Origin: Naegleria gruberi | Lineage: Eukaryota | Length of the DNA stretch: 64,000 nucleotides | Reading direction: 5' to 3' (one strand) | Assembly (NCBI GenBank): GCA_000004985.1 | Contig: GG738849.1 | Part shown: positions 1-64,000 of the stretch, piece by piece | Layout of the letters: the number at the start of each line of letters is the position of its first letter | How positions within the stretch are numbered: position 1 is the first letter of the stretch | The notes under the pieces: model-generated | Databases searched by the model: none | What the model saw: only the letters and a program-made list of their open reading frames with translations | What the model was told of the DNA's origin: nothing | Made by a program: the position numbers and the translations under genes

Positions 1-824
1 GGCATTGGATTTACTTGAAACAAATGGCATCCAAGTCGACGAAGTGATTTATGTTGTACTTTTGACTGCATGTGCAAACGATGTGTCAATAGAAAAAGGT
101 GAGCATGTTATCAAACTAATAGAATCGTCTGGAATGCTCACAGACCATATTATGTACGGAGCTGTTGTAAACTTTTATGCCAAAATTGGAAATATTCAAA
201 AAGCTCTGTATTTTTTCAATGAATATGATGGCCCTCCTGAAAGTCTTTAATGATGTGGAAAGAGCTGAGAGAGCATTTAACATTTTATTAGAGCTCGATA
301 AGGAGCAAGCAACTCATTATGTTCTAATGTCGCATGTGTACCTTCAAAGTGATCAACCAGAAAAAGCAAAAGAAATAAGGGAATTGATGAAAAAAAATGA
401 GGTACAAAAGACACCTGGCATTACTACAATTGAAATTAATGGCAAAACTTATCATTTTTACTACAATGACGAAAGCCACCCCAAAAAGGAGGAAATATTT
501 CAAGAATTGGACAAGTTATGCCAAGAAATGGAGCTCGCAGGCTATGTTCCAGACACGAGATGGGTTACTAAAACGGATGCCAATGATGAAGAAACAAAGA
601 AACATTTACTTTCAAGGCATTCTGAAAAAATTGCATTATCATTTGCTTTCATTTCCCTTCCACCTGGATCACCAATAACAATACGAAATAATCTGAGAAT
701 GTGTGGAGATTGTCACACAGCAACAAAGTTTATATCAAAAATCAGGAAGTGTGAAATTACGGTTAGAGATGCCAGTAGATATCATCACTTTAAGGATGGA
801 AAGTGCAGCTGTGGAGACTTTTAA
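1..824 (+). CDS. DYW-type pentatricopeptide repeat (PPR) RNA-editing factor, 5'-partial at the window edge. A PPR repeat is followed by E1/E2 and a DYW cytidine-deaminase-like domain with the HSEK..CGDCH..HHF..CSCGDF signature. There is an apparent 1-nt frameshift near 245-248.
   Basis: ORF 5-250 has a PPR motif (YGAVVNFYAKIGNIQKALYFFNEYDGPPES). ORF 177-824 has the E-domain consensus (ALLKVFNDVERAERAFNILLELD, HYVLMSHVY, TPGITTIEINGKTYHFYYNDESHP) and the DYW domain (HSEKIALSFAFI, CGDCH, RYHHFKDGKCSCGDF). The two frames overlap at 171-250. Removing one T from the T-run at about 246-248 gives a continuous PPESLNDVERAERAF. Confidence 0.8.
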
Positions 825-858
825 AAGTCAAGACCATTCGATCAAAGTTAAATGAAAT

Positions 859-1824
859 CTAATACATTTTCGGAACGTTTATTGTTGGATAAGCACCAGA
901 GTTTGGATTTGGTACATAATTTGGATTAAAGTCATCTCTTCTCTTTCCAACTAATCCCAATTTCTTAATGGCACTATATTGTTCAGGAATTTCCATTAGG
1001 GCATGTAATGCAAAGGTGGCATCCACTGATTTTTTAGCCTCTCTGGCCTTCTTGGCAACTTCATCCCAATGGACAAATTGGAAATTATCAAACTTTCTCT
1101 GAGGTAACTCATCATCATAATTATGCATCAAATCAAAAGGTCCATCTCCTAAACCAACCATGACAATACTGATTGGATAATTGCTTGCCCTAACGATTGC
1201 TTCTTCAGTTTCCTTTTCATTGACAACCAAACCATCTGCCAAAATAATTAAAATATGATATTGACCTCTACCAGATTGCATGACAGTTTCAATTGCCTTT
1301 TCAATTACAGGTGCAAAGTTAGTTGGACCACTCAACTTGATGTGTGGCGTTATTCTTCTGTATTCATGTAAAACTTCTTCAAATCCTCTACATGGTCTGT
1401 ATTCACCATTAGGACAAAATGGGAAACAACCAAAATCACGACACTTATCATCTCCAAATCCTAAAACATCTATCAACTTGTCGTCATCAAACTTTTCCAA
1501 TGTTCTACCAATTATTGAGATGACTTTTTCATATGGATTTACAATATCACCAACCGGATCAATATAATGAAGACTTCTTCCTCCAAAGGTTTTTCTTCCT
1601 TGTTCTTCATTCGATTTTGTATAATCAATTCCGATGATCAAATTACATGATTCTAAACCAGTCTTTCTCAGGGCATCTTGCACCTCTTCAATGGAATTAT
1701 AATTATCACCAATAGCAAGTCCCAAGGCCGATTGTGAAGTAGTTTGTTGAGCATTGGCTTTTTTTGTTTTAGAATAAATAGCAATAATAGCCAGTATGAT
1801 CAGTATGATGGTGAATGGATCCAT
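859..1824 (-). CDS. Copine-like vWA-domain protein with an N-terminal transmembrane anchor and no C2 domains.
   Basis: 321-aa ORF with an N-terminal hydrophobic helix (IILIILAIIAIY). The copine/vWA core motifs are present (IIGIDYTKSN, HILIILADG, PISIVMVGLGDGPFDLM, FDNFQFVHWDEV). Confidence 0.75.
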   Translation of the reverse strand: MDPFTIILIILAIIAIYSKTKKANAQQTTSQSALGLAIGDNYNSIEEVQDALRKTGLESCNLIIGIDYTKSNEEQGRKTFGGRSLHYIDPVGDIVNPYEKVISIIGRTLEKFDDDKLIDVLGFGDDKCRDFGCFPFCPNGEYRPCRGFEEVLHEYRRITPHIKLSGPTNFAPVIEKAIETVMQSGRGQYHILIILADGLVVNEKETEEAIVRASNYPISIVMVGLGDGPFDLMHNYDDELPQRKFDNFQFVHWDEVAKKAREAKKSVDATFALHALMEIPEQYSAIKKLGLVGKRRDDFNPNYVPNPNSGAYPTINVPKMY

Positions 1825-2263
1825 TATGTGTGTGTTTTTGGTTAGTGTATTGTTGTCTTTTTATTTTTTCTTTTAAACTTGGAGGAACATGAACCATTAT
1901 TAATACATGATTTGATGAACATCAAACACGTGTTTCAAGACACGAAAATTTGTTTCTAAAAAAAACATCTTCATTCGATATCGGGAACTGTAGAGGTGAC
2001 TACAAAATGCCACAAGAATCTGGTTGAGTAAGGTATAGTAAGGGGTAAAAATACTAAACCTTGTTGATAAAGCTGCTAAATCTTTTAACTCTAAATAGTG
2101 AATGGTGACTTGAAGCTGCCTAGAAATTGAGTGAGATTAGCAAAGTTTAACAAGAAATTCTTCATTGTATTTTGCAATAAAGAATACATAATTGTTCAAC
2201 CGATCTTTTCAAGTTGTATTTTCTTTCCCGCCACAATTTGGTTCCAAAACTTCTACAAAAAAA

Positions 2264-2809
2264 ATGGCTGAATTACATCTTATTGGAGAAATTACAGGAG
2301 CAACAGGGTACAGGGAAGATAATCTGTTTTGCTCATTTCATGTTGAAAAGGGAAGTCACTGGACACATGTAAGCGGCTTGGAAAAAGGACAAACACAAGT
2401 AAATAAGAGACACGGAGAAGATATGGTCAATATATTTGCACATCCGATAGATATTCATTACTCAACACCAACTGTTGTAGGTTGGCCTAAAATAGTGATA
2501 CAAGTGTGGTACAATGATAATTATGGAAGAAATGATTTTGTGGCATATGGAGTTTTGAATATCCCTTCGCAGGGAGGTTACTTTGAATTGGAGTGTCCAA
2601 CATGGAGGCCAGTAGGAAATTTGAAGGATAGAATTGGTGACCTAGTTGTTGGTGGAAGAATGCAAGTAAAGGATTTATCAATTGTACATAACGGAGAAGA
2701 CAGAAGAAAGCTCACAACCATATCATGTGGAACTGTATATATCAAATTGAATGTATTATTAAGGAACTTTAAAAAGTATGGAGTTTCAACAACTCAGGTA
2801 CAACAATAA
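2264..2809 (+). CDS. B9D2: B9 domain-containing protein 2 (B9D2), a ciliary transition-zone protein.
   Basis: MAELHLIGEITGATGY..LFCSF..GQTQV..AHPIDIHY..GWPKIVIQVW..DNYGR..GYG..CPTWRP..GG..RRKL..CGTVYIKLNVLLRNFKKYGV aligns along its whole length with the metazoan B9D2 pattern. The ATG at 2264 is in frame with ORF 2192-2809. Confidence 0.8.
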   Translation: MAELHLIGEITGATGYREDNLFCSFHVEKGSHWTHVSGLEKGQTQVNKRHGEDMVNIFAHPIDIHYSTPTVVGWPKIVIQVWYNDNYGRNDFVAYGVLNIPSQGGYFELECPTWRPVGNLKDRIGDLVVGGRMQVKDLSIVHNGEDRRKLTTISCGTVYIKLNVLLRNFKKYGVSTTQVQQ

Positions 2810-2862
2810 TTTATAATGAAATAATCAGTAAAATGATTCGTATATTTACAATATTATAACAA

Positions 2863-4028
2863 TTAGAGAAAAGTTGGATTGGCAGTTGTAATGGATGGTT
2901 CCTCTGTTGATGTAGTTCCTTCCAATTGAGAATAGGTTCCGACATTACCCTCCCTTCTCTTCCCATATTCATCTAATACATTGTGAGCTACCAATACAGC
3001 ATCTCTGTCATAGGTTTCATAATCGAGTGGTCTTCTTCTCACAGTGGCTGAAGTAAATCTCGACTTGACATTAGAGACACCTGAAGTACCCTCATGTTTT
3101 GTGAGAGCTCCTGTATTTTGTTCGGCGATACTCTTTCTGAATGCAATTTTCACTTCTGGATCCAATTCTTCGATACGATGAATTTTACCATCTCTCATGT
3201 AGACAACTCTGTCAGCTGCATTTTTCAAGTTAGGGTCGTGAGTAACCATGACCATTGTAATTCCATCTTCCTGATTGAGTTTGATGAGTAGATCCATAAC
3301 ATTAAGGGTATTTTTTGTATCCAAGTCACCACTATAAATCCATATCAGGTTTTCAGGTTTAGAATATTAGTCAATTCAATGTTAAAGTTAAATTAGAAAA
3401 TGTTAGAAAATTCTAAATAAATGAAATACATACGTTGGTTCATCTAAAAGTAAAATTTCTGGGTGATTAGAAATGGCTCTGGCAATTGTGACACGCTGTT
3501 GTTCACCTCCTGACAATTGATTAGGAGAGTGATCGAAACGATGTCCCATTCCAACTTTTTCTAACAACTTTTTAGCTCTTTCTCTTCTTGTTGATTTACT
3601 CACATTTCCTTGTAAAATCATTGGCATTTCCACATTTTCCAAAGCAGACATTGTTGATAATAAGTTAAAAGTTTGAAATACAAATCCCATTCTAGCCAAT
3701 CTAATATTGGCCAATGTTTCATCCTTTGTATTTGAAGTAACACGTTCTCCACAAATTGTCAAGTGACCCTTTGTTGGTTTATCAATAGTTCCAATAATAT
3801 TCAACATGGAGGTTTTACCACCTAAATGTGTGATGAAGATGTGTTGTTGATAATATTATTAATATTATTTATCACAATTATTATTATCATCATCATATCA
3901 TTAAATACACTACCTCCTGAAGTTCCGTAAATAACAAGAAATTCTCCTCTTTTCACTTTTAAATTAACTCCTCTCAAGGCAGGAACACCTTCAATACCTA
4001 ACAAGTAGGTTTTTTGAATATTATCCAA
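2863..4028 (-). CDS. Soluble bacterial-type ABC ATPase (LolD/MacB/FtsE-like nucleotide-binding domain, ABCH-like) with three exons: 3914-4028, 3434-3821 and 2863-3332.
   Basis: Walker A YGTSGG|GKTS is reconstituted across intron 1 (3822-3913, gtagtg..tttag). Q-loop, signature LSGGEQQRVTIARA and Walker B ILLLDEPT are in exon 2. Intron 2 (3333-3433, gtatgt..tatag) joins to GDLDTKNT..VTHD (D-loop and H-loop). Splice phases are consistent (1 and 2). Confidence 0.85.
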
Positions 4029-4821
4029 TTCTATTATATAATCAGTTGTATCAACTTCTCCGACTTGTTTGAAGAGACTAAATTATTCGAAATATTATAT
4101 AAATTCATATTACGATCCAATTAAAATCACATACTTTTCAAATCCCTTGTTAAAGTCCTTCTCCTCCGTATTTTTCATAATGTTGATGGATATGTTTTTA
4201 ATGATGATGGATAATGATGATTATCACTGTGGTAGAGGTCTTTTTTTTAATTGATGATTGTGACGATTCTTGCTATTGAGCGCATATTCAACTCCGCTTC
4301 TAACATAACAATTAAATTTACTTTACAATATATTAATATATATTAAATTTTTAATCATTTACAGCACGTTTACTTCAAATTTGACGCGTTTTTTGAAAGA
4401 AAATAAATTATTTAGAAAAAATTTTGTTGTTCTTCTGTTGTCAAATCCAAAATAAGCATTTCAATAGAACAACACCTAACCACTCGTTCTTACTCATTTC
4501 TACATATTTTTGAGAATGCTGCCACCCCAAGGGGTATGTCAATGCGAGGATTCATAATTTGAAGTCAGATTTCAAAACTACCTTAATTCCATCGAGAAAT
4601 TAGCATTTTGTTGAATAAAATATTATCGTTACAGATTCTTTTCAAATGGAGTTGAGTTTACTTGCCAAATCAAAATTGAAAGATGAAATACTTTAAATTT
4701 TAAAAAAAACAATTTTAATTTCCCCAAATCTTGTCAAACTTGAAGTAAACGTGCTGTACAATTCAATAATTTAAACTTGATGTAAGAAAACAATACAATA
4801 GAAACAACAACGGAAGAAAAA
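4029..4821. promoter_or_regulatory. Divergent intergenic region shared by the ABC ATPase gene (- strand) and the GspG-like gene (+ strand). It presumably holds a bidirectional promoter.
   Basis: About 790 bp of AT-rich non-coding sequence lie between two divergently oriented start codons (4028 and 4822). Confidence 0.4.
4359..4760. repeat. Inverted repeat pair of about 28 bp with one mismatch, arms at about 4359-4386 and 4733-4760, flanking a spacer of about 346 bp.
   Basis: tacagcacgtttacttcaaatttgac at 4361-4386 is the reverse complement of gtcaaacttgaagtaaacgtgctgta at 4735-4760. A partial third copy (agtttacttgccaaatcaaaatt) lies inside the spacer near 4655. Confidence 0.6.
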
Positions 4822-6048
4822 GTGAAAGTGTCCAAATCTCCAACAAGACAACTTAAAAAAATTATGATGCACAATTCAAAGACCCAACCATTCTCCATGA
4901 TGGGTCACACACCACTATCATCGGAGAGGAGGAAATATCGAAGAATGGAACAAATTATAAAACATCTTATACCTTTTGCAACTATTAAAAGTAGTAGTAG
5001 TATTGAAGAAAATAATTATTGTACAACAAGTGTAAATAATAATAGAAAATGTGAAAATAATAATCAAATGATGGAAATATTACAATTTTTAATAAGACAC
5101 ATTCTTGTTACTAAAAGGAATAATAAGGATTCTATCAATCAATTAAATATAATCCTACAAAAATATATTCAACAAACGAATGGGGATTTTAAAAAGTATT
5201 TACCAATCGGAATTATTGCAGGACTGATATGTGCAAACAAATATAATCAAAATAATAGTACTATATCGAATAGATTTAATATTGTAAAAAACATTTTTAG
5301 TAACAGTGCTGGAATTTTAAAAGATAACAATATTGCAGTCACAATTCATCATTTGAGTATGATTGAAATTTTAATTGCCATTTCAATTATTGTTACATTT
5401 TCTGGACTTACAGGAGCTGTGCTTGCACAAGTTTACGAAGAAAGTCGTGTGAGTAATGCCTTGTTAGATTTGGCAAAATTACAGGAAGGACTAGTTCTTT
5501 ATTTCACAAGACATGGTAAATATCCACTTTCACTTGAGGATTTATTAGAAGGAGGCGAGTTGAATAAGGTTCCAAAAGATCCTTGGGGAACAGATTACCT
5601 CTATGTCCCTCACCTCGATTGGAATCGTCTTAATAGAATTTTACTCACCACAACAACAAGCAATAGTGGAAATAATTCTACTTCACAACAACAATTAACA
5701 TATTTCAATGAAGTATTGAAGAGAATGGAAACTGTTCTGATAACATTACCTGGAGGTGTCACACCCATGTCATTACTAGCAATTGCCAATGAACAACCTT
5801 TCTGTATTTGTGTGGGAACAAAGATACCTCGTTTCCCAAGCAAGATTGATGTTGATGTATCGAGAGAACGTATCAGATATGTGGCCAATTTGATGAAAAT
5901 GTCTATGGAGAGAAGTAGTGTTGCTGGAAGTGTTCAATCCAATAATCAACAAGGTGTCACCTCAATAATGAATCAAATTACTGAATTGAATGCCAGAATT
6001 AAGAATATTTTAAATGTTACCAGACAAGCATCAGGTGGTGGAGAATAA
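4822..6048 (+). CDS. gspG: Type II secretion system major pseudopilin (GspG/PulG-like) homologue inside a 408-aa eukaryotic protein. There is an N-terminal extension of about 175 aa (basic, presequence-like), a pseudopilin domain at about nt 5350-5640, and a C-terminal extension of about 140 aa.
   Basis: Hydrophobic N-terminal pilin helix LSMIEILIAISIIVTFSGLTGAVLAQ with a conserved Glu. It is followed by EESRVSNALLDLAKLQEGLVLYFTRHGKYPLSLEDLLEGGELNKVPKDPWGTDYLYVP. This matches the GspG core (ALE/ALD..Y....YP...GLQAL......LPKDPWGNDY.) almost motif for motif. The N-terminus MKVSKSPTRQLKKIMMHNSKTQPFSMMGHTPLSSERRKYRR is basic and hydroxylated, like a mitochondrial presequence. Confidence 0.85.
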   Translation: MKVSKSPTRQLKKIMMHNSKTQPFSMMGHTPLSSERRKYRRMEQIIKHLIPFATIKSSSSIEENNYCTTSVNNNRKCENNNQMMEILQFLIRHILVTKRNNKDSINQLNIILQKYIQQTNGDFKKYLPIGIIAGLICANKYNQNNSTISNRFNIVKNIFSNSAGILKDNNIAVTIHHLSMIEILIAISIIVTFSGLTGAVLAQVYEESRVSNALLDLAKLQEGLVLYFTRHGKYPLSLEDLLEGGELNKVPKDPWGTDYLYVPHLDWNRLNRILLTTTTSNSGNNSTSQQQLTYFNEVLKRMETVLITLPGGVTPMSLLAIANEQPFCICVGTKIPRFPSKIDVDVSRERIRYVANLMKMSMERSSVAGSVQSNNQQGVTSIMNQITELNARIKNILNVTRQASGGGE

Positions 6049-6196
6049 ATTATTACTGTTTCATTCAATTAAATTGCAATTCACTACATTGATCAAAGTT
6101 TAAACAACTTCATTGCTGCAATAATGAAATAGCAGCAATCTAGATTCTTAAAAAACAAATAACGGATGTGCATACATTATTTTTAATGAAGAAAAA

Positions 6197-7867
6197 ATGT
6201 CTCGCAAAAAGGAACCTGTTGTCGAAGGACTTTCTGCTGCCGAAGCAAAAGTAAGAGCTTCCAGCGAAATTGTAAAGGAATTATTAAAAGCCTATGATAG
6301 TAATGAAACAGTTGTGATGGCAAAAGTCAGAGCACGTATTTCACGTAAATATAAATTAAAAACAGGACCAAAATTAGTAGAAATTATTGCAGCCATTCCG
6401 GAGGAACATAAATCAAAATTATTACCACTCTTGAAGGCCAAACCAATCCGTACAGCCAGTGGTATTGCTGTTGTTGCTGTAATGTGTAAACCTCACAGAT
6501 GTCCTCATATTGCCATGACAGGAAATGTTTGTTTATATTGTCCTGGTGGTCCTGACTCTGATTTTGAATACTCTACACAATCTTATACAGGTTATGAACC
6601 TACTAGTATGAGAGCTATTAGAGCTCGTTATAACCCATATCTTCAAACTAGAAATCGTATTGATCAATTGAAGAGACTTGGTCACGATTGTGATAAAGTT
6701 GAATTCATCATCATGGGTGGTACATTTATGAGTTTGGAAAAGGAATATCGTGATGAATTTATTAGAAATTTACATGATGCTCTCTCCGGTCACACCAGTT
6801 CAAGTGTCGAAGAAGCAATCAGATATAGTGAACAAAGCAAGCAAAAGTGTATTGGTATTACTATTGAAACAAGACCTGATTATTGTTTAAAGCCACACAT
6901 TTCTAATTTATTGGAATATGGTTGTACCAGACTTGAAATTGGTGTTCAATCTATTTATGAAGATATTGCTCGTGACACAAATCGTGGTCACACTGTTGCT
7001 TCTGTTAAACGTTCTTTCACATTGGCAAAGGATCAAGGTTACAAAATTGTTGCTCATATGATGCCTGACTTGCCAAACTCTGACATGGAAAGAGATATTC
7101 TTGGATTTATTGAATATTTTGAAAATCCTGCATTTAGAACTGATGGTCTTAAACTTTATCCAACATTGGTTATTAGAGGTACAGGATTGTATGAACTGTG
7201 GAAGACAGGACAATACAAGAATTATTCACCTGATTCATTGGTTGACTTGGTTGCTAAAATCATGTCACTTGTTCCTCCATGGACAAGAGTTTACCGTATT
7301 CAACGTGATATTCCAATGCCTCTTGTTACAAGTGGTGTTGAAAAGGGTAACTTGAGAGAATTGGCTTTGGCTAGAATGAAAGATTTGGGTTTGAAATGTC
7401 GTGATGTCAGAACTAGAGAAGTTGGTATTCAATCTATTCACACTAAGATTATTCCTGATGAAGTTGAACTCATTAGAAGGGATTATTGTGCTCAAGATGG
7501 TTGGGAAACTTTCCTTGCTTATGAAGATGCTGCTCAAGATATTTTAATTGGTTTATTACGTTTGAGAAAATGTACTCAAACTGATACTACTTTCCGTAAG
7601 GAATTGAAGAATGACCAAATTGCCCAAGCAAGTATTGTAAGAGAATTACACGTTTATGGTTCTGTTGTTCCTGTTCGTGCCAGAGATCCAACTAAATTCC
7701 AACACAAGGGTTATGGTACATTACTCATGGAAGAAGCTGAAAGAATTGCCAGAGAAGAACATGGCAGTCAAAAACTCCTAGTTATCAGTGGTGTTGGTAC
7801 TAGACATTATTATAGAAAATTAGGCTATGAATTGGATGGTCCATATATGAGTAAGATGCTTGTGTAA
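6197..7867 (+). CDS. ELP3: Elongator complex catalytic subunit Elp3 (radical-SAM plus GNAT acetyltransferase).
   Basis: 556-aa single-exon ORF. Radical-SAM cysteine motif ([51 protein letters not shown]) and a C-terminal GNAT ([17 protein letters not shown]). Collinear with Elp3 over the full length. Confidence 0.95.
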
Positions 7868-7971
7868 ATATTTATTAAAAGTTTTTTCTTTCAATAACTT
7901 AATATCGTAACTCGTTAGACTGACTTGAATGAGCAACTATACTTGGAAACAAGTAAGAACAAAAACGCAAC

Positions 7972-8037
7972 CGCCCCACGTGGGGCTCGAGCCATTGGAT
8001 TAAAAGTCCAACGCTCTACCGACTGAGCTAGCGGGGC
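7972..8037 (-). tRNA. tRNA-Lys(UUU)-like gene, 66 nt. Acceptor stem, D-arm and anticodon arm are intact, but about 7 nt of the 5' T-stem strand are missing. It is a probable pseudogene or tRNA-derived element.
   Basis: The minus strand reads GCCCCGC TA GCTCAGTCGGTAGAGC G TTGGA CTTTTAA TCCAA TGGC TCGAGCC CCAC GTGGGGC G. The acceptor pairs 7/7 including one G-U. The D-arm is canonical and the anticodon is TTT. Relative to canonical tRNA-Lys (..GGGTCGTGGGTTCGAGCCCCACG..) the TCGTGGG segment is absent. Confidence 0.6.
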
Positions 8038-8229
8038 TGCTCACTTCTGAGTTTTAGCGTATGATAATGAAATAGATAATTGACCACAACACAGGAACGA
8101 AAATTTGAAAAAATTCGGGTATTTTAAGGATCTGTAAATATGAAGGACTCACATGACAATACAACAAATTTCACACAGTTTCAGTTAGTACACTTGAAAA
8201 CACAGAAAGTTGAATATAAATAATGTATT

Positions 8230-9327
8230 TTACAAAAATTCAGGATCTTGAAAATCTTTTTTACATAACCAACAGGCACTAATAACAAACAGTATTACAC
8301 AACAAACTCCACCCAGCAAACAAAAGCCTACAATACCATATATAATGGCAATAAATAATACAGCAACTTTCTTAACCTCGTAATAGCAGGTTCCTGTATT
8401 TACATCTCTTATTTGGAACGCTTTAGAGGTGGAACATGACATGTAAGAGGTAAAGTCACTAATTAGACCAACTCTTTTCAGATATGAAACCAGTTCTCTT
8501 CCTCCTGATTCGTAATCATAGGCTGTTGCTGTAATACTTGGGTATTGACAAGTACTCGACGAGTTACACATGTAAATAATTTCTGGCATTACAGCTCCGT
8601 CATAGTAAAAGTTGACACTAACTGTATGGGCGTATGTTTTTCCATGTGAAATTATTCTTCTCACCTTAATATTATTGTAAACTCTGACATACCAATTTTG
8701 AAAAATTTTGTCGCCATTGTTGTTGTAAAACTCATCCAAATTATTTGAAAGAACAAGATCAATGGTAGAACCAGAAGGTGATCTTAGTTCTACACTGATT
8801 TCTTTCAAATTTTCTCTTGGTGCATACTTTTGTTCAGCGTGATGAGTGGCCAAAATAAAGGTCAAAACATCACCAAATGTTTGGTTACTATTCACAAATT
8901 GATTTCTCAAATATGGCTTTCCATTAATCAATTTTGGTGGAAACGTTTCTTCAGCAGTACTAAAGTTTGCAGCATAACATTTGGCACACATTGATGTCGA
9001 TCCAAAAATCGTATAACCGGTATCACTATTTCCCACGTTATAGTCAGCACTCGATGTTCCATCTGAGGATGTTGTTGATTGTTGATTTGTTTTGTACATT
9101 TCACCTCCATCCCATCTTATTAAATCTGCAAAGCTATCAAGAAATGGTGTCGAGTCAGAAAGGGCCGAAAGGAAAGTCTCCGATGAAGAGCTAGCAGCCT
9201 TATTATTTCCCTCTATTGTTGATAATTGCATACAAAGAGCAAATACCAATAAAATTAGCATTATGAATATATATTTTCCATTGTAAAATAACAAATTGGA
9301 AGTAGACCTCTTCGCTAACGTCGTCAT
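8230..9327 (-). CDS. Hypothetical type I membrane protein: a signal or anchor helix, a large Ser/Thr/Asn-rich ectodomain with many N-glycosylation sequons, and a C-terminal transmembrane helix with a short Cys-rich tail.
   Basis: 365-aa ORF with an N-terminal hydrophobic segment (IFIMLILLVFALCMQ) and a C-terminal TM (VAVLFIAIIYGIVGFCLLGGVCCVILFVISACWLC). No recognisable catalytic motifs. Confidence 0.5.
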   Translation of the reverse strand: MTTLAKRSTSNLLFYNGKYIFIMLILLVFALCMQLSTIEGNNKAASSSSETFLSALSDSTPFLDSFADLIRWDGGEMYKTNQQSTTSSDGTSSADYNVGNSDTGYTIFGSTSMCAKCYAANFSTAEETFPPKLINGKPYLRNQFVNSNQTFGDVLTFILATHHAEQKYAPRENLKEISVELRSPSGSTIDLVLSNNLDEFYNNNGDKIFQNWYVRVYNNIKVRRIISHGKTYAHTVSVNFYYDGAVMPEIIYMCNSSSTCQYPSITATAYDYESGGRELVSYLKRVGLISDFTSYMSCSTSKAFQIRDVNTGTCYYEVKKVAVLFIAIIYGIVGFCLLGGVCCVILFVISACWLCKKDFQDPEFL

Positions 9328-9681
9328 CCTTGATTCAAACTACTACGAGCACAAGGGAAGGAACAAAACTTGGATGTCGTTAATTGTGTAGTGTTGTTGT
9401 TGGGCGGCACCTGGAAGAATTTTTTCAGTTTGTTTGACAATCGTTGAGGGTTTTTGGTGGTTTTTTGTAGGGCTGTTACAGTATAAATAGTCAGGCCTCA
9501 AAAGAAAATGAAGCGGATTCTGTCTTATCATTCACGGGGTTTTCAATTTTGCTAAGTCGGAAGGTTCATTTCAATCTTTAATAACAAACTTGAAATTAAT
9601 CTTAATAACAAACTTTGATAAAACAATACCAACAAAATTAGTACCAGCAAACTGTTGAATATCAACAAGTGATAAGAAAAA

Positions 9682-10416
9682 ATGAGAACAAGACGAAGTG
9701 TTATAATTGCAGAGTCATCGGATGATGAGTTGATGGATGAATCTTCGGATAGTGATAATGATAACATATTTCAAGATGAAGAAGAGGAAGAGGAAAATTC
9801 AAATCAAATTGTTCTTGAACCACCAACAAGTTTTGAACACATTCCGATAATTAAATTGGACAAGGATTATTTCATGACAGCAATTTATATTAAAAAGTTC
9901 CTGCACCAGAGTGATTATGACTTGGTAAAGGCATTCAAAGAGTTTGGACAGGAAAAAGATAGGAAAGTGCTTCACGGAAGAGATATGGCAAAATTGGTTC
10001 ACTTAAGCCAACACCACTATCTTTCCAGTGATTTAGAGATAAAGCCGAATATCAAGGGTGTTGTTCTATTTAGAATGGAGTGGATTATTGAAATGTTTAA
10101 TAGAGAGATACTATCGAGTGAAAGTTTTGTCGAAAATGTCAATATAATAGATTTCATTATTGTATTCGATATGGAAAGAAATTGTGTTAACTTTAAGGAT
10201 GAAGTAATAGAAACACTCTTGGAATCTCAAAAGAAGCAACAGGAAGATAAGATTAAAGAGGAGGAGGACGCTGCGCAACCCTCTATTATTGAGGAGGAAA
10301 CATTTCACACATGCCCTATTAGAACTGAAGGAATTGAAAAATTTCAGGACTTTCTTAAACTCCACATCTCACACACTACCTCTGATCGATGCGTAATTAT
10401 GCCATTCGATTATTAG
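9682..10416 (+). CDS. Hypothetical acidic protein with an N-terminal D/E-rich stretch.
   Basis: 244-aa ORF with coding-like composition and an acidic N-terminus (SSDDELMDESSDSDNDNIFQDEEEEEE). I recognise no domain. Confidence 0.45.
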   Translation: MRTRRSVIIAESSDDELMDESSDSDNDNIFQDEEEEEENSNQIVLEPPTSFEHIPIIKLDKDYFMTAIYIKKFLHQSDYDLVKAFKEFGQEKDRKVLHGRDMAKLVHLSQHHYLSSDLEIKPNIKGVVLFRMEWIIEMFNREILSSESFVENVNIIDFIIVFDMERNCVNFKDEVIETLLESQKKQQEDKIKEEEDAAQPSIIEEETFHTCPIRTEGIEKFQDFLKLHISHTTSDRCVIMPFDY

Positions 10417-10467
10417 CTTGAAAGACACACCCATCACTGCAGCAAGCATGTATACAAATAAGGCTTA

Positions 10468-11001
10468 TTGCACCATGTGTTAATAAGCTCATCGGTTAAG
10501 AATCTTAATTTTACCGACACAAAAAAAACGATGGGCTCTGCTGTCTCATCCTCACCTTCATTCTCAGACTATGTAGAGAATAAACAGAAACAAAGAATAC
10601 AAGAACACTATCAAAAGCTAAACAAATCTCATAAGGCACTTGTTCTTTCACCCAAGTCCTTAAATTACGTCTATAAGAGTCATCAATCCTCTCCCAATTT
10701 CTCAGTGCTTATTCCCGATGATAATTTAAATGATAAATCAAAGATGATTCGCTCAAAGTCTGTGCCTGTAAATCAAAGTGGAAAAAAGATTGCCTACCTT
10801 CAAAAGAGAGAGCACTCCGTAGTATTCAACAGGAAGCAATTTAATAATGTTGCAGAGTCTTCATTAAGTAGCACTAATCAATCATTTTCATCATCACAAC
10901 AATCAATTGAACCAACCAACTCTCTCTTCTCTAGAGTTAATACTACCAACACTCTGAAAACCAACAATTCAACACCACTCATAGAAACTGATTTAACTTG
11001 A
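10468..11001 (+). CDS. Hypothetical Ser-rich protein. A possible start lies at MGSAVSS (about 10531), which would make it a candidate for N-myristoylation.
   Basis: 177-aa ORF of low complexity. Weak support. Confidence 0.3.
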   Translation: MHHVLISSSVKNLNFTDTKKTMGSAVSSSPSFSDYVENKQKQRIQEHYQKLNKSHKALVLSPKSLNYVYKSHQSSPNFSVLIPDDNLNDKSKMIRSKSVPVNQSGKKIAYLQKREHSVVFNRKQFNNVAESSLSSTNQSFSSSQQSIEPTNSLFSRVNTTNTLKTNNSTPLIETDLT

Positions 11002-11762
11002 TCACACACTTGAAAAAGCAGCAAAGGTAAAATACTTGAAATCCAAAACAAGTGGATGGCTCTTCAAATATCAAAGTTTTCACTTATTGAGAAAGTGTAA
11101 TATGAAAACATTACAATACCTCTTATTCCTCTGAGATTTCTGGCACTCATTTCATTAATAATGATGCCTGAAAGAACCAAATACCAAATGACATAGCATA
11201 ATAAATGGTCAACCTAATAATATACAATAACAATGTGAACAAACAAGGATATTTCTATCGCTTTAACATAATAGGCCCTTCTTCAGAGTCTCTATGGAGT
11301 ATGAGGTGGTGTTGAATGGGTAAAAAACCTTAACATCCTTCACCACACATCCAGATAAAGTATATATAAATGGGAGGGGGTGCTTCAAGACAATGTTCTC
11401 CAACCAGTGAGCCCTGGTGAGGCGAAGTTCACAAATTGCAATAGATTGAACAGAAAGCACACCTTGTTTTTTGGTTGAACTCGGCTAAGGAGGAAAGCAG
11501 TCCAACAAGAAACGAAAGAGCAAAACAGAATATAAACAAAAAAACAAAACAACTCAGATCACGCATTCTCCTATCAAACGAATCACAGACCAAAAAACTA
11601 TAGACTCATGGAAACCATGAAAGAAGTAGATAACGATATTCAAGAGCAATTGGCAAAGTTACCAAGCAGCAATGCTAGATAAAAGCAAAGTTTATTAATC
11701 GAACTCAAAAGCTACCCAAATTTTGTATTGAGGAAAGTTAAGAAATTCTAAATGGGAGAATG

Positions 11763-11824
11763 AAAATAATTAAAAATAAATACTTGGAGAAAAATAGCAA
11801 AATAATTAAAAATAAATACTTGAA
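11763..11824. repeat. Tandem direct repeat of a 26-nt unit (aaaataattaaaaataaatacttg), two copies separated by about 10 nt.
   Basis: Copies at 11763-11788 and 11799-11824 in the intergenic region. Confidence 0.6.
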
Positions 11825-12059
11825 AAAAATGCTCACAACATCCTCTATGGTCAATTCACCATCAATCCGATCTAAACAGGTTCCTGACTATTTTAATCGG
11901 ACAATGGTAATATTAGCGGAAAATGTTTTTGATGGTGATCAGTCGTTTATTGAACAATTTAACTTTTTTGTTGGTATGTTTTTTTAATGTTTTTCAAATT
12001 ATTAAAGATGATTCCATCCGATTCGTATTCTACACACATTAAATATTATAATAATATTT

Positions 12060-15000
12060 GTGATAACATTCATAATAATTTCATTACCAATTTATAACAA
12101 TATCATCAACAACAAATTGGAAATAATAGAAAACAAAAAAGCAAGAAATGATTTTGAATTTACTAAACCCCAATATAGTGTTACTTTGGAAACAATTCTA
12201 GATTATTGTAGAATGGTTAATGATATCCTTCCAGAGGAGGCAGGCATCTGTCTAGGATTACAACATCATGGCAGTGAAATTTTAATGACAAATGATTGGA
12301 GTTGGGAACAACAAACTTTCCTTTCTGTATGTAGTATTAATTTACATTTAATAGATTTAACCAATAACAAGATTTCAAACAAATTATCAACAGAGTTAGA
12401 CAATTTATATGGAACTAGTGCTGAGATTGAAAAAAAGACCACTCCTTCTCCCTACCCCACAACAAAACAATTGGAACAATTATGTCAAAATATATTTTCT
12501 TGTTTATTTTCACATGGAGACATCAAGGCAAAAGAAAAGAGTCAACTCAATATTAACTACTCATTCAAGGTTATATTTATTACCAAGTGCGTATCAACTC
12601 CTGGAATAGATAATGAATTGAAGAGGAATTTTATCTTACCCCTTGCTTCAATTTTTGAAAAGCAATTTGAACTTTTCAAGAATGAAGTTAGAAATTTCAT
12701 GTCCCAACCTTTGGACAGTGGATCTGCTTTTACAGTTTTGGAAAATCAAAGAAAAGCCCAACTGTATAAACTCTTCTCCACATTCGACGAAGAAGAACTC
12801 AGGAAGGTGACCTGTACATTGGATTTAATTGAACCTTTGGTTGAAAATTTCCTGATAGAGGCATGTCCCGATATTGACCCAAATCAACCATTGAAATTCA
12901 ATTGCTCATCCCTTACTCCAAATCTTCCTCTCGAGTCTTTATCAACAGAGCCAATTTCTTCTCTATTGAGAACAACAAGACCAGTGGAGAATACTAGATT
13001 TTGGCAGGTTGAACGAGATTCAATGGAGAGAGTTATTAGAGAAAAAATTGCTCAAAAGCAATACGGACTAATACTAATTTCTGTTCAGGGAATTCCAATG
13101 AGAGATGCTTGCTCTGAGGGTACCAACAATTATGATGTCTTGTTAGCTTGTAAAGGGTTGACTGTGGATATTATTCAGGATGTGTCTGTTTCATCGGGAT
13201 CGATCAACTTGAGATGGGTTAGAGCTGATCCAAAGAGAAGCATTGAACATTTGTACACTACCAAATCTGTTCATAGAATCACACCAATGACTCCCTACAC
13301 ATTACCAACTGTTTGTCTGATGAGACACTTGTCAACTAAAAAACCTGTAGCACTAATTTATGAATCAGAGTATAATCTGGCACATAATCATTCACCAACA
13401 CACTTGATTTTACAACACGGTCATGATGTATACTTACATGTATTACATTTGAATAAGGTCTTCCAACCTTACACTGACATTATTCAAAATGAAGAAAATA
13501 ATCTAAGGTATAGAACTCATGAATTTATTGATATTGTGAATAATCACCTCTTGAGGGTAAATGTAAAAAGAGATTTAGCTAGGGAAGGTACCACCATTCA
13601 AGAAACAGAGAAAGAAAGCCTTATCACCCTTATGAAACATAACAATTGTGTGTATAGTGTCCCATCAAGTATCGAAAGAGGCACCAGATATTTCCCACTT
13701 GCTGCAGATGATAGTTCTGTTCTATTTTGTGAAAATGCAAGAGAAATCTATGCAACATTATTTTCCAAAATTATTACCCCTTTAATGGATATTCTTTTGA
13801 GAAAAGCTCCAGAATATGTCAATGATCAAGATAAGATCTATGTAGAAAAACTATTGGAATCATTGTTCGAATTCTCGAGAGGAAATGATGAACAATTAAT
13901 ACCAGAATTGAAAAACGATCATACCAAACGTTGGAATTCTTATAGAAAGATTTGGGGAGAATTAAGAGCATTCTTCCTAACAATAGGATATAAGGAATTT
14001 ACTGCTGTCATGGATAGATTGTGGCCACAATTCCTGTACGATAAGCAACAACAAGGAGACGACAGCACAGGCAGAAGAGCAAAGAGAGTGGTCGAAGTTC
14101 AAAGAGACAGATATGGAGCTGTCATTTTCCCAATTCCACTAGGAGCGTTGACAGTCCTCTCGTTAGGCAAAGTAATTTATGATAGACCAAATTATCATAC
14201 TGACAAGTATATTTGGCCTGTAGGATATAAGAGTACTCGTTATTATACTAGTGTAAAGGATACCAATAGAAGATGTCTCTATACTTGCGAAATTAAGGAT
14301 GGAGGTGAGAGTCCAATATTTGTCCTCTCCTCTGACGATAATCCTAATGATATTATTGAAGCTCCAAGTGCTACAGCAGCATGGACAGCAATTGTAAAAC
14401 AAATCAACAAAATCAAGAGCGAAGAATCTGGAAAGAGAGTGTTTACTAATGTGAGTGGACCTGAATATTTTGGACTGGCCCACCCAACAATCATGAAACT
14501 CATTTCACAACTACCAAATGCTGAAAAGATTAATCGACCAAATTATGCACCAAACCAACCTGTCAAGACAGAGTCATCTATTAATGATCCTAATGCAAGC
14601 AGTGATGATGAGAATATCACACCTCCCTCTGCAAACATGACCCCAAGCGCTTCAAGCCTTCATCCATCAGTATCACAAACAAGCCTTTCCAGTCAACTTC
14701 AACAAGCAACGCCAACACTCTCAGCCTCACCTGAAACCAATAATGGAGATGCACAAACACCAGATCTTGCCAGAAAGAGAGCAAAGAGAAATGAGCAAGT
14801 TCATTACGAAAGAGATACAACAAGAAGTGAAATTCAAAAGGTTTCATGGTTGCCAAACATGAATCTTGCTCAATTCTGTGAAAATAGAAGTAACAAGTTG
14901 GTTGCCAAACCAATGGATGGCGAGAATGAGGGTGAGAAGGGTCTCTACTCTTACCTAAACCTTAATAATGCAAATGACAGATCAAGTAATCAACAAGGTT

Positions 15001-15101
15001 CATCTTCAAATGCCAATCATCAACAAGGTTCCTCGAATCATTATGGATCCAATCGAAATAGAAAATATGGTCAAAAACGAAAGTTTGCACTTTATCAATA
15101 A
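12060..15101 (+). CDS. FYR (FYRN plus FYRC) domain-containing nuclear protein with a low-complexity S/N/Q-rich C-terminus. The start codon and any upstream exon are uncertain.
   Basis: FYRN/FYRC signature RVVEVQRDRYGAVIFPIPLGALTVLSLGKVIYDRPNYHTDKYIWPVGYKSTRYYTSVKD..RRCLYTCEI..GESPIFVLSSDDNPNDIIEAPSATAAWTAIVKQINKIK..SGPEYFGLAHPTIMKLISQLP. Confidence 0.7.
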   Translation: MITFIIISLPIYNNIINNKLEIIENKKARNDFEFTKPQYSVTLETILDYCRMVNDILPEEAGICLGLQHHGSEILMTNDWSWEQQTFLSVCSINLHLIDLTNNKISNKLSTELDNLYGTSAEIEKKTTPSPYPTTKQLEQLCQNIFSCLFSHGDIKAKEKSQLNINYSFKVIFITKCVSTPGIDNELKRNFILPLASIFEKQFELFKNEVRNFMSQPLDSGSAFTVLENQRKAQLYKLFSTFDEEELRKVTCTLDLIEPLVENFLIEACPDIDPNQPLKFNCSSLTPNLPLESLSTEPISSLLRTTRPVENTRFWQVERDSMERVIREKIAQKQYGLILISVQGIPMRDACSEGTNNYDVLLACKGLTVDIIQDVSVSSGSINLRWVRADPKRSIEHLYTTKSVHRITPMTPYTLPTVCLMRHLSTKKPVALIYESEYNLAHNHSPTHLILQHGHDVYLHVLHLNKVFQPYTDIIQNEENNLRYRTHEFIDIVNNHLLRVNVKRDLAREGTTIQETEKESLITLMKHNNCVYSVPSSIERGTRYFPLAADDSSVLFCENAREIYATLFSKIITPLMDILLRKAPEYVNDQDKIYVEKLLESLFEFSRGNDEQLIPELKNDHTKRWNSYRKIWGELRAFFLTIGYKEFTAVMDRLWPQFLYDKQQQGDDSTGRRAKRVVEVQRDRYGAVIFPIPLGALTVLSLGKVIYDRPNYHTDKYIWPVGYKSTRYYTSVKDTNRRCLYTCEIKDGGESPIFVLSSDDNPNDIIEAPSATAAWTAIVKQINKIKSEESGKRVFTNVSGPEYFGLAHPTIMKLISQLPNAEKINRPNYAPNQPVKTESSINDPNASSDDENITPPSANMTPSASSLHPSVSQTSLSSQLQQATPTLSASPETNNGDAQTPDLARKRAKRNEQVHYERDTTRSEIQKVSWLPNMNLAQFCENRSNKLVAKPMDGENEGEKGLYSYLNLNNANDRSSNQQGSSSNANHQQGSSNHYGSNRNRKYGQKRKFALYQ

Positions 15102-15102
15102 A

Positions 15103-17123
15103 TTAATCATCAATTGATAAAACTATATTTCCATCATCATCAACCAATTCTTTCATAAATATTGGTTTTGAGACTGGTTGGAGGAATGACAGCAAGGTAG
15201 ATTGTTGAGGACTTAAGGTGGGAGAGGATTTTGATTTTTTCGTGTTAGAATCAGAGGTGGTTGGAGTTTTTCTTTTCAGTTTTACCGTAGATCTCGAAGC
15301 AGAACTGGGTGTGGTACTGGAGGAGGTTTTTTTAGTAGTACCTGTAGGTAGATTGGGAGGTTTCTTGCTAATCATAGAAGAGGAAGAGGAGGGTTTTACG
15401 AAGGGGTTGGCAGTTTTAGGAAGGGGATTCACTATGATATCTTCGTCGTCTTCTTGACTGTCAGAAATAAAAATAGGTAGCTCAATAGTACTTGGGCTAT
15501 CAATATACATACTAAACTGACTACCATCTCTAAAATCATCATCCAAATCAATAACAGGATCTGTGGTACAAATAGGAGCAGAGCATGATGTAGATTGTTG
15601 AGGAGTTCCATATAAAGACATTGGGGATTCTGAATATTGACTCTTGCTCTCAGAAACAGGAGTCACATCAATGGAATTCTCGTCATCAAAATCATAATCA
15701 TCCAAATTAATATCAATATCGTCATCATTCTTATTGGGGGAAATACGTTGTTGAATTGGTTTTGGATCAGACTTTTTAAGAAAGAGAGAAATGGATTTTT
15801 GATTCTTGTCTCTCTTTGGCTTTTCTTCCTTCTTTGATTTTTTTCTGGGTGTTGAAACAGAATTGGTACCTGAAGCTCCATCAGTCATCACAATTTCTGG
15901 AACTGTAAACTTTACACGAATGGGAGTGTATTGAAAATCATCTGAAAGCATTTCAATTATTCTTGCCTTGTGGTGGGGGTCATTATATACAGTTGGTACA
16001 AGATGATCGTAATTAAATGTTTCTACACAATCTTTCAATTCTGTAAAGCTAGAGTGTTCACTGTATGGAACCTCTATCAATGTAATATTTCCATTTCTTA
16101 CAGCCTTTACAGGAACTTCTGGAATTGAACCATCAAGTGGCATTGACTTGGGAATGTCCATATCTTTAAAGCACCATGCACTAGGTTTGATTGCAATAAT
16201 CTCGCTCACATTTCTGTTGGAAGATTTAATTTGGAAAAGTCTCTTCCAACTCACATCCTTCATATTTACAATATGGATATTTGTCTCGGCTATATTCATT
16301 GTGAAAATGTTAAAGTATGGCAGTTCCAAACACTCTAAAGTTTTGTATTTTTCAAATGTTACAAATACCTTCTTTCCAGTTCTCTTACTAAGACCTTCTG
16401 CAATTCTTTCTTTACCAATTAAATATGTACCTATCAATACTAAATATGACTTGCTAGTATTTTTGAATTTACTCTCAAGTAAATCAGCAATGAAATCAAT
16501 TGCTTCGACTTGTTTTGGAAATGTATAGAAAGGATCACAATAGGTTGTGTCAATAAAAATTGATTCTAATTGTTTTTTTGGCACTCCCTTCAAAGAAATT
16601 CCATCTCTTTCTTCAATTATCTGTCTAATGTCATCCCTCATATAAGGTCTTAATTCTTCACAATCCAACATCTTGGATCTGTCAAATCTCATATCTCCTG
16701 TATGTAAAAAGGCTTTTCCAGTCTTGCTTACTTGAAACAATACTAGACTACTTCCAGGACAGTGATTAGCATCAAGAAAAGTAAACTTGACACCTTTATA
16801 CTCATATGTTTTGTTAAACTCACAAGCATTAAGATACTTGTCAGCAATCCCAAATTGTTTTTTCACTAAATTACAAGTTGGGATGGTACAATAAATTGAT
16901 CCATGTGACCACGTTTTCACCAATCCAGCATACTATAATAACATTAGAAGAAACAATATTATTTAAATAAACCTTGTCACCAACCAATTAATAAAAAACA
17001 ACTTACGTGATCAGAGTGAAAGTGAGTCAGAAAGAAGGTATTATACTTTTGTTTGTATTTAAATCCATCAACTACAAAATCCGTTCCCGGAATGAGTTTA
17101 ATATCCTCATCATTGGCTGCCAT
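15103..17123 (-). CDS. DCLRE1: SNM1/PSO2/DCLRE1-family DNA cross-link repair nuclease (metallo-beta-lactamase / beta-CASP). Exon 1 is 17017-17123, there is an 84-nt intron at 16933-17016, and exon 2 is 15103-16932. It has a long S/T/D-rich C-terminal tail.
   Basis: Exon 1 encodes [39 protein letters not shown]. After a gtaagt..tattatag intron it continues [24 protein letters not shown].. This is the HxHxDH metallo-beta-lactamase motif followed by the beta-CASP region. Confidence 0.85.
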
Positions 17124-17612
17124 TATTTATCAATTTATCCACTCAAAAAAACTATTGCTTTCAATATGATAAAAGTTTCAATATGATGATTATTCTGTTG
17201 TTGTTGCTGTGTGATGGCAGTTACTTGAAACAACTATGTAACTGGCGAAAGAGCGCGGGTGAATTTCTTTTTTTTAAATTTTTAAATGAATCAAATTCTA
17301 TTGGAAGTGGAGGGAAAATGAATGTGTTCGAATTTCTGCTCGAACCTACTCATAATTTGGGTTTTTGTAAAGATTTTGATAATATTTGAAACACAGATCT
17401 ATGGCCAATCATTCCAAGACAATATACATGTTGCATTCAAAACTGTTTGAGTTGATTATTTTCATTATTTTCTTTGCAATTCTTTTTTAATAGACATTGG
17501 AATACAGACAATATTGATTTATCATTGATTTGATTCTAGTTGCCAAATAACTCAAAAATCTTAAAGAGATAATTATTCAATCGAATTGAATTAAAAAAAC
17601 ATTTTAAAAAAA

Positions 17613-20041
17613 ATGTTACAACACCCATCATCAAATAGAAATGATGGCATGTCGGATGATTCATCATCGGAAGGAGAGGAAGAAGGCTATTCCCTAAGTG
17701 CAACCACTTTGAAAATATGTACAGACTATTTGGCTAGAATTAAAATGGTTCAAGAGGAATTGAACAATCAATTGAGCCTTGTACAAGGAAGAGGAACTAA
17801 TACATTCCCAGTATTAAAAGCTGGTGAGGAATGGAATGGAATTCGTGATGAGGAAATTGAAGCTCAATTACTGAATGATATTCTCAACTTTTTATGTTCT
17901 CCCGAACATGTCGACTATTTTGTGAGCATGTATGAATTTATTGAATTGTATTTTAGTGTGATGGCTACAAATACTTCAATTTGTGTGGCATCTCATATTA
18001 GAATTGTTAAATGTCTAGAGGAATATTATCACTTTTATGTACTTCTTGCGAATGAGGATCGTTATTCTGATTCTAGAATTATTTATGAAAATACTGTGAT
18101 TGTAAATATTGTCAAATATTTAATGAAATTTCTTGGAGAAATGTCAAAGTGTTTGAAAGGGAAAAATCTCAAGTATCTCTCTCTTTTCATGCATGGTATT
18201 GCAATTCTGGATAAATACTTACTAAAATTAATTTCTAATCAAAGGATTTTAAAGATTATTAACGATGCAATTTTGAATTTTTCAATAGAAATGTTTAATA
18301 CTCTTCTTCCATCTGAAGAGGATAACACTACCGATGCTAATTGTGATAGTGTAACACTCATCTGTGGTACATTATCAAAAATCCCCATCATACGGCAATT
18401 CTCTCACACTTTTATTTTGAAAAAGTATGACGAGTATCAAAATCAACCAAAGAAATTGTGGAATACTACATTTCAATTAGCTCTCTTGATTGGACTTTTC
18501 ACATGTAAAGGATATGATGATTTTTTATTTACAAATTTACAGCATTCAAATGAGCTAGTTGCCTATACTTGCATTTGGTCTTTGGGAACAGTTTGCGAGG
18601 ATAAAAAGCCACTAATTACCAAGTTACAACATATATATGTGACCGATAGTAGAGCCATGATAAAAAGGTCAATTTTGAAAATATTTTCTACCTATGTGAT
18701 GCAAGATGAGCACATTGGTATGGATATGTATGATTCGATATTTAAAATTTTGCCTCTCTCTGTCACTGATGATTTAAGGACAAAATCTGTAAGTTTATTT
18801 TGAATTTCAAGTATTAACCTTCACAGTATGATACCCTCACCTCTTCTTGGTTTTTAATGAGTTTAATTATTAAGAAATCCCAAAATAGAGATACATATAT
18901 TTTCAGTGTCATTGATTTGTTTGATGATTTGGAAAAGTCTATGAGTTTGCAATGTGCAGAGAGTGGTAGCTATGCAAAAATTGATCCTGGATTTAAAAAA
19001 GTTCACGCCGTCTATTTCAAGCTTTTATCAGATAAGAAAGTATTGAAATATTTGAGAAATAACCTAATCATGCAACGAAAATTGAGGGAGAGTGTTTTTG
19101 TATCACTTAGAAGAATGCTCTTCTCAGTGAGGATTGTAGATAAACATTTCACAGAAAATCTAGAGGACTATATGGGAGTGGTAGTTGGACTAATGGACGA
19201 TGAAATGATTCGATACATGAAGGAAGAACAATTAATAGTATCAAAATGCTTATTCAAAGCCAATGTGATTAACAAGCAAATGGGAAATTCATACTTTGCT
19301 CTAATAGCACAGCTGGGAGTTCACTTGGAAGATATTCTTACCATTAAGGAAATATTTTCACTCCTTACTGAGAGAATGCTCTTTCAAATTCCAAAGAAAA
19401 TTACACTGATCGATAAGGTAGAAGATGTGATAATACTACTCTACATATTGAATAGTATAGGAGAAGTATTGAGGACATATGGATCAAAGATTGTACAAAA
19501 CTCGTATTTGAAACCCCTCTTTCTCGAATCATTGGAGAATAATATTATCAATATTTTCAACTCTAAAGAGCTAATCAAAGGTGTTGGTTCAATTGGAAAA
19601 TCTGTAGATGTTATTGTAATGTTGAAATCCGTTTTTTGTAGTGTCATTTCAAAGATTTATTGCTATTGTGACAAGGATTTGATATTGAAAAACTTTAAGA
19701 AAGTTCGAGATATTCTATTATTTTATCCTGAACTGCCACATTTGAGAATGGGATTGGAGCAATTAGAATACTTTGCTTCATTTGTCGATATTTTGGAACA
19801 TGTCACAGATACAGATGAACGTGTTGATTTTGACTTTTTGCAGAATATTCAATTACTTGATAGGAGTGTATCGATATTGCACAGATTCAAGAATGCAACT
19901 GATGCTTTTTATTTCAGATCTGAACTTGGAGTCATTAATGAGGGAGAAAGTTTGACTCAAGACTGGAAAATGTTGGTCATCAAGTCTGTTAGATTGAGAA
20001 ACTTGTTAGAAACACAAATACAAGATTTGGCTCAGGCTTGA
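17613..20041 (+). CDS. Large hypothetical protein of about 790 aa. ORFs 17613-18803 and 18857-20041 join in frame if a 38-nt GTAAGT..CACAG intron (18789-18826) is removed.
   Basis: Two long adjacent same-strand ORFs in frames differing by 2. A canonical donor and acceptor lie between them and removal restores the frame. Helical-repeat-like composition. No recognised domain. Confidence 0.5.
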
Positions 20042-20099
20042 AATATTAAAAATAAGATTTGAAATAGTGGTATAAGTGCATGAATGAAATAATAATAAT

Positions 20100-21800
20100 T
20101 TAATAGTCATCATCCTCATCCTCATCATACTTGTTGATATACTTTTCGTGGTCTGGATTTTTCATATAATTCTTAACATCCTCATCATAGGCCTCATTAT
20201 TCTCATGTTCATTAATTCCAAAAGGATCAACATGATGAATCTTGCCCTTCTTATCACGAACAGTCTTTACAGGAAGTTTTGGATCAGAGGAAATTTGCAT
20301 TTCATCATCGTCATTCTTGGCATAGTCAAATTCGTATGGATTAGTCTTGGCTTTCTTTTTTCTGATACCTTTCTTTTTATATTTACCAGATGATGATTTG
20401 GCTGTATGTTGTTCAAATGATTCCTTCTCCCTCAAACGAATGTACTTTTTGATAAGTTCCTTATTGGTATTGGAAAGTTTGTTATATTCCTTCTCTGAGA
20501 GATTATCCAAGTACTTTTCAATTTTTTCATCCATAAAACCGAATTTAGATTCATTAGAACCTGATTTCTTCTTTTTTGGATAAACTCTATCATAGATTTC
20601 TTGAGGAATTTGAACCTTAACCTTCTTCTTTGGTTTGATTTGCTTTTTTTTCTTTGGTTTTGGAGCTTTGTCTGTCTTGATGTTTTTGAATGGATCATAA
20701 AAGTTATAAGGATCGTCTTGATTCGCTTGCTCTCCATTTTGTGGTTCATTATTTGTTAAAGTTGGTTCTCTTTCTTGTGTTTGAGTGTTAGTATCAGTAT
20801 TGCTAGGAACTTCTGACACAGGTGGTGGATTGTTTGGTTTGGCAATTTGAGGTTCTTCCTTATCTACCAGAACCTCTTCTTCCTCTTCTTTGATTTCTAA
20901 TCTATTATTGTGTTGCTGATGGTGTTGCTGTGTGACATAATTGGAAGAATCAGTCTCGAGCACTGAAGCATTATTGGCCCAAACTTTGAAGCCGCCATAA
21001 ATCATGGCACCCAAAATAGCCAGCATAATCAATACGATTAGATATTTCAATAATCTACTACACATCGATTGTTTAGCTTTGCTTGCTGGTTTAAATTCCT
21101 TTTGTGTTGGAATATTTTGATGGGCTTGGTAGGATGGATAGGCTTGGAAGGAATTGGCAGATGAATGATGTTGCACATAACCATTATCGTTATGGGAAAC
21201 GGAAGACATTCCACTATTGTGCATAGCAGACGAAGAAAAATCAGATTGATAGGAAGAGATCATTGTGGGACTGCCTTGATGATGCAATGGTGGAATATTG
21301 CCGGAATGTTGTTGTGGCATTACTGTTGCTGATGGAATAAACTCTGGAACAGAATATCCGAGGGAGACATTCAAATTGTCCTCTTGTTGTGCTGAAAAAG
21401 CATTGGGAGATGGTGATGAAATGGAACCAGCAGATGGTACAAAAAACATGTGGGATTGTTTTTGAAAATTGTCCACTAATGGTTGATCAGATTTGGTTTT
21501 TGGTTGTCGTCTAAATCTCAATGGTTTATCAGTGCCTGTAGTGGTAGGACTATCATTTTGTTGAAGATCTTCATTAGATTCATTATATGAAACAAAATTA
21601 GCTTGTGGAGGCTCATTCATAGCAGGTATGTATTGAATTGATGAGGTTAAATTATCAGTATTTTCCATTTGTCCAAAATTTTGAAAACCATCCTCTGAGA
21701 CTGGTACATAATCGAGAACCATTGATTCATCGGAATTTGAATAACCAACTGTTGATACATTATAAGTGGGTGGTGAATATTGCTGATCAAGTTTTTTCAT
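20100..21800 (-). CDS. Hypothetical single-pass membrane protein with a Q/S/N-rich N-terminal half, a central TM helix and a Lys-rich C-terminal half.
   Basis: 566-aa ORF with TM LKYLIVLIMLAILGAMIYGGF and K-rich stretches (KAPKPKKKKQIKPKKKVK). No recognised catalytic domain. Confidence 0.45.
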   Translation of the reverse strand: MKKLDQQYSPPTYNVSTVGYSNSDESMVLDYVPVSEDGFQNFGQMENTDNLTSSIQYIPAMNEPPQANFVSYNESNEDLQQNDSPTTTGTDKPLRFRRQPKTKSDQPLVDNFQKQSHMFFVPSAGSISSPSPNAFSAQQEDNLNVSLGYSVPEFIPSATVMPQQHSGNIPPLHHQGSPTMISSYQSDFSSSAMHNSGMSSVSHNDNGYVQHHSSANSFQAYPSYQAHQNIPTQKEFKPASKAKQSMCSRLLKYLIVLIMLAILGAMIYGGFKVWANNASVLETDSSNYVTQQHHQQHNNRLEIKEEEEEVLVDKEEPQIAKPNNPPPVSEVPSNTDTNTQTQEREPTLTNNEPQNGEQANQDDPYNFYDPFKNIKTDKAPKPKKKKQIKPKKKVKVQIPQEIYDRVYPKKKKSGSNESKFGFMDEKIEKYLDNLSEKEYNKLSNTNKELIKKYIRLREKESFEQHTAKSSSGKYKKKGIRKKKAKTNPYEFDYAKNDDDEMQISSDPKLPVKTVRDKKGKIHHVDPFGINEHENNEAYDEDVKNYMKNPDHEKYINKYDEDEDDDY

Positions 21801-22437
21801 TTTTTAAAATAATACACGCCAATGACACGATACTATTGGCCAATTATAATCAATGATACGTATGTTGTGTTGGTACTTTTTTGAATCCTCAATTCTTTCT
21901 TGCCTTTTCTCTGTGAGAGTGTACACGTGTCTTACTATTTTGCTCCTCAATAAAATTTCTTCATAATTCTCATTGAATTAAAAAACATAATAAAAGTTAG
22001 ATGTAAGCATGATCAGTCCCTTGCTGTCATGAAGGATCAGTTCGGGGTGGAGATAGCCAGAGTCTATCACTCATCTTACGGCAGACTCTCAGCGATGTTG
22101 CCAAAGGCGACACTGAATGCCTAATTCGAAAAGACGGTTTGACCTATGCTTTCATAGGAATGAATCAATGCTTGCGTTGCATATGTGAAGCGAGAATTTT
22201 TATTGATTGTGGTTTTCTTTTTTTTATTATTTTTTAAACAAATCTTCACCCATAGATATTATCTGGTTGAGTAAATAGTGAGCAACATAATGTAATGCTC
22301 ATTCTTTTTCATTGTAAAACTCTAAACAATATATGCATTAATGAATTGTCAATTCATAGAAATCTTCTTTATCGGAGTTGCACAGTTGATAATATTTGCA
22401 ATAAGCACTTTTAAAAAAATAAGATTCTCATCAACAA

Positions 22438-23880
22438 ATGGCCTCCATCTTGAAAACAAGTTGCAATCGTGCCTTGTATCGTGAAGCTTTCTATCAAGCA
22501 GCAAAATTAAAACAATCCGAAGGACTTTATTCTAATATTGCCTATTTTATTCAAGGAGGAGACATTAAAGCTAGAACACCTGGTAATGATGTTGATTTAT
22601 CATTTCGTCAAGAAAGTAATTTTTACTATTTAACTGGATTGTCTGAACCTGGATGTTGTTTACTTTTGAATCCATCCAAGAGTGAATCTGTTTTATTTGT
22701 TCCTGAATATGATGATGAATATGCATTGTGGTGTGGTGACTATCCAGTCATTGAAGATTACAAACAAAAACTTGGATTTTCAAGAGTGGAATATAAGACT
22801 CAAGGATCAACACTTGTTTCATCAATTCTCAATGAATGGCAAACTCACAAGGTTATTGCCTTCGATCAAGAATCAAAATCAAATCAATTAATTCAACAAC
22901 TTTCAAACGTTGAAGTTGTTGGTGATGAAATTACTCGTGCATTCTATGTTTTGGTTAGAGATTTAAGATTAATTAAACAACAAGAGGAAATTGAAATGAT
23001 GAGAAAGATGTGTCAAATCAGTGGTGACGCTCACGTCAAGTGTATGCAACGTTCTAGACCTGGAATTAATGAACGTGAATTAGAAGCTGTATTCAGATAT
23101 GAAACAATGATAAATGCTGGATCAGTTTTCATGGCTTATGATCCAATTATTGCTGGTGATGATCGTGGTGCTACATTGCACTATGTCAGAAATGATGAAA
23201 ATGTCAGTGATGGTAGTTTAGTCTTGATTGATGCTGGTGCTGAATGTTATGGATCATTATATGCCAGTGATATTACTAGAGTTTTCCCAGTTAATGGTAA
23301 ATTCTCTGAAAAGCAACGTCAAGTTTATCAAATTGTTCTTGATGCTCAAATGGCTGTATTGAATTCTATGAAGCCTGGTGTTAAATGGGAAGATATGCAT
23401 CGTTTGGCTTCAAGAGTCATTACTAAAGGATTGTTTGAATTGGGATTGTTGAAAGTTGATGGAAAGAGTGGAGAAGAAGCTGTTGATGAATTGGTTCAAA
23501 ACCACGTTGGAGCTGTCTTTTTCCCTCATGGTTTGGGACATGCTTTGGGTCTTGATGTTCACGATCCACCAAATCGTGATGGTAGTTTTGAAAAGATCGA
23601 CGAACCTGGTATTGGTTATTTGAGATTGAGAGTTACTCTCCAAAAGGGTATGGTCTTGACTGTTGAACCAGGTATCTATTTCAATAAGAGAATGATTGCC
23701 AACGCTTTCAAGAATGAAACAACAGCCAAATACTTGAATGCCACCCTCATTGATGAATACATGTGTGTTGGAGGTATTAGAATTGAAGATGATGTTGCAA
23801 TCACTGATGATGGTATTGATAATTTGTGTGCAGGTGTTCCAAAGACCATTGATGAAATTGAAAAGATCATGACTAAATAA
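22438..23880 (+). CDS. PEPD: Xaa-Pro dipeptidase (prolidase), M24B metallopeptidase.
   Basis: 480-aa ORF with M24B metal-ligand motifs (LVLIDAGAECYGSLYASDITRVFPVNGKF, HGLGHALGLDVHD, VLTVEPGIYF, GGIRIEDDV). Confidence 0.9.
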   Translation: MASILKTSCNRALYREAFYQAAKLKQSEGLYSNIAYFIQGGDIKARTPGNDVDLSFRQESNFYYLTGLSEPGCCLLLNPSKSESVLFVPEYDDEYALWCGDYPVIEDYKQKLGFSRVEYKTQGSTLVSSILNEWQTHKVIAFDQESKSNQLIQQLSNVEVVGDEITRAFYVLVRDLRLIKQQEEIEMMRKMCQISGDAHVKCMQRSRPGINERELEAVFRYETMINAGSVFMAYDPIIAGDDRGATLHYVRNDENVSDGSLVLIDAGAECYGSLYASDITRVFPVNGKFSEKQRQVYQIVLDAQMAVLNSMKPGVKWEDMHRLASRVITKGLFELGLLKVDGKSGEEAVDELVQNHVGAVFFPHGLGHALGLDVHDPPNRDGSFEKIDEPGIGYLRLRVTLQKGMVLTVEPGIYFNKRMIANAFKNETTAKYLNATLIDEYMCVGGIRIEDDVAITDDGIDNLCAGVPKTIDEIEKIMTK

Positions 23881-24322
23881 ATATTTTTGTAAATTTTAAT
23901 TTCATATTGTTTTACAATTAATTCTCTTAAATTTAAACTTCTAAGGGAAACAAAAACTTGCGAAGTCCGAATATCTAACAATTTATCACAAATAAACCTA
24001 ATAAGGTGAGTTTGGTTCGTAAGGAGAAAATATTATTCTCCACCGCCAATAATTATTAACATCACAAAACTTCAATTCTCTACACAATCTCAATATTATT
24101 AAACTAATCCATTGTACTGTATTGTTGTTAAATTAATAAATAAATAATCATTTAACACACTCTAGATAAAGAGCTGTTGATTTTTGGCTTCAAAACCCGA
24201 ACGCACTTTGGTGGAGTTTGTTACAGACCGATGAACCAAACACTATTTATTTGTTGATCGAGTGAATGTTCGGATTGCGTTGAACTCACCAGCCACCAAA
24301 TAAATTTCACAGCGCATTTGTT

Positions 24323-25804
24323 TTGAATAAAAAAATAACACATAATACACACATCATGGACGAAATAGGTGTGCTTGATATCGTCTTGGCACTTGTTGTT
24401 GCCGGATTTTTGTTCCTGGTTATTCGTTACTTTAGTTCACAAAAGGGAAAGAAGAGTGAACCACCTAGAGTACCAAACTTCCTTCCATACTTTGGTTCAT
24501 TTGTTGGCTTTGCCAAGAACCCAGTTGGTTTCATTATTGAAAATAGCAAAAAGTATGGTGATGTCTTTACTGCCACAATTCTCGGTAAGGAAATGACCTT
24601 TTTGAATCACCCAAAGATTTTGGAAACTTTCTTCAAGGCTACTGATAATGAACTTTCTTTGAGAGATGTTTACAAATTCATGAGACCAGTCTTTGGTGCA
24701 GGTGTCGTTTATGATGCTGATTCCACTGAACGTATGATGGAACAAGTCAAGTTTGTTTCATCTGGTCTTACCACTGCTCGTTTCCGTGTCTTTGTTGATA
24801 TCTTTGAAGATGAAGTTAGACGTAGAGTTGATGTTTTGGGCAAGGAAGGAACTGTTAATATTGTTGAATTGTTATCTGATTTGATTATTTTCACTGCTTC
24901 TCGTTGTTTGTTAGGTGATGAAGTTAGAGAATATTTGAGTTCAAAGAATTTGGGTAAACTTTATCACGATATTGATGAAGGTATTAGTCCATTGTCTTTC
25001 TTCTATCCATCACTTCCTGCAGGTAGACGTGACACTGCTAGAAAGGCTATTGGTGAAATTTTCCAAGAATTATTAGATAAGAGAAGAGAAGAACACAAGA
25101 AGAATCCAGAACGTTTGTTGGATGAATCAAAGATGGACGTTGTTGATCATTTGCTTACTCAAAAGTATAAGGATGGTCAAGAATTGACTGATGTTCACAG
25201 AATTGGTGTTTTGATTGCTGGTTTGTTTGCTGGTCAACACACTTCTTCAATTACTAGCAGTTGGACTTTGATGAGTGTTATTGCTGATAAGAGAGTTTTA
25301 GGAAAGGTTAGAGCTGAACAAGATGAAATTATGGGTTCCGATGCCAAGTTGGATTATGAAAAGGTTATGAAAATGGATTATCTTGAAGCCTGTATGAAGG
25401 AAGCCCTCAGAATGTATCCACCTTTGATCATGATTATGAGAATGGCCAGAAAGCCAAGACAATGCGAAGAATTCATTATTCCAAAGGGTAACATTTTGGT
25501 TGTTTCTCCATCTGTTGCTGGTAGATGTACTGATACTTTCACTAGTCCAGATGTTTTCAGACCAGAACGTTTGACTGAAGATAAGGAACAAGACAAATTC
25601 AAGTATGGTAATGTTCCATTTGGTGCTGGTCGTCACAAATGTATTGGTGAAAACTTTGCTCTCCTCCAAGTTAAGAGTATTATTAGTATTTTATTGAGAT
25701 ATTATGATATGGAATATATGGGCAATATTCCAGAACCATCTTACTCTTCACTCGTTGTTGGTCCTGCTCCTCCAAACATGGTCAAGTACAAGCTCAGAAA
25801 ATAA
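24323..25804 (+). CDS. CYP51: Sterol 14-alpha demethylase (CYP51) cytochrome P450. The start may instead be at the Met at 24356.
   Basis: N-terminal membrane anchor, an I-helix AGQHTSS, ETLR-like EALRMYPP, and the heme-binding loop FGAGRHKCIGENFA. The overall length and order are typical of CYP51. Confidence 0.92.
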   Translation: MNKKITHNTHIMDEIGVLDIVLALVVAGFLFLVIRYFSSQKGKKSEPPRVPNFLPYFGSFVGFAKNPVGFIIENSKKYGDVFTATILGKEMTFLNHPKILETFFKATDNELSLRDVYKFMRPVFGAGVVYDADSTERMMEQVKFVSSGLTTARFRVFVDIFEDEVRRRVDVLGKEGTVNIVELLSDLIIFTASRCLLGDEVREYLSSKNLGKLYHDIDEGISPLSFFYPSLPAGRRDTARKAIGEIFQELLDKRREEHKKNPERLLDESKMDVVDHLLTQKYKDGQELTDVHRIGVLIAGLFAGQHTSSITSSWTLMSVIADKRVLGKVRAEQDEIMGSDAKLDYEKVMKMDYLEACMKEALRMYPPLIMIMRMARKPRQCEEFIIPKGNILVVSPSVAGRCTDTFTSPDVFRPERLTEDKEQDKFKYGNVPFGAGRHKCIGENFALLQVKSIISILLRYYDMEYMGNIPEPSYSSLVVGPAPPNMVKYKLRK

Positions 25805-25967
25805 TTGTAACACTATTTATTTATAAAAACACAAAAATTTTAAAATTCATTTAAATGATTAGTATTTCAATACTATTATATTGAGGATAACATTTCGAAA
25901 ATCAAAAACCAATAGGTGATCTTACTGTACCTAATTGAAGTTGAAGTAAAAAAAACATTGTAAAAAA

Positions 25968-27054
25968 ATGTCTGCATTGAATCTATTGAAAAATGCACTC
26001 AATCAAACAAAAAATCAAAAACAAGAATTAAAACAATCTGTGGAAAATAATAGTAGCACCAATAAACCTAAATGGGTGAGGAAAGGTGAATTGGAGCAAG
26101 CTAGAGAACGTCAATATTTTGAAAAGCAAGGAATTAAAAGAAAACACGAGTCGGTTAATGTAAATAATGATGATGAACAACAACAATCAACAACTGCAAC
26201 CTCTTCTTCATCGGAAGGTATCAATACAACCTCCGAAGAACCATCTAAAAAATTAAAACTCACGAAATAATAATACTGACAATGATGATGACAATTCTTT
26301 GGAGACTATTCCAAGATTTGAAGTATTTAGATTGTTACGTTCCTATGGTGAACCAATAACGTTATTTGGCGAAACTGATGAATTCCGATTGATACGTTTG
26401 AAAAACATTCAAACTACTAGAGGTGAATTTATTGGGCAACAAAATGACTTTGCCAAAGCATTGAAGGAAAGAGAACAAGAAGTTGTGGATGAAGTAGCAA
26501 TTGGAGAAGCATCATCTGAAGCCAACTCCTCAAATAAGGACATTGTAAAATATATTGGAGTGATACCAAAGAAACAAGATGAGGATTCGTATGATTTTAT
26601 TTTACGTGTACTGAGACGACTCATGAAGGAATGGAGATATAAATTGGATGATTTGCCAGAACATGTTAAAAAATCAGCAAAAGGTAAACATGACGCAACA
26701 ATTTACAAGCAAACAAAGAGTTATATCAAGCCACTTTTTAAATTATTGAAAAAGAGACAATTGGCAGATGAAATTGTTCAATCTTTGGAACCAATTTGTT
26801 CCTTCATGGCTGAGAAGGAATATGTAAAAGCAAATGATGTTTATATGGAGCTTGCTATTGGTAATCAACCTTGGCCAATTGGTGTTACCATGGTTGGTAT
26901 TCACGCTAGAACTGCGCGTGAAAGAATTGGTTCAGATAAGATTAAGCACATCCTCAACGATGAAGATCAACGAAGATATGTTCAAAGTGTTAAGAGATTA
27001 ATGACCCTAGCTCAACAATTGTATCCATCAGTTCCAAGTAAAATGGTTGAATAA
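25968..27054 (+). CDS. PRP18: Pre-mRNA splicing factor PRP18 with two exons: 25968-26159 and 26305-27054, separated by a 145-nt GTAAAT..AG intron.
   Basis: Exon 2 has SFM-like RLLRSYGEPITLFGETD and the PRP18 C-terminal domain (KQTKSYIKPLFKLLKKRQL, EYVKANDVYMELAIGNQPWPIGVTMVGIHARTARERI, LNDEDQRRYVQSVKRLMT). Exon 1 resembles the PRP18 N-terminal helix. The two ORFs are in different frames and are reconciled by the intron. Confidence 0.85.
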
Positions 27055-27111
27055 GATGTCTTTTCAATATTGTTTTAATTGAAATAATTTATATTGAATT
27101 TATTGATAATA

Positions 27112-28359
27112 TTATCTCTTTCGTGCCTCAACTAAAAAGTAATGTGGTGCATAGACTGTTGTTTCACTATCATACTTCTGGGTAATGAAAATATCACAAA
27201 ATCCTGTATTCCACAAATTCTTTTCAAACTCGAGTTTTCTATCCAAAATCTTGTCAATTCCATCATTATTTACATGTTCTGTCTTGAAAAAGAGAGTACC
27301 TCCATGTCTCAAAATTCTATAATATTCTACTAAGAGTCTCTTATTTCCCAGAATGTTGTGCCCAATAAAATTGAGAACAACCCTCAAGAATCTATTCGAA
27401 GGGAATGCCATTAATGTCTTTACATCGAATGCGTCTCCAACGACGTCTGGATTTTCCTTAATATCAATATCGAGTGTGAAATAATTCTCCTTTCGAATAG
27501 TTGTATCATTATGCTTATCACCAATGATGAAAGCTTCTCCTCTGAATTGGGAAAAGGTTCTCTTATTGAAATGTAGAGGAGCCTTTTTGATATTCATTGA
27601 ACCTTCATTTGAAGTGAAAGAAACAACTTCCAAATTCTTCTCCAACCACAAATCAGCAATGGTCAACTTGCCATTATCTATTAATACAGTTATATACGGT
27701 TCATATTCCATAATTGCTTTTGGATAAATGACATTGATCCAAGCAAATGAGAAGCCAATACACTTGGCCAATTTTTCCTGATTGACATGATCTGGAATAA
27801 AAGTTCTATTCTTCAACCATTCATAACCATCAAAGTCATAATCTTCCTCATTCAAAAATTGTAAACTCCAAAATTTAGCCAAGAATAAATAACCTCTCGA
27901 TAGTGTCCACAGTTTCGAATGAAATTTTTTATCCCTTCCATATTTGAAATCTGAAAGTAATTCCAATAAATCATCTTGAATATTCTCCACTGATTCTTCC
28001 AAGAGAATGGAATGCAATTGTTTAATCATTGGTTCCTCGTCTCCCTCTACATAGGTCAGATCTTCCATTTTACTGAATACTTGAGCTGTATTGTCGAACA
28101 ATTCCAATACTAGAGGATCCTTCTCAATGTAAATTTCTTCACAATGATGTTTACAACAGTGGTGATGCTTTTGATCGTGATTGGAACAAGTATTGTCATC
28201 CTTTTTGATTGTTGTTGTTTTTGATTTCAAACTCTCTTCCGATGATTGAATCTGTTCACCATTCTGAGAATCATTTAGAGTTTCTTTGTGATGATCATGA
28301 TCATCGTGATGGTGGTGATGACTTCCACAGCATCCATCACTATTATCTCTATCACACAT
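27112..28359 (-). CDS. Class I SAM-dependent methyltransferase-like protein with a His/Cys-rich N-terminus (CCGSHHHHHDDHDHH, HHHCCKHHCEE).
   Basis: 415-aa ORF. The C-terminal part carries methyltransferase-fold-like motifs (VVGDAFDV, LRVVLNFIGHNI, YRILRHGGTLFFKTEHV). The N-terminal His/Cys clusters suggest metal binding. Confidence 0.55.
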   Translation of the reverse strand: MCDRDNSDGCCGSHHHHHDDHDHHKETLNDSQNGEQIQSSEESLKSKTTTIKKDDNTCSNHDQKHHHCCKHHCEEIYIEKDPLVLELFDNTAQVFSKMEDLTYVEGDEEPMIKQLHSILLEESVENIQDDLLELLSDFKYGRDKKFHSKLWTLSRGYLFLAKFWSLQFLNEEDYDFDGYEWLKNRTFIPDHVNQEKLAKCIGFSFAWINVIYPKAIMEYEPYITVLIDNGKLTIADLWLEKNLEVVSFTSNEGSMNIKKAPLHFNKRTFSQFRGEAFIIGDKHNDTTIRKENYFTLDIDIKENPDVVGDAFDVKTLMAFPSNRFLRVVLNFIGHNILGNKRLLVEYYRILRHGGTLFFKTEHVNNDGIDKILDRKLEFEKNLWNTGFCDIFITQKYDSETTVYAPHYFLVEARKR

Positions 28360-28514
28360 TTTTTATTATTTGAATATTGAGAATAACCTTGCTTCTGTGG
28401 ATAATGACCATAGAAGAACAAGGAACAATATCCTTTGAAACATATTTAAAAAACAACTTATTAATTAAATAATAATTTTTAATACAATTCCCTTCCGAGT
28501 TTTTGTTATTGTAC

Positions 28515-28888
28515 AGTTTATTCCTTGGCAATGGCATCGTAATGTTCAACAGTGAAGAAACGATCAATCCAATATATACTGAAAACAAGACTGGCAATAT
28601 AACCGTATTTAATGACTTGTCTCTTATCTTGCAAAGCAGAGTGCTTTGGGAATTGACGCTATTTAATTAATTAATACATTATCATCATCAAATATTAAAT
28701 TATCATCATGAAATTATATTTAAAAAATTCCGCATTAATTCCAATATTATTAATTATTATTATCAATCTACTTCTTCTTCATAGAGGATGGTAATACCTA
28801 CCTGTCCAGAACCAGCAGCATTAGAGTTGAAACGCTTGGTGACTGTGTTCAAACAGACAGAAATACTCTTCTTGACAAACTTATTCAT
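28515..28888 (-). CDS. Small putative mitochondrial single-TM protein of about 76 aa, in two exons (28802-28888 and 28515-28658) with a 143-nt intron. It was missed by the ORF track because it is split.
   Basis: Exon 1 MNKFVKKSISVCLNTVTKRFNSNAAGSGQ is presequence-like. After a gtaggt..aaatag intron comes RQFPKHSALQDKRQVIKYGYIASLVFSIYWIDRFFTVEHYDAIAKE*, with a TM-like stretch. It resembles small respiratory-complex subunits, but the family is unassigned. Confidence 0.4.
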
Positions 28889-29107
28889 TTTTTAAAATAT
28901 TTATTTTTTGATGATAATTGGCCGATACTTGAACAAGGAAGAATAGCAGAAACATCACCAAGAAATTAATTGCAGAGCTGTACAATGTTGAAATTATTTT
29001 ATGAGAATATTTACCTTAGCATTGTCAATTTATTTTCACTCTTCTTTGTGTATTAGATCATTACATTTCAATACCAAATGTTGCTGATTGTACAATAATT
29101 TAAAAAA

Positions 29108-30070
29108 ATGAGAGCCTTATTTTCAAAGACTAAGGAGCCTAAAACTCCAACTTCACCATCTTCGCCAATGACTCCATCCTCCTCATCTTCACACTTGAGC
29201 AATTCCAATACACCAGATAAAACTCTCTCACCACTCGGTAGAAAGCTATCTTTCACATCAAGTTTTCATACTCCAAAGAGGAAGGATTCAAATAGTACAC
29301 ACATGAGTCCTTCTGCCCTCTCAACAAAGGAGTCCTATCATATGGCCTTCTGTGAGAATACACATTCTACACCAATAAGAAACATCAATATGGATCCTGC
29401 TACAACAACAGAGAAGGATTCTATTTTCAACAAGTATGATTACGATGAGGATGGTAATATTTTAGATCCACTGGTATTATTAATGGATAAGGAAGATGTT
29501 TTTATTGCCTCGTCAACATTTGGAAGACAAAAGGGAAATGATTTTGAGGAGTGTATATTAGTGTTTGGAAAATTAAACATGTACAGAATTATTAAGGATG
29601 CCACATACAAACCAAAATTATCAGAGATGGAATTGGAAGTGGATGAAGAAATCCAATCAAGAAAAGGTTCACTTAGAAAAGTAGCAAGAGAGGAAGAATT
29701 TGAAAGACTTGGAGCAAAGGATGTCACATCACTTCCACCAGAGGATGCTAAAAATCCACTCTTTATAAATGACAATGTATTCATTCAAACGGATATTACA
29801 GAACCATTCGAAGGAGTTGGATACAGATCAAGATGGGTGGTTAAGTGGAAGATTCCTTGGTGTATGGTAAACTCAATTCAAAAATGTGAGACCAATGATA
29901 GACAATTGGAGATTATATTACATGTAGTGGGAAGTGCAACTGGATTTTCAAAAAAGGAATACATCTGCACATCACCTGCCGATAGAGAAGTGTGGTACTT
30001 TACACTTTCGAATGTTTTCCAAGCTTATAATAAGGAATATTTTGAGAGTATGTATTTGGTTTATGATTAG
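29108..30070 (+). CDS. Hypothetical protein with an S/T-rich N-terminus and a PH-like C-terminal region.
   Basis: 320-aa ORF. The C-terminal segment (EIILHVVGSATGFSKKEYICTSPADREVWYFTLSNVFQAY) resembles the C-terminal helix of PH domains. Confidence 0.45.
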   Translation: MRALFSKTKEPKTPTSPSSPMTPSSSSSHLSNSNTPDKTLSPLGRKLSFTSSFHTPKRKDSNSTHMSPSALSTKESYHMAFCENTHSTPIRNINMDPATTTEKDSIFNKYDYDEDGNILDPLVLLMDKEDVFIASSTFGRQKGNDFEECILVFGKLNMYRIIKDATYKPKLSEMELEVDEEIQSRKGSLRKVAREEEFERLGAKDVTSLPPEDAKNPLFINDNVFIQTDITEPFEGVGYRSRWVVKWKIPWCMVNSIQKCETNDRQLEIILHVVGSATGFSKKEYICTSPADREVWYFTLSNVFQAYNKEYFESMYLVYD

Positions 30071-30094
30071 ATGGAATATTAATTCAAATTAGCA

Positions 30095-30575
30095 ATGATT
30101 GTTCATGCACCAGAAGTTTATCAATACCATCTCTTCCTTCAAAAGGGAGATGATCAAAAACGAGCCATTGTTTTTTCAAATAAGAGACTTTACAATGCCA
30201 AGATGGCCATAGGAGAAGCTGACGAAAAGAAAATTAAATTGAGAGTAAGTTGTTGTTCAAACTTAAATAAGGAACATTATATTTAATATATCGAAATTGA
30301 AAACAGTATGGTGTTCCTATTGAGCATATTAAGTTCATTAAGAGATTTTCAAAAACTCCAAACGCACTCTGCATTGTTTTCGACAAGAAAAAGGCATCAA
30401 AAGATAAGAGTACCAAAGGGTCTGTTTCAGAAAACTATGTCTTTACAACAAGTGATGAGATTACATGTCTTGAGATGATAAAGGAATTAGCTATGGTTTT
30501 TCACATGATAACCAAAACAGAAATTACATACGAATTCGTTGAGGGATCAGCTACCAAGGGTGATACAGAGTAGTA
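30095..30575 (+). CDS. Small PH-like domain protein, probably two exons. Donor GTAAGT is at about 30245 and acceptor ..aaaacag at about 30306.
   Basis: YHLFLQKGDDQKRAIVFSNKRLY..KIKLR | YGVPIEHIKFIKRFSKTPNALCIVFDKK..YVFTTSDEITCLEMIKELAMVF resembles a split PH/GRAM-like fold. Confidence 0.35.
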
Positions 30576-30645
30576 CCAATACACACAGTTGTCTTATTAA
30601 TAAAAATTAAAATTCAAAAAAAATTCCTCATCATACAAAGAAACA

Positions 30646-31876
30646 ATGGCCAGTCATGAATCTGCTGATGATGTGATTGAAAAGGTCGATGAAATGATCG
30701 ATTTAATTTCAAAATTTAGATCATCAGTACATACAATATTTACGGAATTAAATCCGCATAATCGTACTCTTGTTTCTCATCAAGTTTCCGTACCAAATAT
30801 TATAAAGGAAGAAAATCCAGAGGCATCACACAGTGAGCCTACACCATACCGAACTCATATATCATCATGTTTTCAACATGCATCATCTTATTTAGCAAAA
30901 TTAAAGGATTACCAAAAAGTTAATTTAACCAGCTCTAAATATTCAGGCTTGAAGACAATATTGAATGGAAGTGTGGATCGTCAAGGAGTTGATAAATTAA
31001 AATCCAAAGTAGATTCTACTTTACAAACACTATCAAAGGAAATTGAAAAGAAGAGATATGTAAGAGAAGATCCTGGTGATTTGGAATTGTTCGAAACTCC
31101 AAGAAAGGAGAGAATGAAAACTTCACCAAACTCTGTCATTCACAAAATTTCCAAGAGGGATGAATCATCCTACAAGGACCCTCAAGAGTTACTTTCCGAA
31201 TTGAAAGACAAATCTGGAAAATTCCACAACTATTTTAGTATTGTAGATCTTCTTAGTATTCACAAGGATGATAATCATTGCTCGGTATTTGTATGTTTTT
31301 TATAATGCAATTATTAACATTCCAATTAGTTAAGGGTTACTGATATTATGATTGTCAATATTTTATTCCGTGACAATATGACACCTTATGAAGCAAATGC
31401 CTTTTCCATTCATGAAAATGTTTATGAGACCTCAATTTCAGAACATAAGATTTTCAGGCAAGTTAGTAAGACTTTCTGTCAAGCTCTTGATTTTTACACT
31501 ACCCATCCAGTTTATAAAGCCATTCCATTCCAAGCCTTTATGGTAAGTTCTTCAAGCTAAGATATTGAATCTAATGTTTTATGGAAAATAGATTTACCTT
31601 TGTTTGTACAGAAAATTATTTATGGATAAATGTTCTCATAAGAATTGTAATTGTATCATGTCACCTCCACACATTATGGATTTGCCTTACTTTAGAGATT
31701 TTGAAACAGGTATTGCCTATCACATTCAACATATTCCAGTTAATAGAAGAGTTGACCTCAATCTTCCATTCACATCAGAATACAAGCAAAAAGAAATCAA
31801 AAAGAATACCGAGACGCCATCTATGAATACACCAATGAGTACATCCAATCAAACACCTCAAGTAAATGAACTCTAA
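30646..31876 (+). CDS. Hypothetical multi-exon gene (at least three exons) with candidate introns at about 31291-31328 and about 31543-31590.
   Basis: Three consecutive same-strand ORFs (30646-31305, 31348-31560, 31604-31876) are separated by short GTATGT/GTAAGT..AG segments. No recognised domain. Confidence 0.4.
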
Positions 31877-32175
31877 ATATTATGATCCACATTTGGTTTA
31901 AATTCAAGGGCAGTATTTTTATCAGTACCAGGTAATGAACGAGTATGCTCTCTATTTCTACCTAACATGTTGCTGTTGGATGTTTTAATTCCCAAAGAAT
32001 AAGAAATCCATTGTTTTAAAATGTTTAAATTCTTGACAATATTGAAAATTTCCCAAATAAATATTTGAATTCTTTGGACTGGTGGCATTTCTTCAAATTT
32101 TGAATATTCCACATTGGAGGTATTAGTATCCCCTTTACTTTCCGATTCTTTTTGTTCTATATTATTGTGACTCAT
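31873..32175 (-). CDS. Hypothetical small protein.
   Basis: 100-aa ORF. Weak support. Confidence 0.25.
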   Translation of the reverse strand: MSHNNIEQKESESKGDTNTSNVEYSKFEEMPPVQRIQIFIWEIFNIVKNLNILKQWISYSLGIKTSNSNMLGRNREHTRSLPGTDKNTALEFKPNVDHNI

Positions 32176-32288
32176 TTAGACTCTTCACTTTTTAAATGTA
32201 GCTGTACAAAGTAGAGATGGGAAGAAAAACAATCAATTTTTCAAAGTAATTTTTTTAATGAATTTAAAATTTTATTCTTGAATAAAAA

Positions 32289-32765
32289 ATGCGTTTGGGT
32301 TCCGTCTGTTCATTGGTTGCCAGAAAACCATCCCAACAACAACTTTCATCAGCAACATCTAGAGTTGTTTTGCAATGCAAGCAAAATCAATATAAATTCT
32401 TGATGAATCAAACTTTCAATAATACAACAATTAAACGTTCATATAGCGAAGCCGCTGAAGAAGAGGAAGATGATGAAACTAAACTCAGAAGACAACTCGC
32501 TAACCTTCCAAAACCTCTCCTAGACCCACTTATCGTTCCGAGAAGAAGAAGAGGAATAACTGTGGAATCATTTTTAAAGAATATCGGTAAAGGATGCGAA
32601 GAACATGTAGATAAATTTACTTCATGGGAAGATTTGTTCACCTCCAAGTCTCTCAAATTGAAGGTTAAGGAAATACCAGTTGCCCAACGTCGTTGGATTT
32701 TGAAATGGTTGGAAAGATATAGAAAGGGCGAAGTTCCAGGATATCCACAAACCTACTTGCATTAA
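32289..32765 (+). CDS. IGR-motif protein with a mitochondrial presequence-like N-terminus. It resembles mitoribosomal mS41/Fyv4-family proteins.
   Basis: N-terminus MRLGSVCSLVARKPSQQQLSSATSRVV is presequence-like. The C-terminal ITVESFLKNIGKGCEEHVDKFTSWEDLFTSKSLKLKVKEIPVAQRRWILKWLERYRKG matches my recollection of the IGR motif. Confidence 0.5.
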   Translation: MRLGSVCSLVARKPSQQQLSSATSRVVLQCKQNQYKFLMNQTFNNTTIKRSYSEAAEEEEDDETKLRRQLANLPKPLLDPLIVPRRRRGITVESFLKNIGKGCEEHVDKFTSWEDLFTSKSLKLKVKEIPVAQRRWILKWLERYRKGEVPGYPQTYLH

Positions 32766-33068
32766 TTTCTCAATCTACAAAAGTAGTGTGAAATGTGTTA
32801 GTTGTTGCTGTTTACTTTGGATACATCTCTCTCTAATTATTATTATTACTTATCATCATCGGTATACTACTGCTACACCATTATCTCGATTTTTTGAAAA
32901 AAAGCTTTAAGGCAATAAAAAAATACTATTTAAAAATTAATTATTCATCATAATTATTATTATTAAATAGATTTATAGTTGCCATTTTAATTTGATTTAA
33001 TTTGATTATTATTTCAAAAAGAAAAAACAATAATAGTAAAATTCTATTTTTAAAAACTTTAAAAAAAA

Positions 33069-34457
33069 ATGAATGGTAATAACAGACCAACAAATGGACA
33101 AGTGATGAGTGATGACTTGGAAGAATACTCGGAAAATCCATGTATTGTAGATTTATTTGATAAGAGAAATAAATTTCTAACGGAACAATCACTAGCCGTG
33201 GATACTACAAGCCTACAATCTGAAGTGTATGGACAAGATGTTCAACGTATTGGATGGGAAGTTAGTATTAAGAAGTCCCGATCAAATTATAGACTTGAAA
33301 GAATGAAGACGTATGATAAAGCACTGGAAAAGAATGCTGATGAGAGTAAACCAATTGGTGATTTGTGTGATATGGAGAGTAAATTACACTTTCCGACAGA
33401 TGAAAAATGTTGCTTTTATTCGTTTAAATCAAATTCTAGACAAACACCATGCTCGTTTACTCACTTTCAATTGAGACATATGATAGCAGCAACTTCGCCT
33501 ACTGATGTATATTATATGAATGATAATTCAATTCATCATTGGAATTCTATAACAAGAACAACTCAACAAGCTGATGGAAAATTATCAAATTCGAAAGTAT
33601 CAATGGATCTCAGGAAGGGAAAGGGAATTGTAAAGGATTTAACTTATATGGATTCGGAAGCTTCAGGAATTTTAATATCAACACTTAATGCTAATTACCC
33701 ATATCTGGTAGCTGGTGGATTTAAAGGAGAAATTGTAATTATGAATTTAGAGAATGATGGAGAGGTTATTTACAATAACCGAATATCACACTCTGCCAAC
33801 TCTATAACAAATTATTTAGATTTGAAGGGAAATTCATTGTTAGTGTCAAGTAATGATGGGTTTGTTAGAAAGTTTGATCTTCCTACAATGGACATGATTT
33901 CAGCAGTATCTTTTGATTATTGTATCAATAATTCAGTGACTCAGTCAAAGAATGGTAAATTAATGGCATGCATTGGAGATACTTATGAAGTTGTTGTTTG
34001 TGATCAGGAGGGAACACCTTCATCCATGATGAAACTTTCTGGGCATATGGACTTTAGTTTTGCCATTGATTGGAATCCTGTAAATGAATATCAATTCACC
34101 ACAGGAAGTCAAGATAAATTGGTTTGTGTTTGGGATATCAGAAAGCCAACAGGTCCTGTTCATACAATTCCTGGCATTATAGGAGCCATTAGATCTGTAA
34201 GGTATTCTGAGGATGGTCAATTTTTGGCCTCATCAGAACCAGCAGACTTTGTACATGTTTATGATGTAAATAGTGAATTTAGCAGAGAACATGTTATAGA
34301 TATTTATGGAGAAATTGTTGGTATTGCATTCAGTAGGAATGATGGTGGACAGAGTCTTTATATTGGCATTTATGATAGACATTTTAGATCACTCATGGAA
34401 TTATCGAGATATTCATCCAGATCCCTTAGTTCAAGCTTTGATTCATTGTTAATATAA
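33069..34457 (+). CDS. WD40-repeat protein with an N-terminal extension of about 180 aa.
   Basis: Repeated WD-like units (LVSSNDGFVRKFDL, FTTGSQDKLVCVWDIRKP, LASSEPADFVHVYDV). Confidence 0.7.
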   Translation: MNGNNRPTNGQVMSDDLEEYSENPCIVDLFDKRNKFLTEQSLAVDTTSLQSEVYGQDVQRIGWEVSIKKSRSNYRLERMKTYDKALEKNADESKPIGDLCDMESKLHFPTDEKCCFYSFKSNSRQTPCSFTHFQLRHMIAATSPTDVYYMNDNSIHHWNSITRTTQQADGKLSNSKVSMDLRKGKGIVKDLTYMDSEASGILISTLNANYPYLVAGGFKGEIVIMNLENDGEVIYNNRISHSANSITNYLDLKGNSLLVSSNDGFVRKFDLPTMDMISAVSFDYCINNSVTQSKNGKLMACIGDTYEVVVCDQEGTPSSMMKLSGHMDFSFAIDWNPVNEYQFTTGSQDKLVCVWDIRKPTGPVHTIPGIIGAIRSVRYSEDGQFLASSEPADFVHVYDVNSEFSREHVIDIYGEIVGIAFSRNDGGQSLYIGIYDRHFRSLMELSRYSSRSLSSSFDSLLI

Positions 34458-34561
34458 TCATGTCACAATTACATTTTAACTTGTTTTCTTTTTTCTGCCT
34501 ACCATATACAGATAATGAAGATAATCTCGTAGAGATAGTAAATATTCTAATGTACACAAGT

Positions 34562-36426
34562 TTATTTTCTTCTTGGGATTGGAGGAGGTGAACGAGCTGC
34601 ACCAGATGTCGTACTCGATTCAGAATCAGTACTTGTTCTTGGTGGAGGTAAAGGTTTGGCAGAAGAATCTGATTTGGATGCAAAACGTGATGGAAGAGGA
34701 GGCTTATTAAATGTTAAATTTCCAGAAGGGACTGGTGGAAGAGTTGGTCGATCCTCTTGTGGCTTTCTTGGTGGAATTGTAAAAGTGGTTGTTGGAGAGC
34801 TCTCAGAACGAGGTGATTCAAGAACAGTAGCTCTTCTAGGAGGAAGTGGTTTTGGAGGCTTCTTTTCGAGACCTACATCAAAACAAACATCTCCTGCTTT
34901 CATTACTCGTGAGAGTCTTTTAATCTCTGCTGTTGCCTCTCTACTATTACTTATTGAACTCATACTGTCCATGACTGAAAGAACACTCTTCGATGAATCA
35001 GATCGATTGGCAAACACTGATCTTGATGTTTCTCTGCTTGGAGGTTTAGGTAAAGTAATAGGTTTAGATTCTGTATCACTCGGAGTTGTTTCAACACTAT
35101 TGCCTGATGAAGGATTAATTACTGAAGGAGAATGTCTTTTTGGAAGAGGAGGTTTTTTAACAGAACTTGTTGGTAGCTGTGGAAGTGTTGTACTCGTTGG
35201 TGTTGAAGATGTTGATGATGGACTTGGGAGAGTTTTTGAGGTAGTAGGAGTTGTTGGACTCATGTCAGTATTCACACTAATTTTTGGTTTGGTTGAAGGT
35301 GGTTTTGGAGTTTCTTTCTTTGTTCCAACTAATTCATCCTTTCCTCCAAAGAAGAATTCATATTCTGCAATAAGACTTTCAGTGAGACTTGTTGCAAATC
35401 TGGCTTCACTCAATTGCATTTGAAGAACGTTGCAATACATTGGTGGTGGACGAAGGATATTTGGTGCAAATACAATGGCTAAATTTGAGGCATCCATTTT
35501 GTTAATTGAAGAATTGTTGTGAATGGTATTCAAAAATTTACACAACTTTTTCAAAACGAAATAATTTGATCTTGGAAGGAAACGAAGAACATTTCTAATA
35601 ACTTTCAATCTTACTTCATCATCTGGAATACCATCACTGTAATAATATTAGCTCAATAATACTTGTTTTTGTGAACTTACCTAGCAATAAACATATCGTA
35701 ATGGTCAAATGTCATGAGTGGTTCAGGTAATTCTCTAATATACATTTTCAATAAACTGGAAACATTATTAATAGTATTTTGAGGAAATATTTCAACAAAA
35801 TTCATTCCTACAATTTCCAACAAGTTAGTATAAAGATTTTGTCTATTCAATGCAACAAATGGAACACTGTCAGGAGGAACATTACTTGGATAAAAGTAAA
35901 CTAAAAACTTTTGAATGAGATGATTTTCTCTCATATTATAGTTGGAAATTTCATCATCATCCGCAGTTGGTGTTCCCAAACTATCATCATCAGAATCAGA
36001 ATCATAATCATTTGTCTTTGGAACATTGTCATATTTTCCCTTGATGAGTTGTTCCTTGAGAGCACTAATACTAGCAGCTTGACCACTCAACCTGAAAATA
36101 CCCTCTAAGTAAAATAGATATTAGAAATTCAATGTACATGTATATAAAAACAAACCTGTCGTTGGACAATCATTGTTATTTTCAAGCCAATTCAAACATA
36201 ACCACAATAGTTTTGGATAGATAACAAAACGTTTTCCACCAGTGGCTGTTTCATCTTCCTCCTGAATGAGAAGAGAGGTACGAATTGATGTAATTTGCGT
36301 CTTGAGTGGTTGTCCAAATATATGATTAGGATCAAATTCCTTGTTCTTATTCTTCTTCTTTTTACTCTTCTTCTTTTCAGAAAAGTTTCCAGCATCAGCT
36401 GCGGAAGACAATTTCAAAAATCCCAT
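34562..36426 (-). CDS. RhoGAP domain protein with a long Pro/Ser/Thr-rich C-terminal tail. It has three exons (36156-36426, 35691-36103, 34562-35634) and introns of 52 and 56 nt.
   Basis: Exon 1 ends ..NDCPTTG. A phase-1 splice gives EGIFRLSGQAASISALKEQL (the canonical GIFRLSG arginine finger). Exon 2 has LLKMYIRELPEPLMT. Exon 3 begins S DGIPDDEVRLKVIRNVLRFLPRSNYFVLKKLCKFLNTIHNNSSINKMDASNLAIVFAPNILR. Confidence 0.85.
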
Positions 36427-36931
36427 TTTCTATTATATTATATTATATACTCTACTTGTCAATTTATAATTAATTAAATATATTTAATAATGTAGAATAA
36501 TAATAATTAAATTATATATATACAAAAATTCCTCTCCAACTATATATCCTTCTCTCTCAAATAATAATAATAATTTTTACTACTACTACGACTATTACTA
36601 ATAATAATAACAACACAAACTATCAAAACCTCCGGAGAAAAAGATTAGAAAATATGTGATGTTTTCTTTTTTCAGAGAGAGTTTCAGAAAATATTTTTTT
36701 ATCTGATAATTTTTGTGCTGGATTTTGTGATTTGTGTGGTAAAAACGTTCGCAATATTGAATGTGTTTGACACTTTTTGATTCGTTGCATTGATCTGTCA
36801 ACTGCTAGTTCTGTTTTGGGAGTGGGCAACTGATTTTATTGTTAATGAAGGTCATGGAATGTTATTTTCAAGTTTAGGGTATTTAAAATAGAGAGTGTTA
36901 GCGAGGGTTTACAATTGTTTTGATTGTATAT

Positions 36932-39454
36932 TTAGAAAGTTTGTTGGTGATCTTCTGCAAATATGCCAATTTTTCTCTTTACTCTGTTTAATAGAGCCTC
37001 TTCAATAGAGCTTGTTCCATTGACATAAAGTTCTTCTACCCATAATATTTCATTTACCCAAGGAGAAATAATTTGATTGTCTATAAGATATTCCACAATT
37101 TCCAATATTTCCATCTCTAGTTTTTGATTAATGCTTACTCGGTAAAGAATTTGCAAATGTTGCACCAGTTTTGGAGCTAGTTCAGCCATATTTCTTCTGT
37201 CTATTAAACAAGTGGAAAAGGCGTTAACATATAATTCGTCTAACTTGTCAATATGAGTTGAACCTTGTTTAAAGTTAGTAAAGCATTCTATTGTTTCAAA
37301 CATAGCATTGATTGATTCATTCAAAATTACAAGAGATCTCTCACCACCATTAAGAGCAACATCGTTTCTAATAATCCTATTACATGCCCAAAAAGCTTGC
37401 GACATTTTATCCACGATTATATTAGGAATCCAAAGCATGTCATCTTCAAAATCTTCCATATCAGCAATCTCCTTAATAATTATTGGCAAAATGTAATCAT
37501 AGATAAAATCCTTCTTTCCTCCTTCATTGATAGAATTATTAGTCAACATGTCCATGGAGAGATGAGTGTGTAATATTCCAATTTCACTCAAAGTTCCAAG
37601 CAATGTGAATAGTGAATGATATTGTGTGTATGCAAATGGATCTCCAATCTTAATGAGAATTCGTATTAGATTGGCAAGAAATGAATAGGAGTGTTTGTTG
37701 AAAGCTTCAAGTAGAGCTTTTCTTTCTATCCATCTGCAAATTTCTATCAACACCACCGTAAGTGGCACAATCATTGAATTAAACAGTTCCTGTATGCTGT
37801 AGCTTGACATTTCTTCTGTCTTTTCCTTAATATAGGAAAGAAGTTTCTCACATAGTACATTATCATTAATTAATTGAAATGCGTTTCCGATTAAGAGGAG
37901 GCATTGATTAATATTCTTCTTATGTAGGTTTGTTTTTTCTTCCTCGTTTTCAACTGTTAAATATTCCATCGTTTCATTCACACACACAGTTTCGAATAAA
38001 TTGTTAATCTTGAATTTCAAACCTTCCAAAATTGATTCACTAATTTCTGATTTGCTAATATTCAGACTGTTAGTAATGCCTTTCAACAAGGCACAATAAT
38101 CTGTGATATCATTACTACTCAATTCATGAGATTTAATGATACAATCAAGTAAATCATCAGAATAATAATTAGTTTTTGAAAAGAAAAGACCAAGGGCCTT
38201 CTTGGTGACTAATCTTATATCCCTATTCTCAGAGGAGAGTAATTTCTTACAAATTTGAATAATTGCAGAGACTTGATTCTTAACATTTTGAGTTTCAATC
38301 GAAGATAAATCAATTAGAGAAATACTGTCGAGAGCTGTTATGATAGATCTTTTTGCCAATAAATCTCCACTCTCCAACTCACTCTGTTGTTGCAAAGTGT
38401 CAAATATGAAATCCTTAAAGAGAGCTGCTACGTAAGATTTGTTTTTAAAGGCAGAAGGATCTTGTTTACAATCATAGTTCAATATATTACTAATCATTCG
38501 TAATATTTTGTGTTTGATTACCCAAACAGTCTTTCCATAATTATTTCTAATTCTTGGAAATAAATTTTCAGATATAATGGTAGAATCATCTTTGGTGTTC
38601 TTGATTTGTGCCAAATCATTCTCCATCATATCTAGAATGCATTTTGCAAAATTAATTGACAAGTGAAACAATTTTCCAAGTAATGTGAATAATTTTTTTG
38701 TAACATTTGTCTTCTTCTTTGTAGAACTAGCCTCAGCAAAGTTATAGAGACAAAAAATGAAATATCGTGCCAGTAAAAGACCGAAAGCCTGATTTTTGTA
38801 ATAGTTTTTAGCCTTAAGTTCATAATCATCCTCTGTAGGTGTTGTTATATATTCAATAAATTGATTCCAATAATAAAAGAGATCGGTCAATAACCAACTA
38901 TTTGCTCCTGATAAATAACTTTCAGGATTTTCTTTCAACAATTGATTCTTTCTTTCCAAAAAGTAATTAGAAACCGTTAACAATAGAAAACATGGTGGAA
39001 ATTCAGTAAATCCGACATGTGAAATTGGTTTTCTACACTTTAAAACTTCAGCATGCACCTTTACAATAAAATGTAAAACAACTTTTTGCCAATTCTCCAA
39101 ATTATCAATTCCACATTCGAATGGTTCCACTTCGGCACCTTTCCTCACCTCTTGATAAATATGGTTTGCACAACGAAAGAATTGGGGTATAATTCTCTCC
39201 TCTGCATAATCCATAAATTGACAAAACTCTCTCACTTCACAATTCATCCAATTACACGAAATGGCTGTGGAAAGGTAGTAATAAATTAGAATAATCATTT
39301 TCATGCAAGCTTGTTGCTCAGTATCCGAATCATATACTTCCGAATATACTTTCAACTCATTTTCATCACACAACTTTCCTANNNNNNNNNNNNNNNNNNN
39401 NNNNNNNNNNNNNNNNNNNNNNNNNNNNNNNAAACACGATTTGTTACAAGACAA
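36932..39454 (-). CDS. Large hypothetical helical-repeat (HEAT/ARM-like) protein. The CDS is interrupted by the assembly gap near its 5' end, and the true N-terminus lies beyond 39454.
   Basis: 840-aa ORF with alpha-helical repeat composition. The X-run in the translation coincides with the N-run 39382-39431. Confidence 0.5.
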   Translation of the reverse strand: MSCNKSCXXXXXXXXXXXXXXXXXXGKLCDENELKVYSEVYDSDTEQQACMKMIILIYYYLSTAISCNWMNCEVREFCQFMDYAEERIIPQFFRCANHIYQEVRKGAEVEPFECGIDNLENWQKVVLHFIVKVHAEVLKCRKPISHVGFTEFPPCFLLLTVSNYFLERKNQLLKENPESYLSGANSWLLTDLFYYWNQFIEYITTPTEDDYELKAKNYYKNQAFGLLLARYFIFCLYNFAEASSTKKKTNVTKKLFTLLGKLFHLSINFAKCILDMMENDLAQIKNTKDDSTIISENLFPRIRNNYGKTVWVIKHKILRMISNILNYDCKQDPSAFKNKSYVAALFKDFIFDTLQQQSELESGDLLAKRSIITALDSISLIDLSSIETQNVKNQVSAIIQICKKLLSSENRDIRLVTKKALGLFFSKTNYYSDDLLDCIIKSHELSSNDITDYCALLKGITNSLNISKSEISESILEGLKFKINNLFETVCVNETMEYLTVENEEEKTNLHKKNINQCLLLIGNAFQLINDNVLCEKLLSYIKEKTEEMSSYSIQELFNSMIVPLTVVLIEICRWIERKALLEAFNKHSYSFLANLIRILIKIGDPFAYTQYHSLFTLLGTLSEIGILHTHLSMDMLTNNSINEGGKKDFIYDYILPIIIKEIADMEDFEDDMLWIPNIIVDKMSQAFWACNRIIRNDVALNGGERSLVILNESINAMFETIECFTNFKQGSTHIDKLDELYVNAFSTCLIDRRNMAELAPKLVQHLQILYRVSINQKLEMEILEIVEYLIDNQIISPWVNEILWVEELYVNGTSSIEEALLNRVKRKIGIFAEDHQQTF
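39382..39431. other. Assembly gap (50 N).
   Basis: Run of n characters. Confidence 0.95.
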
Positions 39455-39599
39455 CTACTGCACAATTTTATTTATTACAGTTATTTGAAATACAGTATCT
39501 CTGCAAATGGTTCTTTTAATAGTGTGTTTTAGGCCTTCCTTTTCTGCTTTGTAACGAAACGTCCATAAAACTGTTATTCATCATAGATATTATTTATTA

Positions 39600-42500
39600 T
39601 TATTTGGATAGGAGAGTTTCACAAATGTCTTGGTCAATTTGGTTATATTTCAACAAGACTTCTAAAATGAGAATAATCTTTTTTAGGGAAGGTCTTTGGT
39701 TAGGATTCAGTCTTGTCATTTGTTGGAGGAGACCAATTAAGAGTTGTTCATTTTGATGTGAACAGTAGTAAAAGGATTTTTTTAACTTTTCCATATTTGG
39801 TGTAGTATTTAAGGAAGTTTCATTGGATGCATTGAATGGAGTTGAGGAGGAAGGGTTGATTCTTTCAGAGCTTGGAGGAGAAGCCAAGAGAGAGGAAGCA
39901 GACATTGGAGAACTTGTTTCAGAGCTTGAAATTTTGACGAAACCATCCGAATGGTGATTAATGGAAGAATTGTTGGAAGGATTATGAAGTCTTGGAGAGA
40001 TTAAGTGAGGAATAGCTTCACTCTTCAATAAACTCATGTGAATTTTGGAAGCCATGATTTGATGAGTGAGTTTTTCATCTCTTGAGATTGCTTCCTCAAT
40101 CGAAACATATTCGAAATTTGTTGCATTGGTTTGAATAGTTGCACTTTCTAAATTATTTCCAACAGTAGTATTAGAAGAAGATGCAATACCATCTGTTTGT
40201 CCAGTACCATTCAGCAATTCTTGATGGTCAACTTCCTTCTTAATTATTACAGTTGTAGTTGAGGTTGGAGACGAAACTGTTGAATTATCTGAACTTTCAC
40301 CATGTTGATGCAAATTAGACAACCTAATAAATGATTCCTTTGTAATGAGTTGATAAAAAACACATCCCAATCTGAAAATATCATCCTTCTCATCCAAATA
40401 TCTTTCAATATCACCATCAAAATTTAACTTTTCTTGATTATTGACATTGGATGACATTATTTCACGCAATACCATTTGTTTTCTTAAAGTAGAATGATTA
40501 GTACTTGAAGTGGTTGATGTTGGTGTTGTAGATCTAATAGTAGACCATTCATTTGAGTGTTGCTTGTTGTGATATTGTTCCATCACTTGTCTGTTTTTAA
40601 ATTGGACAGTTCCATCAAGGATTGAAAAATCCCAAGGTTTAAACCAATCAGTGAGTTTCACATTGAGATTTGACTTGTGTTGATCACCCAATAATGTATC
40701 ATTCTCATCAAATGCCTTAATAATTACTGATTTCAATTCTTGTTGCTTTGCTTCTGACAAACTATTCGAAACACTATTATCAAACAATAACAAATCAGCC
40801 TTAAAATCACTACCAGCAGGTGTTACACACGACTGAGTCGATCTAAAACTTGAATCTTTCTCTTCATTATAATTCATCAAAATCTTTTCCAATTTCAATG
40901 AAGGAAAAACAATCGAATTCTGATGCAAATGTGAAAGACCTTTCGTTGACTGCAAACAAACATCAATCAACTCTAAATAATTCATGAATCGATGATTTCT
41001 AATCATAAATTCAACTCTCTTCTCCAAATTGGAACCATTCATATAGGGAAGTTCAATGAAAATTTCAAATCGTTCAGATCTACATCTTCTAATGGTATAA
41101 TCAGAGAATGTCATGACATTTGGATGTTTTGGAAATAGTATCATGGACTCGACACCTTTACCAACTTCTGTTAAATCTGATTTTGTGAAATTTGTCAAAT
41201 GTTTCAAAGCACAGAGTGAGCTTGTCTTGACTTTGACAGATTTGTAAATTTTAGAGTGGTGATTGGAGAAAATTCTCTTCAGAATTAGATATCTATTACC
41301 AAGTACATGAGGTCTAATTCTTCTCTCAAAACCATAACAGTCAATTGGGGAAGTGACATGTTGGAGAAGGAATTTCATTAACATTTCAACTTCATTTCCT
41401 CTCTTGAGATGAATCTTCTTCTCCATCCAATCTACCATTCTAATTACTTGATCTTCAACCAATTCTTCCAAACTTGCATATTCTTTCACTTTCTTTTTCA
41501 CACTTTCGAATAAATTCTTCAAATTTAAAATGAAATTCCATTCATCCTCCAAAGAAACCATAAAAGTTCCATCATATAACTGTTGATTCTGTTCAGAATA
41601 TAATTGTTTAGCAAATGTAGCAATGAAAATTGCAAAAATCAATCTCTCATTAATTTCCCTCTGATAATTTTCATCACTTTTTGTAAACATCATTTGGAGA
41701 ATATTCTTCTTTTTGAGTGGAATGTCAAATAGGAAGGAGAGAATTTGTTGTTCATTGTGTGGAGTTACTTTTTGTTTGAGTTTGAGTTTGACATTTCTAA
41801 AATCAAATCTTTTCAAACAAATTTCAATAACTGGACAAGTGACTTGATAAGATTCAAAATGATCGACTAGGAATTCAACTTGTGCAAGTTCCCTTTCATC
41901 ATTAATTGGTGTATTCAAACAATAACCATGAACATTCAAATTAGTAAAAAGTGCCTTGACAGAATTCATCACAATATTATACGAATCTTGATTTGGTGGA
42001 ATGTAATTTTCAATTATGACTGCTTGCTCACCACTCTTCTCAGATCCACTCCAACTACTCCCCAATTGACCTGTCAAATATTGTGCATTAGTCAATTGTT
42101 GTGGTTTCACTGCACTATACCTCAAATTACCTCCTTGAACAATTTCTCTCAACAAGTCATGAAAAATTTCCTTAACTTTTTGTTGAATTAAACTTTTTGG
42201 TTCATCACTATTCATTTCAATGAATGGAACGTAATAGTAGAGTGATTTTTTTAATCCTTCACGTTTGGAAACTTGTCTTTCTTTACCATTTTGAGAAGTT
42301 ACAAAGATGGAGGAGGATGAGGAATTGGATCGAAGTGAGGTTGAGTGATGTTTGTTGTTGGTTGTGTTTGATAGGATGGTTGTTGAATTATTGTTATTAT
42401 TCCAGTATTTGGTGGCACTGGAAAGTGAAACAATTGAGGCTTTTCTTGAGGAATCGGATAGATCGGCATTGTCTTGCATCAATTGACCACTTGTACTTGT

Positions 42501-43886
42501 TGAACTCTTGAGATTCATTAAACTTGTAGCTGTCAATGGAGATGGTTGATTAGTGATTGGTGTTGTGGTTGAATTCTGTTGTTGTTGTAATAGGAGACTT
42601 GTTGTGGAAGGTGGTGAACCAGCATTACTCTTATTACTATACTCAATTCCAACAAGAACCATTGAAATGGTACCTCCCTCTTTAGCTCTATAAAGCTTTT
42701 CGTATAGAATGTCAACTTGTTGGAAACTTCTACGACTTGCAACATTGTAAACTATGAGAAAACCATCACATTCTTTGAGACATTGATCCATCATGTTGAC
42801 AAATTGCTCATAGATGTCATAAAAGAAGAGTTCTAATTGGTAGGGTTTTCCACCAAAATCGAATTGTTTCTTCATAACGGTTTCGTCAGAGTTGGTTGAC
42901 CTTTTGACTTCTTCTTGCAAGAATTCAGCTGCAATGAGAGAATCTGATAAATCTTCACCTAGAATGGCGATTTTGTAAACTGGATATTGTTCAGCTGTTT
43001 TGGTGACTTCTACAATAGCAGAAGATGGTCGAGGAGATTCTTCTGGTTCAGTTTTGGTTTCTCCCTCATCATTCTTATAGAAACCAAACCATTTCTGGTA
43101 GAAACTCAATTCCTTCTTAATTTCCAACTTGATTGGCTCTTCATGAGTTGTGGCTGTTTCTTCAATTTTCACTTCACTTTCGTTCGTAGGATTACTATTA
43201 GAAACCAGCATTGGAGGTGGTGGAGGCTGTTGAACATTCGAATCTTGATAAACATCTTCCAGTTTAATCAAATCATCATCTCTAGAACTAATTGCATGTC
43301 TTCTAAGATCTTCTCCATCTTGTTCTTGCTCATCTTCACTTTCATCTTCGACATTATTCTTTGATTGAATGTTAATATTGGCAGATGTAGTATTACTTGT
43401 CAATGGTTTACCAAAATCAATAATATCCTCATCATCAATCTTGAATTTAGTCAATTGAACACTGTCTCTACTCGTTTTAGTTTCTAGTGTTGCAGTTGAC
43501 TTGTTACCTTGTTTCTTATTCTTTTTCTTTTGAAAAGTTGTTGCACCACCAGCACCACTAACCACATCAGTTGAACTATTAGCTTTATGAATATATCGAG
43601 AGAGAAAGTTATTCTTCTTTGATTTCAATTCCTTCTCAAATTGAGATGTATCATGAACAGTTGGAGAACTTTCCATTGGAAGAGTTTTACGAGTCAATTG
43701 TTTGCCTGAATTGTTCTGCAGCTGTTGATCATCCTCTTCTTCTTCTTCAGAGGAGTAGGCTGAATTTGAAGATGAAGTCTCTTCCTGTTCATCACCAGAT
43801 TCAATGAGAATGATTTCTTCCTCAGCAAGTATTGAAGACATTTTTTCTTTTGAATATATCTGAATTGGAAAATCTTTCAACAACAT
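39600..43886 (-). CDS. Giant 1428-aa protein with an acidic N-terminus, a degenerate Ras-like small-GTPase domain (no intact P-loop), and a C-terminal protein-kinase-like domain whose catalytic motifs appear degenerate (candidate pseudokinase).
   Basis: Ras-like fold segment YKIAILGEDLSDSLIAAEF..KPYQLELFFYDI..DGFLIVYNVASRRSF..MVLVGIEYS lacks GxxxxGK[ST]. The kinase-like region (YLILKRIF..IYKSVKVK..CALKHL, then LSHLHQNSIVFPSLKLEKILMNY, DFKADLLLFD) lacks a clean HRDxxxxN/DFG. Confidence 0.6.
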   Translation of the reverse strand: MLLKDFPIQIYSKEKMSSILAEEEIILIESGDEQEETSSSNSAYSSEEEEEDDQQLQNNSGKQLTRKTLPMESSPTVHDTSQFEKELKSKKNNFLSRYIHKANSSTDVVSGAGGATTFQKKKNKKQGNKSTATLETKTSRDSVQLTKFKIDDEDIIDFGKPLTSNTTSANINIQSKNNVEDESEDEQEQDGEDLRRHAISSRDDDLIKLEDVYQDSNVQQPPPPPMLVSNSNPTNESEVKIEETATTHEEPIKLEIKKELSFYQKWFGFYKNDEGETKTEPEESPRPSSAIVEVTKTAEQYPVYKIAILGEDLSDSLIAAEFLQEEVKRSTNSDETVMKKQFDFGGKPYQLELFFYDIYEQFVNMMDQCLKECDGFLIVYNVASRRSFQQVDILYEKLYRAKEGGTISMVLVGIEYSNKSNAGSPPSTTSLLLQQQQNSTTTPITNQPSPLTATSLMNLKSSTSTSGQLMQDNADLSDSSRKASIVSLSSATKYWNNNNNSTTILSNTTNNKHHSTSLRSNSSSSSIFVTSQNGKERQVSKREGLKKSLYYYVPFIEMNSDEPKSLIQQKVKEIFHDLLREIVQGGNLRYSAVKPQQLTNAQYLTGQLGSSWSGSEKSGEQAVIIENYIPPNQDSYNIVMNSVKALFTNLNVHGYCLNTPINDERELAQVEFLVDHFESYQVTCPVIEICLKRFDFRNVKLKLKQKVTPHNEQQILSFLFDIPLKKKNILQMMFTKSDENYQREINERLIFAIFIATFAKQLYSEQNQQLYDGTFMVSLEDEWNFILNLKNLFESVKKKVKEYASLEELVEDQVIRMVDWMEKKIHLKRGNEVEMLMKFLLQHVTSPIDCYGFERRIRPHVLGNRYLILKRIFSNHHSKIYKSVKVKTSSLCALKHLTNFTKSDLTEVGKGVESMILFPKHPNVMTFSDYTIRRCRSERFEIFIELPYMNGSNLEKRVEFMIRNHRFMNYLELIDVCLQSTKGLSHLHQNSIVFPSLKLEKILMNYNEEKDSSFRSTQSCVTPAGSDFKADLLLFDNSVSNSLSEAKQQELKSVIIKAFDENDTLLGDQHKSNLNVKLTDWFKPWDFSILDGTVQFKNRQVMEQYHNKQHSNEWSTIRSTTPTSTTSSTNHSTLRKQMVLREIMSSNVNNQEKLNFDGDIERYLDEKDDIFRLGCVFYQLITKESFIRLSNLHQHGESSDNSTVSSPTSTTTVIIKKEVDHQELLNGTGQTDGIASSSNTTVGNNLESATIQTNATNFEYVSIEEAISRDEKLTHQIMASKIHMSLLKSEAIPHLISPRLHNPSNNSSINHHSDGFVKISSSETSSPMSASSLLASPPSSERINPSSSTPFNASNETSLNTTPNMEKLKKSFYYCSHQNEQLLIGLLQQMTRLNPNQRPSLKKIILILEVLLKYNQIDQDICETLLSK

Positions 43887-44051
43887 GTAATAATAACTTG
43901 CAGCAGTAACTCGTGGTCTGTAGCATCATCAATGGGACTATTATTGACTTGTTCATCCATTAAAAGAAATGACACTGAAACATACCATCCAATCAACAAT
44001 ATTTCCAAAAAAGTAAAATAGATCAAAATTAGAAAAATTGATCGAAATAAT

Positions 44052-46121
44052 TTATTGCTTTTGTTGAGAAACTTCCCTGAATAATTTGAAAATATCACCA
44101 TTAATATAGTCGTTATCAACAACATTGATCAAGTACCATTCGTCAGAAATTGTCTTTAAGAGAGTATGAGCTTGAGATCCTTCTTCATATAAAGACAACC
44201 AGTGAGTATCCAAAATTTGGAAAGCTTCATCCTTCCAAACTAAGAAAGCATTACTATCAACAACAGTTGGTTGAAGAATTTGTTGAGCTGGGAAAACACC
44301 CCAAGTGACAGCATTCACATAATTATCACCTTGAATATTGGTCTTGACTCTTCCATCCTTTGTGAGAGCTTGATAAGTAACCATTGGATACTTTTCCTTG
44401 ATAATATTTTCAAGAGTTTCAAGATGTTGTGGTGAAATGAAACATTCAACGTAGGCCTTTTGATAGATAAATCCATTCAATGGTCCCCAACCAACAGAAT
44501 CATCAGATGATGAAACACCATTAACCTTTGGTTGAGAATTGGTAGTCAAGAAACCATTCTTATTGAGTTCAATCAATTCATTCTTAATAATATTGGTTTC
44601 TGGAGAGGTAGATTGTTCATTCCATGGAAGGAATGGAATCTTTCCTTCAATAAAGTTAACAAAAACTTGTGAAATTGATTCCAAATTAGCATGTTCAGCA
44701 CCCCAAGCAGCAACAATATTTTCCTTTTCACCAAACTTTCTTCTATAGAAATAGGCAATTTCTTCACCCAATTCACCAAATGCAGGTGATCTAGAATCAC
44801 TCCAACGTCCATTAGGGAATTCATCCCAATGTTGAGTACGATCAATGTATGATTTAACACGATTAGACCAAAAGATTGGACGAACTTCTTCAGCCAAACG
44901 TTTAGCATTAGCAGGTTTAACCCAAGGTAATGATCTTGGAATACTTTCCTTTGGTGAGAGTTCCAATCCTTCAAGAATAGCTTCAGTACTCTTTTCCAAA
45001 TTGAGAGTATAGAAATGGAGTCCACGAATACCATTATCCATCAATGCTCTACAAATAGTGATACATAATTTGATACCATAGGCCTTAACTTCATTATCAT
45101 CTTCCAAATTAAGTTTAGCCATTTCATCATGAACATTTTGTGGAATACTTGTTTTACAGAAAGTGGTCATTCTTTGCCAAGATGCATGATTGTTAATTGG
45201 CATAATACCTGGAATAATTGGACATTTAATTCCGATTTCTCTAGCTTCCTTAACAAACTTTAAGAATTGTTGCCAATCGTAGAACAATTGAGTAACAACA
45301 AAATCTGCTCCAGCATCATACTTTTCCTTCAAGTACATTAAATCCTTTTGATAATCTCCCTCTGGGTGACCTTCACTGTATCCAGCACAAGAAATACCAA
45401 AGTAATCACCATGAGTCTTTCTAATGTGTGAAATTAAATCTCTAGCATACTTGAAACCACCATCAGTTTGTTCCCAATCTTCACTTCCAAGAGGTGGATC
45501 TATATTGTTATATAATAATATATATCATGGTATTGTTAATATTGTTATTATTAAATTAGTGTGTTATTAAATTATTAAAAAAGATCATCATAGTATTATT
45601 ATTATTATTAGTGTAGCATTGGTTTGTAATGATAACAATGATGACAATGATGATGAAGAATGGAATTGGTGACACACATTTAGTTATTAACAAGCAACAA
45701 TAATAAATTATCATTAACACACATATAAATAATAATAAAACAAACCTCCTCTCAAAGCCAAAATATTAGAAATACCCATATCCTTTGCAGTTTGAATAGC
45801 CTTGTCCAATTCTTCAACCTTCATATTAGTACAAGTCATGTGAATTTGAGTTTCAACACCAATCATATTTTGAGCAGTTGCTCCGATTTCAATTGTTTTA
45901 CCAGCAGTACTACCACCAGCTCCCCAAGTAATATCAATAAACATTGGAGCAAGTTTGGCCATACGTTGCAAACGTTGATATAAATTTTCAACGCCTGCAT
46001 CAGTTTTAGGTGGGAAATATTCGAATGAATAAAAGGTCTTGTTTTCTTCAATGCACTGATTGATCTTGTCAATAATCTTCATGTTGTTGTTGTTGTTAGA
46101 TGTGAAGAAGGCTTGGTTCAA
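44052..46121 (-). CDS. MTHFR: Methylenetetrahydrofolate reductase (MTHFR), catalytic TIM-barrel plus the eukaryotic regulatory C-terminal domain. It has two exons (45746-46121 and 44052-45499) and a 246-nt intron.
   Basis: Exon 1 has FYSFEYFPPKT..DITWGAGGST..ILALRG. A phase-1 splice (gtttgt..atatag) continues DPPLGSEDWEQTDGGFKYARDL..YLKEKYDAGADFVVTQLFYD..HFYTLN, then the C-terminal regulatory domain. Confidence 0.92.
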
Positions 46122-46483
46122 GTATTTTTTTTAACACGCATAGTTGAACAGAATTAATAGAGAGAAGGAAAATTGTGAAATTCTTTGGGAAAGAACGATC
46201 AGGTAGAATATTCTTCAACAAAGTAGGTGTGATTACACTCAGAGGGCTGTTCACTTACCATGTTTCCTTGAGGATCGGAGAGAGAAGGAGGTATGACGTC
46301 ACAAAACGTGGCTTATGGATCCTTTTCGGATAGTTTTGTTTTTCATGGCAGTCTTCCTAAAAATATTAAGATGTTGAAATAGCAAAGTTGTACAAGAATT
46401 CAACAAGACACAATGTGCCAATAAACAAGATAAAGGTAGGACTATATTGTAAAATACCTTTATATATTTATGAACATATAGAA

Positions 46484-48748
46484 TTAGGGAATTCTTTTAT
46501 CAAACATCATGTAACGATCGGGGAAGTTTGGAATTACATTATTTGGATCTTGCTTGTAAGCACACAAATTTTTAGCTGCATGACCAATGATTGTGATTGA
46601 TATCAATAATTTGAGAAGGAATAAGCATAAAAATCCAAGCAATGTTATGATAATTGGATAAATTACTTTGGAAAGAGAAGGAATGGCAATTAATGTCTCC
46701 AATGAATCCCAATTATTACTATATCCAAGAACAGCCACAAAGTGAAATAGCCATGGTAGCATTACTTCCATAATCATTCGAAGGGTGTGAGTGATGAGTG
46801 GGCCTTCCAAAAATCCCAATCTTCTTGCAACCTTACTTCTATTTGTATTGTGAAAGAAGGATGAGACAACCACTGAAGTTGTCTCACTCTTTTTTGCTGA
46901 ATCAGAATGAGATATCAAGTCGTCACATAACTTGAGAGTGTACATTCTAAATGTTGATGGATGAATGCTGTTAAACTTGGAGACAAAGGTATGCTTGAGA
47001 GTATCTACTAAAATCTCAGCACAAATCATGAATATGAAAATATGACCAAACTCTTCCAACTTGTCGTCGAGGAAGGAAAATAGTGAGCTAGAGCCTTCCA
47101 GGTTTGTCATAGTTTCAAAGTCATTCAAGTCAACTCCTTCAACAGGCCCAGAGGTTGAATCCACAATTGTTCTCAATGTGTTTTGTACAAAGATCAAAAT
47201 AGTAAACCAAAAAATCTCAAATCTTTCCACTACATCACTACTAGCTAGTTGGAAAAGATTCTCCTTTGTAAATCTCTTGAATACACTACCCTTCAATTCT
47301 ACAAAGTTTGTCGAGATAATCATTGTAAGAAGAGTGTAATTAGAACTATTCAGGGCTGCATTTAAGGTAACAATTCTAATCAATTGTACAATACTATGCA
47401 CATAGAGATAAATCATGTGGAATATGAACATTACTGTCATGTGCCCAAATTCTTTCCACGACCCACTCCTATCATTCAATATACCATTGACAAATTGTTT
47501 GGAAGAATAAAGGAGAGCTATTTGTGAATCTAGACCGAAGGAGGAACACAACTTGTCAAATACATCCAACATATTACCAATCACGTACAACTTTAAAATT
47601 GATTCTCCTCTAATGTAGTGATACAGTAGTGAATAGTCAGTTGTTTGCATGATGAGAATTATATTAATGACGAGGCAGAAAAACTTCACCAAATCAAATA
47701 GGACTGACTCATTCACACTCGGTTTTAATCTGCTATTTCCATTACTCATCTCTCTTAAACATCCTCTAAATGGTAATAGTATAATATATTTTACAATGGA
47801 CCAAATAATTCTCCACAATGATAAAAACACTCTCACAGGAAAGAAGGTCAAATAAAATAGAAATGTGTCCAAACAAATGAAAAATCCAAAGAATAAAAAT
47901 CTCTCCACTCTAATGGGTATCTCAATAAATTTGTACAATTGACCTCTCAATTCTTCATCTGTGAAACAATTATCTTTTGGATCGTGTGATAATTTGATAA
48001 ATCCATTTGGAAAATTATATGGTTTTCCATTTAGAGAACTTTGAGAATTATCACATATTGGTGTTGATTGAGTACTTGTAGGTGTTTCTGCGGACATTAT
48101 AACATCATTAGTAGATTTTCCTTCAGAATTTGAAATTACATTGGGCGAATTTCTTGTTGTCACATTCAATTCTCTGTGCAGATATCTCAAAAAACTATCA
48201 AACCTCTGTAATGGCATTTTCTTTTTCGATTTTAGTTGATTTTCTTCAATGTGTGGTGTTGCTAAATTCAATCGTTCAGAGATTGATCTCGAAGTTGTAT
48301 CAATATTTGGAGATTGCAATGTGTTGCAACCACTATCACTCCCATTGTCACTCGAAGCGGAAGGAGGAGTAAATGGTGAAGTGAGTGATTTTTTCCTCAA
48401 TCTTGTTGTGTTATCAATATTCAAACGAGGTGATGGAGCATCTGAAAAATCAAACACAATTCTTTCTGAAGCTGTTGATTCTCCACCAATTTGTACAATC
48501 TGAATAGGTGATGTTCCACTAGTACTATTATCAATCACGTTATTACCACTAATCAATAATGAATTATTCCGAATATTATTATTACTAATCAAAAAATCAA
48601 TCTGTTGTCCTTCTTCTCCTCCGATCAACCTTTTATCATTGTTATTTGTATCAATCCCATCCCGATCATCCAATTCTACTTCTTCTTCAACAATCCTACC
48701 AAAATTCATCCTAGTACCACTTGATAGATTGGGTGAGTTTGGTGTCAT
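46484..48748 (-). CDS. TAPT1: TAPT1/EMP65-family (DUF747) multi-pass membrane protein.
   Basis: Conserved core IRGESILKLYVIGNMLDVFDKLCSSFGLDSQIALL and multiple TM helices. Long low-complexity N-terminus. Confidence 0.8.
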   Translation of the reverse strand: MTPNSPNLSSGTRMNFGRIVEEEVELDDRDGIDTNNNDKRLIGGEEGQQIDFLISNNNIRNNSLLISGNNVIDNSTSGTSPIQIVQIGGESTASERIVFDFSDAPSPRLNIDNTTRLRKKSLTSPFTPPSASSDNGSDSGCNTLQSPNIDTTSRSISERLNLATPHIEENQLKSKKKMPLQRFDSFLRYLHRELNVTTRNSPNVISNSEGKSTNDVIMSAETPTSTQSTPICDNSQSSLNGKPYNFPNGFIKLSHDPKDNCFTDEELRGQLYKFIEIPIRVERFLFFGFFICLDTFLFYLTFFPVRVFLSLWRIIWSIVKYIILLPFRGCLREMSNGNSRLKPSVNESVLFDLVKFFCLVINIILIMQTTDYSLLYHYIRGESILKLYVIGNMLDVFDKLCSSFGLDSQIALLYSSKQFVNGILNDRSGSWKEFGHMTVMFIFHMIYLYVHSIVQLIRIVTLNAALNSSNYTLLTMIISTNFVELKGSVFKRFTKENLFQLASSDVVERFEIFWFTILIFVQNTLRTIVDSTSGPVEGVDLNDFETMTNLEGSSSLFSFLDDKLEEFGHIFIFMICAEILVDTLKHTFVSKFNSIHPSTFRMYTLKLCDDLISHSDSAKKSETTSVVVSSFFHNTNRSKVARRLGFLEGPLITHTLRMIMEVMLPWLFHFVAVLGYSNNWDSLETLIAIPSLSKVIYPIIITLLGFLCLFLLKLLISITIIGHAAKNLCAYKQDPNNVIPNFPDRYMMFDKRIP

Positions 48749-48952
48749 TTTTTATTACATATTGTTAGTTATTATTCTGATTCTCAACAAAAAATGATTG
48801 AGGCAAATAACAGATTCTTCTGCAAAGATATTTCTTGCAAGCACTTGCTCAATATCAAGTGTTCATCATCATGACTACAACTCCAAAGATACCAACCAGT
48901 TTAATTGGTGCCTACTAGAAAATATTGAAAAAAAATTTGATTTTTTTAAAAA

Positions 48953-50601
48953 ATGAGTGAATCCGATAGAATCAATAACGCAACAACTTCATCGGGAGGG
49001 TATCATCAAGATGTGTATCACTCCTCACCAATATATGAAAGGGGTAGTGGTGGTGGTGACTCTATAAATGATGGTGGTGATGATGGAAGTGGTTTTCGTG
49101 GAATTTTAAAATGGAGAGAATATAATTATTGTGCCTATATTGTTCCTGCCATTTGTTTTGTTCTTACTTGTCTTGTTGTTATTCCATCAGTGATTACTCC
49201 TGCTTTATATTATAGTTATTCTAGAATTGGAAATAGAGCTAGTGATTTGAGTTGTGAATCTACTTGGTAGGTTGTTGTGGAAATGCATTTTCAACAATTT
49301 ATTTAGTTCTTATCAGATTGTTGAAAGTATTCCAATGGGAGTTGATCTCAAACTTGTTCCAAATACCGATTACACATATAATGCTTGGTCTTCAATTATT
49401 TCAAATGCCAAGTCTTCATTGACAATTGCTTGTTTTTATTCAAGTCTTCGTAATGATGCATCTGATGTTTCTGGTGGACAATTTGGTAACCAAGCATTTG
49501 ATAGTATTGCTAATGCTATCAAGAGAGGTATTAAAGTTCGTATTGTTCAAAATATTGCATCAAAGGAATTCCCAGATGATGATACTAGAGCTTTGGAGAA
49601 AATGGGTGCTGAACTCGTTTCAATTGATTGGAGTAAAGCCTTCTCAGGTGGTATTCTTCACACAAAGGCCATTGCTGTTGATGGACAACATTTCTACGTT
49701 GGAAGTGCAAATTTGGATTGGAGATCTTTGGCTCAAGTTAAGGAATTGGGTGTCAAGGTCACAAATTGTGCTTGTTTAACAAAGGATATTGAAAAAATTT
49801 TGGATATCTATTATACTCTTGGAAAGAATATGAATAGTACTTTTGAAGGTTTTAGAGGATGGCCTGAAAATACCTTCACCTCTGTCAATCAATTCTCTAG
49901 ATTGCTCGTTCCATTCGAGAATGAACCTCAAAAGAATGAATCAACTGTCTTTATGAGTGCTAGTCCAAAAATTATTAACGAACCACAAAGAACTAACGAT
50001 ATTGATGCCTTGTTGGCTGTTATTAACAATTCCACTCAATTTGTTCACATTTCTGTAATGGACTTTGTACCACTCTTAATGTATGCTGGTCCACAATTCC
50101 AATATTGGGGAGATATTGAAAGTAAGTATTTTATTAGATTTGTATTTATTCTAAAATTCATTAATAGATGCTCTTAAGGCTGCTATTATGAGAAATGTTA
50201 AAGTCAAGTTGCTTATCAGTAAATGGGATCACACCAAGTCATATCAAATTACTGTATTGCAATCATTGGTTGAATTTGGAGGTAAATTCTGTACTGAATC
50301 TCACAAGTGTACTGGCTCAATTTCTGCTAAAATCTTCCAACTTCCTGATCAACAAGATGCTCCAAAATATCCATTCACAAGAGTCAATCACGCCAAGTAT
50401 ATGGTCACAGAAAAGCAAGCCTACATTTCCACATCTAATTGGAGTAAGGACTACTTCTACACTACTGCAGGTATTTCATTTGTTAGTACCACCCCATCTT
50501 TGAGACAAACAGTTAATAGTATTTTTGAAAGAGATTATTCTTCCATTTATGCTTTTGATTTACCACCTGTCAATACAACTAAACTCTACGAATCCTACTA
50601 A
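48953..50601 (+). CDS. PLD3/PLD4-like phospholipase D-family protein with two HKD motifs and an N-terminal TM anchor. It has three exons (48953-49266, 49307-50121, 50168-50601) and very short introns of 40 and 46 nt.
   Basis: HKD1 is ILHTKAIAVDGQHFYVGSANLDWRS and HKD2 is VNHAKYMVTEKQAYISTSNWSKDY. Exon 1 has TM AYIVPAICFVLTCLVVIPSVI. The splice phases (2 and 1) reconcile the three ORF frames and restore ..YWGDIEN ALKAAIMRNVKVKLLISKWDH. Confidence 0.85.
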
Positions 50602-50716
50602 TTTATTAATAAATAAATAATCCTTTTTCAATTTTATTATTGTTTAAAAAATTGGAATAATTGGTATTATTTTGTTAAAAACATATTTGGTAACATAATT
50701 AAAATGTTGAAATAAT

Positions 50717-52627
50717 TTAATGGAATTTTACATATCTTTCGTGGAGCATTGAGGTAATCTTTTGGAATTTTGCAAACTCTCCATATTCTTCAGAGTCAAT
50801 ATCATTGATTTGTTGCTTGTGAACAACACCAAACTTTTTCTTTACATTTTGAAAGACATCTCTCACCATTGGAATGAGATATTTTTGTTGTGTAATGTCG
50901 ACAAACTTTCTATCAATCAAGGCACAAAACACAACAAGTGGAGTCATCTCATCACTAGTTCTGCATGATTCAAAGTAAAGTTTGATAAGTCCCTCAGTAA
51001 TTGCCAATCTCTTCTCGAGAGCATCCTTCATTACTGTGGATGCTCCTTTGACATCTTGTTGGTGTCTGTAGGCCATCAATAATTTCCAATGAATTTTGAT
51101 ATTGTTAATTTTGAAAAGATTAAGTGATCTCATTCTAGAAAGAATCACCCAAGCCTCTTTCATATTACCAACTCTACAGTAGGCATCAATGAGATCTTCC
51201 ATCATCATGGAGGTTGGTTTCAGTTTCTCCTTAGTTACAGCATAATCATAGATAGTCAACATTGTGTCAATATCAACCTCGTAAGTGTAGTTTGGTGGAA
51301 TGAAGGAACGAATCAAATGTTGGTAAATACTGGTCAGTTCCAAATTCAATCCATGCTTGAACTCGAGAGCATTCTCTGTTGGGGCGACATTGTCAAGACT
51401 TCCCACCACTTTTGCACTGGAATTATCCAAAAAGAATGCAGAGCTACTTCTGTAATCTTTGAACTTTCCTCTATTCAACAATAACCTGTGGAAAAGAGCT
51501 TTTGCTGCCTGTGGATTATAATAAGATCCAGATAGAAATAGTGATATAGAATCATAACATTTCAAATAGAAGAGGCCATATTCGTTTTCCATCAAATCCA
51601 AAGTTTCCATCATGACATTGATATTTCTAGATCCATGAATAACAAATCTAAATGTATCTTCATCAGGCTCATACCCAGAATCAATCATTATAGAAAAGTA
51701 TTTTGAAAGGAGTTCATTTTCCTGGAGAGGGGTTGTCATTGAGTTTGTTGCATCTCTCGACATGTTATCAGTACCAATTAATGCCAAAGCAGAAAGAAAA
51801 TGATTCCAATATGATGTATCCAGCTCAATACAATCATTCCACTGTGTAATTGCTTTTCTATAGTATTGAATGGCCTTGTCAACCTGATTGTCAACTCTGG
51901 ATGCATCGGTAAGGAAAATCAATGTTGTTAAATTAGGATTGATTCCATTCTTTTCCATAAATCTTTCCATTTCCCAAATCTGCTCCGTTGCTCGCAATCT
52001 CAAATAAATATCCATAAACATGTTAAATAAATGTACATCAAAAGCTAATACGTCTGGTCCAATATTATTAGAAATGTCATTTACAAATATAGCTTCCTTT
52101 TTGGCATCTCTGAACATGATGTCAACCTTTCGGAGAAGGGTTTCTCTATCTTGGAGAATTATTTTTCTTTCATTTGGATTATTTAAATAGTGCTGACTTC
52201 CCTGTAGTGCTTGTTTAATATTTGAAGATGATAATATTGTTCTATCATTTTTCAAGTAGCTTTGTTGACAATTTACTAATTTTCTTCTTATCAATGAAAC
52301 TTCATTTCTAATATTAACATTATTCCATCTTTGTGAAAAATTATTTAATAAAAGTCCAATATTTTGTTCATGTTTTGCCTTTAAATTATTACTCTCTTGA
52401 AAATGTTTTAAATTCTTCCTCATAAAATCAATATTGGTCAAGTATTTTCTCTGAATGGTGCTACTCTCAATGACATGATCTTGATGAAAAGCTGATGAAT
52501 AATTTCTTCTTTTATTCCCTTCCGAAGATTTTGAGAATTTTAAAACACCACAATGACCCAATAATAATTGTTTCCTAGTTGTTGATGATGTTCCGAGTAG
52601 GAATGAAACTTTGTTTGTGTTGTTCAT
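50717..52627 (-). CDS. Hypothetical helical-repeat protein with PPR-like repeats.
   Basis: 636-aa ORF with degenerate 35-aa helical repeats (DLIDAYCRVGNMKEAWVILSRMRS; FNMFMDIYLRLRATEQIWEMERFMEKNGINPN). Confidence 0.5.
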   Translation of the reverse strand: MNNTNKVSFLLGTSSTTRKQLLLGHCGVLKFSKSSEGNKRRNYSSAFHQDHVIESSTIQRKYLTNIDFMRKNLKHFQESNNLKAKHEQNIGLLLNNFSQRWNNVNIRNEVSLIRRKLVNCQQSYLKNDRTILSSSNIKQALQGSQHYLNNPNERKIILQDRETLLRKVDIMFRDAKKEAIFVNDISNNIGPDVLAFDVHLFNMFMDIYLRLRATEQIWEMERFMEKNGINPNLTTLIFLTDASRVDNQVDKAIQYYRKAITQWNDCIELDTSYWNHFLSALALIGTDNMSRDATNSMTTPLQENELLSKYFSIMIDSGYEPDEDTFRFVIHGSRNINVMMETLDLMENEYGLFYLKCYDSISLFLSGSYYNPQAAKALFHRLLLNRGKFKDYRSSSAFFLDNSSAKVVGSLDNVAPTENALEFKHGLNLELTSIYQHLIRSFIPPNYTYEVDIDTMLTIYDYAVTKEKLKPTSMMMEDLIDAYCRVGNMKEAWVILSRMRSLNLFKINNIKIHWKLLMAYRHQQDVKGASTVMKDALEKRLAITEGLIKLYFESCRTSDEMTPLVVFCALIDRKFVDITQQKYLIPMVRDVFQNVKKKFGVVHKQQINDIDSEEYGEFAKFQKITSMLHERYVKFH

Positions 52628-52884
52628 TTTTAAAACTCAAAACTAAATTGCTTCCACACATTATTCAAGTTATCACAACATACAAGTCATTGCATGTTTT
52701 GTATCGTCACTTATTGACAATGAAACAGAATTTTAAATGACCTGCTCAAATATAGTTCATCACTAAGAGGTGTTTGTTTTAGGCGGCACTTGTGATAGGT
52801 CGAGATGTTATCAGAACTCTAGACAATCTGCCTCAATGCATTGCTCGAAGGCATGCTCTCTTATACAGCAAAATACAATAAAAA

Positions 52885-54194
52885 ATGAGTCATTATGCTA
52901 TGCCTTTTCTGATCTTCAATCTCGGTGGAGAGATGATGTACATTCTCCATCAAAGATTGGAAGCTCAAAAGATTACCGAGGAGAAGAGTAAGAAGGTTCT
53001 TCAAGATGTAGTCAAGCATATGTTTGATGAGGAATTTATTAATGAATTGGTTAAACCTCAAAAGATGTATTCTGATGCTTCTATTAGACATGTTTTTGAA
53101 AAGTTGGCACACTCCTCCATCATGAGACTCTCCACTAGCAGTATGAACAAGGTAAGGTTGAAATGGAAAATATTACGGAATTAATATTTCCTTATTGTTA
53201 TTATTACTTATAGTTGTACGATTTGATGGTAATGGGTTTAAAGTACTCTTTCATTGCCTGTAATCACCCTCATGAAATACTCCAATTTACTTTGAATCAC
53301 TTGGATGAAATTGAAAATATTATCGGCAAGCTTGATAGTGATGAAACTGCCCTAGAAGCAAAGAAGTGTGTTCAACGAGCTGTAAACGAAATTGTTGAGG
53401 TAAGTGCTCATTGAAAGGACTTATTATTTATATTAAATTGATCAATAGATCTCAAAGAAAATGTCCCTCAATGATTTTATTAAATGCAGATATACTATTT
53501 GTAATTTCTTGAAGGATAGAAATATAAAGGTTTCAATCTTTTTGAATTGCAAGATTCAACACCGATCAAATGGTCACTTTAGAATTCCAAACAATAAGCA
53601 ATATCCACTCGGATTTGATAAGCCTGGAACTTGCAGATATTTTGAAGCTGAAGGAAATTTGAAAGAAACTGAATTAATAGCAAATCACCCAATGAAAGAT
53701 TTTACTCACAGTACAGTTACACATTCTGATTCAAATCAAAGAACAAGTGATTTGGGGGCCAACTTGTAAGTTTATTCTCCTTCCTTTATTATATTTTATG
53801 AATTTCCTAAATTTGGAATTTGTTTATTAACCATAGCTACTCTTCCACAAAACCTAAAATTGCCCAACAAGAACACACTGATGATGATAATGAAAACTAT
53901 TCATTCTCTGCTGTGAAGAAGAGTCACGACACAACTAGTGAATTAAATTTCTTGGCAAACCTTATTCATGGACCAAAAGAAACAAAGGAAACCTTCAAGG
54001 TTAACCTCTTCTCCAAGTTTGATATTTTCGAAGAACCTGAGGAAGATGAAACCGTTGAAACTGTAGAGAAAAAGTTTGAGGAATTGATTTTCGATTGTAG
54101 AGTAAGCAATAGAGTGAATGTTGACTTTGATATTAGTTCCACTCCTTCAAACATTGTTGAACAAGATGACTTGTTGGAATTGATGGATTCATAA
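52885..54194 (+). CDS. OSCP1: OSCP1 (organic solute carrier partner 1) homologue with four exons (52885-53151, 53214-53399, 53449-53765, 53837-54194).
   Basis: N-terminus MPFLIFNLGGEMMYILHQRLEAQKI..KVLQDVV..MFDEEFINELVKPQKMYSDASIRHVFEKLAHSSIMRLSTSSMNK|LYDLMVMGLKYSF is collinear with metazoan OSCP1. Later exons match FLKDRNIKVSIFL..NGHFRIP and the C-terminal DDLLELMDS. Introns are GTAAGG/GTAAGT..AG with consistent phases. Confidence 0.85.
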
Positions 54195-54308
54195 ATTTTG
54201 TATTTTATAAACTTCATATTGTTATTGAAATAGTAATCCATTTAAAGAATTAAATAAAATTCATTTAATAGGTAATTAATATTTAAATTCATTAATTGAC
54301 TAAAAAAA

Positions 54309-56216
54309 ATGGATGAAATTAACCTTGATGATTTTGCAATAAAAAATGACTCAAGCCCGTCCGATATTGTAGATAGATTGGAAATTCCTCTTCACACCAA
54401 AAATCACCATCAACAGAATAGTTATAGTGAGGAAAATTTATTAAATAATTTAAAGCTGGCCTATGAATTTTCCAAACGATTAATCCGAACTTCACTTGGA
54501 CCATTCAGTAAAGATAAACTAATTGTCAAGGGTGATTTACAAAAAAGCATCCTTGTTACGAATGATGGACGAACGTTAATGGAGGAAATGTTCAAATTGA
54601 GATCTCTCAATGAGAATAGAGAACAACATCCAATTCATACACTACTCTATCAATTATCAAAAAATCAAGACAATACAGTAGGTGATGGAACAACTAGTGT
54701 TGTCGTCTTGTGTGGAGAAATGTGTAAATTATCTGTGGAATTGATTGAAAAATGGAATTTGAGTGTAGATAAGATTATGAAAGGTTTTCAAAAAACTTTG
54801 GATTATATTTTAAGAGAATGGTTATCTGTTTTTACGAAACCATTGAGAGAGGTTGACCCAACAGAGAGCTCTTTAAAAGCTAGTAGATTTTTAAACCTTT
54901 CAAAAATCAAAGATTTAACACAGAGTGATATTGAAAAAATTGCAGCTAAATCATGCCTCCTTTCCAAACAAGTGAAAAATATTTGTGAGGAACTCAGTTC
55001 AATAGCAGTGGAAGCCATTCACGCTACAGCAGGCAAGCTTCATTTCATCAATGTGGACACTCTGATTATTGATAATCAAAATTTAATGAATCAACAACAT
55101 ATTGACAGTAGTACTAATGTAATTCTAATTGAATCTGGAATATGTTTGGTTGGTAAAAATTTGGCATCCAATTTGAATATGAAATTTTCAATGAGAGATT
55201 GCAGAATTGCTCTATTTTCATGTCCCATAGAAACACCTCGACTCAAGACACGACACCACATTAATATTACCAATTCAAAACAATATCAAGAATTGGAAGC
55301 TGTTGAAAATTCCTACCTTGAAGAAGTTATTTCAATTCTGAAGAATTGTAATGTAAATATAATAGTCTCACAATGGGGATTCGATAATAGATTTCATGAT
55401 TACCTAGTTGAGAACAACCTTATTGGTATAAGGTGGGTTGGTGCCGATGAATTGGATAGAATTGCTCTCGCTACAGGTGCCTCAATTTGCCCACAAGTGG
55501 CTCACTTTACTGAAAATATGCTTGGTTATGCTGGAAAATTTGAATATCAGGAGGGTGACAAGTTAATGACCTTTACTGAGTGCATAGAACCAAAAGTTTG
55601 CTCAATCCTAATACGATCCTCAAATGAGTTTCTTGCCCAAGAAACAGCTCGTTCCATGAATGATGCGCTAATGAGTGTTCGATCCGTATATTCTCACCTC
55701 TCCAACAAACACAATGTGTTAGAAAAGAACTCTGAAGACAATTTGGAAACTCTCTCCCTTATTCCTCCATTAAGCTATGGAGGTGGATGTTTTGAAATGC
55801 AAATTTATTCTCTCGTAATGGAAAATTTGGAAAAGATTGAACCAAATGATTTTCTCACTCAAACCATTGCCAAGCATTGGGCAAAAAGCCTTCTGGTTGT
55901 TCCATCTACATTTGCTGAAAATTCAGGACTCTCTGTAATTGAAACAATTCAAACTCTGATTGACAAGCATCAATTAGGAGAATATTATTGTGGACTATTT
56001 GCCAACTCATTCACCCAAGATGATCTATTGAGAGATGAGAAACTGATTGAGGAATATTCCAAACCTTGTTCAAATACTTGCAATTTTCTAATGCAAATTA
56101 AGAATATGAGCGAGACACAAGTTATGGAAAATATTCTTGTCAAGATGAATGTTCTCATTTTAGCAACTGAAATGGTTAATATGATTTTAAAAATTGATGA
56201 GAATATCATGTATTGA
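54309..56216 (+). CDS. Divergent TCP-1/cpn60-family (group II chaperonin-like) protein of 635 aa.
   Basis: Retains the CCT signature VGDGTTSVVVLCGEM and the equatorial/apical/equatorial order, but is otherwise highly diverged from canonical CCT subunits. Confidence 0.7.
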   Translation: MDEINLDDFAIKNDSSPSDIVDRLEIPLHTKNHHQQNSYSEENLLNNLKLAYEFSKRLIRTSLGPFSKDKLIVKGDLQKSILVTNDGRTLMEEMFKLRSLNENREQHPIHTLLYQLSKNQDNTVGDGTTSVVVLCGEMCKLSVELIEKWNLSVDKIMKGFQKTLDYILREWLSVFTKPLREVDPTESSLKASRFLNLSKIKDLTQSDIEKIAAKSCLLSKQVKNICEELSSIAVEAIHATAGKLHFINVDTLIIDNQNLMNQQHIDSSTNVILIESGICLVGKNLASNLNMKFSMRDCRIALFSCPIETPRLKTRHHINITNSKQYQELEAVENSYLEEVISILKNCNVNIIVSQWGFDNRFHDYLVENNLIGIRWVGADELDRIALATGASICPQVAHFTENMLGYAGKFEYQEGDKLMTFTECIEPKVCSILIRSSNEFLAQETARSMNDALMSVRSVYSHLSNKHNVLEKNSEDNLETLSLIPPLSYGGGCFEMQIYSLVMENLEKIEPNDFLTQTIAKHWAKSLLVVPSTFAENSGLSVIETIQTLIDKHQLGEYYCGLFANSFTQDDLLRDEKLIEEYSKPCSNTCNFLMQIKNMSETQVMENILVKMNVLILATEMVNMILKIDENIMY

Positions 56217-56499
56217 TTGAAAATCAACACCCATTGAATGTTATCCATCCTATGTAAATTGTACCACAGGCAGACATGATAGTATTATTATTCTGTTGTA
56301 AAGAAGAAAAAGAAAAATATTATTAGATTGTTGTCATCTTTGAGATTCTTTGAGAGAATGTGAAATTTCTTCAATTTCATTCAGCCACCACTTGCGACAG
56401 ACTCTGTTAAAACAGAATCAGCCAAAATATTGAATTTCCATCGCAGTTATTAAAAATCGTTTTTAAAAAAATTACCCAATTTTTGAATAGTAATATATA

Positions 56500-57399
56500 A
56501 TGGCTGCTGTCGATCTCTCTGCTTATCCACGTGTTGATTTGGCTTTCATTGGTGGCACCGGTCTCTCAAAGGCTGAAGGTCTTGAAAATGTTATCACTGT
56601 TGAACCATTTGAAACTCCATTCGGTAAACCATCATCACCAATTGTTATTGGTACTATTAACGGTTTGACTGTTGCTTTCTTGTGTAGACACGGTCTTTCT
56701 CACTCTGTTCAACCAACCGATGTTCCATATCGTGCCAACATTTTTGCTCTCAAATCACTTGGTGCTAATAATTTAGTTTCTTTCGGAGCTGTTGGTTCAT
56801 TGCAAGAAGAATTGGCTCCAAAACACTTTGTTGTTGTTGACCAATTCATTGATCGTACCAAATTCCGTCAATCTGAAAATACTTTCTATGATAGAGAAGG
56901 TTTGGTTGCTCACGTTTCATTCGGTGAACCAACTTGTAAGACTTTGTCTCAATTGGTTGTTGATTCATGCTCACGTATTGAAACTATTCCAAAGACTCAT
57001 GCCACTGGTACTTATGTCTGTATGGAAGGTCCATGTTTCTCATCACGTGCCGAAAGTAAAATGTATAGAATGTGGGGTGGTAGTATCATCGGAATGACTT
57101 GTTTGCAAGAAGCTAAATTGGCTCGTGAAGCTGAAATGGCCTTTGCTTGTGTTGGTATGGTCACTGATTATGATGCTTGGAAAGATGAAGCTGAACCAGT
57201 TACTGTTGAAGAAGTTGTCAAGATTTTGCACGATAATGGTGACAATGCTAGAAGAGTTATTCAAGAAGTTGCCAAATCTTTCACCAAGTTTGAATCAAGT
57301 GCTCACTCTGCCATGAAATTCTCCTTGTTGAAGCCAGCCAGTAGTTTAAGCGATGATCTCAAGAAGACTTATGCTCCAATTTTGGCCAAATATTATTAA
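56500..57399 (+). CDS. MTAP: S-methyl-5'-thioadenosine phosphorylase (MTAP), PNP/MTAP family.
   Basis: IGGTGLS..FETPFGKPS..GTINGLTVAFLCRHG..H..P..V.YRANIFALKSLG and the C-terminal MTAP-type region. 299 aa. Confidence 0.92.
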   Translation: MAAVDLSAYPRVDLAFIGGTGLSKAEGLENVITVEPFETPFGKPSSPIVIGTINGLTVAFLCRHGLSHSVQPTDVPYRANIFALKSLGANNLVSFGAVGSLQEELAPKHFVVVDQFIDRTKFRQSENTFYDREGLVAHVSFGEPTCKTLSQLVVDSCSRIETIPKTHATGTYVCMEGPCFSSRAESKMYRMWGGSIIGMTCLQEAKLAREAEMAFACVGMVTDYDAWKDEAEPVTVEEVVKILHDNGDNARRVIQEVAKSFTKFESSAHSAMKFSLLKPASSLSDDLKKTYAPILAKYY

Positions 57400-57905
57400 A
57401 CTTTTAAAGTTTTTTATTATTGCTTGTATCAGTAGAGAATGATCTGAAAAACAGAATGATGATGTGATGCTTATTATGCAACTAATAGTGAAAAAGGCAT
57501 CAATTTATTGGATTGAACTCATCGTAAACTCAAAGCGTGTTTGAGCACTGTACAACTTCCTCATTAGATTCAAAAAAGAAAAAATTCATCACGTTTGAAT
57601 ACAGCAACTAAAGCAGTAGAGAGCAGTAGGAGGTTGTTGATCACCCGAATAAAACGCCACAATCTATTGCCATAGATTTCTTCATTACTAACCAAACTAC
57701 CACCACACTTGTTGAAGGTTTATTTTACTGGGAAAAGTAAACCTCCATCATCATAACATTACCTCTTCATCATTTGATTGGGATTATAATTTTGTTGTAG
57801 TAACAATCTAGTATTACATTGTTTATTTCATTACTTCATCAAATAGTAATAAGAAACAATTTAAATTAAATACACACAATTAAACACTTTTAGGAGTGAA
57901 AGCAC

Positions 57906-60900
57906 TTGATGATTGATCCATCTCAAAATTCAGAGTTAGAAACCTCTTTTAATTTACTTGATCAAGAAGAAAAGGAATTAATTGAACCTCATTATCACTT
58001 TATCCAAAGATCATCAGATTGGATTGAATTAATTCATAACAAAAAACCTCTCAACAATATGCCTCATCGGAACATGTATAATGACACTCCAAGTGATACC
58101 AGCTCAAATAATATAACTCCAAGTAATGCCAATAATGATGATTCACCAGACGTTACACCACTTCATATTTATCTAACCACCCACAAACATGGTCACCACA
58201 TGATTCATGCAAAGAAGGATCAACCATTTGCTCCATCCTTTTTAAATGATGCTGGCTATGAGAGTGGCAGTTCCTCAAATGACGATGATACTGCTCCATC
58301 GAGTGCCTGCGATGAAGTCACTCCAGCCATAACTACTCCTGTTCACTTTCTAACAGAACAACATCATCCCTATTCACCTACCACAATTAACAAATCTTCC
58401 TCAACTAAAGAGTTTCCAACAAGTCACAATCCAGATAATGTACAAAAGTAAGTTTTCCCTTTTTGTTCAATGGAACTAAATTTTCTTGTGATTTGATCAT
58501 TATTTGAAATTTAGAAAAAGGTCTCGAGTTGCTTCTTTACCAGTTACAAATCAACAAGAGAAACTTGTCACAAATAATAATAGCAAAGCAAATCATCCTA
58601 CTATTACTACCAACGATAATAATACTCCTTCTACCACCTCTACCACTTCTCAAACACCTCCAACAAATATTAATAATCCAACTGCTGGTATTCATCATAT
58701 TCAAAGCCAGCCAAACATGCTTTCCAATCAACCAATATCTCTTCTTTCTCAATCATTATTAAAACAAAGTGATGAACATGACTTTTATATGGTCAACGAG
58801 GAAGAAGTTACAAGTGCTTCTGCACTTATTGGAAAACAAAAATATTATAGCGAGGTTAATTTACCAAGTATGGACGTTTCTCCTCTCAAATCGAATGGTC
58901 AATCAATGAAAAAACCAATCATCAAACATAATATTGGAAAACATCACCCAGAAGGAACAGAATCTTGGCTTTTACCAGGGGAATGTGTTCTTAATCATAT
59001 TAAAAAGGTTGGAGTCGTTAAAAATCTCCCAATTACATACTTTCCTCCAACTCATTCCAACCCACAAGCAATTTCATCTCAAGGACCTTTTATTGAGCAA
59101 CCAAAACAAGCTTCTGGAGAATTTTTAACAACAGCAGAGGAATTATTGAATGATTTTAATGTTTATGACTTATTGAATACAGTAGGCGGATCTAGCTCAA
59201 ATTATGGAAGTGCTGGAAGTACTATTAGCACTAATGGTAATGCTACTTCCACTAATGTTGGTGATCAATCTGATACTGAGCCTACTCTTGTTATTGGCGA
59301 GTTATATATTACAAATTATCAAATTAGATTCCAAGTAAGTTTCTCAATTTTTTTTAGTTATTTTAACAATTAAATAGTGCGTTGCTAAACCATCTCTAGT
59401 TCTATCAACTCCAACATCTTGTATTCTTAGAATGGCTCCAAAATATCCACAATCAGAGACAAATACCTACAGCAACTATTACAGTCAATATATTTCATCA
59501 AATGCAAATAATGGACCTACCACTGATAACAAGTTTAATAGTCTTGGATATATTAGTATTAAGAGCAAAGATTTGCAGGTTTTGAAATTTTTATTCTTTA
59601 GAGATTCTTCCTATACAATTGACAAAGTTATGGAGGCCCTTAAAGCTGCTACCTCAAAGAGAGTGTTTGCATTTGCATTCCGTAAACATATTTCCTCCTA
59701 TCCAATTCAAATATATTCTCAGGAGGATATTGAAAAGGGATGGAAGGTTTACAAGATGAAAAGAGAATTTAAAAGACAAGGCCTTTTCACAAGACACCAA
59801 AATAATCCAGCTTTTTCTTGGCGTATTAGTTCTATTAACTCAAAATTCAAAGTTTGTGACACTTATCCAGAACATTTTATTGTTCCTAAAGATGTTTCAG
59901 ATGAAATGCTTGCAGCTTCAGCAGCTTTTAGAAGTAAAGGAAGAATTCCAGTTCTTTCCTGGATTCATCCTCATAAGAATATTTGCATTGTAAGATCGAG
60001 TCAACCTATGGTAGGTATCACAAGAGCAAGATGTAAAGAAGATGAAGAGTTAGTTGATGCCATCAGAAGAGCATCTGGATCAGAGAGACTTCAGATTATT
60101 GACTGTAGACCAAAGGCAAACGCTTGGGCCAATACAGTTATGGGAAAGGGTTATGAAAATATTGCATACTATACTAACTGTTCAATAGAGTTCATGAATA
60201 TTGAAAATATTCATGCCATGACTAACAGTCTTAATTTGCTAAAGAAATTAATTCAAAATAAGCAAAATAACGATCAATATTGGCTATCTTCTTTTGAGGC
60301 AACAGGATGGTTAAAACATACCAAGTTAATCATGCAAGCAGCTTCAAAGGTTGTAACTTATATTGAAAGATTTGATACATCAGTACTTGTTCACTGTAGT
60401 GATGGATGGGATCGTACCGCACAAATCTGCGCACTTGCAGAGCTTTTATTAGACCCTTATTACAGAACTATTAAGGGATTTGAAATTCTAATTGAGAGAG
60501 AGTGGGTTTCTTTTGGTCACAAGTTTCTAGATCGTGTAGGACATGGATGTGTTGGAAAAACTAATTCAGCCTCTGATGAAATTTCTCCTGTTTTTTTACA
60601 ATTTATTGATTGTGTTTGGCAAATTTGGCAACAATATCCTTCACATTTCGAGTTTAATGAGGCGTTCCTCTTCTTAATATTGGACAGTTTATATTCTTGT
60701 CGTTTTGGAAACTTTTTATTGAATTGTGCTAAACAACAGCTCGATGAAAATATTACAAAGGATACTATTTCGGTTTGGACAGAAGTAATGACAAACCCTT
60801 CTCTGTATTATAACGATGTTTATAACCCAAAGAATAGCGAATATTCAACATTAATTGTAAATACCGACATTGACACACTCTCCACACACTTTTGGATAAG

Positions 60901-61240
60901 CTACTTTTATCGATACAAGAAGGGTTCAAAGAACAGATATCACAGAATGCTCAAAAAGGCTATCACCAAGATGAAGAAGGAAAATGCAATTCTCTTGAAT
61001 TCTTTACAAGAGGAACTGTTGACAAGGAAGAGAATTGAGCTAGAGTTGGCCCAATCCAAACAAAAAATCAAATTTCTCGAAGGTCATAATTCATTAACTG
61101 ATGAATCCCACATAAGTGATTCGTATGGAAGTCATCCTGCTTCTGACACTTTAAGTTACAATGGTGAAGATGGAGACACGAAAGTTATTCGCTTCTCAAC
61201 CAGTGTGAAAGAAAATCTGGTGGAAAATTACTTTAAGTAA
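57906..61240 (+). CDS. Myotubularin-family phosphoinositide 3-phosphatase (catalytically competent) with a GRAM domain. It has three exons (57906-58447, 58515-59334, 59378-61240) and introns of 67 and 43 nt.
   Basis: Active site VHCSDGWDRTAQ (C-x5-R) with flanking myotubularin motifs (RIPVLSWIHP, LIEREWVSFGHKF). The GRAM-like LLPGECVLNHIKKVG..GELYITNYQIRFQ is split by the second intron. The N-terminal exon is low-complexity. Confidence 0.85.
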
Positions 61241-61273
61241 AACCACACAAAACATTTTAAACTTAATAATTTA

Positions 61274-61400
61274 TTGCTTAATCCTCTTCTTCATCGTCTT
61301 CCTCTTCCTCCTCCTCTTCTTCTTCCTCTTCTTCTTCCTCTTCTTCATCGTCTTCCTCTTCTTCTTCCTCTTCTTCCTCTTCTTCCTCTTCTTCATCTTC
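61274..61400. repeat. GAA/GAG (CTT/CTC on + strand) trinucleotide-rich tract encoding the poly-Glu/Asp tail of eIF2B-epsilon.
   Basis: Repeated cttcttcctcttc units. The +-strand ORF 61274-61501 (poly-Leu-Pro) is its antisense artefact. Confidence 0.7.
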
Positions 61401-63718
61401 GTCTTCAGAACCTTCTTCTAGTTCATTTACATATTCTTTACAAAGAGCCAAAATTGGTTTCATACTTTCTTCATCCAAATGTTCGTCATACCATTCAATA
61501 ACAGTATCATTATCCACAAGTTCTTGTACATTTAAAATCTTCACTATTGTGATAAGTGCTGGACGATACTTAACACCTTCATCGCTAGCTACAAAGTATA
61601 ACAAGTGGGTTAAGAGTAAAACTCTAGATTTCTTTACGCCCAACTTTAAGAAGTGTTCGAGCACTTCCATCCAACATCTCTTTCCATCTTTTCCAGTCAA
61701 TACATCAATAAACTTAGAAAGGAAATCAGTAATGTCATCCTTCTTTGAAATTGTGTCACAATAAACTAAAATACCAGTGAGACAACCAATGGCGATATCT
61801 TCAAAGCTGCTGTCATAGGTAAACTTGAGACCATTAAGTTCAAGTTTTGCATTTTCAATGCTGTGATTTTCGTCTATTGATCTTCTAATACTGGCTCTAA
61901 CCTCATCAAAGAAATCTATTCAGAAGGTAATTATGGATTGAAATATTACTAAATACTTACTAGCATCATCGATATCTTCATGATGTTGTTTGGTTGGCTT
62001 AACAACTTTATCACGCAAAGCCATATCTGATTCAAGTTTATCAGCATCAGCTTGAGAAACTCCCAATCTGTTAATTAATTGATCGCTCAAGAAGGATGGC
62101 AAAACGTGCAAAGAACCCACACCATTAACACCAACATAATTCTTGTTATTGACAACTTTTTTGGCAACCAGGTTGATACTTTTTCTTTCATTTTCAAAGG
62201 CATCATCAAATGAAACTTCTTCTTCTTGATTGGAATATTCATCCTTATCATATTCAATAGTTGTTAATCTGTGATGAGATTTGACAGTAAAATCTGGTCC
62301 AATAACAACATCATATGAAAGTACAGCACCGGTTTCCAATACAGAGTTTGTACACACTTTGACATTATCACAAATGAGAGATGATGTGATCTTTACATTA
62401 TCTTCAATAATAACATTATCCCAAATAAAACTAGCCTCAATTTGAACATTATTACCAATTTGAACATTTTTACCAATTACTGTTGCTTTGATCTTGGTAT
62501 TTTCTCCAATTATTGTTCCACTTCCAATTAAGCAATTTTCTCCAATCACACAACTCTTTGAGAGAGAAATGTTTGATTCATAATAGTTATTTGGTCTTGA
62601 ATATCTGAATGAAGTAGTTCCAGAAAAATTAGAATCTGGAGTGATAGGATACATCCATCTATTGATAAGATCCATGCTAATACTTTCATATGAATTGAGA
62701 TTACAAACTCTACCAGTATATCCATTATCATCAATATAAGCAATGACCTTATGTTCAACAACTTCCGATTTGTGGAGAACATATTTTTGGAATAAATCAT
62801 TTCTTAAATGCTTGTAATCGAATTGATCTTGGAAAACAGGAAGAATTTCAGGAGAACAAATATCAATTCTACAATCCATAACGTCAGAATAAATTCTAAT
62901 ATTATCTTTTGTTTGTTTAAAGTGACGAGTTTCAATCTTAAAATCAAGATTTTCCTTCTTTTCATTTTCATAATGTAATAATTGTTTACTCTTTTCAGAG
63001 ACAGCAATCCAAACAGAATCATTATCTTCATAGAATCTAACAGTATCTGGAGTACATTTACGGAAAATTGTTGTTGCCAAAATGTTGGAATCTAATTTTC
63101 TTTCAGCTCTAAAAAATGTACATTAAAATCAATCGAAATACAATAATAACATACTTGTGTCTTTCCACAATTGGTGCAAGATTAATATTACTAATCACAT
63201 CTCCTTGAATTAAAATAAAATCATTTCTAATTAAATCCATATCAGCAATTCTTCTGAGAGCATCACCAGCAGATTTGGCATCAGTTCCAACAATGGTAGA
63301 TACTTTAATATCAGCACTTGTTGCTTTTGGTGATTGTTTCCACTTGTTTGATGTTCTATTGACCAATTATTTGTATAAATATTTACTATTAATCTCTGGT
63401 ATCACTTACTCCAAATAACGTTTAATTTCATCGGCTCCGTGGCAACAATAAACATAAATTTCTTTTACTCCTGATGAAGCTAACAACTCCAAAATATATT
63501 CGATAATAGGAATGTTATTAACTGGAAGTAAACACTATTAAATAACAACAAGTGTGATTTTAATCAGCACGGATACTATTAAACAACATACTCTTGGTTT
63601 AGATAATGTAATTGGTCTCATTTCCTTTGTGAAAGAGTCGGCCAAAACGACCGCCTTTAAAACATCTTCAGTCTTGACTGGACCACCAGTCTTTTTAGTC
63701 TTTTTCATTTTTTTTAAA
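61278..63718 (-). CDS. EIF2B5: Translation initiation factor eIF2B epsilon subunit (nucleotidyltransferase-like N-terminal region, left-handed beta-helix hexapeptide repeats and a W2 domain with an acidic tail). It is multi-exon, with introns near 61920-61965, 63080-63108 and about 63370-63560. Exact boundaries are not resolved.
   Basis: N-terminal exon MKKTKKTGGPVKTEDVLKAVVLADSFTKEMRPITLSKPR. Hexapeptide-repeat block (IGENCLIGSGTIIGENTKIKATVIGKNVQIGNNVQIEASFIWDNVIIEDNVKI). C-terminal W2 domain (KDGKRCWMEVLEHFLK..LLYFVASDEGV..ILALCKEYVNELEEGSEDEDEEEEE). Confidence 0.8.
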
Positions 63719-64000
63719 TCAATTTTGAAAATTATCTTTTACTGGTAAGCAACTATTATTTAAATTAATAATAATAATTAGAAATTTTATTAATATCGCA
63801 CCAATACGCATGTCAGGATTGAATGATTATATAAATAATTTCTTAAAACTCATTATTTAATGTATTCAAAATATTCTAAAGTTAATTGGTTTTACTTAGT
63901 CACGTTTTACTCTCTTACTGTCTTGTGAGGAAGGTGTTGGGTGCTCTGTTCTTCTACCAGTACTTGTATTGGTTAAAAGTTGACTAGTTGTTAAGGATGG

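Follow-up and report, generated by a model that had tools for sequence, protein, structure and literature searches.

The first 824 nucleotides of a 64,000-nucleotide stretch of Naegleria gruberi DNA (contig GG738849.1 of assembly GCA_000004985.1; the whole stretch is called the window hereafter) contain the 3' part of a gene for a DYW-type PPR protein whose reading frame changes midway. This raises the question of whether the locus still encodes an RNA editing factor, has been converted into something else, or has been lost as a gene. With a probability of about two in three, the sequence evidence favors the last of these: the locus would be the 3' end of a pseudogene, namely a recently inactivated and unannotated paralog within the N. 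gruberi DYW-type PLS-class PPR family. What the sequence comparisons show is which domains are present, which segment is missing, where the frame breaks, that the tail is shortened and that annotation is lacking; that the deletion exists in the genome itself, happened recently and left the locus without function is inferred.

Host genome and annotation of the locus

Five ORFs of the window are identical, letter for letter, to proteins of N. gruberi NEG-M encoded on one scaffold of 850,158 bp, among them a copine-domain protein (XP_002681840.1, NAEGRDRAFT_30452; 859-1824, minus strand) and ELP3 (XP_002681673.1; 6197-7867, plus strand). An earlier reading of the letters, referred to below as the sequence-only reading, had pointed to a plant-type editing factor in a non-plant genome. 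The host is indeed not a plant, but the setting is not new, the family having been known in Naegleria since 2010-2011 (PMC4202320). As related in that source, the earliest description of DYW-type PPR genes beyond the land plants came from N. gruberi (Knoop & Rudinger 2010, FEBS Lett 584:4287; via PMC4202320), with 10-11 such genes published since 2010-2011 (PMC4202320; see also PMC3239186), and two C-to-U sites have been verified in its mitochondria (Rudinger et al. 2011; via PMC4202320). Naegleria is already established as an organism with DYW-type PPR genes and with C-to-U editing, and the sole new element described here is one damaged, unannotated paralog.

The closest relative of the locus, as retrieved by an exhaustive HMMER search, is N. 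gruberi XP_002679496.1 (NAEGRDRAFT_32040, 799 aa; P0128 below), which is encoded on another scaffold and is 65% identical over E-DYW. It is followed by N. gruberi XP_002673292.1 (NAEGRDRAFT_51788; P0131 below), with 54% identity over the same part, and then by two Willaertia magna proteins. In a collection of about 15 billion sequences, the N. gruberi proteome included, no near-identical protein was found for either half of the locus, and the exact sequence of the 215-aa frame-3 ORF is absent from the protein collection. A word-indexed search returned no protein sharing words with the 82-aa N-terminal part; this type of search missed the 65%-identical paralog that the exhaustive search ranked first, and its negatives hold only for near-identical sequences. 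The DYW locus is unannotated, neither half lying inside any annotated protein. A scan of metagenome contigs yielded no close ortholog, with the best matches being 41-58% identical.

The DYW locus and the copine gene are convergent, with 34 bp between their stop codons (822-859), which illustrates the compactness of the genome. A second PPR gene is found at 50717-52627 on the minus strand, where a 636-aa ORF comprises PPR repeats only (PF13041, E 2.1e-12), has no E or DYW domains and shows weak tblastn similarity to the DYW-type paralogs. A tRNA-like sequence (7972-8037, minus strand) scores 43.8 bits against Rfam RF00005 and carries the anticodon loop CUUUUAA, corresponding to Lys(UUU). Its acceptor, D and anticodon arms are normal, the T-arm region counts 12 nt vs. 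18 positions of the Rfam model, and the sequence was not called by ARAGORN; it may constitute a degenerate or unusual tRNA-Lys. On the minus strand, two long ORFs (36932-39454 and 39600-43886) have a scaffold gap of 50 N (39382-39431) between or within them; the second of these ORFs (1428 aa) has Ras-like GTPase and protein kinase domains in a ROCO/LRRK-like layout. This exact 1428-aa ORF is absent from the protein collection, and the annotated model probably differs from it, for instance by introns or by the adjacent gap. Just downstream of ORF 59432-61240, an imperfect TCT/CTT-rich tandem array (61277-61407) has been detected, its periods being 9, 18 and 30 nt and the 9-mer recurring about 13 times.

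Reading frames and the deaminase module

The locus is read in two frames (Table 1). In frame 2, nt 2-247 are open for 82 codons of PPR repeats, for which the Pfam matches are weak; the gene extends 5' past the start of the window, the visible PPR tract being its 3' portion. In frame 3, nt 249-821 encode the second E1 helix, the E2 motif and a complete DYW cytidine-deaminase domain ending in CSCGDF-stop. At the base composition of the window, where stops occur at a frequency of 0.074 per codon, the chance of a stop-free frame of 215 codons is about 7e-8. The Pfam match to DYW_deaminase (PF14432) covers model positions 1-92 of 93 with an E of about 2-4e-38, and E_motif (PF20431) and Eplus_motif (PF20430) are matched in frame 3 with 61-62 and 26-27 bits, respectively. 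Other in-frame ATGs of the frame-3 ORF occur at 219, 225, 228 and 327. The motifs HSEK, CGDCH, HHF, CSC and GDF, which the sequence-only reading had picked out, were all recovered (Table 1), and that reading was right in taking the locus for a DYW-type PPR gene whose zinc and catalytic motifs are intact. The frame switch that it noticed near nt 246-248 is borne out as well, with frame 2 ending at 248-250 and E-DYW lying in frame 3. Both E1 and E2 had been considered intact, which is correct for E2; in the case of E1, only the second helix is certain.

When compared to the layout of a PLS-class DYW factor, the locus retains a PLS tract, represented by a partial P, an L1-type and an S1-type repeat in nt 2-247, and a DYW domain with PG box, HxE and CxxC, the last two forming the catalytic zinc site. 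A second, structural zinc site (the His after CxxC, the HxF His and CxC) is present by sequence, its metal binding being predicted. Of the segment that should follow, P2-L2-S2 is missing, E1 helix a is missing or of doubtful presence, and both the second E1 helix and E2 are retained. No continuous frame joins the PPR tract to E-DYW, and the C-terminus ends in D-F-stop and not in Asp-(Tyr/Phe)-Trp.

Table 1. Coordinates of the features at the DYW-type PPR locus (window positions; roles of residues assigned by alignment).
Feature	Position	Strand	Basis or remark
Frame 2: second helix and linker of a PPR repeat, ALDLLETNGIQVDEV	2-46	+	aligns to P0128 from residue 408
Frame 2: L1-type PPR repeat, IYVVLLTACANDVSIEKGEHVIKLIESSGMLTDH	47-148	+	aligned to the last internal L1 repeat of P0128
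Frame 2: S1-type PPR repeat, IMYGAVVNFYAKIGNIQKALYFFNEYDGPPESL	149-247	+	NFYxKxG signature, internal S1 type
Longest frame-3 ORF, 215 aa, from ATG 177	177-824	+	predicted stand-alone E-DYW product if translated alone
Interval of the switch from frame 2 to frame 3, probable deletion junction; includes TTT 246-248	226-248	+	junction scan
TAA stop closing frame 2	248-250	+	context CTT TAA T
Frame 3: second helix of the E1 motif, NDVERAERAFNILLELDKE	249-305	+	Pfam E_motif, alignments
Frame 3: E2 motif, QATHYVLMSHVYLQSDQPEKAKEIRELMKKNEVQK	306-410	+	Pfam E_motif, 62 bits; aligned to 9kfx
Frame 3: DYW cytidine-deaminase domain	411-821	+	PF14432, 130.6 bits; PDB matches; AlphaFold2/Foldseek
PG box / E+	411-458	+	frame 3
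HSEK, putative Zn1 His and catalytic Glu	618-629	+	roles by alignment (PMC7611903)
CGDCH, putative Zn1 Cys and Cys, Zn2 His	702-716 (CGDC 702-713, H 714-716)	+	
HHF, putative Zn2 His	783-791 (HH 783-788)	+	
CSC, putative Zn2 Cys and Cys	804-812	+	
GDF, C-terminal residues	813-821	+	
TAA stop, one codon earlier than that of relatives	822-824	+	alignments

Searches against the PDB have revealed matches of the frame-3 product to the synthetic PPR-DYW 9kfx (E 3.3e-65), the OTP86 DYW domain 7o4e (2.7e-32) and DYW1 7w86 (1.7e-31). An AlphaFold2 model of window:219-821 has a mean pLDDT of 92.8, and its predicted fold is similar to the E1-E2-DYW part of 9kfx_A, with a TMq of 0.91 and an rmsd of 1.7 A (Foldseek). 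In OTP86, the ligands are H892/C920/C923 for Zn1 and H924/H947/C954/C956 for Zn2 (PMC7611903); by alignment with this protein, all putative zinc ligands of both sites and the catalytic Glu are present. Across 147 representative homologs, 29 columns are at least 90% conserved, and the window copy deviates at two of them; two or more deviating columns also occur in 18% of intact homologs, which places the window copy within their range. Its PF14432 score (130.6 bits) falls slightly short of those of four intact relatives, which range from 132 to 154 bits. An additional stop or frameshift is found neither in the E-DYW part, with its 192 codons, nor in the 82 PPR codons that are visible. Judged by its residues, the predicted deaminase module is undecayed.

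The C-terminal tail had been described as carrying GDF in place of DYW, a substitution that the alignments do not support. The final D-F aligns with the D-Y of DYW and the terminal W is without a counterpart, the tail being D-F-stop and one residue short. The closest paralog ends in GDFF, the window copy having one codon fewer at this point. Among 120 homologs, the last aromatic position is occupied by W in 108 and by F or Y in nine, in one an additional Q follows the W, and two are one residue short. In plant factors, a Y-to-F change in the DYW tail is harmless. When the terminal W is mutated, editing is abolished or strongly reduced (PMC6397227; PMC13324415).

Nature of the frame break

Alignments place the two halves of the locus on separate parts of P0128. 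The best placement of frame 2 is at residues 408-491, the last internal L1-S1 pair (Smith-Waterman score 148), with the four next-best placements scoring 69-106 and none of the five listed falling on the terminal L2-S2. An internal L-S pair is also the best placement in all five heterolobosean relatives. FNEY and PP are identical between the frame-2 part and P0128 408-491, and the pre-junction ends read ...FHAKVGRLERAESVFNEYLSNNPP in the paralog and ...FYAKIGNIQKALYFFNEYDGPP in the window. The S repeat of the window bears the S1 signature NFYxKxG and not the S2 signature VDxLxRxG (xxVDxLxRxG) of every relative; S2, so defined, and a full E1 (W..LLgaCR) are present in each of the five heterolobosean relatives inspected. 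By tblastn, frame 2 (nt 2-238) matches P0128 408-491 (E 1.6e-12) and frame 3 (nt 219-821) matches 596-798, the post-junction match beginning at 596/606, and no match to residues 492-595 was found anywhere in the window. The two segments are 104 residues apart on P0128, yet they overlap by 20 nt on the window.

In comparison with P0128, 104-114 residues are missing, comprising P2-L2-S2 and probably E1 helix a. This corresponds to about 312-342 nt with a length of 3n+2, a size that is an estimate, since P0128 is only 38% identical in the PPR tract. Because the loss has a length of 3n+2, one deletion would explain the missing repeats and the change of frame together. A scan of all switch points has placed the best of them at nt 226-247, with summed scores of 828-832 as opposed to at most 814 at or before nt 217, the latter being 14-18 raw units worse under the P0128 mapping. 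There are no N's near the junction, the sole gap in the window being that at 39382-39431. The residues MNMMALLKVF (219-248, frame 3), with which the AlphaFold2 model starts, bear a weak resemblance to E1 helix a, with no residue identical to the paralog and a pLDDT of 63 for model residues 1-10; they may represent a surviving E1 helix a. A short gap of 9-16 residues where S2 meets E1, the T6 run 211-216 being a possible place of the switch, was considered and overturned, the pre-junction repeat being S1-type and located 104-114 residues upstream of E1. An intron was also rejected as the cause of the frame change, since introns add genomic sequence whereas here sequence is missing.

The sequence-only reading had proposed that deleting one T from TTT 246-248 restores the frame, and the reconstructed translation does become continuous (...PPESLNDVERAERAF...); the switch may sit anywhere in nt 226-248. 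Of the two causes that it offered for the break, recent pseudogenisation is still a live option, but a homopolymer sequencing error is not an adequate one, as it leaves unexplained why the break coincides with the absence of 104-114 residues that are present in the paralog and in other heterolobosean relatives. The predicted T-repaired product is an internal S1 repeat abutting the second half of E1, and not a canonical editing factor. In the structure of a PPR-DYW protein with bound RNA, P2, L2, S2 and E1 contribute the residues on which the DYW domain docks, and the C to be edited is positioned four nucleotides 3' to the base that the last PPR repeat recognizes (PMC13324415). Given this docking, even a frame-repaired product would be without its positioning platform.

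Probable inactivation, its rivals and known systems

The favored reading can be laid out as a sequence of events. In the ancestral protein, which would have acted in the manner of land-plant editing factors, the PLS repeat tract would have bound mitochondrial mRNA just upstream of the target C, the P2-L2-S2-E1-E2 repeats would have positioned the DYW domain, and this domain would have deaminated C to U with the help of a catalytic Glu and of a Zn ion coordinated by His/Cys/Cys. One internal deletion, about 312-342 nt long (3n+2), would then have removed P2-L2-S2 and probably the first E1 helix, so that an internal S1 repeat became fused, out of frame, to the latter half of E1. Ribosomes coming from upstream would halt at TAA 248-250, with E-DYW not being made within the PPR protein, and the copy would also be without the last aromatic residue of the DYW tail. 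Homology (65% to XP_002679496.1) is here combined with disabling lesions, namely the out-of-frame deletion of 104-114 codons and the shortened tail, which is the pattern of a non-processed pseudogene; signs of relaxed constraint, on the other hand, are not seen, with no extra stops and two of 29 conserved columns deviating. If the locus is non-functional, this absence of further decay indicates that the lesion is recent. Taking into account the excess of DYW genes (11) over known editing sites (2, in cox1 and cox3), decay of redundant copies is to be expected. The undecayed E-DYW part reflects either a very young lesion or a module still under selection.

Unlikely, in our estimation, is a split gene, in which the deletion is real and one or both halves are still used, as a PPR-only protein ending at TAA 248-250 and/or as a stand-alone E-DYW or E2-DYW deaminase that starts at ATG 177, 219-228 or 327 and acts in trans, like Arabidopsis DYW1 with CRR4. 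Such use would be in keeping with the undecayed state of the module, with its confident folding alone in silico (pLDDT 92.8), with the presence of an ATG-initiated 215-aa frame-3 ORF and with the match to the DYW1 structure 7w86 (E 1.7e-31), and trans-acting DYW proteins are established in plants (PMC13324415; bioRxiv 10.64898/2026.09.04.749523). Nonetheless, translation of an overlapping ORF located downstream on a eukaryotic mRNA is inefficient, neither a promoter nor a transcript of its own is known for the frame-3 ORF, the tail is without its terminal aromatic residue, neither half has a protein model, and a recent lesion explains the lack of decay equally well. In addition, we know of no E-class partner proteins in Naegleria.

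An assembly or sequencing artefact, with an intact gene in the living genome and either a one-base miscall in TTT 246-248 or a larger collapse in the scaffold, appears quite unlikely. The frame does reopen on removal of one T, no other lesion is present, and the draft scaffold contains at least one gap (50 N, 39382-39431). A one-base error, however, cannot explain 104-114 missing residues, a repeat collapse is not expected given that the flanks of the junction (the end of S1 and E1 helix b) are mutually dissimilar, and no N's adjoin the junction. Sanger sequencing, by which the NEG-M genome was moreover covered about 8x, seldom miscalls a homopolymer of three bases.

It is very unlikely that the frameshift turned a cis-acting PPR-DYW factor into a two-part one, consisting of a PPR-only RNA binder and a free E2-DYW deaminase acting in trans, produced through an internal ATG or +1 slippage. 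If true, a division of labour of the CRR4/DYW1 type would have arisen independently, and very recently, beyond the land plants. Most improbable of all is a programmed +1 frameshift, in which a slip from CUU to UUU at CUU-UAA-U (nt 245-251) would give one polypeptide (...PPESL-NDVERAERAF...): the site has the form of classic +1 sites, with CUU in the P site and a slowly decoded stop (cf. E. coli prfB, CUU UGA C), CUU is a slippery codon in yeast Ty1, EST3 and ABP140, and the frame-2 stop falls exactly at the start of the frame-3 homology, but the product would still be without P2-L2-S2 and half of E1, leaving nothing obvious for selection to keep, the junction is not pinned to the CUU codon, chance alone predicts a stop soon after an out-of-frame junction (0.074 per codon), and to our knowledge no +1 frameshifting has been reported in Naegleria.

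As an inactivated paralog, the locus adds one damaged, unannotated member to the family, which fits the excess of 11 DYW genes over two sites and suggests birth-and-death turnover within the lineage-specific DYW expansion of N. gruberi. It would be of greater interest only if the E-DYW ORF were proved to be expressed as a trans-acting deaminase; otherwise it matters little beyond annotation.

Among known systems, the land-plant PLS-DYW factors (AtOTP86, PpPPR56/65; structures 7o4e/7o4f and the synthetic 9kfx) share with the window copy the E2-DYW sequence and predicted fold, as well as the PG box, HxE, CxxC and the second zinc site (H, H, CxC). The window copy differs from them in its occurrence in a protist, its identity of 46-52%, the lack of a terminal W, a PPR tract that is not joined in frame and the absence of the P2-L2-S2 docking repeats. 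A layout like that of the two window ORFs, with a PPR tract without deaminase and a separate partial-E/DYW ORF, is found in CRR4 with DYW1 (7w86), and also in DYW2 and MEF8, the partial-E/DYW ORF being of the DYW1 layout. In contrast to CRR4 and DYW1, the window ORFs overlap on one strand through a frameshift, and the downstream ORF is only predicted. We know of no system of an E-class PPR protein acting in trans with a DYW protein in Heterolobosea.

Closer likenesses are found among heterolobosean proteins. Willaertia magna KAL9655006.1 and KAL9657062.1 and the heterolobosean-like metagenome proteins P0001-P0016 are 50-60% identical to the window copy over E-DYW and have the same non-plant PG-box variant, PGI(S/T)T(I/V)E. 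Unlike the window copy, these Willaertia and environmental proteins all possess S2 and E1 in full, and a tail of four residues follows their CxC. The N. gruberi paralogs P0128 and P0131 differ from the window copy in being annotated proteins with P2-L2-S2 and E1 helix a, the latter of which the window copy probably lacks, in having no loss of frame such as that at nt 226-248, and in tails of GDFF or GDNW where the window copy has GDF. They belong to the same genome and have the same PLS repeats, E2 motif and DYW domain as the window copy, and the lineage-specific residues PGITTIE, MSH(V/I)Y and PDTRWVT are common to it and its N. gruberi paralogs, as is, in the case of P0128, the D-F of the tail.

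What the first reader, a model, noticed from the sequence alone, without database searches (positions are those of the whole stretch)
4822..6048. A bacterial type II secretion pseudopilin (GspG) homologue encoded as a spliceosome-era eukaryotic nuclear gene: a component of a mitochondrial T2SS-derived system
Seen in sequence: residues of about 176-270 of this 408-aa ORF reproduce the GspG/PulG major-pseudopilin core. There is a hydrophobic N-terminal helix with the conserved Glu (LSMIEILIAISIIVTFSGLTGAVLAQ). It is followed by the alpha-beta loop motifs ALLDLAKLQEGLVLYFTRHGKYPLSLEDLLEGG and the near-invariant LPKDPWG.DY block (VPKDPWGTDYLYVP). The gene sits between unmistakably eukaryotic intron-containing genes (ABC ATPase, Elp3) and has the host's AT-rich codon usage. 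It carries a basic, hydroxylated N-terminal extension that looks like a mitochondrial presequence. Established knowledge: T2SS pseudopilins are otherwise restricted to Gram-negative bacteria. A mitochondrial T2SS-derived apparatus (GspD, GspE, GspF, GspG plus co-occurring Gcp proteins) has, to my recollection, been described in Naegleria, jakobids, malawimonads and hemimastigotes. This locus fits that rare, patchily distributed system. Inference: this is the pseudopilin subunit of that organellar secretion or assembly machine, and the rest of the system should be encoded elsewhere in the genome.
Basis: partly seen in the sequence, partly recalled or inferred. Interest (0 to 1): 0.95.

Follow-up and report, generated by a model that had tools for sequence, protein, structure and literature searches.

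The report
Naegleria mitochondrial pseudopilin GspG1 (known)
This gene really does encode a bacterial-type secretion pseudopilin (GspG) in the nuclear genome of the amoeba Naegleria gruberi, but it is the same gene (NgGspG1, XP_002681672.1) that was already described and tested experimentally in the 2021 paper reporting the mitochondrial type II secretion system, so it is correct but not new.

Summary

- **Identity.** The ORF at 4822-6048 is 100% identical to Naegleria gruberi XP_002681672.1 / NAEGRDRAFT_63068. The true CDS most likely starts at the ATG at 4864 and encodes 394 aa.
- **Prior publication.** Horvathova et al. 2021 (Nat Commun, PMC8134430) list this accession as 'Naegleria gruberi (GspG1)'. 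Both of their cloning primers match the window exactly.
- **Pseudopilin match.**
  - Pfam T2SSG scores above its curated cut-off.
  - hhalign against E. coli GspG gives 97.4% probability (E 1.2e-11), with the prepilin cleavage register and Glu+5 preserved.
  - GspH and GspI do not match.
- **Context.** The neighbours are ordinary eukaryotic nuclear genes, codon usage is host-like, and orthologues lie on 0.7-1 Mb eukaryotic contigs.
- **Corrections.** The GTG start is an artefact of bacterial ORF rules. Elp3 has no intron here. Published predictors did not call a presequence, although the first ~160 residues do target mitochondria experimentally.
- **C-terminal domain.** The ~145-residue domain occurs only in these mitochondrial GspGs and has no specific structural relative.
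- **Verdict.** Already known; low interest as a discovery.

The parts
4864..6048 (+). Complete intronless CDS of NgGspG1 (394 aa plus stop).
   Evidence: 100% identity to XP_002681672.1/EFC48928.1/D2V2P2, which starts MMHNSK; sequence read
4864..5352 (+). N-terminal extension of 163 aa, very long and poorly conserved. It is net basic (K+R 21, D+E 9) and rich in N/Q and S/T. It acts as the mitochondrial targeting and pro-region and is removed in the mature protein.
   Evidence: Composition. It aligns poorly between orthologues. The paper reports that residues 1-159/160 target mNeonGreen to T. brucei mitochondria, and that all proteomic peptides lie downstream of the processing site.
5347..5367 (+). 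Prepilin-type processing-site equivalent: I-H-H | L-S-M-I-E. L178 of the 408-aa ORF (L164 of the annotated protein) is position +1, and E182 (E168) is the conserved Glu+5. His replaces the bacterial Gly at position -1.
   Evidence: hhalign aligns TIHH|LSMIE with E. coli KQRG|FTLLE. H at -1 recurs in most of the aligned homologues. The paper marks the same Leu as +1.
5353..5430 (+). Hydrophobic N-terminal pilin helix and transmembrane segment, LSMIEILIAISIIVTFSGLTGAVLAQ
   Evidence: It is the only strong hydrophobic segment in the protein (Kyte-Doolittle maximum 2.36). IEILIxISIIVTFSGL is invariant in 10 homologues. It forms part of helix 8-59 in the model.
5431..5610 (+). Pseudopilin globular core: the C-terminal half of helix alpha-1, a shortened alpha-beta loop, and the GspG signature block VPKDPWGTDYLYVP (strand beta-1)
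5611..6045 (+). C-terminal 'novel domain' of about 145 aa, specific to mitochondrial-type GspG. It is mostly helical (helices at model residues 95-107, 113-135, 143-152, 176-198 and 207-233), with one short strand (FCIC) and a low-complexity linker.

Best explanation
Window 4864-6048 is the nuclear, intronless gene for NgGspG1. This is the major-pseudopilin (GspG) homologue of the mitochondrial T2SS-derived system (miT2SS) of Naegleria gruberi.

**Shown here or in the literature:**
- The protein has a bacterial GspG-type N-terminal hydrophobic helix with Glu+5, and the GspG globular core.
- It localises to mitochondria.
- Its roughly 160-residue N-terminal extension carries targeting information.
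- Only peptides downstream of the prepilin-type site are seen in mitochondrial proteomes.
- The soluble domain self-associates (Kd about 216 nM).

**Inferred mechanism:**
1. The precursor is made in the cytosol and imported into the mitochondrion.
2. It is anchored in the inner membrane by the pilin helix, with the globular part in the intermembrane space.
3. An unknown protease cleaves it after the His at position -1. No GspO homologue exists.
4. A GspF platform and a GspE ATPase polymerise it into a short pseudopilus.
5. The pseudopilus pushes a still unidentified folded substrate out through a GspD secretin pore in the outer membrane.
6. The eukaryote-specific helical C-terminal domain would decorate or regulate that filament.
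For: **Identity**
- 100% match to XP_002681672.1.
- That accession is listed as GspG1 in Supplementary Data 1 of PMC8134430.
- Both published primers match the window exactly.

**Homology**
- Pfam T2SSG is above its cut-off, and TIGR01710 gives E 2.7e-6.
- PDB hits are exclusively major pseudopilins.
- hhalign against E. coli GspG gives 97.4% probability, E 1.2e-11, with the cleavage-site register and Glu+5 aligned.
- GspH (E 0.24) and GspI (E 0.069) are not significant.

**Structure**
- The AF2 model has pLDDT 88.8 and pTM 0.79.

**Nuclear eukaryotic context**
- Neighbours include PPR-DYW, copine, B9, an intron-containing ABC ATPase, Elp3, Prp18, P450, CCT, myotubularin and eIF2B-epsilon.
- Codon usage is host-like.
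- Orthologues in N. lovaniensis and Willaertia magna sit on 716-kb and 1.0-Mb contigs among eukaryotic genes.

**Experimental data, from the paper**
- Antibody co-fractionation with mitochondrial markers.
- Immunofluorescence.
- Heterologous targeting.
- Self-interaction.
- FISH excluding an endosymbiont.
- Monophyly of the eukaryotic GspG proteins.
Against: - No pseudopilus, secretion activity or substrate has been demonstrated for the miT2SS in any eukaryote (paper discussion; review).
- The bacterial Gly at position -1 is replaced by His.
- The sequence match stops at Pfam profile position 77/108, TIGR01710 position 104/134 and E. coli residue 113/145. The bacterial C-terminal strands and the Ca2+-binding loop are therefore not recognisable by sequence.
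- The score is far below the NCBIfam equivalog cut-off (27.4 against 88.85 bits).
- Presequence predictors did not call a mitochondrial signal.
Confidence: 0.9

Rival explanations
1. The locus is a bacterial contaminant or an assembly chimera: a bacterial pseudopilin gene stitched between eukaryotic genes.
For: Pseudopilins are otherwise bacterial. The gene itself has no intron, so it carries no internal eukaryotic hallmark.
Against: - GC3 (0.23) and RSCU (r = 0.85) are indistinguishable from the neighbouring genes.
- GC content is continuous across the region.
- The 163-aa N/Q-rich extension and the C-terminal domain have no bacterial counterpart.
- Orthologues lie inside 0.7-1.0 Mb eukaryotic contigs of two other heterolobosean genera, among dynamin, kinase, Kelch, PX/SH3 and sterol methyltransferase genes.
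- A near-identical copy was recovered in an independent ENA assembly (P0011).
- The paper reports FISH to N. gruberi nuclei, antibody detection in mitochondria and proteomic peptides.
Confidence: 0.005
2. It reflects a recent, lineage-specific horizontal transfer of a bacterial pilin gene into Heterolobosea, unrelated to any ancestral mitochondrial machine.
For: The distribution among eukaryotes is very patchy. According to the paper, no bacterial donor group can be identified.
Against: - The same three-part architecture (extension, nearly invariant IEILIxISIIVTFSGL helix, DPW core plus the unique C-terminal domain) recurs in sequences only 25-40% identical to this one. That implies an old family.
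- The paper finds GspG together with GspD/E/F in heteroloboseans, jakobids and malawimonads, and GspG in hemimastigotes. The eukaryotic sequences form a monophyletic group on a long branch.
Confidence: 0.03
3. It is a type IV pilin (T4P) relative rather than a T2SS pseudopilin.
For: All type IV filament subunits share the N-terminal helix with Glu+5. PilA/type 4 pilin chains appear weakly in the PDB search (E 0.82). The paper notes that some eukaryotic Gsp genes could not be unambiguously assigned to T2SS rather than T4P using bacterial models.
Against: - The globular part carries the GspG-specific signature (KDPWG.DY).
- Every significant sequence and structure hit is a GspG/EpsG/XcpT/PulG major pseudopilin.
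- The pilin hits cover only the N-terminal helix.
Confidence: 0.03
4. It is a genuine GspG descendant that no longer works as a secretion piston. For example, it could be a static inner-membrane or intermembrane-space scaffold, or a retractable fibre with another role, with its function shifted to the novel C-terminal domain.
For: - The minor pseudopilins, GspC/L/M and GspO are missing, and no substrate is known.
- The bacterial Ca2+-loop region is not recognisable.
- The well-conserved, eukaryote-only C-terminal domain makes up more than half of the mature protein.
Against: - The polymerisation-relevant features are the most conserved parts of the protein: Glu+5, the nearly invariant hydrophobic helix and the signature loop.
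- Self-interaction, and the GspG-GspF interaction of the malawimonad orthologue, are reported.
- GspD, GspE and GspF co-occur with it.
Confidence: 0.12

Closest known systems
NgGspG1 (XP_002681672.1) of the mitochondrial T2SS-derived system, Horvathova et al. 2021, Nat Commun 12:2947 (PMC8134430)
   Same: It is the same gene: 100% protein identity, the accession is listed as GspG1, and both cloning primers match the window.
Bacterial major pseudopilin GspG/PulG/EpsG/XcpT (Pfam PF08334, TIGR01710; PDB 4lw9, 3fu1, 5wda, 1t92, 2kep)
   Same: - A prepilin-type N-terminus with Glu+5 and a long hydrophobic alpha-1 helix.
- An alpha-beta loop and the KDPWG.DY signature.
- hhalign probability of 97.4%.
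   Different: - It has a 163-aa targeting extension instead of a leader of about 8 residues.
- His replaces Gly at position -1, and there is no GspO.
- The alpha-beta loop is about 15 residues shorter.
- The C-terminal strands and Ca2+ loop are not recognisable by sequence.
- It has an extra helical domain of about 145 aa.
- The gene is nuclear and has eukaryotic codon usage.
Other eukaryotic (mitochondrial-type) GspG proteins: N. lovaniensis C9374_001386, Willaertia magna ABK040_005818, and unnamed metagenomic and transcriptomic sequences
   Same: They share the mature architecture. The TM helix is almost invariant, and the DPW block and C-terminal domain are conserved.
   Different: The N-terminal extensions differ greatly in length and sequence. 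The genomic neighbourhoods are not syntenic.

Membership tests
Major pseudopilin GspG (T2SS protein G, PF08334 / TIGR01710) | Match to the family profile above the curated threshold | tested here: met
   PF08334 scores 24.5 bits against a gathering cut-off of 21. The stricter NCBIfam equivalog cut-off is not reached (27.4 against 88.85 bits). It is therefore a divergent homologue, not a bacterial equivalog.
Major pseudopilin GspG (T2SS protein G, PF08334 / TIGR01710) | Prepilin (class III) N-terminus: a short polar leader, Gly at -1, a hydrophobic residue at +1, Glu at +5, and a hydrophobic helix of about 20 residues | tested here: inconclusive
   Glu+5, the hydrophobic helix and the register are met. 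Gly at -1 is not met, because His is there. The leader is 163 aa rather than under 10.
Major pseudopilin GspG (T2SS protein G, PF08334 / TIGR01710) | GspG-specific globular signature (alpha-beta loop plus the [KE]DPWG.DY block), distinguishing it from the minor pseudopilins and T4 pilins | tested here: met
   VPKDPWGTDYLYVP is present. hhalign gives E 1.2e-11 for GspG, against 0.24 for GspH and 0.069 for GspI. PDB hits are all major pseudopilins.
Major pseudopilin GspG (T2SS protein G, PF08334 / TIGR01710) | Pseudopilin fold (long alpha-1 helix packed on a small beta-sheet) | tested here: met
Major pseudopilin GspG (T2SS protein G, PF08334 / TIGR01710) | C-terminal beta2-beta3 region with the Ca2+-binding loop (a feature I recall from the EpsG/PulG structural literature, not checked here) | tested here: not met
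   Profile matches end at position 77/108 (Pfam), 104/134 (TIGR01710) and E. coli residue 113/145. The C-terminal domain profile shows no similarity to E. coli GspG. Structural equivalence of one strand (FCIC) is possible but was not verified.
Major pseudopilin GspG (T2SS protein G, PF08334 / TIGR01710) | Cleavage and N-methylation by the prepilin peptidase GspO, and GspE/F-dependent polymerisation into a pseudopilus | not testable with these tools
   The paper reports no GspO homologue in eukaryotes, peptides only downstream of the site, and a self-interaction Kd of 216 nM. No filament has been shown.
Mitochondrial-type GspG of the miT2SS (Horvathova et al. 2021) | Three-part architecture: a long N-terminal extension, a pseudopilin domain with a TM helix, and the conserved eukaryote-specific C-terminal 'novel domain' | tested here: met
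   Alignments A1 and A3. The novel-domain profile retrieves only such proteins.
Mitochondrial-type GspG of the miT2SS (Horvathova et al. 2021) | Nuclear-encoded in a eukaryote that also encodes GspD, GspE and GspF | tested here: inconclusive
   The nuclear eukaryotic context is shown here. GspD/E/F are not in this window. Their presence elsewhere in the N. gruberi genome rests on the paper.
Mitochondrial-type GspG of the miT2SS (Horvathova et al. 2021) | Mitochondrial localisation | not testable with these tools
   Reported experimentally for this very protein: antibody fractionation, immunofluorescence, and yeast and T. brucei expression.

The most novel reading that the evidence does not exclude
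The only part that is not already published concerns the C-terminal 'novel domain'. With a 21-sequence alignment, AlphaFold2 gives a confident single-unit model (pLDDT 88.8, pTM 0.79).

In that model the region after YLYVP is a five-helix assembly. It contains one short strand (FCIC, model residues 155-158), which probably pairs with the pseudopilin strand beta-1 (model residues 88-90).

On this reading the domain is not simply appended. About 60 residues of helices would be inserted between beta-1 and a beta-2 equivalent, followed by a helical hairpin. Together they would replace the bacterial Ca2+-loop region and coat the outside of any pseudopilus.

I could not inspect coordinates, so the strand pairing is an inference.
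Probability: 0.4. Interest if true: 0.3.

Novelty: already known. Interest (0 to 1): 0.12.

Why it matters
The biology is remarkable. A bacterial secretion nanomachine has been retained in the mitochondria of a few protist lineages, and it is argued to date back to the last eukaryotic common ancestor. But it was published in 2021, with this exact gene as the experimental workhorse, and reviewed in 2023.

Several questions remain open: the substrate, the protease that replaces GspO, whether a filament forms, and the role of the C-terminal domain. None of these can be answered from this window.

Tried and rejected
- **Contig look-up.** An exact-sequence look-up for the N. gruberi protein itself returned nothing. 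I used the orthologues' contigs instead.
- **First AF2 model.** The 10-sequence model was poor (pLDDT 64.9) and its Foldseek hits were meaningless. Adding sequences from the representative search gave pLDDT 88.8.
- **AFDB search.** The afdb50 library was not available.
- **Novel domain as a disguised GspG C-terminus.** I asked whether 'PFCICVGTKIP' corresponds to bacterial 'DLLSAGPDG'. Sequence gives no support (hhalign E 0.67), so it stays a structural conjecture.
- **Homologues of the novel domain outside GspG.** I found none. The only non-GspG hit, P0029, is a bacterial tandem-repeat protein and looks spurious. There was no PDB sequence hit either.
- **Other miT2SS genes in the window.** I searched by Pfam on 31 ORFs, by a six-frame motif scan, and by neighbouring XP accessions in the paper's supplement. 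None turned up.
- **Adjacent orphan ORFs.** The ORFs at 17613 and 18857 are similar in size but are not paralogues.

Full report
**1. Observation**

The ORF at 4822-6048 (+) exists: 408 aa from a GTG under bacterial ORF rules. The quoted motifs are all there.
- The hydrophobic segment LSMIEILIAISIIVTFSGLTGAVLAQ is ORF residues 178-203 (window 5353-5430).
- VPKDPWGTDYLYVP is residues 250-263.

The similarity to pseudopilins is not chance.
- Pfam T2SSG (PF08334) matches residues 205-262 at 24.5 bits, above its gathering cut-off of 21.
- NCBIfam TIGR01710 (GspG) matches residues 179-264 at E 2.7e-6, well below its equivalog cut-off.
- A phmmer search of PDB sequences returns EpsG/GspG/PulG chains as the best hits.

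**2. Identity**

A search of about 5.8 billion proteins gives a 100% identical 394-aa protein from Naegleria gruberi. Its accessions are XP_002681672.1, EFC48928.1, NAEGRDRAFT_63068 and UniProt D2V2P2, on an 850-kb scaffold. The annotated protein starts at the ATG at window 4864 (MMHNSK...), so the GTG at 4822 is an artefact of the ORF-calling convention.

Supplementary Data 1 of Horvathova et al. 2021 (Nat Commun 12:2947, PMC8134430) lists XP_002681672.1 as 'Naegleria gruberi (GspG1)'. The same accession appears in their mitochondrial proteomics table. Their pET42b primers for NgGspG1 match the window exactly and uniquely, at 5440-5461 (+) and 6025-6045 (-). The finding is therefore the very gene used in that paper for:
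- antibody production and mitochondrial co-fractionation;
- immunofluorescence;
- heterologous targeting, where residues 1-159/160 carry mNeonGreen into T. brucei mitochondria;
- self-interaction measurements, with a Kd of 216 nM.

The paper also reports FISH evidence against an endosymbiont source, and monophyly of the eukaryotic GspG proteins. A 2023 review covers the system again (PMC10128026). A full-text search for 'miT2SS' finds only six papers, none of which changes the picture.

**3. Independent tests of homology**

I aligned the putative mature region with nine homologues (A1), and later with 20 (A3).
- In A1, IEILIxISIIVTFSGL, DPW and Y.Y.P are invariant.
- A profile of A1 searched against PDB sequences hits only major pseudopilins: 3fu1, 4lw9, 2kep, 3gn9, 5wda, 1t92 and 3g20.

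I fetched the E. coli K-12 gsp operon and ran profile comparisons against A3.
- GspG gives 97.4% probability, E 1.2e-11, over 93 columns. TIHH|LSMIE aligns with KQRG|FTLLE.
- Leu178 of the ORF (Leu164 of the annotated protein) is therefore position +1, and Glu182 is the conserved Glu+5. This is the same assignment as in the paper.
- GspH (E 0.24) and GspI (E 0.069) are not significant. The protein is specifically of the major-pseudopilin type.

**4. Differences from bacterial GspG**

- The leader is 163 residues, net basic and rich in N/Q/S/T, instead of a handful of residues.
- Position -1 is His, not Gly.
- The alpha-beta loop is about 15 residues shorter.
- The sequence match ends right after YLYVP: Pfam position 77/108, TIGR01710 position 104/134, E. 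coli residue 113/145. The bacterial C-terminal strands and Ca2+-binding loop are therefore not recognisable.
- The remaining ~145 residues are what the paper calls the 'novel domain'.

I examined that domain separately.
- A profile of it, run against 1.84 billion representative proteins, finds 25 proteins. All but one (a spurious bacterial repeat protein) are GspG-type.
- It has no PDB sequence relative and no similarity to E. coli GspG.
- In the model it is mostly helical, with one short strand (FCIC).

**5. Genomic context and the chimera test**

The window is ordinary Naegleria nuclear DNA, about 35% GC. Pfam hits on the neighbouring ORFs include:
- a PPR E/E+/DYW deaminase, a copine and a B9 ciliary protein;
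- Elp3, a FYRN/FYRC protein and a DRMBL nuclease;
- aminopeptidase P, cytochrome P450, Prp18 and a WD40 protein;
- a Ras-kinase protein, MTHFR, a second PPR protein and a CCT chaperonin subunit;
- myotubularin and eIF2B-epsilon.

The ABC ATPase upstream, on the minus strand, has two canonical GT-AG introns. One interrupts the Walker A motif (GTSG|GGKTS, intron 3822-3913). The other follows the Walker B motif (DEPT|GDLD, intron 3332-3433, starting GTATGT).

GspG1's GC3 (0.23) and its RSCU correlation with the other window genes (r = 0.85) fall within the range of those genes (0.74-0.95). Orthologues in N. lovaniensis (716-kb contig) and Willaertia magna (1.0-Mb contig) lie among typical eukaryotic genes, although not in synteny. 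A bacterial contaminant or chimera is excluded for practical purposes.

No other Gsp or Gcp gene lies in the window.

**6. Mechanism**

- **Shown.** The protein is homologous to GspG in sequence and fold. The polymerisation-relevant N-terminal helix and Glu+5 are conserved. It localises to mitochondria, it is recovered only as the part downstream of the prepilin-type site, and it self-associates.
- **Inferred.** It is imported, anchored in the inner membrane, and cleaved after His by an unknown protease. GspF and GspE then assemble it into a pseudopilus that expels a folded substrate through the GspD pore of the outer membrane.
- **Not shown by anyone.** There is no demonstrated filament, secretion or substrate. 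The main rival is that the protein has been repurposed as a non-piston scaffold. I rate this at about 0.12.

**7. Verdict**

Observation confirmed and interpretation supported. Novelty: already known. Interest as a discovery is low (0.12), even though the underlying biology is striking.

Noticed in passing
window 4360-4758 (intergenic, between the ABC ATPase gene and GspG1): A ~400-bp element is bounded by inverted repeats. The arms are 4360-4423 and 4695-4758 (64 nt, 70% complementary). Their outer cores are a perfect 18-nt match, ACAGCACGTTTACTTCAA / TTGAAGTAAACGTGCTGT, with none expected by chance. It can be read as TA|CAGCACG...CGTGCTG|TA, so it looks like a MITE with a Tc1/mariner-type TA duplication. 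It ends about 105 bp upstream of the GspG1 ATG. This is the only copy in the window.
   Followed up: partly
window 177-824 (+) and 50717-52627 (-): The first is the C-terminal E / E+ / DYW deaminase module of a PPR protein (DYW E 2.2e-38); the gene runs off the window start. The second is another PPR protein. From memory, plant-type DYW editing factors are a known oddity of Naegleria; I did not check this here.
   Followed up: no
window 2866-4040 (-): An ABC-type ATPase gene with two short GT-AG introns (3822-3913 and 3332-3433) that split the Walker A motif and follow the Walker B motif. Its true start codon was not determined, because the first exon ORF begins at a TTG.
   Followed up: partly
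window 8230-9327 (-), 9682-10416 (+), 17613-18803 (+), 18857-20041 (+), 20100-21800 (-), 27112-28359 (-), 29108-30070 (+), 30646-31305 (+), 36932-39454 (-): Nine ORFs of 219-840 aa have no Pfam match at E <= 1e-3 (the last one at E <= 1e-4). The adjacent, similar-sized ORFs at 17613 and 18857 are not paralogues (BLASTP E 1.9). No gene with a neighbouring XP accession appears in the Gsp/Gcp table of PMC8134430, but these ORFs were not mapped to accessions or compared directly with Gcp sequences.
   Followed up: partly
window 39600-43886 (-): A 1428-aa protein combining a Ras-family GTPase domain and a protein kinase domain (ROCO-like architecture).
   Followed up: no
P0011 (ENA, 2,844-bp contig), homologous to window 4822-6048: An independent assembly carries a 406-aa near-identical variant called from the same upstream in-frame position (MKVSKSPTRQLKKIM...). 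It differs by a few residues in the N-terminal extension. It probably comes from another N. gruberi strain, called with a prokaryotic gene finder.
   Followed up: no

What the first reader, a model, noticed from the sequence alone, without database searches (positions are those of the whole stretch)
5330..5660. Pseudopilin domain lacks the canonical prepilin peptidase site (G-1/F+1) but keeps Glu+5, and is buried between long N- and C-terminal extensions
In bacteria GspG is made as a short prepilin and cleaved by GspO at G|F(T/S)LIE, with N-methylation of F+1. Here the helix begins HHLS MIEIL. There is no Gly-Phe pair, but a Glu is retained 3-5 residues into the helix. About 175 aa precede it and about 140 aa follow. 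This argues for processing by a different protease (for example a mitochondrial processing peptidase or an inner-membrane peptidase) rather than a prepilin peptidase. It is consistent with the absence of any GspO-like gene being needed. The retained Glu suggests helix-helix assembly as in bacterial pseudopili. The C-terminal extension (residues about 275-408) has no bacterial counterpart.
Basis: partly seen in the sequence, partly recalled or inferred. Interest (0 to 1): 0.7.

Follow-up and report, generated by a model that had tools for sequence, protein, structure and literature searches.

The report
Naegleria mitochondrial pseudopilin GspG1, already described
This is the nuclear gene for GspG1, the pilus-like subunit of the bacterial-type secretion machine that Naegleria keeps in its mitochondria; its missing Gly-Phe cleavage site, retained Glu+5 and long extensions are real but were published in 2021, and the one apparently new point is a peroxisome-type (PTS2-like) signal in its N-terminal extension.

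Summary
The ORF at 4864-6048 (+) is 100% identical to Naegleria gruberi XP_002681672.1, which Horváthová et al. 2021 (PMC8134430) studied as NgGspG1.

Aligned to mature PulG and to 110 bacterial GspG, the site reads His(-1)|Leu(+1)-Ser-Met-Ile-Glu(+5). It is preceded by 163 residues, counted from the ATG. Homology to bacterial GspG covers about 98 residues, and about 133 further residues have no bacterial match.

Among 33 eukaryote-type homologues found here, -1 is never Gly, +1 is Phe in 27 and Leu in 6, and Glu+5 is invariant. All of this is already published, including the lack of GspO, cleavage "after the His", and MPP or Gcp16 as candidate peptidases. The finding is therefore already known.

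Three points are added here:
- The C-terminal domain models confidently (pLDDT 88) as a helical bundle with no specific relative among solved structures.
- The bacterial C-terminal strands and calcium-binding motif are not detectable.
- The N-terminal extension carries RMEQIIKHL. This PTS2-like nonapeptide occurs in 49 of 56 inner-side miT2SS subunits and 1 of 26 outer-side ones. The system co-occurs with three Pex7-like proteins. I found no earlier report of this.

The parts
4864..6048 (+). Coding sequence of NgGspG1 (394 aa plus stop), a single exon. The mechanical ORF extends upstream to a GTG at 4822.
   Evidence: ORF list. 100% identity to the N. gruberi protein P0001. Identical to XP_002681672.1 'Naegleria gruberi (GspG1)' in Suppl. 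Data 1 of PMC8134430. The computed 44.4 kDa equals the 44.415 kDa listed in Suppl. Data 2.
4864..5352 (+). N-terminal extension, residues 1-163: basic (pI 9.9), 18.9 kDa, poorly conserved apart from one motif. It is the removable targeting presequence.
   Evidence: Alignment A1 and composition. The first 160 residues carried mNeonGreen into the T. brucei mitochondrion, and all detected peptides lie downstream of the site (PMC8134430). The extension would yield 9 tryptic peptides of detectable size, against 10 from the mature part.
4942..4968 (+). PTS2-like nonapeptide RMEQIIKHL (residues 27-35), followed by I-P.
   Evidence: Translation. The motif is conserved in GspG homologues and in GspE, F, G, EL, EN2A and EN2B of all lineages. 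Statistics. PTS2 consensus taken from PMC7710942.
5347..5352 (+). His-His at positions -2 and -1. This takes the place of the basic residue plus Gly-1 of bacterial prepilins (the 'polar anchor').
   Evidence: Translation. Among 33 eukaryote-type sequences, -1 is H15 N6 Y4 R2 P2 F1 Q1 A1, and -2 is H15 K7 R6.
5353..5367 (+). Leu+1-Ser-Met-Ile-Glu+5: the presumed mature N-terminus with the invariant Glu+5 (codon 5365-5367).
   Evidence: HMM alignment to mature PulG 5wda starting at residue 1. hhalign places Leu1 against Phe+1. Glu+5 is present in 33/33 eukaryote-type and 110/110 bacterial sequences.
5353..5646 (+). Region homologous to bacterial GspG (mature residues 1-98). It comprises the hydrophobic alpha1 helix (the only strong hydrophobic segment of the protein), a shortened alpha-beta loop, and the DPWGxxYxY strand.
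   Evidence: hhalign probability 99.8%, E 5.5e-28, 97 aligned columns. Pfam and NCBIfam hits. PDB profile hits to EpsG, GspG and PulG. Hydropathy.
5647..6045 (+). C-terminal 'novel domain' (ND), about 133 residues. No bacterial or solved-structure relative was found.

Best explanation
The gene encodes NgGspG1, the nuclear-encoded major pseudopilin of the mitochondrial type II secretion-like system (miT2SS) of Naegleria gruberi.

**Shown.**
- Identity with the published protein.
- Homology to bacterial GspG over the first ~98 mature residues, with Leu at +1, His at -1 and Glu at +5.
- Clade-wide loss of Gly-1 together with gain of a long N-terminal extension and a C-terminal helical domain.

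**Shown by others.**
- Mitochondrial localisation.
- Targeting activity of the first 160 residues.
- Peptides detected only downstream of the site.
- Self-interaction of the pseudopilin domain.

**Inferred mechanism.**
1. The 44-kDa precursor is imported N-terminus first.
2. The single hydrophobic helix arrests in the inner membrane, with the extension in the matrix and the globular part in the intermembrane space.
3. The extension is removed at or very near His163|Leu164 by a protease that is not an A24 prepilin peptidase.
4. The new amino terminus is neutralised by Glu+5, as in bacterial pseudopili. This lets GspF and GspE extract the 25.6-kDa subunit and polymerise it.

**Which protease.** I lean slightly towards a membrane-proximal dedicated peptidase, with the co-occurring gluzincin-like Gcp16 as the candidate, over the soluble matrix processing peptidase. 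The conserved residues at -1 and -2 are His rather than Arg, and the bond abuts the membrane helix.
For: **Identity.**

**Homology and site register.**

**Site statistics.** In 33 eukaryote-type sequences, -1 is never Gly, -2 is basic or His in 28, +1 is F27/L6, and Glu+5 is present in all 33. In 110 bacterial sequences, -1 is G96/A14. The C-terminal domain co-occurs perfectly with a non-Gly -1: of 27 ND-positive proteins with a visible site, none has Gly.

**Membrane segment.** There is one strong hydrophobic segment, at residues 157-191.

**Masses and peptides.** Precursor 44.4 kDa and mature 25.6 kDa. The extension would give 9 detectable tryptic peptides, yet the paper saw none from it.

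**Published experiments.** Localisation, the 160-aa targeting test, a Kd of 216 nM for self-interaction, GoGspG1 oligomerisation and its interaction with GoGspF in BACTH, no GspO homologue, and the MPP and Gcp16 hypotheses. The 2023 review states 'cleavage following the His residue' and gives the role of E5.

**Window content.** No A24 peptidase and no other Gsp gene among the 33 ORFs scanned against Pfam (31 of the 32 ORFs of at least 200 aa, plus two shorter ones).
Against: - The mature N-terminus has never been mapped. The first tryptic peptide of the presumed mature protein is a 32-residue hydrophobic peptide that is unlikely to be detected. Cleavage somewhere upstream of +1 is therefore not excluded.
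- Gcp16 was not found in the N. gruberi mitochondrial or peroxisomal proteome, and its localisation is unknown.
- No pseudopilus has been seen in mitochondria.
- The C-terminal third of bacterial GspG (beta2-beta3 and the DGxxGG calcium-site motif) is not detectable here, so assembly may differ from the bacterial model.
- The AF2 model of the whole mature protein was poor (pLDDT 65.5).
Confidence: 0.7

Rival explanations
1. The matrix processing peptidase (MPP) alone removes the whole extension and creates the mature Leu+1 terminus in one step. This is hypothesis 1 of the 2021 paper.
For: - N-in topology and a presequence-type extension.
- Across the clade the site resembles an MPP 'R-2' site: a basic residue at -2 in 28 of 33, Phe or Leu at +1, and Ser or Asn at +2.
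- Several members read KRRR|F, RKRQ|F or VRH|F.
Against: - Arg occupies -2 in only 6 of 33 sequences, while His dominates at -1 and -2.
- N. gruberi GspG1 has no Arg within 10 residues upstream (GILKDNNIAVTIHH|LS).
- The scissile bond directly abuts the membrane helix, which is awkward for a soluble peptidase (inference).
Confidence: 0.3
2. The inner-membrane peptidase (IMP), or another protease facing the intermembrane space, makes the cut.
For: IMP does process bipartite presequences of intermembrane-space proteins (general knowledge). GspG2-type paralogues have a second hydrophobic segment inside the extension.
Against: By homology with bacterial prepilins, the bond lies on the N-terminal, matrix side of the helix, whereas IMP acts on the intermembrane-space side. 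GspG1 has only one strong hydrophobic segment.
Confidence: 0.03
3. There is no precise cut at the canonical position. The extension is trimmed elsewhere, or the protein acts as a membrane-anchored subunit. Glu+5 would then be conserved for another reason.
For: No N-terminal mapping exists. The peptide data cannot distinguish a cut at +1 from a cut up to about 10 residues upstream. The variable -1 residue (H, N, Y, R, P, F, Q, A, E) shows loose sequence constraint.
Against: Glu+5, Phe/Leu+1 and the whole +1 to +20 block are invariant or nearly so across four eukaryotic supergroups. The known role of E5 is to neutralise the +1 amino group (PMC10128026).
Confidence: 0.1
4. The extension is a PTS2-type presequence. 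A Pex7-like receptor (Gcp1-3) recognises it, and a PTS2-processing-type protease (the DEG15/Tysnd1 kind) removes it, rather than a mitochondrial presequence peptidase.
For: - A PTS2-like nonapeptide is present in the extension and in 49 of 56 inner-side miT2SS subunits.
- PTS2 presequences are cleaved after import (PMC7710942).
- Three Pex7 paralogues co-occur with the system.
Against: - The protein is experimentally mitochondrial, and its first 160 residues target to mitochondria, not glycosomes, in T. brucei.
- There is no conserved Cys-containing cleavage motif next to the site.
- The cut would lie 128 residues downstream of the nonapeptide and against a membrane helix.
Confidence: 0.07

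Closest known systems
NgGspG1 (XP_002681672.1), the mitochondrial GspG of the miT2SS (Horváthová et al. 2021, PMC8134430; review PMC10128026)
   Same: It is the same protein, residue for residue. The published description already covers the N-terminal extension as a targeting sequence, the C-terminal 'novel domain', Leu at +1, Glu at +5, the absence of GspO, and MPP or Gcp16 as candidate peptidases.
   Different: Nothing differs in the object itself. This analysis adds site statistics over about 33 further homologues, a confident structure prediction of the C-terminal domain with negative fold searches, the lack of the bacterial C-terminal strands and calcium motif, and the PTS2-like motif.
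Bacterial major pseudopilin GspG/PulG/EpsG (Pfam PF08334, TIGR01710; PDB 5wda, 3fu1, 4lw9, 2kep)
   Same: The hydrophobic alpha1 helix with Glu+5, the (F/L)-(S/T/N)-(L/M)-I-E start, the alpha-beta loop and the DPWGxxYxY strand. hhalign probability 99.8%.
   Different: - No Gly-1, and a 163-aa leader instead of a 6-40-aa one.
- A shortened alpha-beta loop.
- No detectable beta2-beta3 strands or DGxxGG calcium-site motif.
- About 133 extra C-terminal residues.
- The TIGR01710 score is far below its cut-off.
Class III (type IV pilin-like) signal peptides cleaved and N-methylated by A24 prepilin peptidases (GspO/PilD)
   Same: The position of the presumed cut, at the cytoplasm-equivalent face just before the hydrophobic helix. 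Polar or basic residues upstream, and Glu at +5.
   Different: The defining Gly (or Ala) at -1 is absent. No A24 homologue has been reported in these eukaryotes, so N-methylation of +1 is presumably lost as well.
PTS2 presequences of peroxisomal matrix proteins (thiolase, malate dehydrogenase), recognised by Pex7
   Same: An N-terminal nonapeptide R-(L/V/I/M)-x2-hydrophobic-x2-(H/Q)-(L/A/F/I/V/M), mostly within the first 40 residues and often followed by Pro. It sits on a presequence that is removed after import.
   Different: The carriers are subunits of a mitochondrial machine, and two of them (GspF, GspG) are membrane proteins. Localisation data point to mitochondria. N. gruberi GspG1 has Met at position 2, which fails the stringent consensus.

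Membership tests
T2SS major pseudopilin GspG (PF08334 / TIGR01710) | Sequence match to the family models above their curated cut-offs | tested here: inconclusive
   Pfam T2SSG scores 24.5 bits against a cut-off of 21, covering only 6-77 of 108 profile positions. TIGR01710 scores 27.4 bits against a cut-off of 88.85. Profile-profile comparison with 40 bacterial GspG gives probability 99.8%. The protein is a clear homologue but not an equivalog.
T2SS major pseudopilin GspG (PF08334 / TIGR01710) | Class III signal peptide: short basic leader, Gly at -1, Phe (or Met) at +1, cleaved by an A24 peptidase | tested here: not met
   His at -1, Leu at +1, and a 163-aa leader. Bacterial hits have G96/A14 at -1 and leaders of 6-83 aa.
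T2SS major pseudopilin GspG (PF08334 / TIGR01710) | Glu at +5 in a hydrophobic N-terminal helix | tested here: met
   Glu168 (codon 5365-5367) lies exactly at +5. The single hydrophobic segment spans residues 157-191.
T2SS major pseudopilin GspG (PF08334 / TIGR01710) | C-terminal beta2-beta3 strands with the calcium-binding DGxxGG...D motif | tested here: not met
   The family models stop matching after DPWGTDYLYV. hhalign of the C-terminal part against bacterial GspG gives probability 0.3%, and its only local match is PFCICVG against the bacterial xS(L/Y)GxDG strand. No DGxxGG motif is visible.
Eukaryotic mitochondrial GspG (miT2SS; Horváthová et al. 2021) | Conserved IEILIAISIIVTFSGL helix, long N-terminal extension, C-terminal novel domain, eukaryotic nuclear gene | tested here: met
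   Identical to the published NgGspG1. ND HMM positive. The flanking genes are eukaryotic: Elp3, B9-C2, Prp18, copine, myotubularin.
Eukaryotic mitochondrial GspG (miT2SS; Horváthová et al. 2021) | Mitochondrial localisation and removal of the extension | not testable with these tools
   Taken from the literature only: antibody localisation, cell fractionation, the 160-aa targeting test, and peptides found only downstream of the site.
PTS2-bearing proteins (Pex7 cargo) | [RK]-[LVI]-x5-[HQ]-[LAF], with a hydrophobic residue at position 5, within about the first 40 residues | tested here: inconclusive
   N. gruberi GspG1 has RMEQIIKHL at residues 27-35. The Met at position 2 fails the stringent motif, although PMC7710942 names RMx5HL as a likely functional variant. 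Family-wide, the stringent motif is present in 31 of 56 inner-side subunits, and the motif with published variants in 49 of 56.
PTS2-bearing proteins (Pex7 cargo) | Binding to Pex7 and import into peroxisomes | not testable with these tools
   Published localisation is mitochondrial. Binding to Pex7 or to the Pex7-like Gcp1-3 has never been tested.
Classical MPP substrates | Arg at -2 (R-2) or -3 (R-3) relative to the cut | tested here: not met
   The N. gruberi site is TIHH|LS, with no Arg within 10 residues upstream. Arg is at -2 in 6 and at -3 in 3 of 33 homologues.

The most novel reading that the evidence does not exclude
The N-terminal extensions of the inner-membrane and matrix-side miT2SS subunits (GspE, GspF, GspG, GspEL, GspEN2A, GspEN2B) carry a conserved PTS2-type nonapeptide, which in this gene is RMEQIIKHL at 4942-4968. 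This would be the recognition signal for the three Pex7-like WD40 proteins (Gcp1-3) that co-occur with the system. If so, a Pex7/PTS2-type receptor-signal pair was recruited to deliver or assemble a bacterial-type secretion machine in mitochondria, or to link it to peroxisomes. I found no mention of the motif in the 2021 paper, its preprint, the 2023 review, or elsewhere in the searchable library.
Probability: 0.3. Interest if true: 0.8.

Novelty: already known. Interest (0 to 1): 0.3.

Why it matters

The comparative data here sharpen the question:
- Gly-1 is gone in all but one of the sequences examined.
- His dominates at -1 and -2, and Arg is rare. This argues for a peptidase with a new specificity and gives concrete residues to mutate.

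The side observation would matter more if it holds. A PTS2-like signal on exactly the inner-side subunits would give the so far unexplained Pex7-like Gcp1-3 proteins a testable job. It would also tie together the mitochondrial and peroxisomal hints in the published data.

Tried and rejected
1. **Whole mature protein, AF2 with 12 sequences.** The model was poor (pLDDT 65.5). Its Foldseek search of PDB gave nothing below E 0.3, so it was discarded.
3. **afdb50 fold search.** This would have tested for bacterial look-alikes, but the library was unavailable.
4. **Word-index protein search with the C-terminal domain alone.** It returned no hits at all, not even the query's own protein. It failed its positive control and says nothing about bacterial counterparts.
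5. **PDB profile search with the C-terminal domain.** Only designed helical proteins came back.
6. **The idea that the strand PFCICVG is the remnant of the bacterial beta2 strand (xSLGADG).** It is the only local hhalign match, but over 10 columns at probability 0.3%. I keep it as a lead only.
7. **Linked miT2SS, A24 or processing-peptidase genes in the window.** None was found. The neighbours are ordinary nuclear genes. The M24B aminopeptidase 17 kb away belongs to the Icp55/XPNPEP3 family (my recollection, not tested here), but nothing links it to this gene.
8. **A sequencing or frame error hiding a Gly-Phe site.** Rejected: the ORF is continuous, and HHLSMIE recurs in three further Naegleria-type proteins.
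Full report
**What is there.** The window is AT-rich (GC 0.30-0.38) and carries typical eukaryotic nuclear genes: Elp3, B9-C2, copine, Prp18, cytochrome P450, MTHFR, myotubularin, TCP-1 and PPR proteins. The finding lies in one uninterrupted ORF at 4822-6048 (+). From its first ATG (4864) it encodes 394 aa. That protein is 100% identical to 'predicted protein [Naegleria gruberi]'. It is also identical, residue for residue, to XP_002681672.1, listed as 'Naegleria gruberi (GspG1)' in Supplementary Data 1 of Horváthová et al. 2021 (PMC8134430). Its computed mass of 44.4 kDa equals the 44.415 kDa given there.

**Checking the observation.** The pseudopilin domain is real.
- Pfam T2SSG passes its gathering score (24.5 against 21 bits, ORF residues 205-262).
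- A family profile hits the solved EpsG, GspG and PulG structures (E 5e-5 to 2e-3).
- Profile-profile comparison with 40 bacterial GspG gives probability 99.8%, E 5.5e-28 over 97 columns.

Both the HMM alignment to mature PulG (5wda, whose chain starts at Phe+1) and the hhalign alignment put N. gruberi Leu164 at +1, His163 at -1 and Glu168 exactly at +5. The DNA at 5344-5370 translates to IHHLSMIEI. Counted from the ATG, 163 residues precede +1. Homology to bacterial GspG ends after about 98 mature residues, and about 133 residues follow.

**Is it more than chance or error?** I collected relatives with two word-index searches and one exhaustive HMMER search. The exhaustive search gave 4067 hits at E <= 1e-3, of which the best 150 were inspected.

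| Position | 110 bacterial-type proteins | 33 eukaryote-type proteins |
|---|---|---|
| -1 | Gly 96, Ala 14 | H15 N6 Y4 R2 P2 F1 Q1 A1, never Gly |
| -2 | R31 K21 A16 S15, others fewer | H15 K7 R6 |
| +1 | F92 M12 L4 V2 | F27 L6 |
| +2 | T80 S30 | N19 S14 |
| +5 | Glu 110/110 | Glu 33/33 |

(all)

An HMM of the C-terminal domain is positive in 40 proteins. Of the 27 with a visible site, none has Gly at -1. The few domain-negative proteins without Gly or Ala at -1 are short fragments (104-216 aa) carrying the eukaryote-type helix. Several metagenomic members could be tied to eukaryotes or to named species. P0009 sits between SYF2 and CENP-O genes. P0043, P0054 and P0058 equal the published Malawimonas and Gefionella sequences. 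The string HHLSMIE recurs in three further Naegleria-type proteins (P0002-P0004), one of them named N. lovaniensis, so a sequencing or frame error is excluded. One exception to the loss of Gly-1 appears in the published sequences: Spironema reads PRVHG|FSLIE.

**What is already known.** The 2021 paper describes exactly this architecture:
- a transmembrane segment and pseudopilin domain, with an N-terminal extension acting as targeting sequence;
- a C-terminal 'novel domain' of about 100 residues without detectable homologues by HHpred or Phyre2;
- Leu at +1 in NgGspG1, and conserved Glu+5;
- no GspO homologue.

It also reports mitochondrial localisation by antibody and fractionation, and targeting of a reporter by the first 160 residues. 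All detected peptides lie downstream of the site. The pseudopilin domain self-interacts (Kd 216 nM), and the Gefionella orthologue GoGspG1 oligomerises and interacts with GoGspF in BACTH. It proposes either MPP or the gluzincin-like Gcp16 as the substitute peptidase. [quoted passage not shown] The finding is therefore a correct rediscovery and is not new.

**How it most likely works.** The protein has one strong hydrophobic segment, residues 157-191. By homology, the bond to be cut lies at the N-terminal face of that segment, which in mitochondria is the matrix face. I infer the following sequence:
1. Presequence-type import.
2. Arrest of the helix in the inner membrane.
3. Removal of the 18.9-kDa extension at or near His163|Leu164.
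4. Assembly of the 25.6-kDa subunit by GspF and GspE, with Glu+5 pairing with the new amino group.

Removal of the extension is supported by the published peptide map. The extension would give 9 tryptic peptides of detectable size, against 10 from the mature part, yet none was seen. The exact N-terminus is unmapped, because the first tryptic peptide of the mature form is a 32-residue hydrophobic peptide.

As for the protease, an A24 enzyme is excluded by the clade-wide loss of Gly-1 together with the published absence of GspO.
- MPP is plausible on topology, and because -2 is basic or His in 28 of 33 sequences with Phe or Leu at +1. But Arg is rare at -2 (6 of 33), N. gruberi has no Arg within ten residues, and the bond abuts the helix.
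- The dominance of His at -1 and -2 points to a different specificity. I therefore lean slightly towards a membrane-proximal peptidase such as Gcp16, whose localisation is unknown.

**The C-terminal part.** Family models stop matching after DPWGTDYLYV. The bacterial beta2-beta3 strands and the DGxxGG calcium-site motif, visible in the bacterial alignment, have no counterpart here. With a 22-sequence alignment, AlphaFold2 models the segment from DPWG to the end confidently (pLDDT 88.4, pTM 0.83). The elements in order are beta1, three helices, a short strand (FCIC) and two long helices.
- Foldseek finds nothing significant in the PDB.
- A PDB profile search finds only designed proteins.

The only local hhalign match to bacterial GspG is PFCICVG against the bacterial beta2 strand motif, and it is not significant. 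So 'no bacterial counterpart' holds within the reach of these searches. The one search that could have reached further failed its own positive control, and the AlphaFold-database library was unavailable.

**A side observation that seems new.** The otherwise poorly conserved N-terminal extensions share one short motif. In this gene it is RMEQIIKHL-IP (residues 27-35, window 4942-4968). It is present in most GspG homologues. In the published sequence tables it is also present near the N-terminus of GspE, GspF, GspEL, GspEN2A and GspEN2B. This holds across heteroloboseans, jakobids, malawimonads and hemimastigotes. It is absent from the outer-membrane and intermembrane-space components GspD, GspDL and GspDN1. 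The motif matches the peroxisomal targeting signal type 2. That signal is [RK]-[LVI]-x5-[HQ]-[LAF] with a hydrophobic residue at position 5. It usually lies within the first 40 residues, on a presequence cleaved after import (PMC7710942).

| Motif definition | Inner-side subunits | Outer-side subunits | Shuffle mean (inner) | Fisher p |
|---|---|---|---|---|
| Published stringent motif, applied as defined | 31 of 56 | 2 of 26 | 2.7 | 2.7e-5 |
| With the variants named in that paper (Met at 2; Ile, Val or Met at 9) and hydrophobic position 5 | 49 of 56 | 1 of 26 | 1.7 | 1e-13 |

None of the 51 ORFs of at least 100 aa in this window carries the stringent motif in its first 100 residues. With my relaxed pattern, only GspG1 does. 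The relaxed pattern was tuned after looking at the data, so its hit rate is optimistic, whereas the stringent one was not tuned. Gcp6 carries the motif only in Naegleria.

The 2021 paper reports three Pex7-like WD40 proteins (Gcp1-3) co-occurring with the system. It mentions PTS2 only as what Pex7 binds, and it predicted PTS1 only. Neither that paper, its preprint, the 2023 review nor the library searches mention PTS2-like motifs on Gsp proteins.

The simplest rival is that the motif is just the amphipathic core of a mitochondrial presequence. Against this stands its conservation across six protein families and four supergroups. In its favour, the proteins are experimentally mitochondrial, and the 160-aa extension went to the mitochondrion, not the glycosome, in T. 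brucei. I rate the Pex7-like receptor reading at about 0.3.

**Verdict.** The feature is already known, and I score the interest of the finding itself as low. The PTS2-like signal is the item worth passing on.

Noticed in passing
window 4942-4968 (+), inside the N-terminal extension of the same gene: PTS2-like nonapeptide RMEQIIKHL. The same motif sits near the N-terminus of 49 of 56 inner-side miT2SS subunits (GspE, F, G, EL, EN2A, EN2B) across four eukaryotic supergroups, but of only 1 of 26 outer-side subunits (GspD, DL, DN1). The system co-occurs with three Pex7-like proteins. I found no report of this in the held literature.
   Followed up: partly
not in the window; Spironema cf. multiciliatum GspG in Suppl. 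Data 1 of PMC8134430: This is the one eukaryotic GspG seen with the canonical bacterial Gly(-1)|Phe(+1)...SPRVHG|FSLIELLIAVSI. It is either a retained ancestral state or a reversion. It would be a natural substrate for testing whether the eukaryotic peptidase tolerates Gly.
   Followed up: no
P0012, P0013 and N. gruberi GspG2 on ACER01000058.1: GspG2-type paralogues have a second strongly hydrophobic stretch inside the N-terminal extension, about 30 residues upstream of the KH|FSLIE site (for example SLILLILLGGIVWIFY, or LKIIILIIFILIIIKI). GspG1 lacks it. The topology or processing of the two paralogues may therefore differ.
   Followed up: no
window 5353-6045 compared with bacterial GspG: The bacterial C-terminal third (beta2-beta3 and the DGxxGG...D calcium-site motif) is not detectable in the eukaryotic proteins, although the 2021 paper calls the pseudopilin domain 'complete'. 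The strand PFCICVG/PFVFSxG might be a remnant of beta2, but the match is not significant.
   Followed up: partly
window 177-824 (+): The ORF ends in E, E+ and DYW deaminase domains (DYW at E 2e-38), so it is the C-terminus of a plant-type PPR RNA-editing factor. As I recall, such factors are known from Naegleria. A second PPR protein lies at 50717-52627 (-).
   Followed up: no
window 22438-23880 (+): Aminopeptidase P of family M24B with an AMP_N domain. From memory, this is the family that includes the mitochondrial presequence-trimming enzyme Icp55/XPNPEP3. It lies 17 kb from GspG1, and there is no evidence of any functional link.
   Followed up: no
window 7972-8037 (-): Rfam tRNA model hit at 43.8 bits (cut-off 29), just downstream of the Elp3 gene. 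ARAGORN reports no tRNA anywhere in the window.
   Followed up: no
window 3403-4028 (-): An ABC-transporter ATP-binding domain is split between two adjacent ORFs (3822-4028 and 3403-3807) separated by a short gap. It looks like a short intron, which is consistent with a eukaryotic nuclear locus.
   Followed up: no

Follow-up and report, generated by a model that had tools for sequence, protein, structure and literature searches.

A Naegleria protein that joins Ras-like and kinase-like domains lacking catalytic residues to a conserved helical domain

We found that a protein of Naegleria gruberi, encoded in a 64,000-nucleotide stretch of contig GG738849.1 (the window), combines a Ras-like and a kinase-like domain, each of which is without residues that its family needs for catalysis. 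The best reading of this protein, to which we give a probability of about 0.62, is a double-pseudoenzyme scaffold specific to the lineage of Naegleria and Willaertia, the biochemical inactivity of both domains being predicted from motifs alone. The original prediction for this locus had described both catalytic centers as dead. The degeneracy of the motifs behind that description holds up, with the same losses in four species and purifying selection; "dead" is a statement about motifs, and the residues of the kinase pocket are partly kept.

The open reading frame is uninterrupted and represents a real gene, conserved in Naegleria (Table 1). The length of 1428 residues first given for the protein is that of the reading frame, while the annotated start, Met16, yields 1413 residues. 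From this Met, the product is exactly N. gruberi XP_002681848.1 (EFC49104.1, D2V2R0, NAEGRDRAFT_63086), and its N-terminus, MSSILAEEEIILIES, is similar to that of the Willaertia magna protein, MSSLESSDSEGEVILVD. Orthologs were found in N. fowleri (FDP41_003237), N. lovaniensis, and W. magna, with MTHFR upstream of the gene in all three Naegleria species. The gene was catalogued earlier as "RasGTPase6" of Naegleria (Herman et al. 2021, BMC Biol 19:142, PMC8296547, Additional File 10 Table S8). In the accessible part of that source, the entry records the domain combination only, with no mention of lost catalytic motifs, of the middle domain, of the Willaertia ortholog, or of selection. In UniRef, the protein is labeled "non-specific serine/threonine protein kinase".

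Table 1 Features of the reading frame in the window (residues numbered from the first codon of the open reading frame)
Feature	Residues	Coordinates	Strand	Basis or remark
Complete open reading frame		39600..43886	(-)	1428 codons and stop; stop codon 39600-39602
Annotated coding sequence, 1413 aa	start Met16	39603..43841	(-)	Exact look-up
Acidic low-complexity N-terminal region, poorly conserved	16-296	42999..43841	(-)	Conservation profile; D+E 0.20
Conserved short motif 1, SVQLTKFKIDDEDIIDFGKPLTS	142-164	43395..43463	(-)	Four-species alignment
Conserved short motif 2, ELSFYQKWFGF	259-269	43080..43112	(-)	Core SFY[QK][KR]WF
Ras-like domain, N-terminal part, beta1 to beta5	300-418	42633..42989	(-)	Pfam PF00071; PDB M-Ras/Rap1b/H-Ras
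P-loop remnant GEDLSDSL	310-317	42936..42959	(-)	One residue shorter than GxxxxGK[ST]; Asp for Lys16
116-aa Ser/Thr/Asn/Gln/Pro-rich insert	419-534	42285..42632	(-)	NKxD-loop position, beta5/alpha4; STNQP 0.64
Ras-like domain, C-terminal part	535-597	42096..42284	(-)	alpha4, beta6, alpha5, then conserved GGNLR..VKP tail; MNS for SAK
Orphan all-alpha middle domain	641-860	41307..41966	(-)	dN/dS 0.021; conservation profile
Kinase-like domain	861-1428	39603..41306	(-)	Pfam PF00069/PF07714; PDB matches; alignment with PKA, CDK2
Gly-rich-loop remnant FSNHHS	873-878	41253..41270	(-)	Orthologs [AS][DSE]NHNG
VAIK-equivalent CALK	892-895	41202..41213	(-)	Lys895 invariant
Catalytic-loop remnant IVFPSLKLEKI	992-1002	40881..40913	(-)	FPS for HRD; Lys1001 for Asn; Lys998 kept
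DFG-equivalent DWF	1080-1082	40641..40649	(-)	Asp1080, Trp1081 invariant
Subdomain VIII/IX block GDIERYLDEKDDIFRLGC, nearly invariant	1158-1175	40362..40415	(-)	Holds APE-like Glu and subdomain IX Asp

Both enzyme-like domains match their families far better than chance would allow. The Ras-like domain is recognized by the Pfam Ras model PF00071 (37.4-43.6 bits, cut-off 21.6). A profile of the Ras core from the four species retrieves M-Ras from the PDB with E = 3e-16, the best matches being M-Ras, Rap1b, H-Ras, and Rit1, and the core is 29% identical to the metagenomic Ras P0006. The landmarks listed in the original prediction are all in place (YKIAILGED at residues 304-312, LELFFYDI at 351-358, LIVYNV at 377-382, and LVGIEYS at 411-417), and GxxxxGK[ST] is indeed missing, GE-DLSDS standing opposite GAGGVGKS of H-Ras. 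The range of about 300-450 proposed for the domain was correct as to its position and too short as to its extent, since the domain runs to residue 597 and is split by the 116-residue insert. The Ras order of strands and helices is seen in a low-confidence model (pLDDT 50-65 for the domain); it should be noted that the full-length model has a pLDDT of 34, at which the pocket geometry of neither domain is readable.

The motifs of functional small GTPases, G1 (GxxxxGK[ST]), G3 (DxxG), G4 ([NT]KxD), and G5 (SA[KL]), are degenerate in all four species. Lys16 of G1 is replaced by Asp or Glu in each of them, DTAGQ of G3 aligns to YDIYE (FSPGE in W. magna), NKxD to IEYS, VESS, or IEYL, and SAK to MNS, MHG, or INA. 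Switch I shows no conservation and is interrupted in the orthologs by inserts of about 30-60 residues, and a C-terminal CAAX is absent from the protein. Because the P-loop is one residue short, an acidic residue takes the place of the phosphate-binding Lys, and NKxD and SAK are absent, the domain is predicted to bind no guanine nucleotide and would be a pseudoGTPase of the class i type. The core is unlike the Ras, Rap, and M-Ras GTPases, its best sequence matches and its models in beta/alpha order, in the loss of all of G1, G3, G4, and G5 and in being embedded in a 1413-residue protein. Class i pseudoGTPases include pG1 and pG2 of p190RhoGAP (PMC5593906), AAGAB (PMC12490416), and CENP-M, and are used as constitutive interaction modules. 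The Naegleria domain shares with them a G-domain fold whose motifs appear too degenerate for nucleotide binding to be expected; it differs in its Ras/Rap derivation, in the insert at G4, and in having a pseudokinase in cis, and its nucleotide-free state is predicted from the motifs.

The kinase-like domain scores 40.3 bits against Pfam Pkinase PF00069 (cut-off 31.7), or 48.7 bits when taken alone, and its profile covers both lobes of STK16, the closest solved kinase (1.6e-11), followed by NEK1, AAK1/BIKE/GAK, and B-Raf. Members of the NAK family (STK16, AAK1, BIKE, and GAK) range from 1.6e-11 to 3e-7, with similar scores for NEK1, B-Raf, TNIK, ULK2, and Wee1. The Asp of subdomain IX and the Arg of subdomain XI, which mark the fold of the protein kinase superfamily, are both present. 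The domain does lie in the region of about 830-1100 to which it had been assigned, but it starts at residue 861, extends to the C-terminus, and is interrupted by four low-complexity inserts (residues 1009-1065, 1101-1154, 1191-1261, and 1296-1371).

By the standard definition, a pseudokinase is a kinase fold without at least one of the VAIK Lys, the HRD Asp, and the DFG Asp. Here, HRD reads FPS, FPT, FPT, and LVN in the four species, so that the HRD Asp is lost and the domain is a predicted pseudokinase. The whole HRDLKxxN motif aligns to FPSLKLEK, FPTLKxEK, or LVNLKPDK, and the catalytic-loop sequence quoted in the original prediction, HLHQNSIVFPSLKLEKI, was located at residues 986-1002. GxGxxG aligns to FSNHHS or xxNHNG, with two or three glycines lost. 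A canonical DFG is missing, as first noticed, and DWF or DWI is found instead; however, the DFG Asp and the VAIK Lys are kept. Invariant in the four species are K895 (beta3), E913 (the probable alphaC Glu), K998, K1001, D1080, W1081, D1086 (a conserved second Asp, in DWFKPWDF), D1169, and R1398; the structural residues of the C-lobe are likewise kept. The strict conservation of K895, K998, D1080, and the second Asp is equally compatible with a rewired active site. Since the beta3 Lys, the probable alphaC Glu, the catalytic-loop Lys, and the DFG Asp are all invariant, the pocket may still bind ATP. Phosphate transfer is not predicted, because the catalytic Asp and the Mg-binding Asn are absent and the Gly loop is degenerate.

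The pseudokinases JAK JH2, HER3, and ILK have no HRD Asp, keep the beta3 Lys and the DFG Asp, and act by allostery or scaffolding. The Naegleria domain likewise keeps the kinase fold and the ATP-contacting residues and has lost the catalytic base, whereas its sequence relation to them is that of the kinase superfamily only, and it has Lys for the Asn, DWF for DFG, and four large inserts. Pseudokinases have been reviewed elsewhere (PMC8141879, PMC10211241).

It is unlikely, although worth weighing first among the alternatives, that the kinase domain is enzymatically active in an atypical way, phosphorylating proteins or carrying out some other ATP-dependent transfer with a rewired site, and that the nucleotide-free Ras-like domain regulates or targets it. 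What stands at the catalytic-base position differs between the species (Ser, Thr, Thr, and Asn), as would not be expected of a functional catalytic residue; Lys replaces the Mg-binding Asn in each of the four, the Gly loop has lost two or three glycines, and no replacement base is visible in the structural model (pLDDT 34). These features speak against activity, whereas the invariance of K895, E913, K998, K1001, D1080, W1081, and D1086 exceeds the pocket conservation that a pure scaffold would need, and the kinase core has a dN/dS of 0.10 between N. fowleri and N. lovaniensis. There are also general precedents, as WNK, CASK, Haspin, SelO, and POMK have unusual active sites and yet turned out to be active, WNK, CASK, and SelO after having been regarded as pseudokinases.

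A third module, residues 641-860, shows the highest conservation in the protein and had been overlooked in the original prediction. It is modeled as 12 helices (pTM 0.65) and adjoins strand beta1 of the kinase fold. A profile search of 1.84 billion (1.84e9) representative proteins returned its orthologs only; no Pfam, PDB-sequence, or fold match was found, and neither profile nor fold comparison matched it to RhoGAP, RasGAP, RasGEF, Sec7, TBC, RGS, or DH domains. Its dN/dS of 0.021 (N. fowleri vs N. lovaniensis) is the strongest constraint in the protein. We regard it as rather improbable that this domain is the functional core, for example an unrecognized enzymatic or GAP/GEF-like module, to which the dead domains would be regulatory or substrate-mimicking appendages. 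Outside the folded modules, short motif 1 of the N-terminal region follows, in each of the four species, the consensus LT[KA][FY]xI[ED]D[ED]DII[DN]FG[KR]PLTS.

The arrangement had been likened to the ROCO or Ras-GEF-kinase signaling proteins of amoebae. Membership in these families is not borne out, as the G domain is Ras/Rap/M-Ras-like and not Roc, and COR, RasGEF, and other regulator domains were undetected; furthermore, Naegleria is a heterolobosean and not an amoebozoan. ROCO proteins need GTP binding in order to function, and LRRKs need kinase activity as well. The Naegleria protein resembles the ROCO proteins (LRRK1/2, the Dictyostelium Roco kinases, and bacterial Roco, with a Roc-COR(-kinase) architecture) in having a small G domain upstream of a kinase fold and a conserved domain between them, but differs in its Ras/Rap-type G domain, in the lack of a detectable COR, and in the absence of catalytic residues from both centers. 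A highly degenerate ROCO in which COR has diverged past recognition is very doubtful, even though the order of G domain, linker domain, and kinase is that of the LRRK type: Pfam, PDB-sequence, and fold searches detected no COR C-terminal to the G domain. By sequence, the G domain is not of the Roc type either, its best matches being those named above, with assignment to PF00071. Roco proteins are also reported as absent from Naegleria (PMC8296547, Additional File 4).

The four proteins, from two genera, align colinearly, through the degenerate motifs as well. The genes of N. fowleri and W. magna are single-exon genes; the degenerate motifs are thus not explained by a shift due to a hidden intron or indel. 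False introns or a frameshift are present in the N. lovaniensis gene model. Between N. fowleri and N. lovaniensis, dN/dS amounts to 0.09 in the Ras core and 0.10 in the kinase core, and lies at 0.14-0.19 in the inserts. The values for the two cores show that the gene is not decaying. Purifying selection acts on each of the three folded modules, the helical domain most strongly. The catalytic residues had already been lost in the ancestor from which the four sampled species descend. Neither the search of 1.84 billion representative proteins nor a word-index search for the Ras and kinase cores, which is of limited sensitivity, found a relative or paralog with intact motifs. That the gene is a pseudogene in decay, or that unrelated pieces were fused by faulty annotation or assembly, might be suggested by the long low-complexity stretches, the degenerate motifs, and the N. 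lovaniensis model, but is effectively refuted by an open reading frame intact over 4.3 kb, colinear orthologs in two genera, single-exon genes, and a dN/dS of 0.02-0.19 in every region.

The double-pseudoenzyme scaffold would begin with a disordered acidic region that carries two short conserved motifs, followed by a G domain of Ras/Rap origin, an orphan helical domain of about 220 residues, and a protein-kinase fold. Instead of switching, the G domain would offer other proteins a fixed interaction surface. That the beta3 Lys, the DFG Asp, and the catalytic-loop Lys do not vary among the four species suggests that the kinase pocket is still in use, and ATP may be a structural or conformational ligand, by analogy with the JAK JH2, HER3, ILK, or STRAD pseudokinases. 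The helical domain, abutting beta1 of the kinase, could couple the two dead modules, and active partners may dock on, or phosphorylate, the Ser/Thr-rich inserts and the N-terminal motifs. We infer a role as scaffold or allosteric adaptor for the protein as a whole.

A more far-reaching possibility, which we consider unlikely, is that within the Naegleria-Willaertia lineage a Ras/Rap-type GTPase independently gave rise to a ROCO-like machine of G domain, linker, and kinase, which then became frozen, with the GTP switch abolished, an ATP-binding pseudokinase as the sole nucleotide-responsive element, and a helical domain of new fold coupling both. If true, no natural protein that unites a pseudoGTPase and a pseudokinase on one chain, around a new fold, would have been described before it.

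The protein represents a new and modestly interesting domain combination, not a new principle, as pseudokinases and pseudoGTPases are each an established class of signaling module. Its impact is limited by a narrow taxonomic range. The family is restricted to Naegleria, which includes the pathogen N. fowleri, and Willaertia, and has no close human counterpart. One pseudoenzyme of each kind, together with a more constrained orphan domain, would make a compact natural system for studying the reuse of dead enzyme folds, and raises the questions of whether the kinase pocket senses ATP and what partner the nucleotide-free Ras fold binds. For the Naegleria catalogue, it suggests a refinement: RasGTPase6 should probably be counted neither as a working GTPase nor as a working kinase.

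The RasGTPase6 open reading frame (ORF) comprises 1428 uninterrupted codons, its G+C content (0.32-0.36) is similar to that of the remaining window, and all landmarks quoted in the original prediction are present in it. From Met16 onward (1413 aa; residues are numbered from ORF codon 1), its product is identical to Naegleria gruberi XP_002681848.1 (EFC49104.1, UniProt D2V2R0, NAEGRDRAFT_63086), which is labeled 'predicted protein' at NCBI and, automatically, 'non-specific serine/threonine protein kinase' in UniRef. The first ATG of the ORF is probably not the true start, as the database protein begins at Met16 and its N-terminus resembles that of the Willaertia protein. An ATG at ~43960 (MDEQVNNSP...) was rejected as an extra upstream exon on account of the same database start and because its reading frame differs from that of the ORF. 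The gene is already catalogued, being listed by Herman et al. (PMC8296547); the searched passages of that paper say nothing of its catalytic motifs. Its accessions are not mentioned in the searched paper text, and literature searches combining Naegleria with pseudokinase, or pseudoGTPase with pseudokinase, returned nothing on the protein. The other genes identified in the window have housekeeping or signalling functions that are common among eukaryotes (see Table).

Table. Positions of RasGTPase6, its N-terminal motifs and other features in the window.
Feature	Window position	Strand	Remark
ELP3 (radical SAM)	6197-7867	+	
FYRN/FYRC protein with Mat89Bb match	12060-15101	+	
ORF downstream of RasGTPase6	36932..39454	-	at least 815 aa
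Assembly gap	39382-39431		50 N
RasGTPase6 ORF	39600..43886	-	
N-terminal motif 2	43080-43112	-	ELSFYQKWFGF; core SFY[QK][KR]WF, four species
N-terminal motif 1	43395-43463	-	SVQLTKFKIDDEDIIDFGKPLTS; consensus LT[KA][FY]xI[ED]D[ED]DII[DN]FG[KR]PLTS, four species
ORF codons 1-15	43842-43886	-	precede database start Met16 (43841)
Upstream MTHFR ORF	44052-45338	-	
DUF747 (eukaryotic membrane protein family)	46484-48748	-	
TCP-1 chaperonin subunit	54309-56216	+	
Myotubularin-like phosphatase	59432-61240	+	

A full-length homology search identified orthologues in N. fowleri (FDP41_003237, 1598 aa) and N. lovaniensis (C9374_000087, 1492 aa); two proteins lay within its E-value cut-off among the 8000 candidates with the most shared words, a set presumably dominated by low-complexity matches. 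The Willaertia magna orthologue (KAL9645879.1, 1298 aa) is 40% identical. The N. gruberi entry itself was absent from the search output, we think because its 90% cluster is represented by a fragment, P0008 (XP_002668191.1, NAEGRDRAFT_76900), encoded on a contig of 36 kb. Its 151 aa match the C-terminal 151 residues of RasGTPase6 (1278-1428) exactly, and it is probably a haplotig or a duplicated assembly fragment.

In the window, as in N. fowleri and N. lovaniensis, the immediate upstream neighbour is an MTHFR gene in the same orientation. This is not conserved in Willaertia, where RCC1-like genes are found upstream, so that orthology there is judged from the architecture and from the unique middle domain. 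The MTHFR ORF of the window matches the catalytic-domain profile at positions 163-286 only and also includes a SAM-binding regulatory domain; since the N. fowleri product has 595 aa, the N. gruberi gene presumably extends upstream across an intron. Downstream, N. fowleri and N. lovaniensis carry GGACT and V-ATPase subunit a genes (10849-14296 of the compared loci L001 and L002, respectively), a synteny not conserved in the window, which instead has an ORF without a Pfam match that contains the assembly gap. The N. lovaniensis model C9374_000087 shows two frame changes near residues 151-241 (PYSW02000009.1; L002, ~6300-6700), and the conserved motif LTKYEIEDDDIIDFGRPLTS lies in a frame different from that of the model's upstream part; there are thus false introns in this model or a frameshift in the assembly.

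Both domains named in the original prediction are real, as the landmarks and Pfam scores place them far beyond chance. The Ras-like domain spans residues 300-597, and the kinase-like domain spans residues 861-1428. The Pfam Ras profile (PF00071) matched residues 317-414 at 37.4 bits (cut-off 21.6), and the Pkinase profile (PF00069) reached 40.3 bits (cut-off 31.7); each score was higher on the isolated segment. The kinase motifs were read from HMMER alignments to Pto, TNIK, and STK16, and a MAFFT alignment included two database kinases as well as PKA and CDK2. The Gly loop (GxGxxG) reads FSNHHS in N. gruberi and xxNHNG in the orthologues, where the third Gly alone is left. VAIK is replaced by CALK, the Lys being invariant in the four species, and Glu913, likewise invariant, is no more than about two positions away from the alphaC Glu. 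In place of HRDLKxxN, the catalytic loop reads FPSLKLEK, FPTLKxEK, or LVNLKPDK: the catalytic Asp position varies among the four species (Ser, Thr, Thr, or Asn), and the Mg-binding Asn is a Lys in 4/4. DFG reads DWF or DWI, with an invariant Asp, and the structural residues of the C-lobe are intact (GDIExYLDxKDDIFRLGC, NPxxRP). The nearest solved kinases, namely STK16 (1.6e-11), NEK1, AAK1/BIKE/GAK, B-Raf, TNIK, and Wee1, are all distant. Given the loss of the HRD Asp, the domain appears from its sequence to be a pseudokinase under the standard definition. The original prediction that both catalytic centres are dead agrees with the motif losses in both domains but needs qualifying for the kinase, since its usual ATP-contacting residues are conserved. 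An atypical but active kinase, weighed between these retained residues and the altered catalytic loop, is unlikely.

A middle domain (residues 641-860), which the original prediction did not mention, is conserved better than any other part of the protein. An exhaustive HMMER search of its profile against 1.84 billion representative proteins returned the orthologue group only, and the domain has neither a Pfam match nor a PDB sequence-profile match. It is all-alpha in both AlphaFold predictions. The AlphaFold2 model of residues 297-1428 (four-sequence alignment; mean pLDDT 34) shows the Ras-like order of secondary structures and an all-helical middle region and is otherwise unusable, while the domain-only model is of moderate confidence (pTM 0.65; 123 residues at pLDDT 70-90). 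The domain's C-terminal end lies about ten residues ahead of kinase strand beta1. That this well-conserved, orphan domain is the real effector seems improbable. Further upstream, both N-terminal motifs are conserved within an otherwise variable region and are candidate docking motifs.

The Ras-like domain was aligned with H-Ras and Rap1B, and the HMMER alignment to M-Ras was concordant. In G1, the H-Ras GAGGVGKS corresponds to GE-DLSDS in N. gruberi, with one residue deleted; the phosphate-binding Lys is Asp in N. gruberi and W. magna and Glu in N. fowleri and N. lovaniensis. G3 (DTAGQ) reads YDIYE, or FSPGE followed by a four-residue deletion in W. magna. Across species, G4 (NKxD) is IEYS, VESS, or IEYL, and G5 (SAK) is MNS, MHG, or INA. 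Switch I is unconserved, with inserts of ~30-60 residues in the other three species, and the N. gruberi G4 loop is replaced by a 116-residue insert (64% Ser/Thr/Asn/Gln/Pro). With G motifs degenerate by the usual pseudoGTPase classification criteria, the domain is predicted to be a class-i pseudoGTPase that would not bind nucleotide. PseudoGTPases for comparison with the class-i criteria are found in PMC5593906 and PMC12490416.

The original prediction also likened the protein to ROCO proteins, which its domain order does recall. However, the G domain is Ras/Rap-like: M-Ras, Rap1b, H-Ras, and Rit1 are its nearest relatives of solved structure (four-species profile, E = 3e-16), and the best 60 structure matches listed for the four-species Ras-core profile include no Roc chain. 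Moreover, a COR domain was detected neither by profile nor by fold, and Roco proteins are reported missing from Naegleria in a passage of PMC8296547. COR/ROCO identity was rejected on these grounds, and a degenerate ROCO protein is very improbable. A second, unrelated G-domain-plus-kinase fusion in Naegleria, Gpa22 (N. gruberi XP_002672374.1), a G-alpha subunit with a protein kinase domain joined to it, appears in another passage of that paper.

In both N. fowleri and W. magna the gene consists of a single exon, which rules out a hidden intron shifting the motifs. Codon-level Nei-Gojobori comparison of N. fowleri with N. lovaniensis gave dN/dS values of 0.09 for the Ras core, 0.021 for the middle domain, 0.10 for the kinase core, and 0.14-0.19 for the low-complexity inserts and linker (dS 0.5-1.0 in the regions compared); purifying selection thus acts along the whole gene. 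An artefact or pseudogene, to which the degenerate motifs might point, is hardly credible beside this selection and the uninterrupted ORF. As the degenerate motifs are common to the four species, the catalytic residues were lost before the Naegleria-Willaertia split, and motif loss is a stable state rather than decay. No paralogue with intact motifs was recovered with the spliced Ras/kinase core profiles A5 and A6 in a word-index-dependent search; the kinase matches were marginal (plant RLK, 2e-5; LRR kinase, 7e-4), and there was one match to a canonical Ras (9e-9).

Apart from the ROCO comparison, the original prediction was largely right. Given the directly established fold assignments, motif losses, cross-species conservation, and selection, we put at about 0.6 the probability that RasGTPase6 is a scaffold or allosteric adaptor, which may work like known pseudokinases and pseudoGTPases. 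The G domain would be nucleotide-free and offer a fixed interaction surface, and the kinase fold would transfer no phosphate and may bind ATP as a conformational ligand. JAK-JH2, HER3, ILK, and STRAD are pseudokinase types that provide the model for such a role of ATP. Pseudokinases are reviewed in PMC8141879 and PMC10211241. The helical middle domain would couple the two dead modules, and the Ser/Thr-rich inserts, together with the two N-terminal motifs, may recruit active partners as docking sites. A limited literature search found no description of a pseudoGTPase, a pseudokinase, and an orphan domain in one polypeptide. RasGTPase6 is thus a catalogued yet uncharacterised protein and, as predicted here, a double pseudoenzyme that is restricted to this lineage and carries an orphan helical domain.

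What the first reader, a model, noticed from the sequence alone, without database searches (positions are those of the whole stretch)
54309..56216. Highly divergent TCP-1/cpn60-family chaperonin-like protein, a candidate BBS-type (MKKS/BBS6-like) chaperonin rather than a CCT subunit
The ORF keeps the group II chaperonin hallmark VGDGTTSVVVL and the overall domain order, but is far more diverged than the eight canonical CCT subunits ever are. It has several insertions and no clear ATP-hydrolysis (GDGTT is kept, but the downstream catalytic Asp context is unclear). Ciliated eukaryotes encode chaperonin-like BBS proteins with exactly this kind of divergence. The window also carries the ciliary genes B9D2 and OSCP1.
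Basis: inference. Interest (0 to 1): 0.5.

Follow-up and report, generated by a model that had tools for sequence, protein, structure and literature searches.

The report
Divergent CCT5-like chaperonin paralogue, not BBS-type
This Naegleria gruberi gene encodes a fast-evolving but still ATPase-competent offshoot of the CCT5 (epsilon) chaperonin subunit; it belongs to a small, apparently undescribed family also found in cilium-less slime moulds, so it is not a Bardet-Biedl-type ciliary chaperonin.

Summary
The 635-aa intron-free ORF at 54309-56216 (+) is real and is a full-length group II chaperonin (Pfam Cpn60_TCP1, E=4e-87). An AlphaFold model (pLDDT 82) best matches CCT5 chains of human TRiC. 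The protein is very divergent: 28-29% identical to canonical CCT5, whereas canonical CCT5s are 59-71% identical to each other. It has six insertions.

HMM scores, diagnostic residues (QWGFD, two Trp) and bootstrapped distance trees place it with CCT5 (71-96% support). It is never placed with verified human MKKS/BBS10, which lack these motifs, score about 45-56 bits against the family profile, and derive from the CCT8 lineage.

It belongs to a small divergent family (84% bootstrap) found in three Naegleria species, Dictyostelium discoideum, Tieghemostelium, Ceratiomyxa, Cavostelium, the malawimonad Gefionella, and environmental eukaryotes. Dictyostelids have no cilia, and D. discoideum has a separately named Cct5. 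dN/dS of 0.18 shows purifying selection.

Best reading: an extra CCT5-derived chaperonin paralogue, possibly ancient. A canonical CCT5 in Naegleria is inferred, not shown.

The parts
54309..56216 (+). Complete single-exon coding sequence (635 aa plus TGA) of the divergent CCT5-like group II chaperonin. It is the same gene as NAEGRDRAFT_30508 / XP_002681686 / D2V2R6.
   Evidence: ORF listing. Pfam PF00118, E=4e-87. P0001 differs only by three excised in-frame pieces. The N. fowleri and N. lovaniensis orthologues are also single-exon.
54309..54440 (+). Low-complexity N-terminal extension (about aa 1-44) before the first equatorial helix. It is poorly conserved even among Naegleria species.
   Evidence: pLDDT below 50 for residues 1-35. 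Alignment A1.
54495..54518 (+). LGPFSKDK, the equatorial nucleotide-site loop (canonical LGPxGxDK).
   Evidence: Motif alignment; coordinates.
54558..54575 (+). TNDGRT, the conserved Asp-containing nucleotide/Mg site motif (canonical TNDGAT).
54591..54617 (+). Insertion 1 (aa 95-103, FKLRSLNEN) in the equatorial domain. The same site carries 40-58-aa insertions in the Dictyostelium, Tieghemostelium and P0207 family members.
54678..54710 (+). VGDGTTSVVVL, the intact P-loop-like GDGTT(S) phosphate-binding motif.
54852..54914 (+). Insertion 2 (aa 182-202) in the first intermediate-domain segment. It overlaps the first piece wrongly spliced out of the public gene model.
   Evidence: Conserved in N. 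fowleri and N. lovaniensis.
55056..55088 (+). Insertion 3 (aa 250-260) in the apical domain; low model confidence.
55275..55346 (+). Long helix (aa 323-346) that follows the CPIETPRLKTRH segment. It corresponds to the helical protrusion (built-in lid) of group II chaperonins and has the same length as in CCT5.
   Evidence: Secondary structure of the model. Lid-base alignment.
55368..55385 (+). SQWGFD, the CCT5-exclusive QWG(F/I)D signature. W356 is found only in CCT5 and this family.
55650..55670 (+). RSMNDAL, containing the catalytic Asp (D452), the equivalent of the Asp in canonical RSLHDAL.
   Evidence: Invariant in A1, A2 and A3.
55698..55763 (+). Insertion 4 (aa 464-485), Naegleria-specific, between the catalytic-Asp helix and the GGG strand. 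It overlaps the second piece missing from the public model.
55776..55796 (+). YGGGCFE, the conserved GGGxxE nucleotide-site motif.
56004..56069 (+). Insertion 5 (aa 566-587) in the C-terminal equatorial segment. The site is shared with the dictyostelid members, and it overlaps the third piece missing from the public model.
56160..56198 (+). LATEMVNMILKID, the C-terminal equatorial helix. It is CCT5-like (LATQM..ILKIDD) but keeps the ancestral Glu (E621) where all canonical CCT5s have Gln.

Best explanation
The gene encodes an extra, fast-evolving paralogue of the CCT5 (epsilon) subunit of the cytosolic group II chaperonin. It is neither one of the eight canonical TRiC subunits nor a BBS-type chaperonin. 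It belongs to a small divergent family (working name CCT5-like) present in Naegleria (Heterolobosea), Amoebozoa (including cilium-less dictyostelids), a malawimonad, and some unidentified environmental eukaryotes.

Shown: a three-domain group II fold with a lid helix; a complete nucleotide-binding and hydrolysis site; CCT5-specific signatures, concentrated in the apical (substrate-binding) domain; and purifying selection.

Inferred: the protein binds and hydrolyses ATP and works as a chaperonin subunit on some subset of substrates. Its interface-bearing equatorial domain is only about 30% identical to CCT5 and carries insertions. CCT5 itself is known to form homo-oligomeric rings. I therefore think it most likely acts outside the standard eight-membered TRiC ring, either as its own oligomer or as an accessory partner of CCT subunits, rather than occupying the epsilon position. 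Its function is not cilium-specific.
For: Fold and family: Pfam PF00118, E=4e-87. AF2 model with pLDDT 82 and pTM 0.81; the best PDB matches are CCT5 chains of closed human TRiC, E=5e-33, TM 0.79.

CCT5 affinity. The best NCBIfam model is CCT epsilon, at 252 bits against 226 for thermosome and 168 for the next CCT; epsilon is also best for 7 of 8 other family members. PDB phmmer gives CCT5 193 bits, thermosome 144 and CCT3 113. The family HMM scores CCT5 at 520-530 bits, thermosomes at 397-439, other CCTs at 253-370, and MKKS/BBS10 at 56/44. NJ bootstrap support for family plus CCT5 is 89%, and 71-96% in 7 of 8 variant analyses (96% with Naegleria alone; 51% with the slow half of sites only). 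Apical-domain identity is 34% to hCCT5, against 20% to a thermosome and 15% to hCCT8. Four positions, including W356 and W376, are exclusive to the family and CCT5.

Distinct family: monophyly at 84-99%, shared insertion sites, and named members in D. discoideum, T. lacteum, Ceratiomyxa, Cavostelium and Gefionella.

Paralogue rather than orthologue: D. discoideum has a separately named Cct5. N. gruberi has separately named canonical alpha, beta, gamma, delta and eta subunits. The family keeps ancestral states (E621, H554, S130) where canonical CCT5 is derived.

Functional: all ATPase motifs are intact. dN/dS is 0.18 at dS 0.69. The ORF is intact and single-exon in three species.
Against: A canonical CCT5 gene in Naegleria itself was not retrieved; the word-indexed searches could not target it. 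Paralogy in this organism therefore rests on inference. Trees are distance-based (Scoredist or gamma-Poisson NJ) on long branches. Using only the slowest half of sites, support drops to about 50%. The D. discoideum member scores slightly higher with thermosome models than with the epsilon model. References for non-CCT5 subunits are mostly single human sequences. No expression, interaction or biochemical data exist for any family member, so the mechanism (own oligomer versus TRiC-associated) is conjecture.
Confidence: 0.7

Rival explanations
1. It is an alternative epsilon subunit that swaps into the TRiC ring in place of canonical CCT5, as CCT6B replaces CCT6A in mammalian testis. This would give a specialised TRiC, for example during the burst of tubulin synthesis in amoeba-to-flagellate differentiation.
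For: It shows specific CCT5 descent and retains CCT5 apical signatures and the lid. The ATPase site is intact. The full-length fold superposes on CCT5 in closed TRiC.
Against: It is only 28-29% identical to CCT5 overall, about 30% in the equatorial domain that makes ring contacts, and has five insertions. Known swap-in isoforms are close paralogues (established knowledge: human CCT6A and CCT6B are about 80% identical). It evolves fast (57% identity between Naegleria species), which is unexpected for a subunit locked between CCT7 and CCT2. Dictyostelid members exist although those organisms make no flagella.
Confidence: 0.2
2. It is simply the organism's only CCT5, a runaway fast-evolving orthologue.
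For: CCT5 is its closest relative by every measure. UniProt's automatic name for the N. fowleri orthologue is 'CCT-epsilon'. I could not retrieve a canonical Naegleria CCT5.
Against: It groups with proteins from D. discoideum, which has a separately named Cct5. The other retrieved Naegleria CCT subunits carry ordinary subunit names. 57% identity between two Naegleria species is as low as canonical CCT5 shows between eukaryotic supergroups. It keeps ancestral residues that all sampled canonical CCT5s have replaced.
Confidence: 0.06
3. It is a BBS-type chaperonin, either an orthologue of MKKS/BBS10/BBS12 or an independently evolved functional analogue that helps assemble the BBSome or ciliary complexes in the flagellate stage.
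For: It is a divergent, insertion-bearing chaperonin-like protein in an organism that builds flagella and has ciliary genes (OSCP1 and B9D2 are in the window). Nothing excludes a role in flagellate differentiation in Naegleria specifically.
Against: Orthology is rejected. It never groups with verified MKKS/BBS10, those proteins score only 44-56 bits with the family HMM, and BBS chaperonins derive from CCT8 (PMC2846930). The ATPase motifs are intact here but degenerate in MKKS and BBS10. Family members are present in cilium-less dictyostelids. The neighbourhood is not conserved.
Confidence: 0.05
4. The 'family' is an artefact: independent, lineage-specific duplications of CCT5 in Naegleria, Amoebozoa and malawimonads, drawn together by long-branch attraction.
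For: All members are long-branched. Monophyly falls to 50% with slow sites only. The distribution is patchy.
Against: Monophyly is 84-99% in the other analyses. Insertion sites are shared. There are family-specific residues (C139, W524), and ancestral states are retained jointly at E621, H554 and S130. The internal topology follows organismal relationships within Amoebozoa.
Confidence: 0.15

Closest known systems
CCT5 / T-complex protein 1 subunit epsilon (canonical TRiC subunit; NCBIfam TIGR02343)
   Same: It is the closest relative by HMM score, pairwise score, structure match and tree. It shares the QWG(F/I)D motif, the CP.E.P..KT.H lid base and the LAT.M..ILKID helix. It has the same domain order and lid length and an intact ATPase site.
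   Different: Identity is 28-29%, against about 60-70% among canonical CCT5s. It scores 252 bits against a 710-bit equivalog cutoff. It has five internal insertions and an N-terminal extension. It falls outside the canonical crown clade and retains ancestral residues (E621, among others). It evolves several-fold faster.
BBS chaperonin-like proteins MKKS/BBS6, BBS10, BBS12
   Same: These are also divergent, insertion-bearing members of the Cpn60_TCP1 superfamily that lie outside the eight canonical CCT subunits.
   Different: They derive from the CCT8 lineage (PMC2846930). MKKS and BBS10 lack GDGTT and the catalytic Asp. They are far more divergent, with at most 102 bits to any group II model and 44-56 bits to this family's HMM. 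They do not group with this family. They are tied to cilia, whereas this family occurs in cilium-less dictyostelids.
Tissue- or lineage-specific CCT paralogues (CCT6B, CCT8L1/2)
   Same: They are extra copies derived from one particular CCT subunit, in addition to the canonical eight.
   Different: They are recent and closely similar to their parent (vertebrate or mammal specific; PMC2846930). This family is deeply divergent and spans Discoba, Amoebozoa and Malawimonada.
Archaeal thermosome subunits and homo-oligomeric CCT5 (e.g. PDB 5UYX)
   Same: They are full-length, ATPase-competent group II subunits able to build rings without eight different partners. Thermosome models are the second-best match.
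   Different: Homo-oligomerisation of this protein is untested. The apical domain is CCT5-like, not thermosome-like (34% against 20% identity).

Membership tests
Group II chaperonin (Cpn60_TCP1 superfamily) | Significant match to PF00118 over the whole length | tested here: met
   E=4.2e-87, 293 bits against a cutoff of 34.3.
Group II chaperonin (Cpn60_TCP1 superfamily) | Three-domain equatorial-intermediate-apical fold with a helical-protrusion lid | tested here: met
   AF2 model with pLDDT 82. Foldseek TM 0.78-0.89 to CCT and thermosome chains over about 600 columns. A lid helix at aa 323-346, with no deletion relative to CCT5.
Group II chaperonin (Cpn60_TCP1 superfamily) | Nucleotide-binding and hydrolysis motifs (LGPxGxDK, TNDG, GDGTT, catalytic Asp, GGGxxE) | tested here: met
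   All are present in register. There is one conservative change, Gly to Ser in LGPFSKDK, as also seen in CCT3.
Group II chaperonin (Cpn60_TCP1 superfamily) | Assembly into double-ring oligomers and ATP-dependent folding activity | not testable with these tools
   Requires biochemistry or cryo-EM.
Canonical CCT epsilon (CCT5) subunit | Score at or above the equivalog cutoff of TIGR02343 | tested here: not met
   251.6 bits against 710.5. Other family members score 236-470 bits.
Canonical CCT epsilon (CCT5) subunit | Epsilon is the best-matching subunit model, with CCT5-specific signature residues | tested here: met
   Epsilon ranks first. QWGFD, W356, N363, W376 and G379 are exclusive to CCT5 and this family.
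Canonical CCT epsilon (CCT5) subunit | Phylogenetic position inside the clade of canonical CCT5 orthologues | tested here: not met
   It forms a separate clade that is sister to canonical CCT5. Canonical CCT5 excluding the family has 51-99% support depending on taxon set.
Canonical CCT epsilon (CCT5) subunit | Single-copy occupant of the epsilon position in the hetero-octameric TRiC ring | not testable with these tools
   Presence of a second, canonical CCT5 in Naegleria could not be checked (no access to the rest of the genome). It is documented only for D. discoideum, and indirectly.
BBS-type chaperonins (MKKS/BBS6, BBS10, BBS12) | Common descent with MKKS/BBS10/BBS12 from the CCT8 lineage | tested here: not met
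   MKKS and BBS10 pair at 95% near CCT8. They join the family in 0-21% of bootstrap replicates. The theta model and hCCT8 are among the weakest matches. Literature basis: PMC2846930.
BBS-type chaperonins (MKKS/BBS6, BBS10, BBS12) | Specific sequence similarity to MKKS, BBS10 or BBS12 | tested here: not met
   The family HMM gives MKKS 56 bits, BBS10 44 bits and BBS12 (unverified sequence) 38 bits, against 530 bits for CCT5. There are no BLAST hits of family members to MKKS or BBS10 above noise.
BBS-type chaperonins (MKKS/BBS6, BBS10, BBS12) | Occurrence restricted to organisms with cilia and a BBSome | tested here: not met
   Family members occur in Dictyostelium discoideum and Tieghemostelium lacteum. 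Absence of cilia in Dictyostelia is established knowledge.
BBS-type chaperonins (MKKS/BBS6, BBS10, BBS12) | Role in BBSome assembly together with CCT subunits | not testable with these tools
   Requires interaction or genetic experiments.

The most novel reading that the evidence does not exclude
The family is a ninth, ancient CCT-type paralogue. It split from the CCT5 stem before the canonical CCT5 crown group, and so was possibly present in the last eukaryotic common ancestor, given its presence in Discoba, Amoebozoa and Malawimonada. It was then lost from animals, fungi, plants and most other lineages. It may survive as an independent ATP-driven chaperonin, perhaps homo-oligomeric like recombinant CCT5, with its own client set.
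Probability: 0.3. Interest if true: 0.6.

Novelty: new variant of a known kind. Interest (0 to 1): 0.4.

Why it matters
TRiC/CCT is usually described as a fixed set of eight ancient paralogues. The known extras are BBS6/10/12, CCT6B and CCT8L. An additional CCT5-derived lineage that keeps a working ATPase site, is under selection, and is scattered across three deep eukaryotic groups would extend the chaperonin gene family. It raises a testable question: do some protists run a second cytosolic chaperonin system, or a variant TRiC? Because Dictyostelium carries a member, the question is experimentally tractable. For genome annotation, the result corrects two errors: the public N. gruberi gene model, which lacks three in-frame segments, and the automatic 'CCT-epsilon' label on the N. 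fowleri orthologue.

Tried and rejected
1. Finding Naegleria's canonical CCT5. Three word-indexed protein searches returned only the 120 best hits and no Naegleria CCT5. The third search, with a broadened profile, re-used essentially the same candidate pool and added nothing.

2. Sample co-occurrence of divergent and canonical CCT5 in Logan assemblies. The samples do not overlap, so this was uninformative.

3. Literature. There is no paper on a Naegleria CCT5 paralogue, the locus tags, or BBS chaperonins in Naegleria. The N. gruberi genome paper and the differentiation microarray paper are not held. The Naegleria RNA-seq preprint has no held supplements. The N. fowleri transcriptome supplements contain no CCT entries. 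The W. magna supplement names N. gruberi CCT alpha, beta, gamma, delta and eta, but no epsilon was visible.

4. Structure. The first AF2 model, from 8 sequences, was unusable (pLDDT 49).

5. Reference sequences. P0023 and P0206 were initially suspected to be family members. They were rejected as a canonical CCT5 fragment and a thermosome-like tandem fusion, respectively. My recollection of human BBS12 is not an exact database sequence; it was used only as an unverified extra.

6. Gene-neighbourhood argument for a ciliary role. This was rejected because synteny is not conserved.
Full report
OBSERVATION. The window is Naegleria gruberi. The best database hit to the ORF is NAEGRDRAFT_30508 / XP_002681686 / D2V2R6. 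An uninterrupted ORF runs from 54309 to 56216 on the + strand (635 aa). The public 580-aa model is identical except for 2 junction residues and three excised in-frame pieces, at about window 54885-54947, 55719-55775 and 55992-56036. All three pieces are conserved in the N. fowleri and N. lovaniensis orthologues, and those orthologues are themselves single uninterrupted exons. The continuous 635-aa ORF is therefore the better gene model.

Pfam gives Cpn60_TCP1 at E=4e-87. The hallmark VGDGTTSVVVL is at aa 124-134. The protein is extremely divergent: 28-29% identical to canonical CCT5s, which are 59-71% identical to one another. Relative to human CCT5 it has insertions at aa 95-103, 182-202, 250-260, 464-485 and 566-587, plus an N-terminal extension.

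LGPFSKDK, TNDGRT, GDGTTS, RSMN-D452-AL and YGGGCFE all align in register with CCTs and thermosomes.

WHICH CHAPERONIN? Subunit-specific NCBIfam models rank CCT epsilon first at 251.6 bits. Thermosome alpha follows at 225.6, gamma at 167.9 and theta at 144.5. All are far below the equivalog cutoffs. Against PDB sequences, CCT5 scores 193 bits, thermosomes up to 145 and CCT3 113. A deep-alignment AlphaFold model (130 sequences, pLDDT 82, pTM 0.81) matches CCT5 chains of closed human TRiC best (E=5e-33, TM 0.79). The low-confidence stretches coincide with the insertions.

Human MKKS and BBS10 were verified as exact database sequences. My BBS12 recollection was not exact and was used only as an unverified extra.

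A WIDER FAMILY. The word-indexed search found orthologues in N. lovaniensis and N. fowleri (57% identity) and five unnamed proteins at 33-36% (P0004-P0008). An exhaustive profile search of 1.84 billion cluster representatives found further clusters that are closer to this group than to anything else. Exact look-ups named them:
- Dictyostelium discoideum (KAM9965084)
- Tieghemostelium lacteum (DLAC_10550)
- Ceratiomyxa fruticulosa
- Cavostelium apophysatum
- the malawimonad Gefionella okellyi

For 7 of 8 tested members the epsilon model is again the best. For D. discoideum it is the best CCT model but lies slightly below the thermosome models.

An HMM of the 17-member family scores:
- CCT5 at 520-530 bits
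- thermosomes at 397-439 bits
- other CCTs at 253-370 bits, with CCT8 lowest
- MKKS at 56, BBS10 at 44 and BBS12 (unverified) at 38 bits

PHYLOGENY. I aligned 63 sequences with MAFFT L-INS-i and kept 501 columns. The method was Scoredist distances, neighbour joining and 200 bootstraps. The results were:
- the 17 family sequences are monophyletic (84%)
- family plus CCT5 is separated from all other CCTs, thermosomes, MKKS and BBS10 (89%)
- MKKS and BBS10 pair (95%) next to CCT8 (weakly supported)
- Amoebozoan members cluster together

Across eight variants (alternative distance, removal of partial sequences, of BBS proteins, of divergent CCT5s, or of all but one family lineage), family plus CCT5 receives 71-96% support, and 96% with Naegleria alone. 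With only the slowest half of sites it receives 51%. BBS proteins attach to family members in 0-21% of replicates.

Tree-independent characters agree. W356, N363, W376 and G379 are shared only by the family and CCT5. C139 and W524 are family-specific. At S130, H554 and E621 the family keeps the state of thermosomes and other CCTs where canonical CCT5 is derived; Gln at the E621 position is found in 11 of 11 canonical CCT5s. The apical domain, the most subunit-specific region, is 34% identical to hCCT5, against 20% to a thermosome and 15% to hCCT8. Two insertion sites are shared with the dictyostelid and P0207 members.

Together these results indicate a lineage that branched from the CCT5 stem before the sampled canonical CCT5 crown. 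Long-branch artefacts in distance trees cannot be excluded.

BBS HYPOTHESIS. Mukherjee et al. 2010 (PMC2846930) found MKKS, BBS10 and BBS12 to be a monophyletic offshoot of CCT8. Here, verified MKKS and BBS10 behave quite differently from the query. MKKS scores at most 102 bits (thermosome), its best CCT model is theta, and the epsilon model is below threshold. BBS10 scores at most 54 bits, over its N-terminus only. Both lack GDGTT and the catalytic Asp. Family members also occur in dictyostelids, which have no cilia (established knowledge). The nearby ciliary genes are not informative: OSCP1 is immediately upstream and B9D2 is 52 kb away. The other neighbours are housekeeping genes, and the neighbourhood differs in N. 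fowleri and N. lovaniensis. Orthology to BBS chaperonins is therefore rejected, and a cilium-specific role is unlikely.

PARALOGUE OR SOLE CCT5? I could not retrieve a canonical Naegleria CCT5. The evidence is indirect:
- D. discoideum, which carries a family member annotated only as 'hypothetical protein', has a separately named Cct5 detected by proteomics
- N. gruberi has ordinarily named CCT alpha, beta, gamma, delta and eta
- the protein has diverged as much between two Naegleria species (57% identity) as canonical CCT5 has between supergroups
- it retains ancestral residues that canonical CCT5s have replaced

I put the 'sole CCT5' alternative at about 6%.

FUNCTION. Shown: the ORF is intact in three species, with dN/dS of 0.18 at dS 0.69 between N. 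fowleri and N. lovaniensis. The nucleotide site is complete, the lid helix is retained, and the apical domain is CCT5-like.

Inferred: it is an ATP-hydrolysing chaperonin subunit. Whether it replaces CCT5 in a variant TRiC, forms its own oligomer (recombinant human CCT5 homo-oligomerises; established knowledge, e.g. PDB 5UYX listed), or partners with a subset of CCT subunits cannot be decided from sequence. I favour a role outside the standard ring. The reasons are its low equatorial-domain identity, its insertions and its fast evolution.

NOVELTY. No paper in the searchable library mentions this gene or such a family. It is best classed as a new variant of a known kind: a previously undescribed CCT5-derived paralogue family. 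The most novel reading still open is a ninth, near-LECA CCT paralogue that has been retained patchily.

Noticed in passing
window about 54885-54947, 55719-55775, 55992-56036: The public N. gruberi gene model (XP_002681686, 580 aa) splices out three in-frame stretches as introns. All three are conserved as coding sequence in the single-exon N. fowleri and N. lovaniensis orthologues, so the model appears to be wrong.
   Followed up: yes
window 52885-53769 (+), possibly extending to 54194: A multi-exon OSCP1 (PF10188) gene lies directly upstream of the chaperonin. The 124-aa ORF at 53820-54194 has no Pfam match and may be its last exon or a separate small gene.
   Followed up: partly
It is on the + strand as a single tblastn segment.
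   Followed up: partly
window 56500-57399 (+); 59432-61240 (+); 61920-63080 (-); 50717-52627 (-); 49254-50177 (+); 46484-48748 (-): Neighbouring genes are an MTAP-like purine/uridine phosphorylase, a myotubularin-type phosphatase, eIF2B-epsilon-like, a PPR protein, a PLD-domain protein and a DUF747 membrane protein. This is an ordinary housekeeping mix.
   Followed up: partly
L007 (N. fowleri) and L008 (N. lovaniensis), whole loci: The orthologues are syntenic between N. fowleri and N. lovaniensis (PSF2, abhydrolase, NAD-binding dehydrogenase, PPR protein) but not with N. gruberi. A PPR-repeat gene lies within a few kb of the chaperonin in all three species, which may be chance.
   Followed up: no
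proteins P0206, P0220, P0343 (representative search): Polypeptides of about 1050 aa contain two complete thermosome-like group II chaperonin modules in tandem. They could be natural fusions or merged gene calls.
   Followed up: no
L001 (Logan ERR14790941 contig, 10.6 kb): The unidentified eukaryote that carries family member P0005 has a very compact, apparently intron-poor genome (Vps16, translin, cwf18 and abhydrolase genes packed within 10 kb). Its identity is unknown. In the tree its group (P0004-P0008, P0207, P0355) is the closest to Naegleria (81%).
   Followed up: partly
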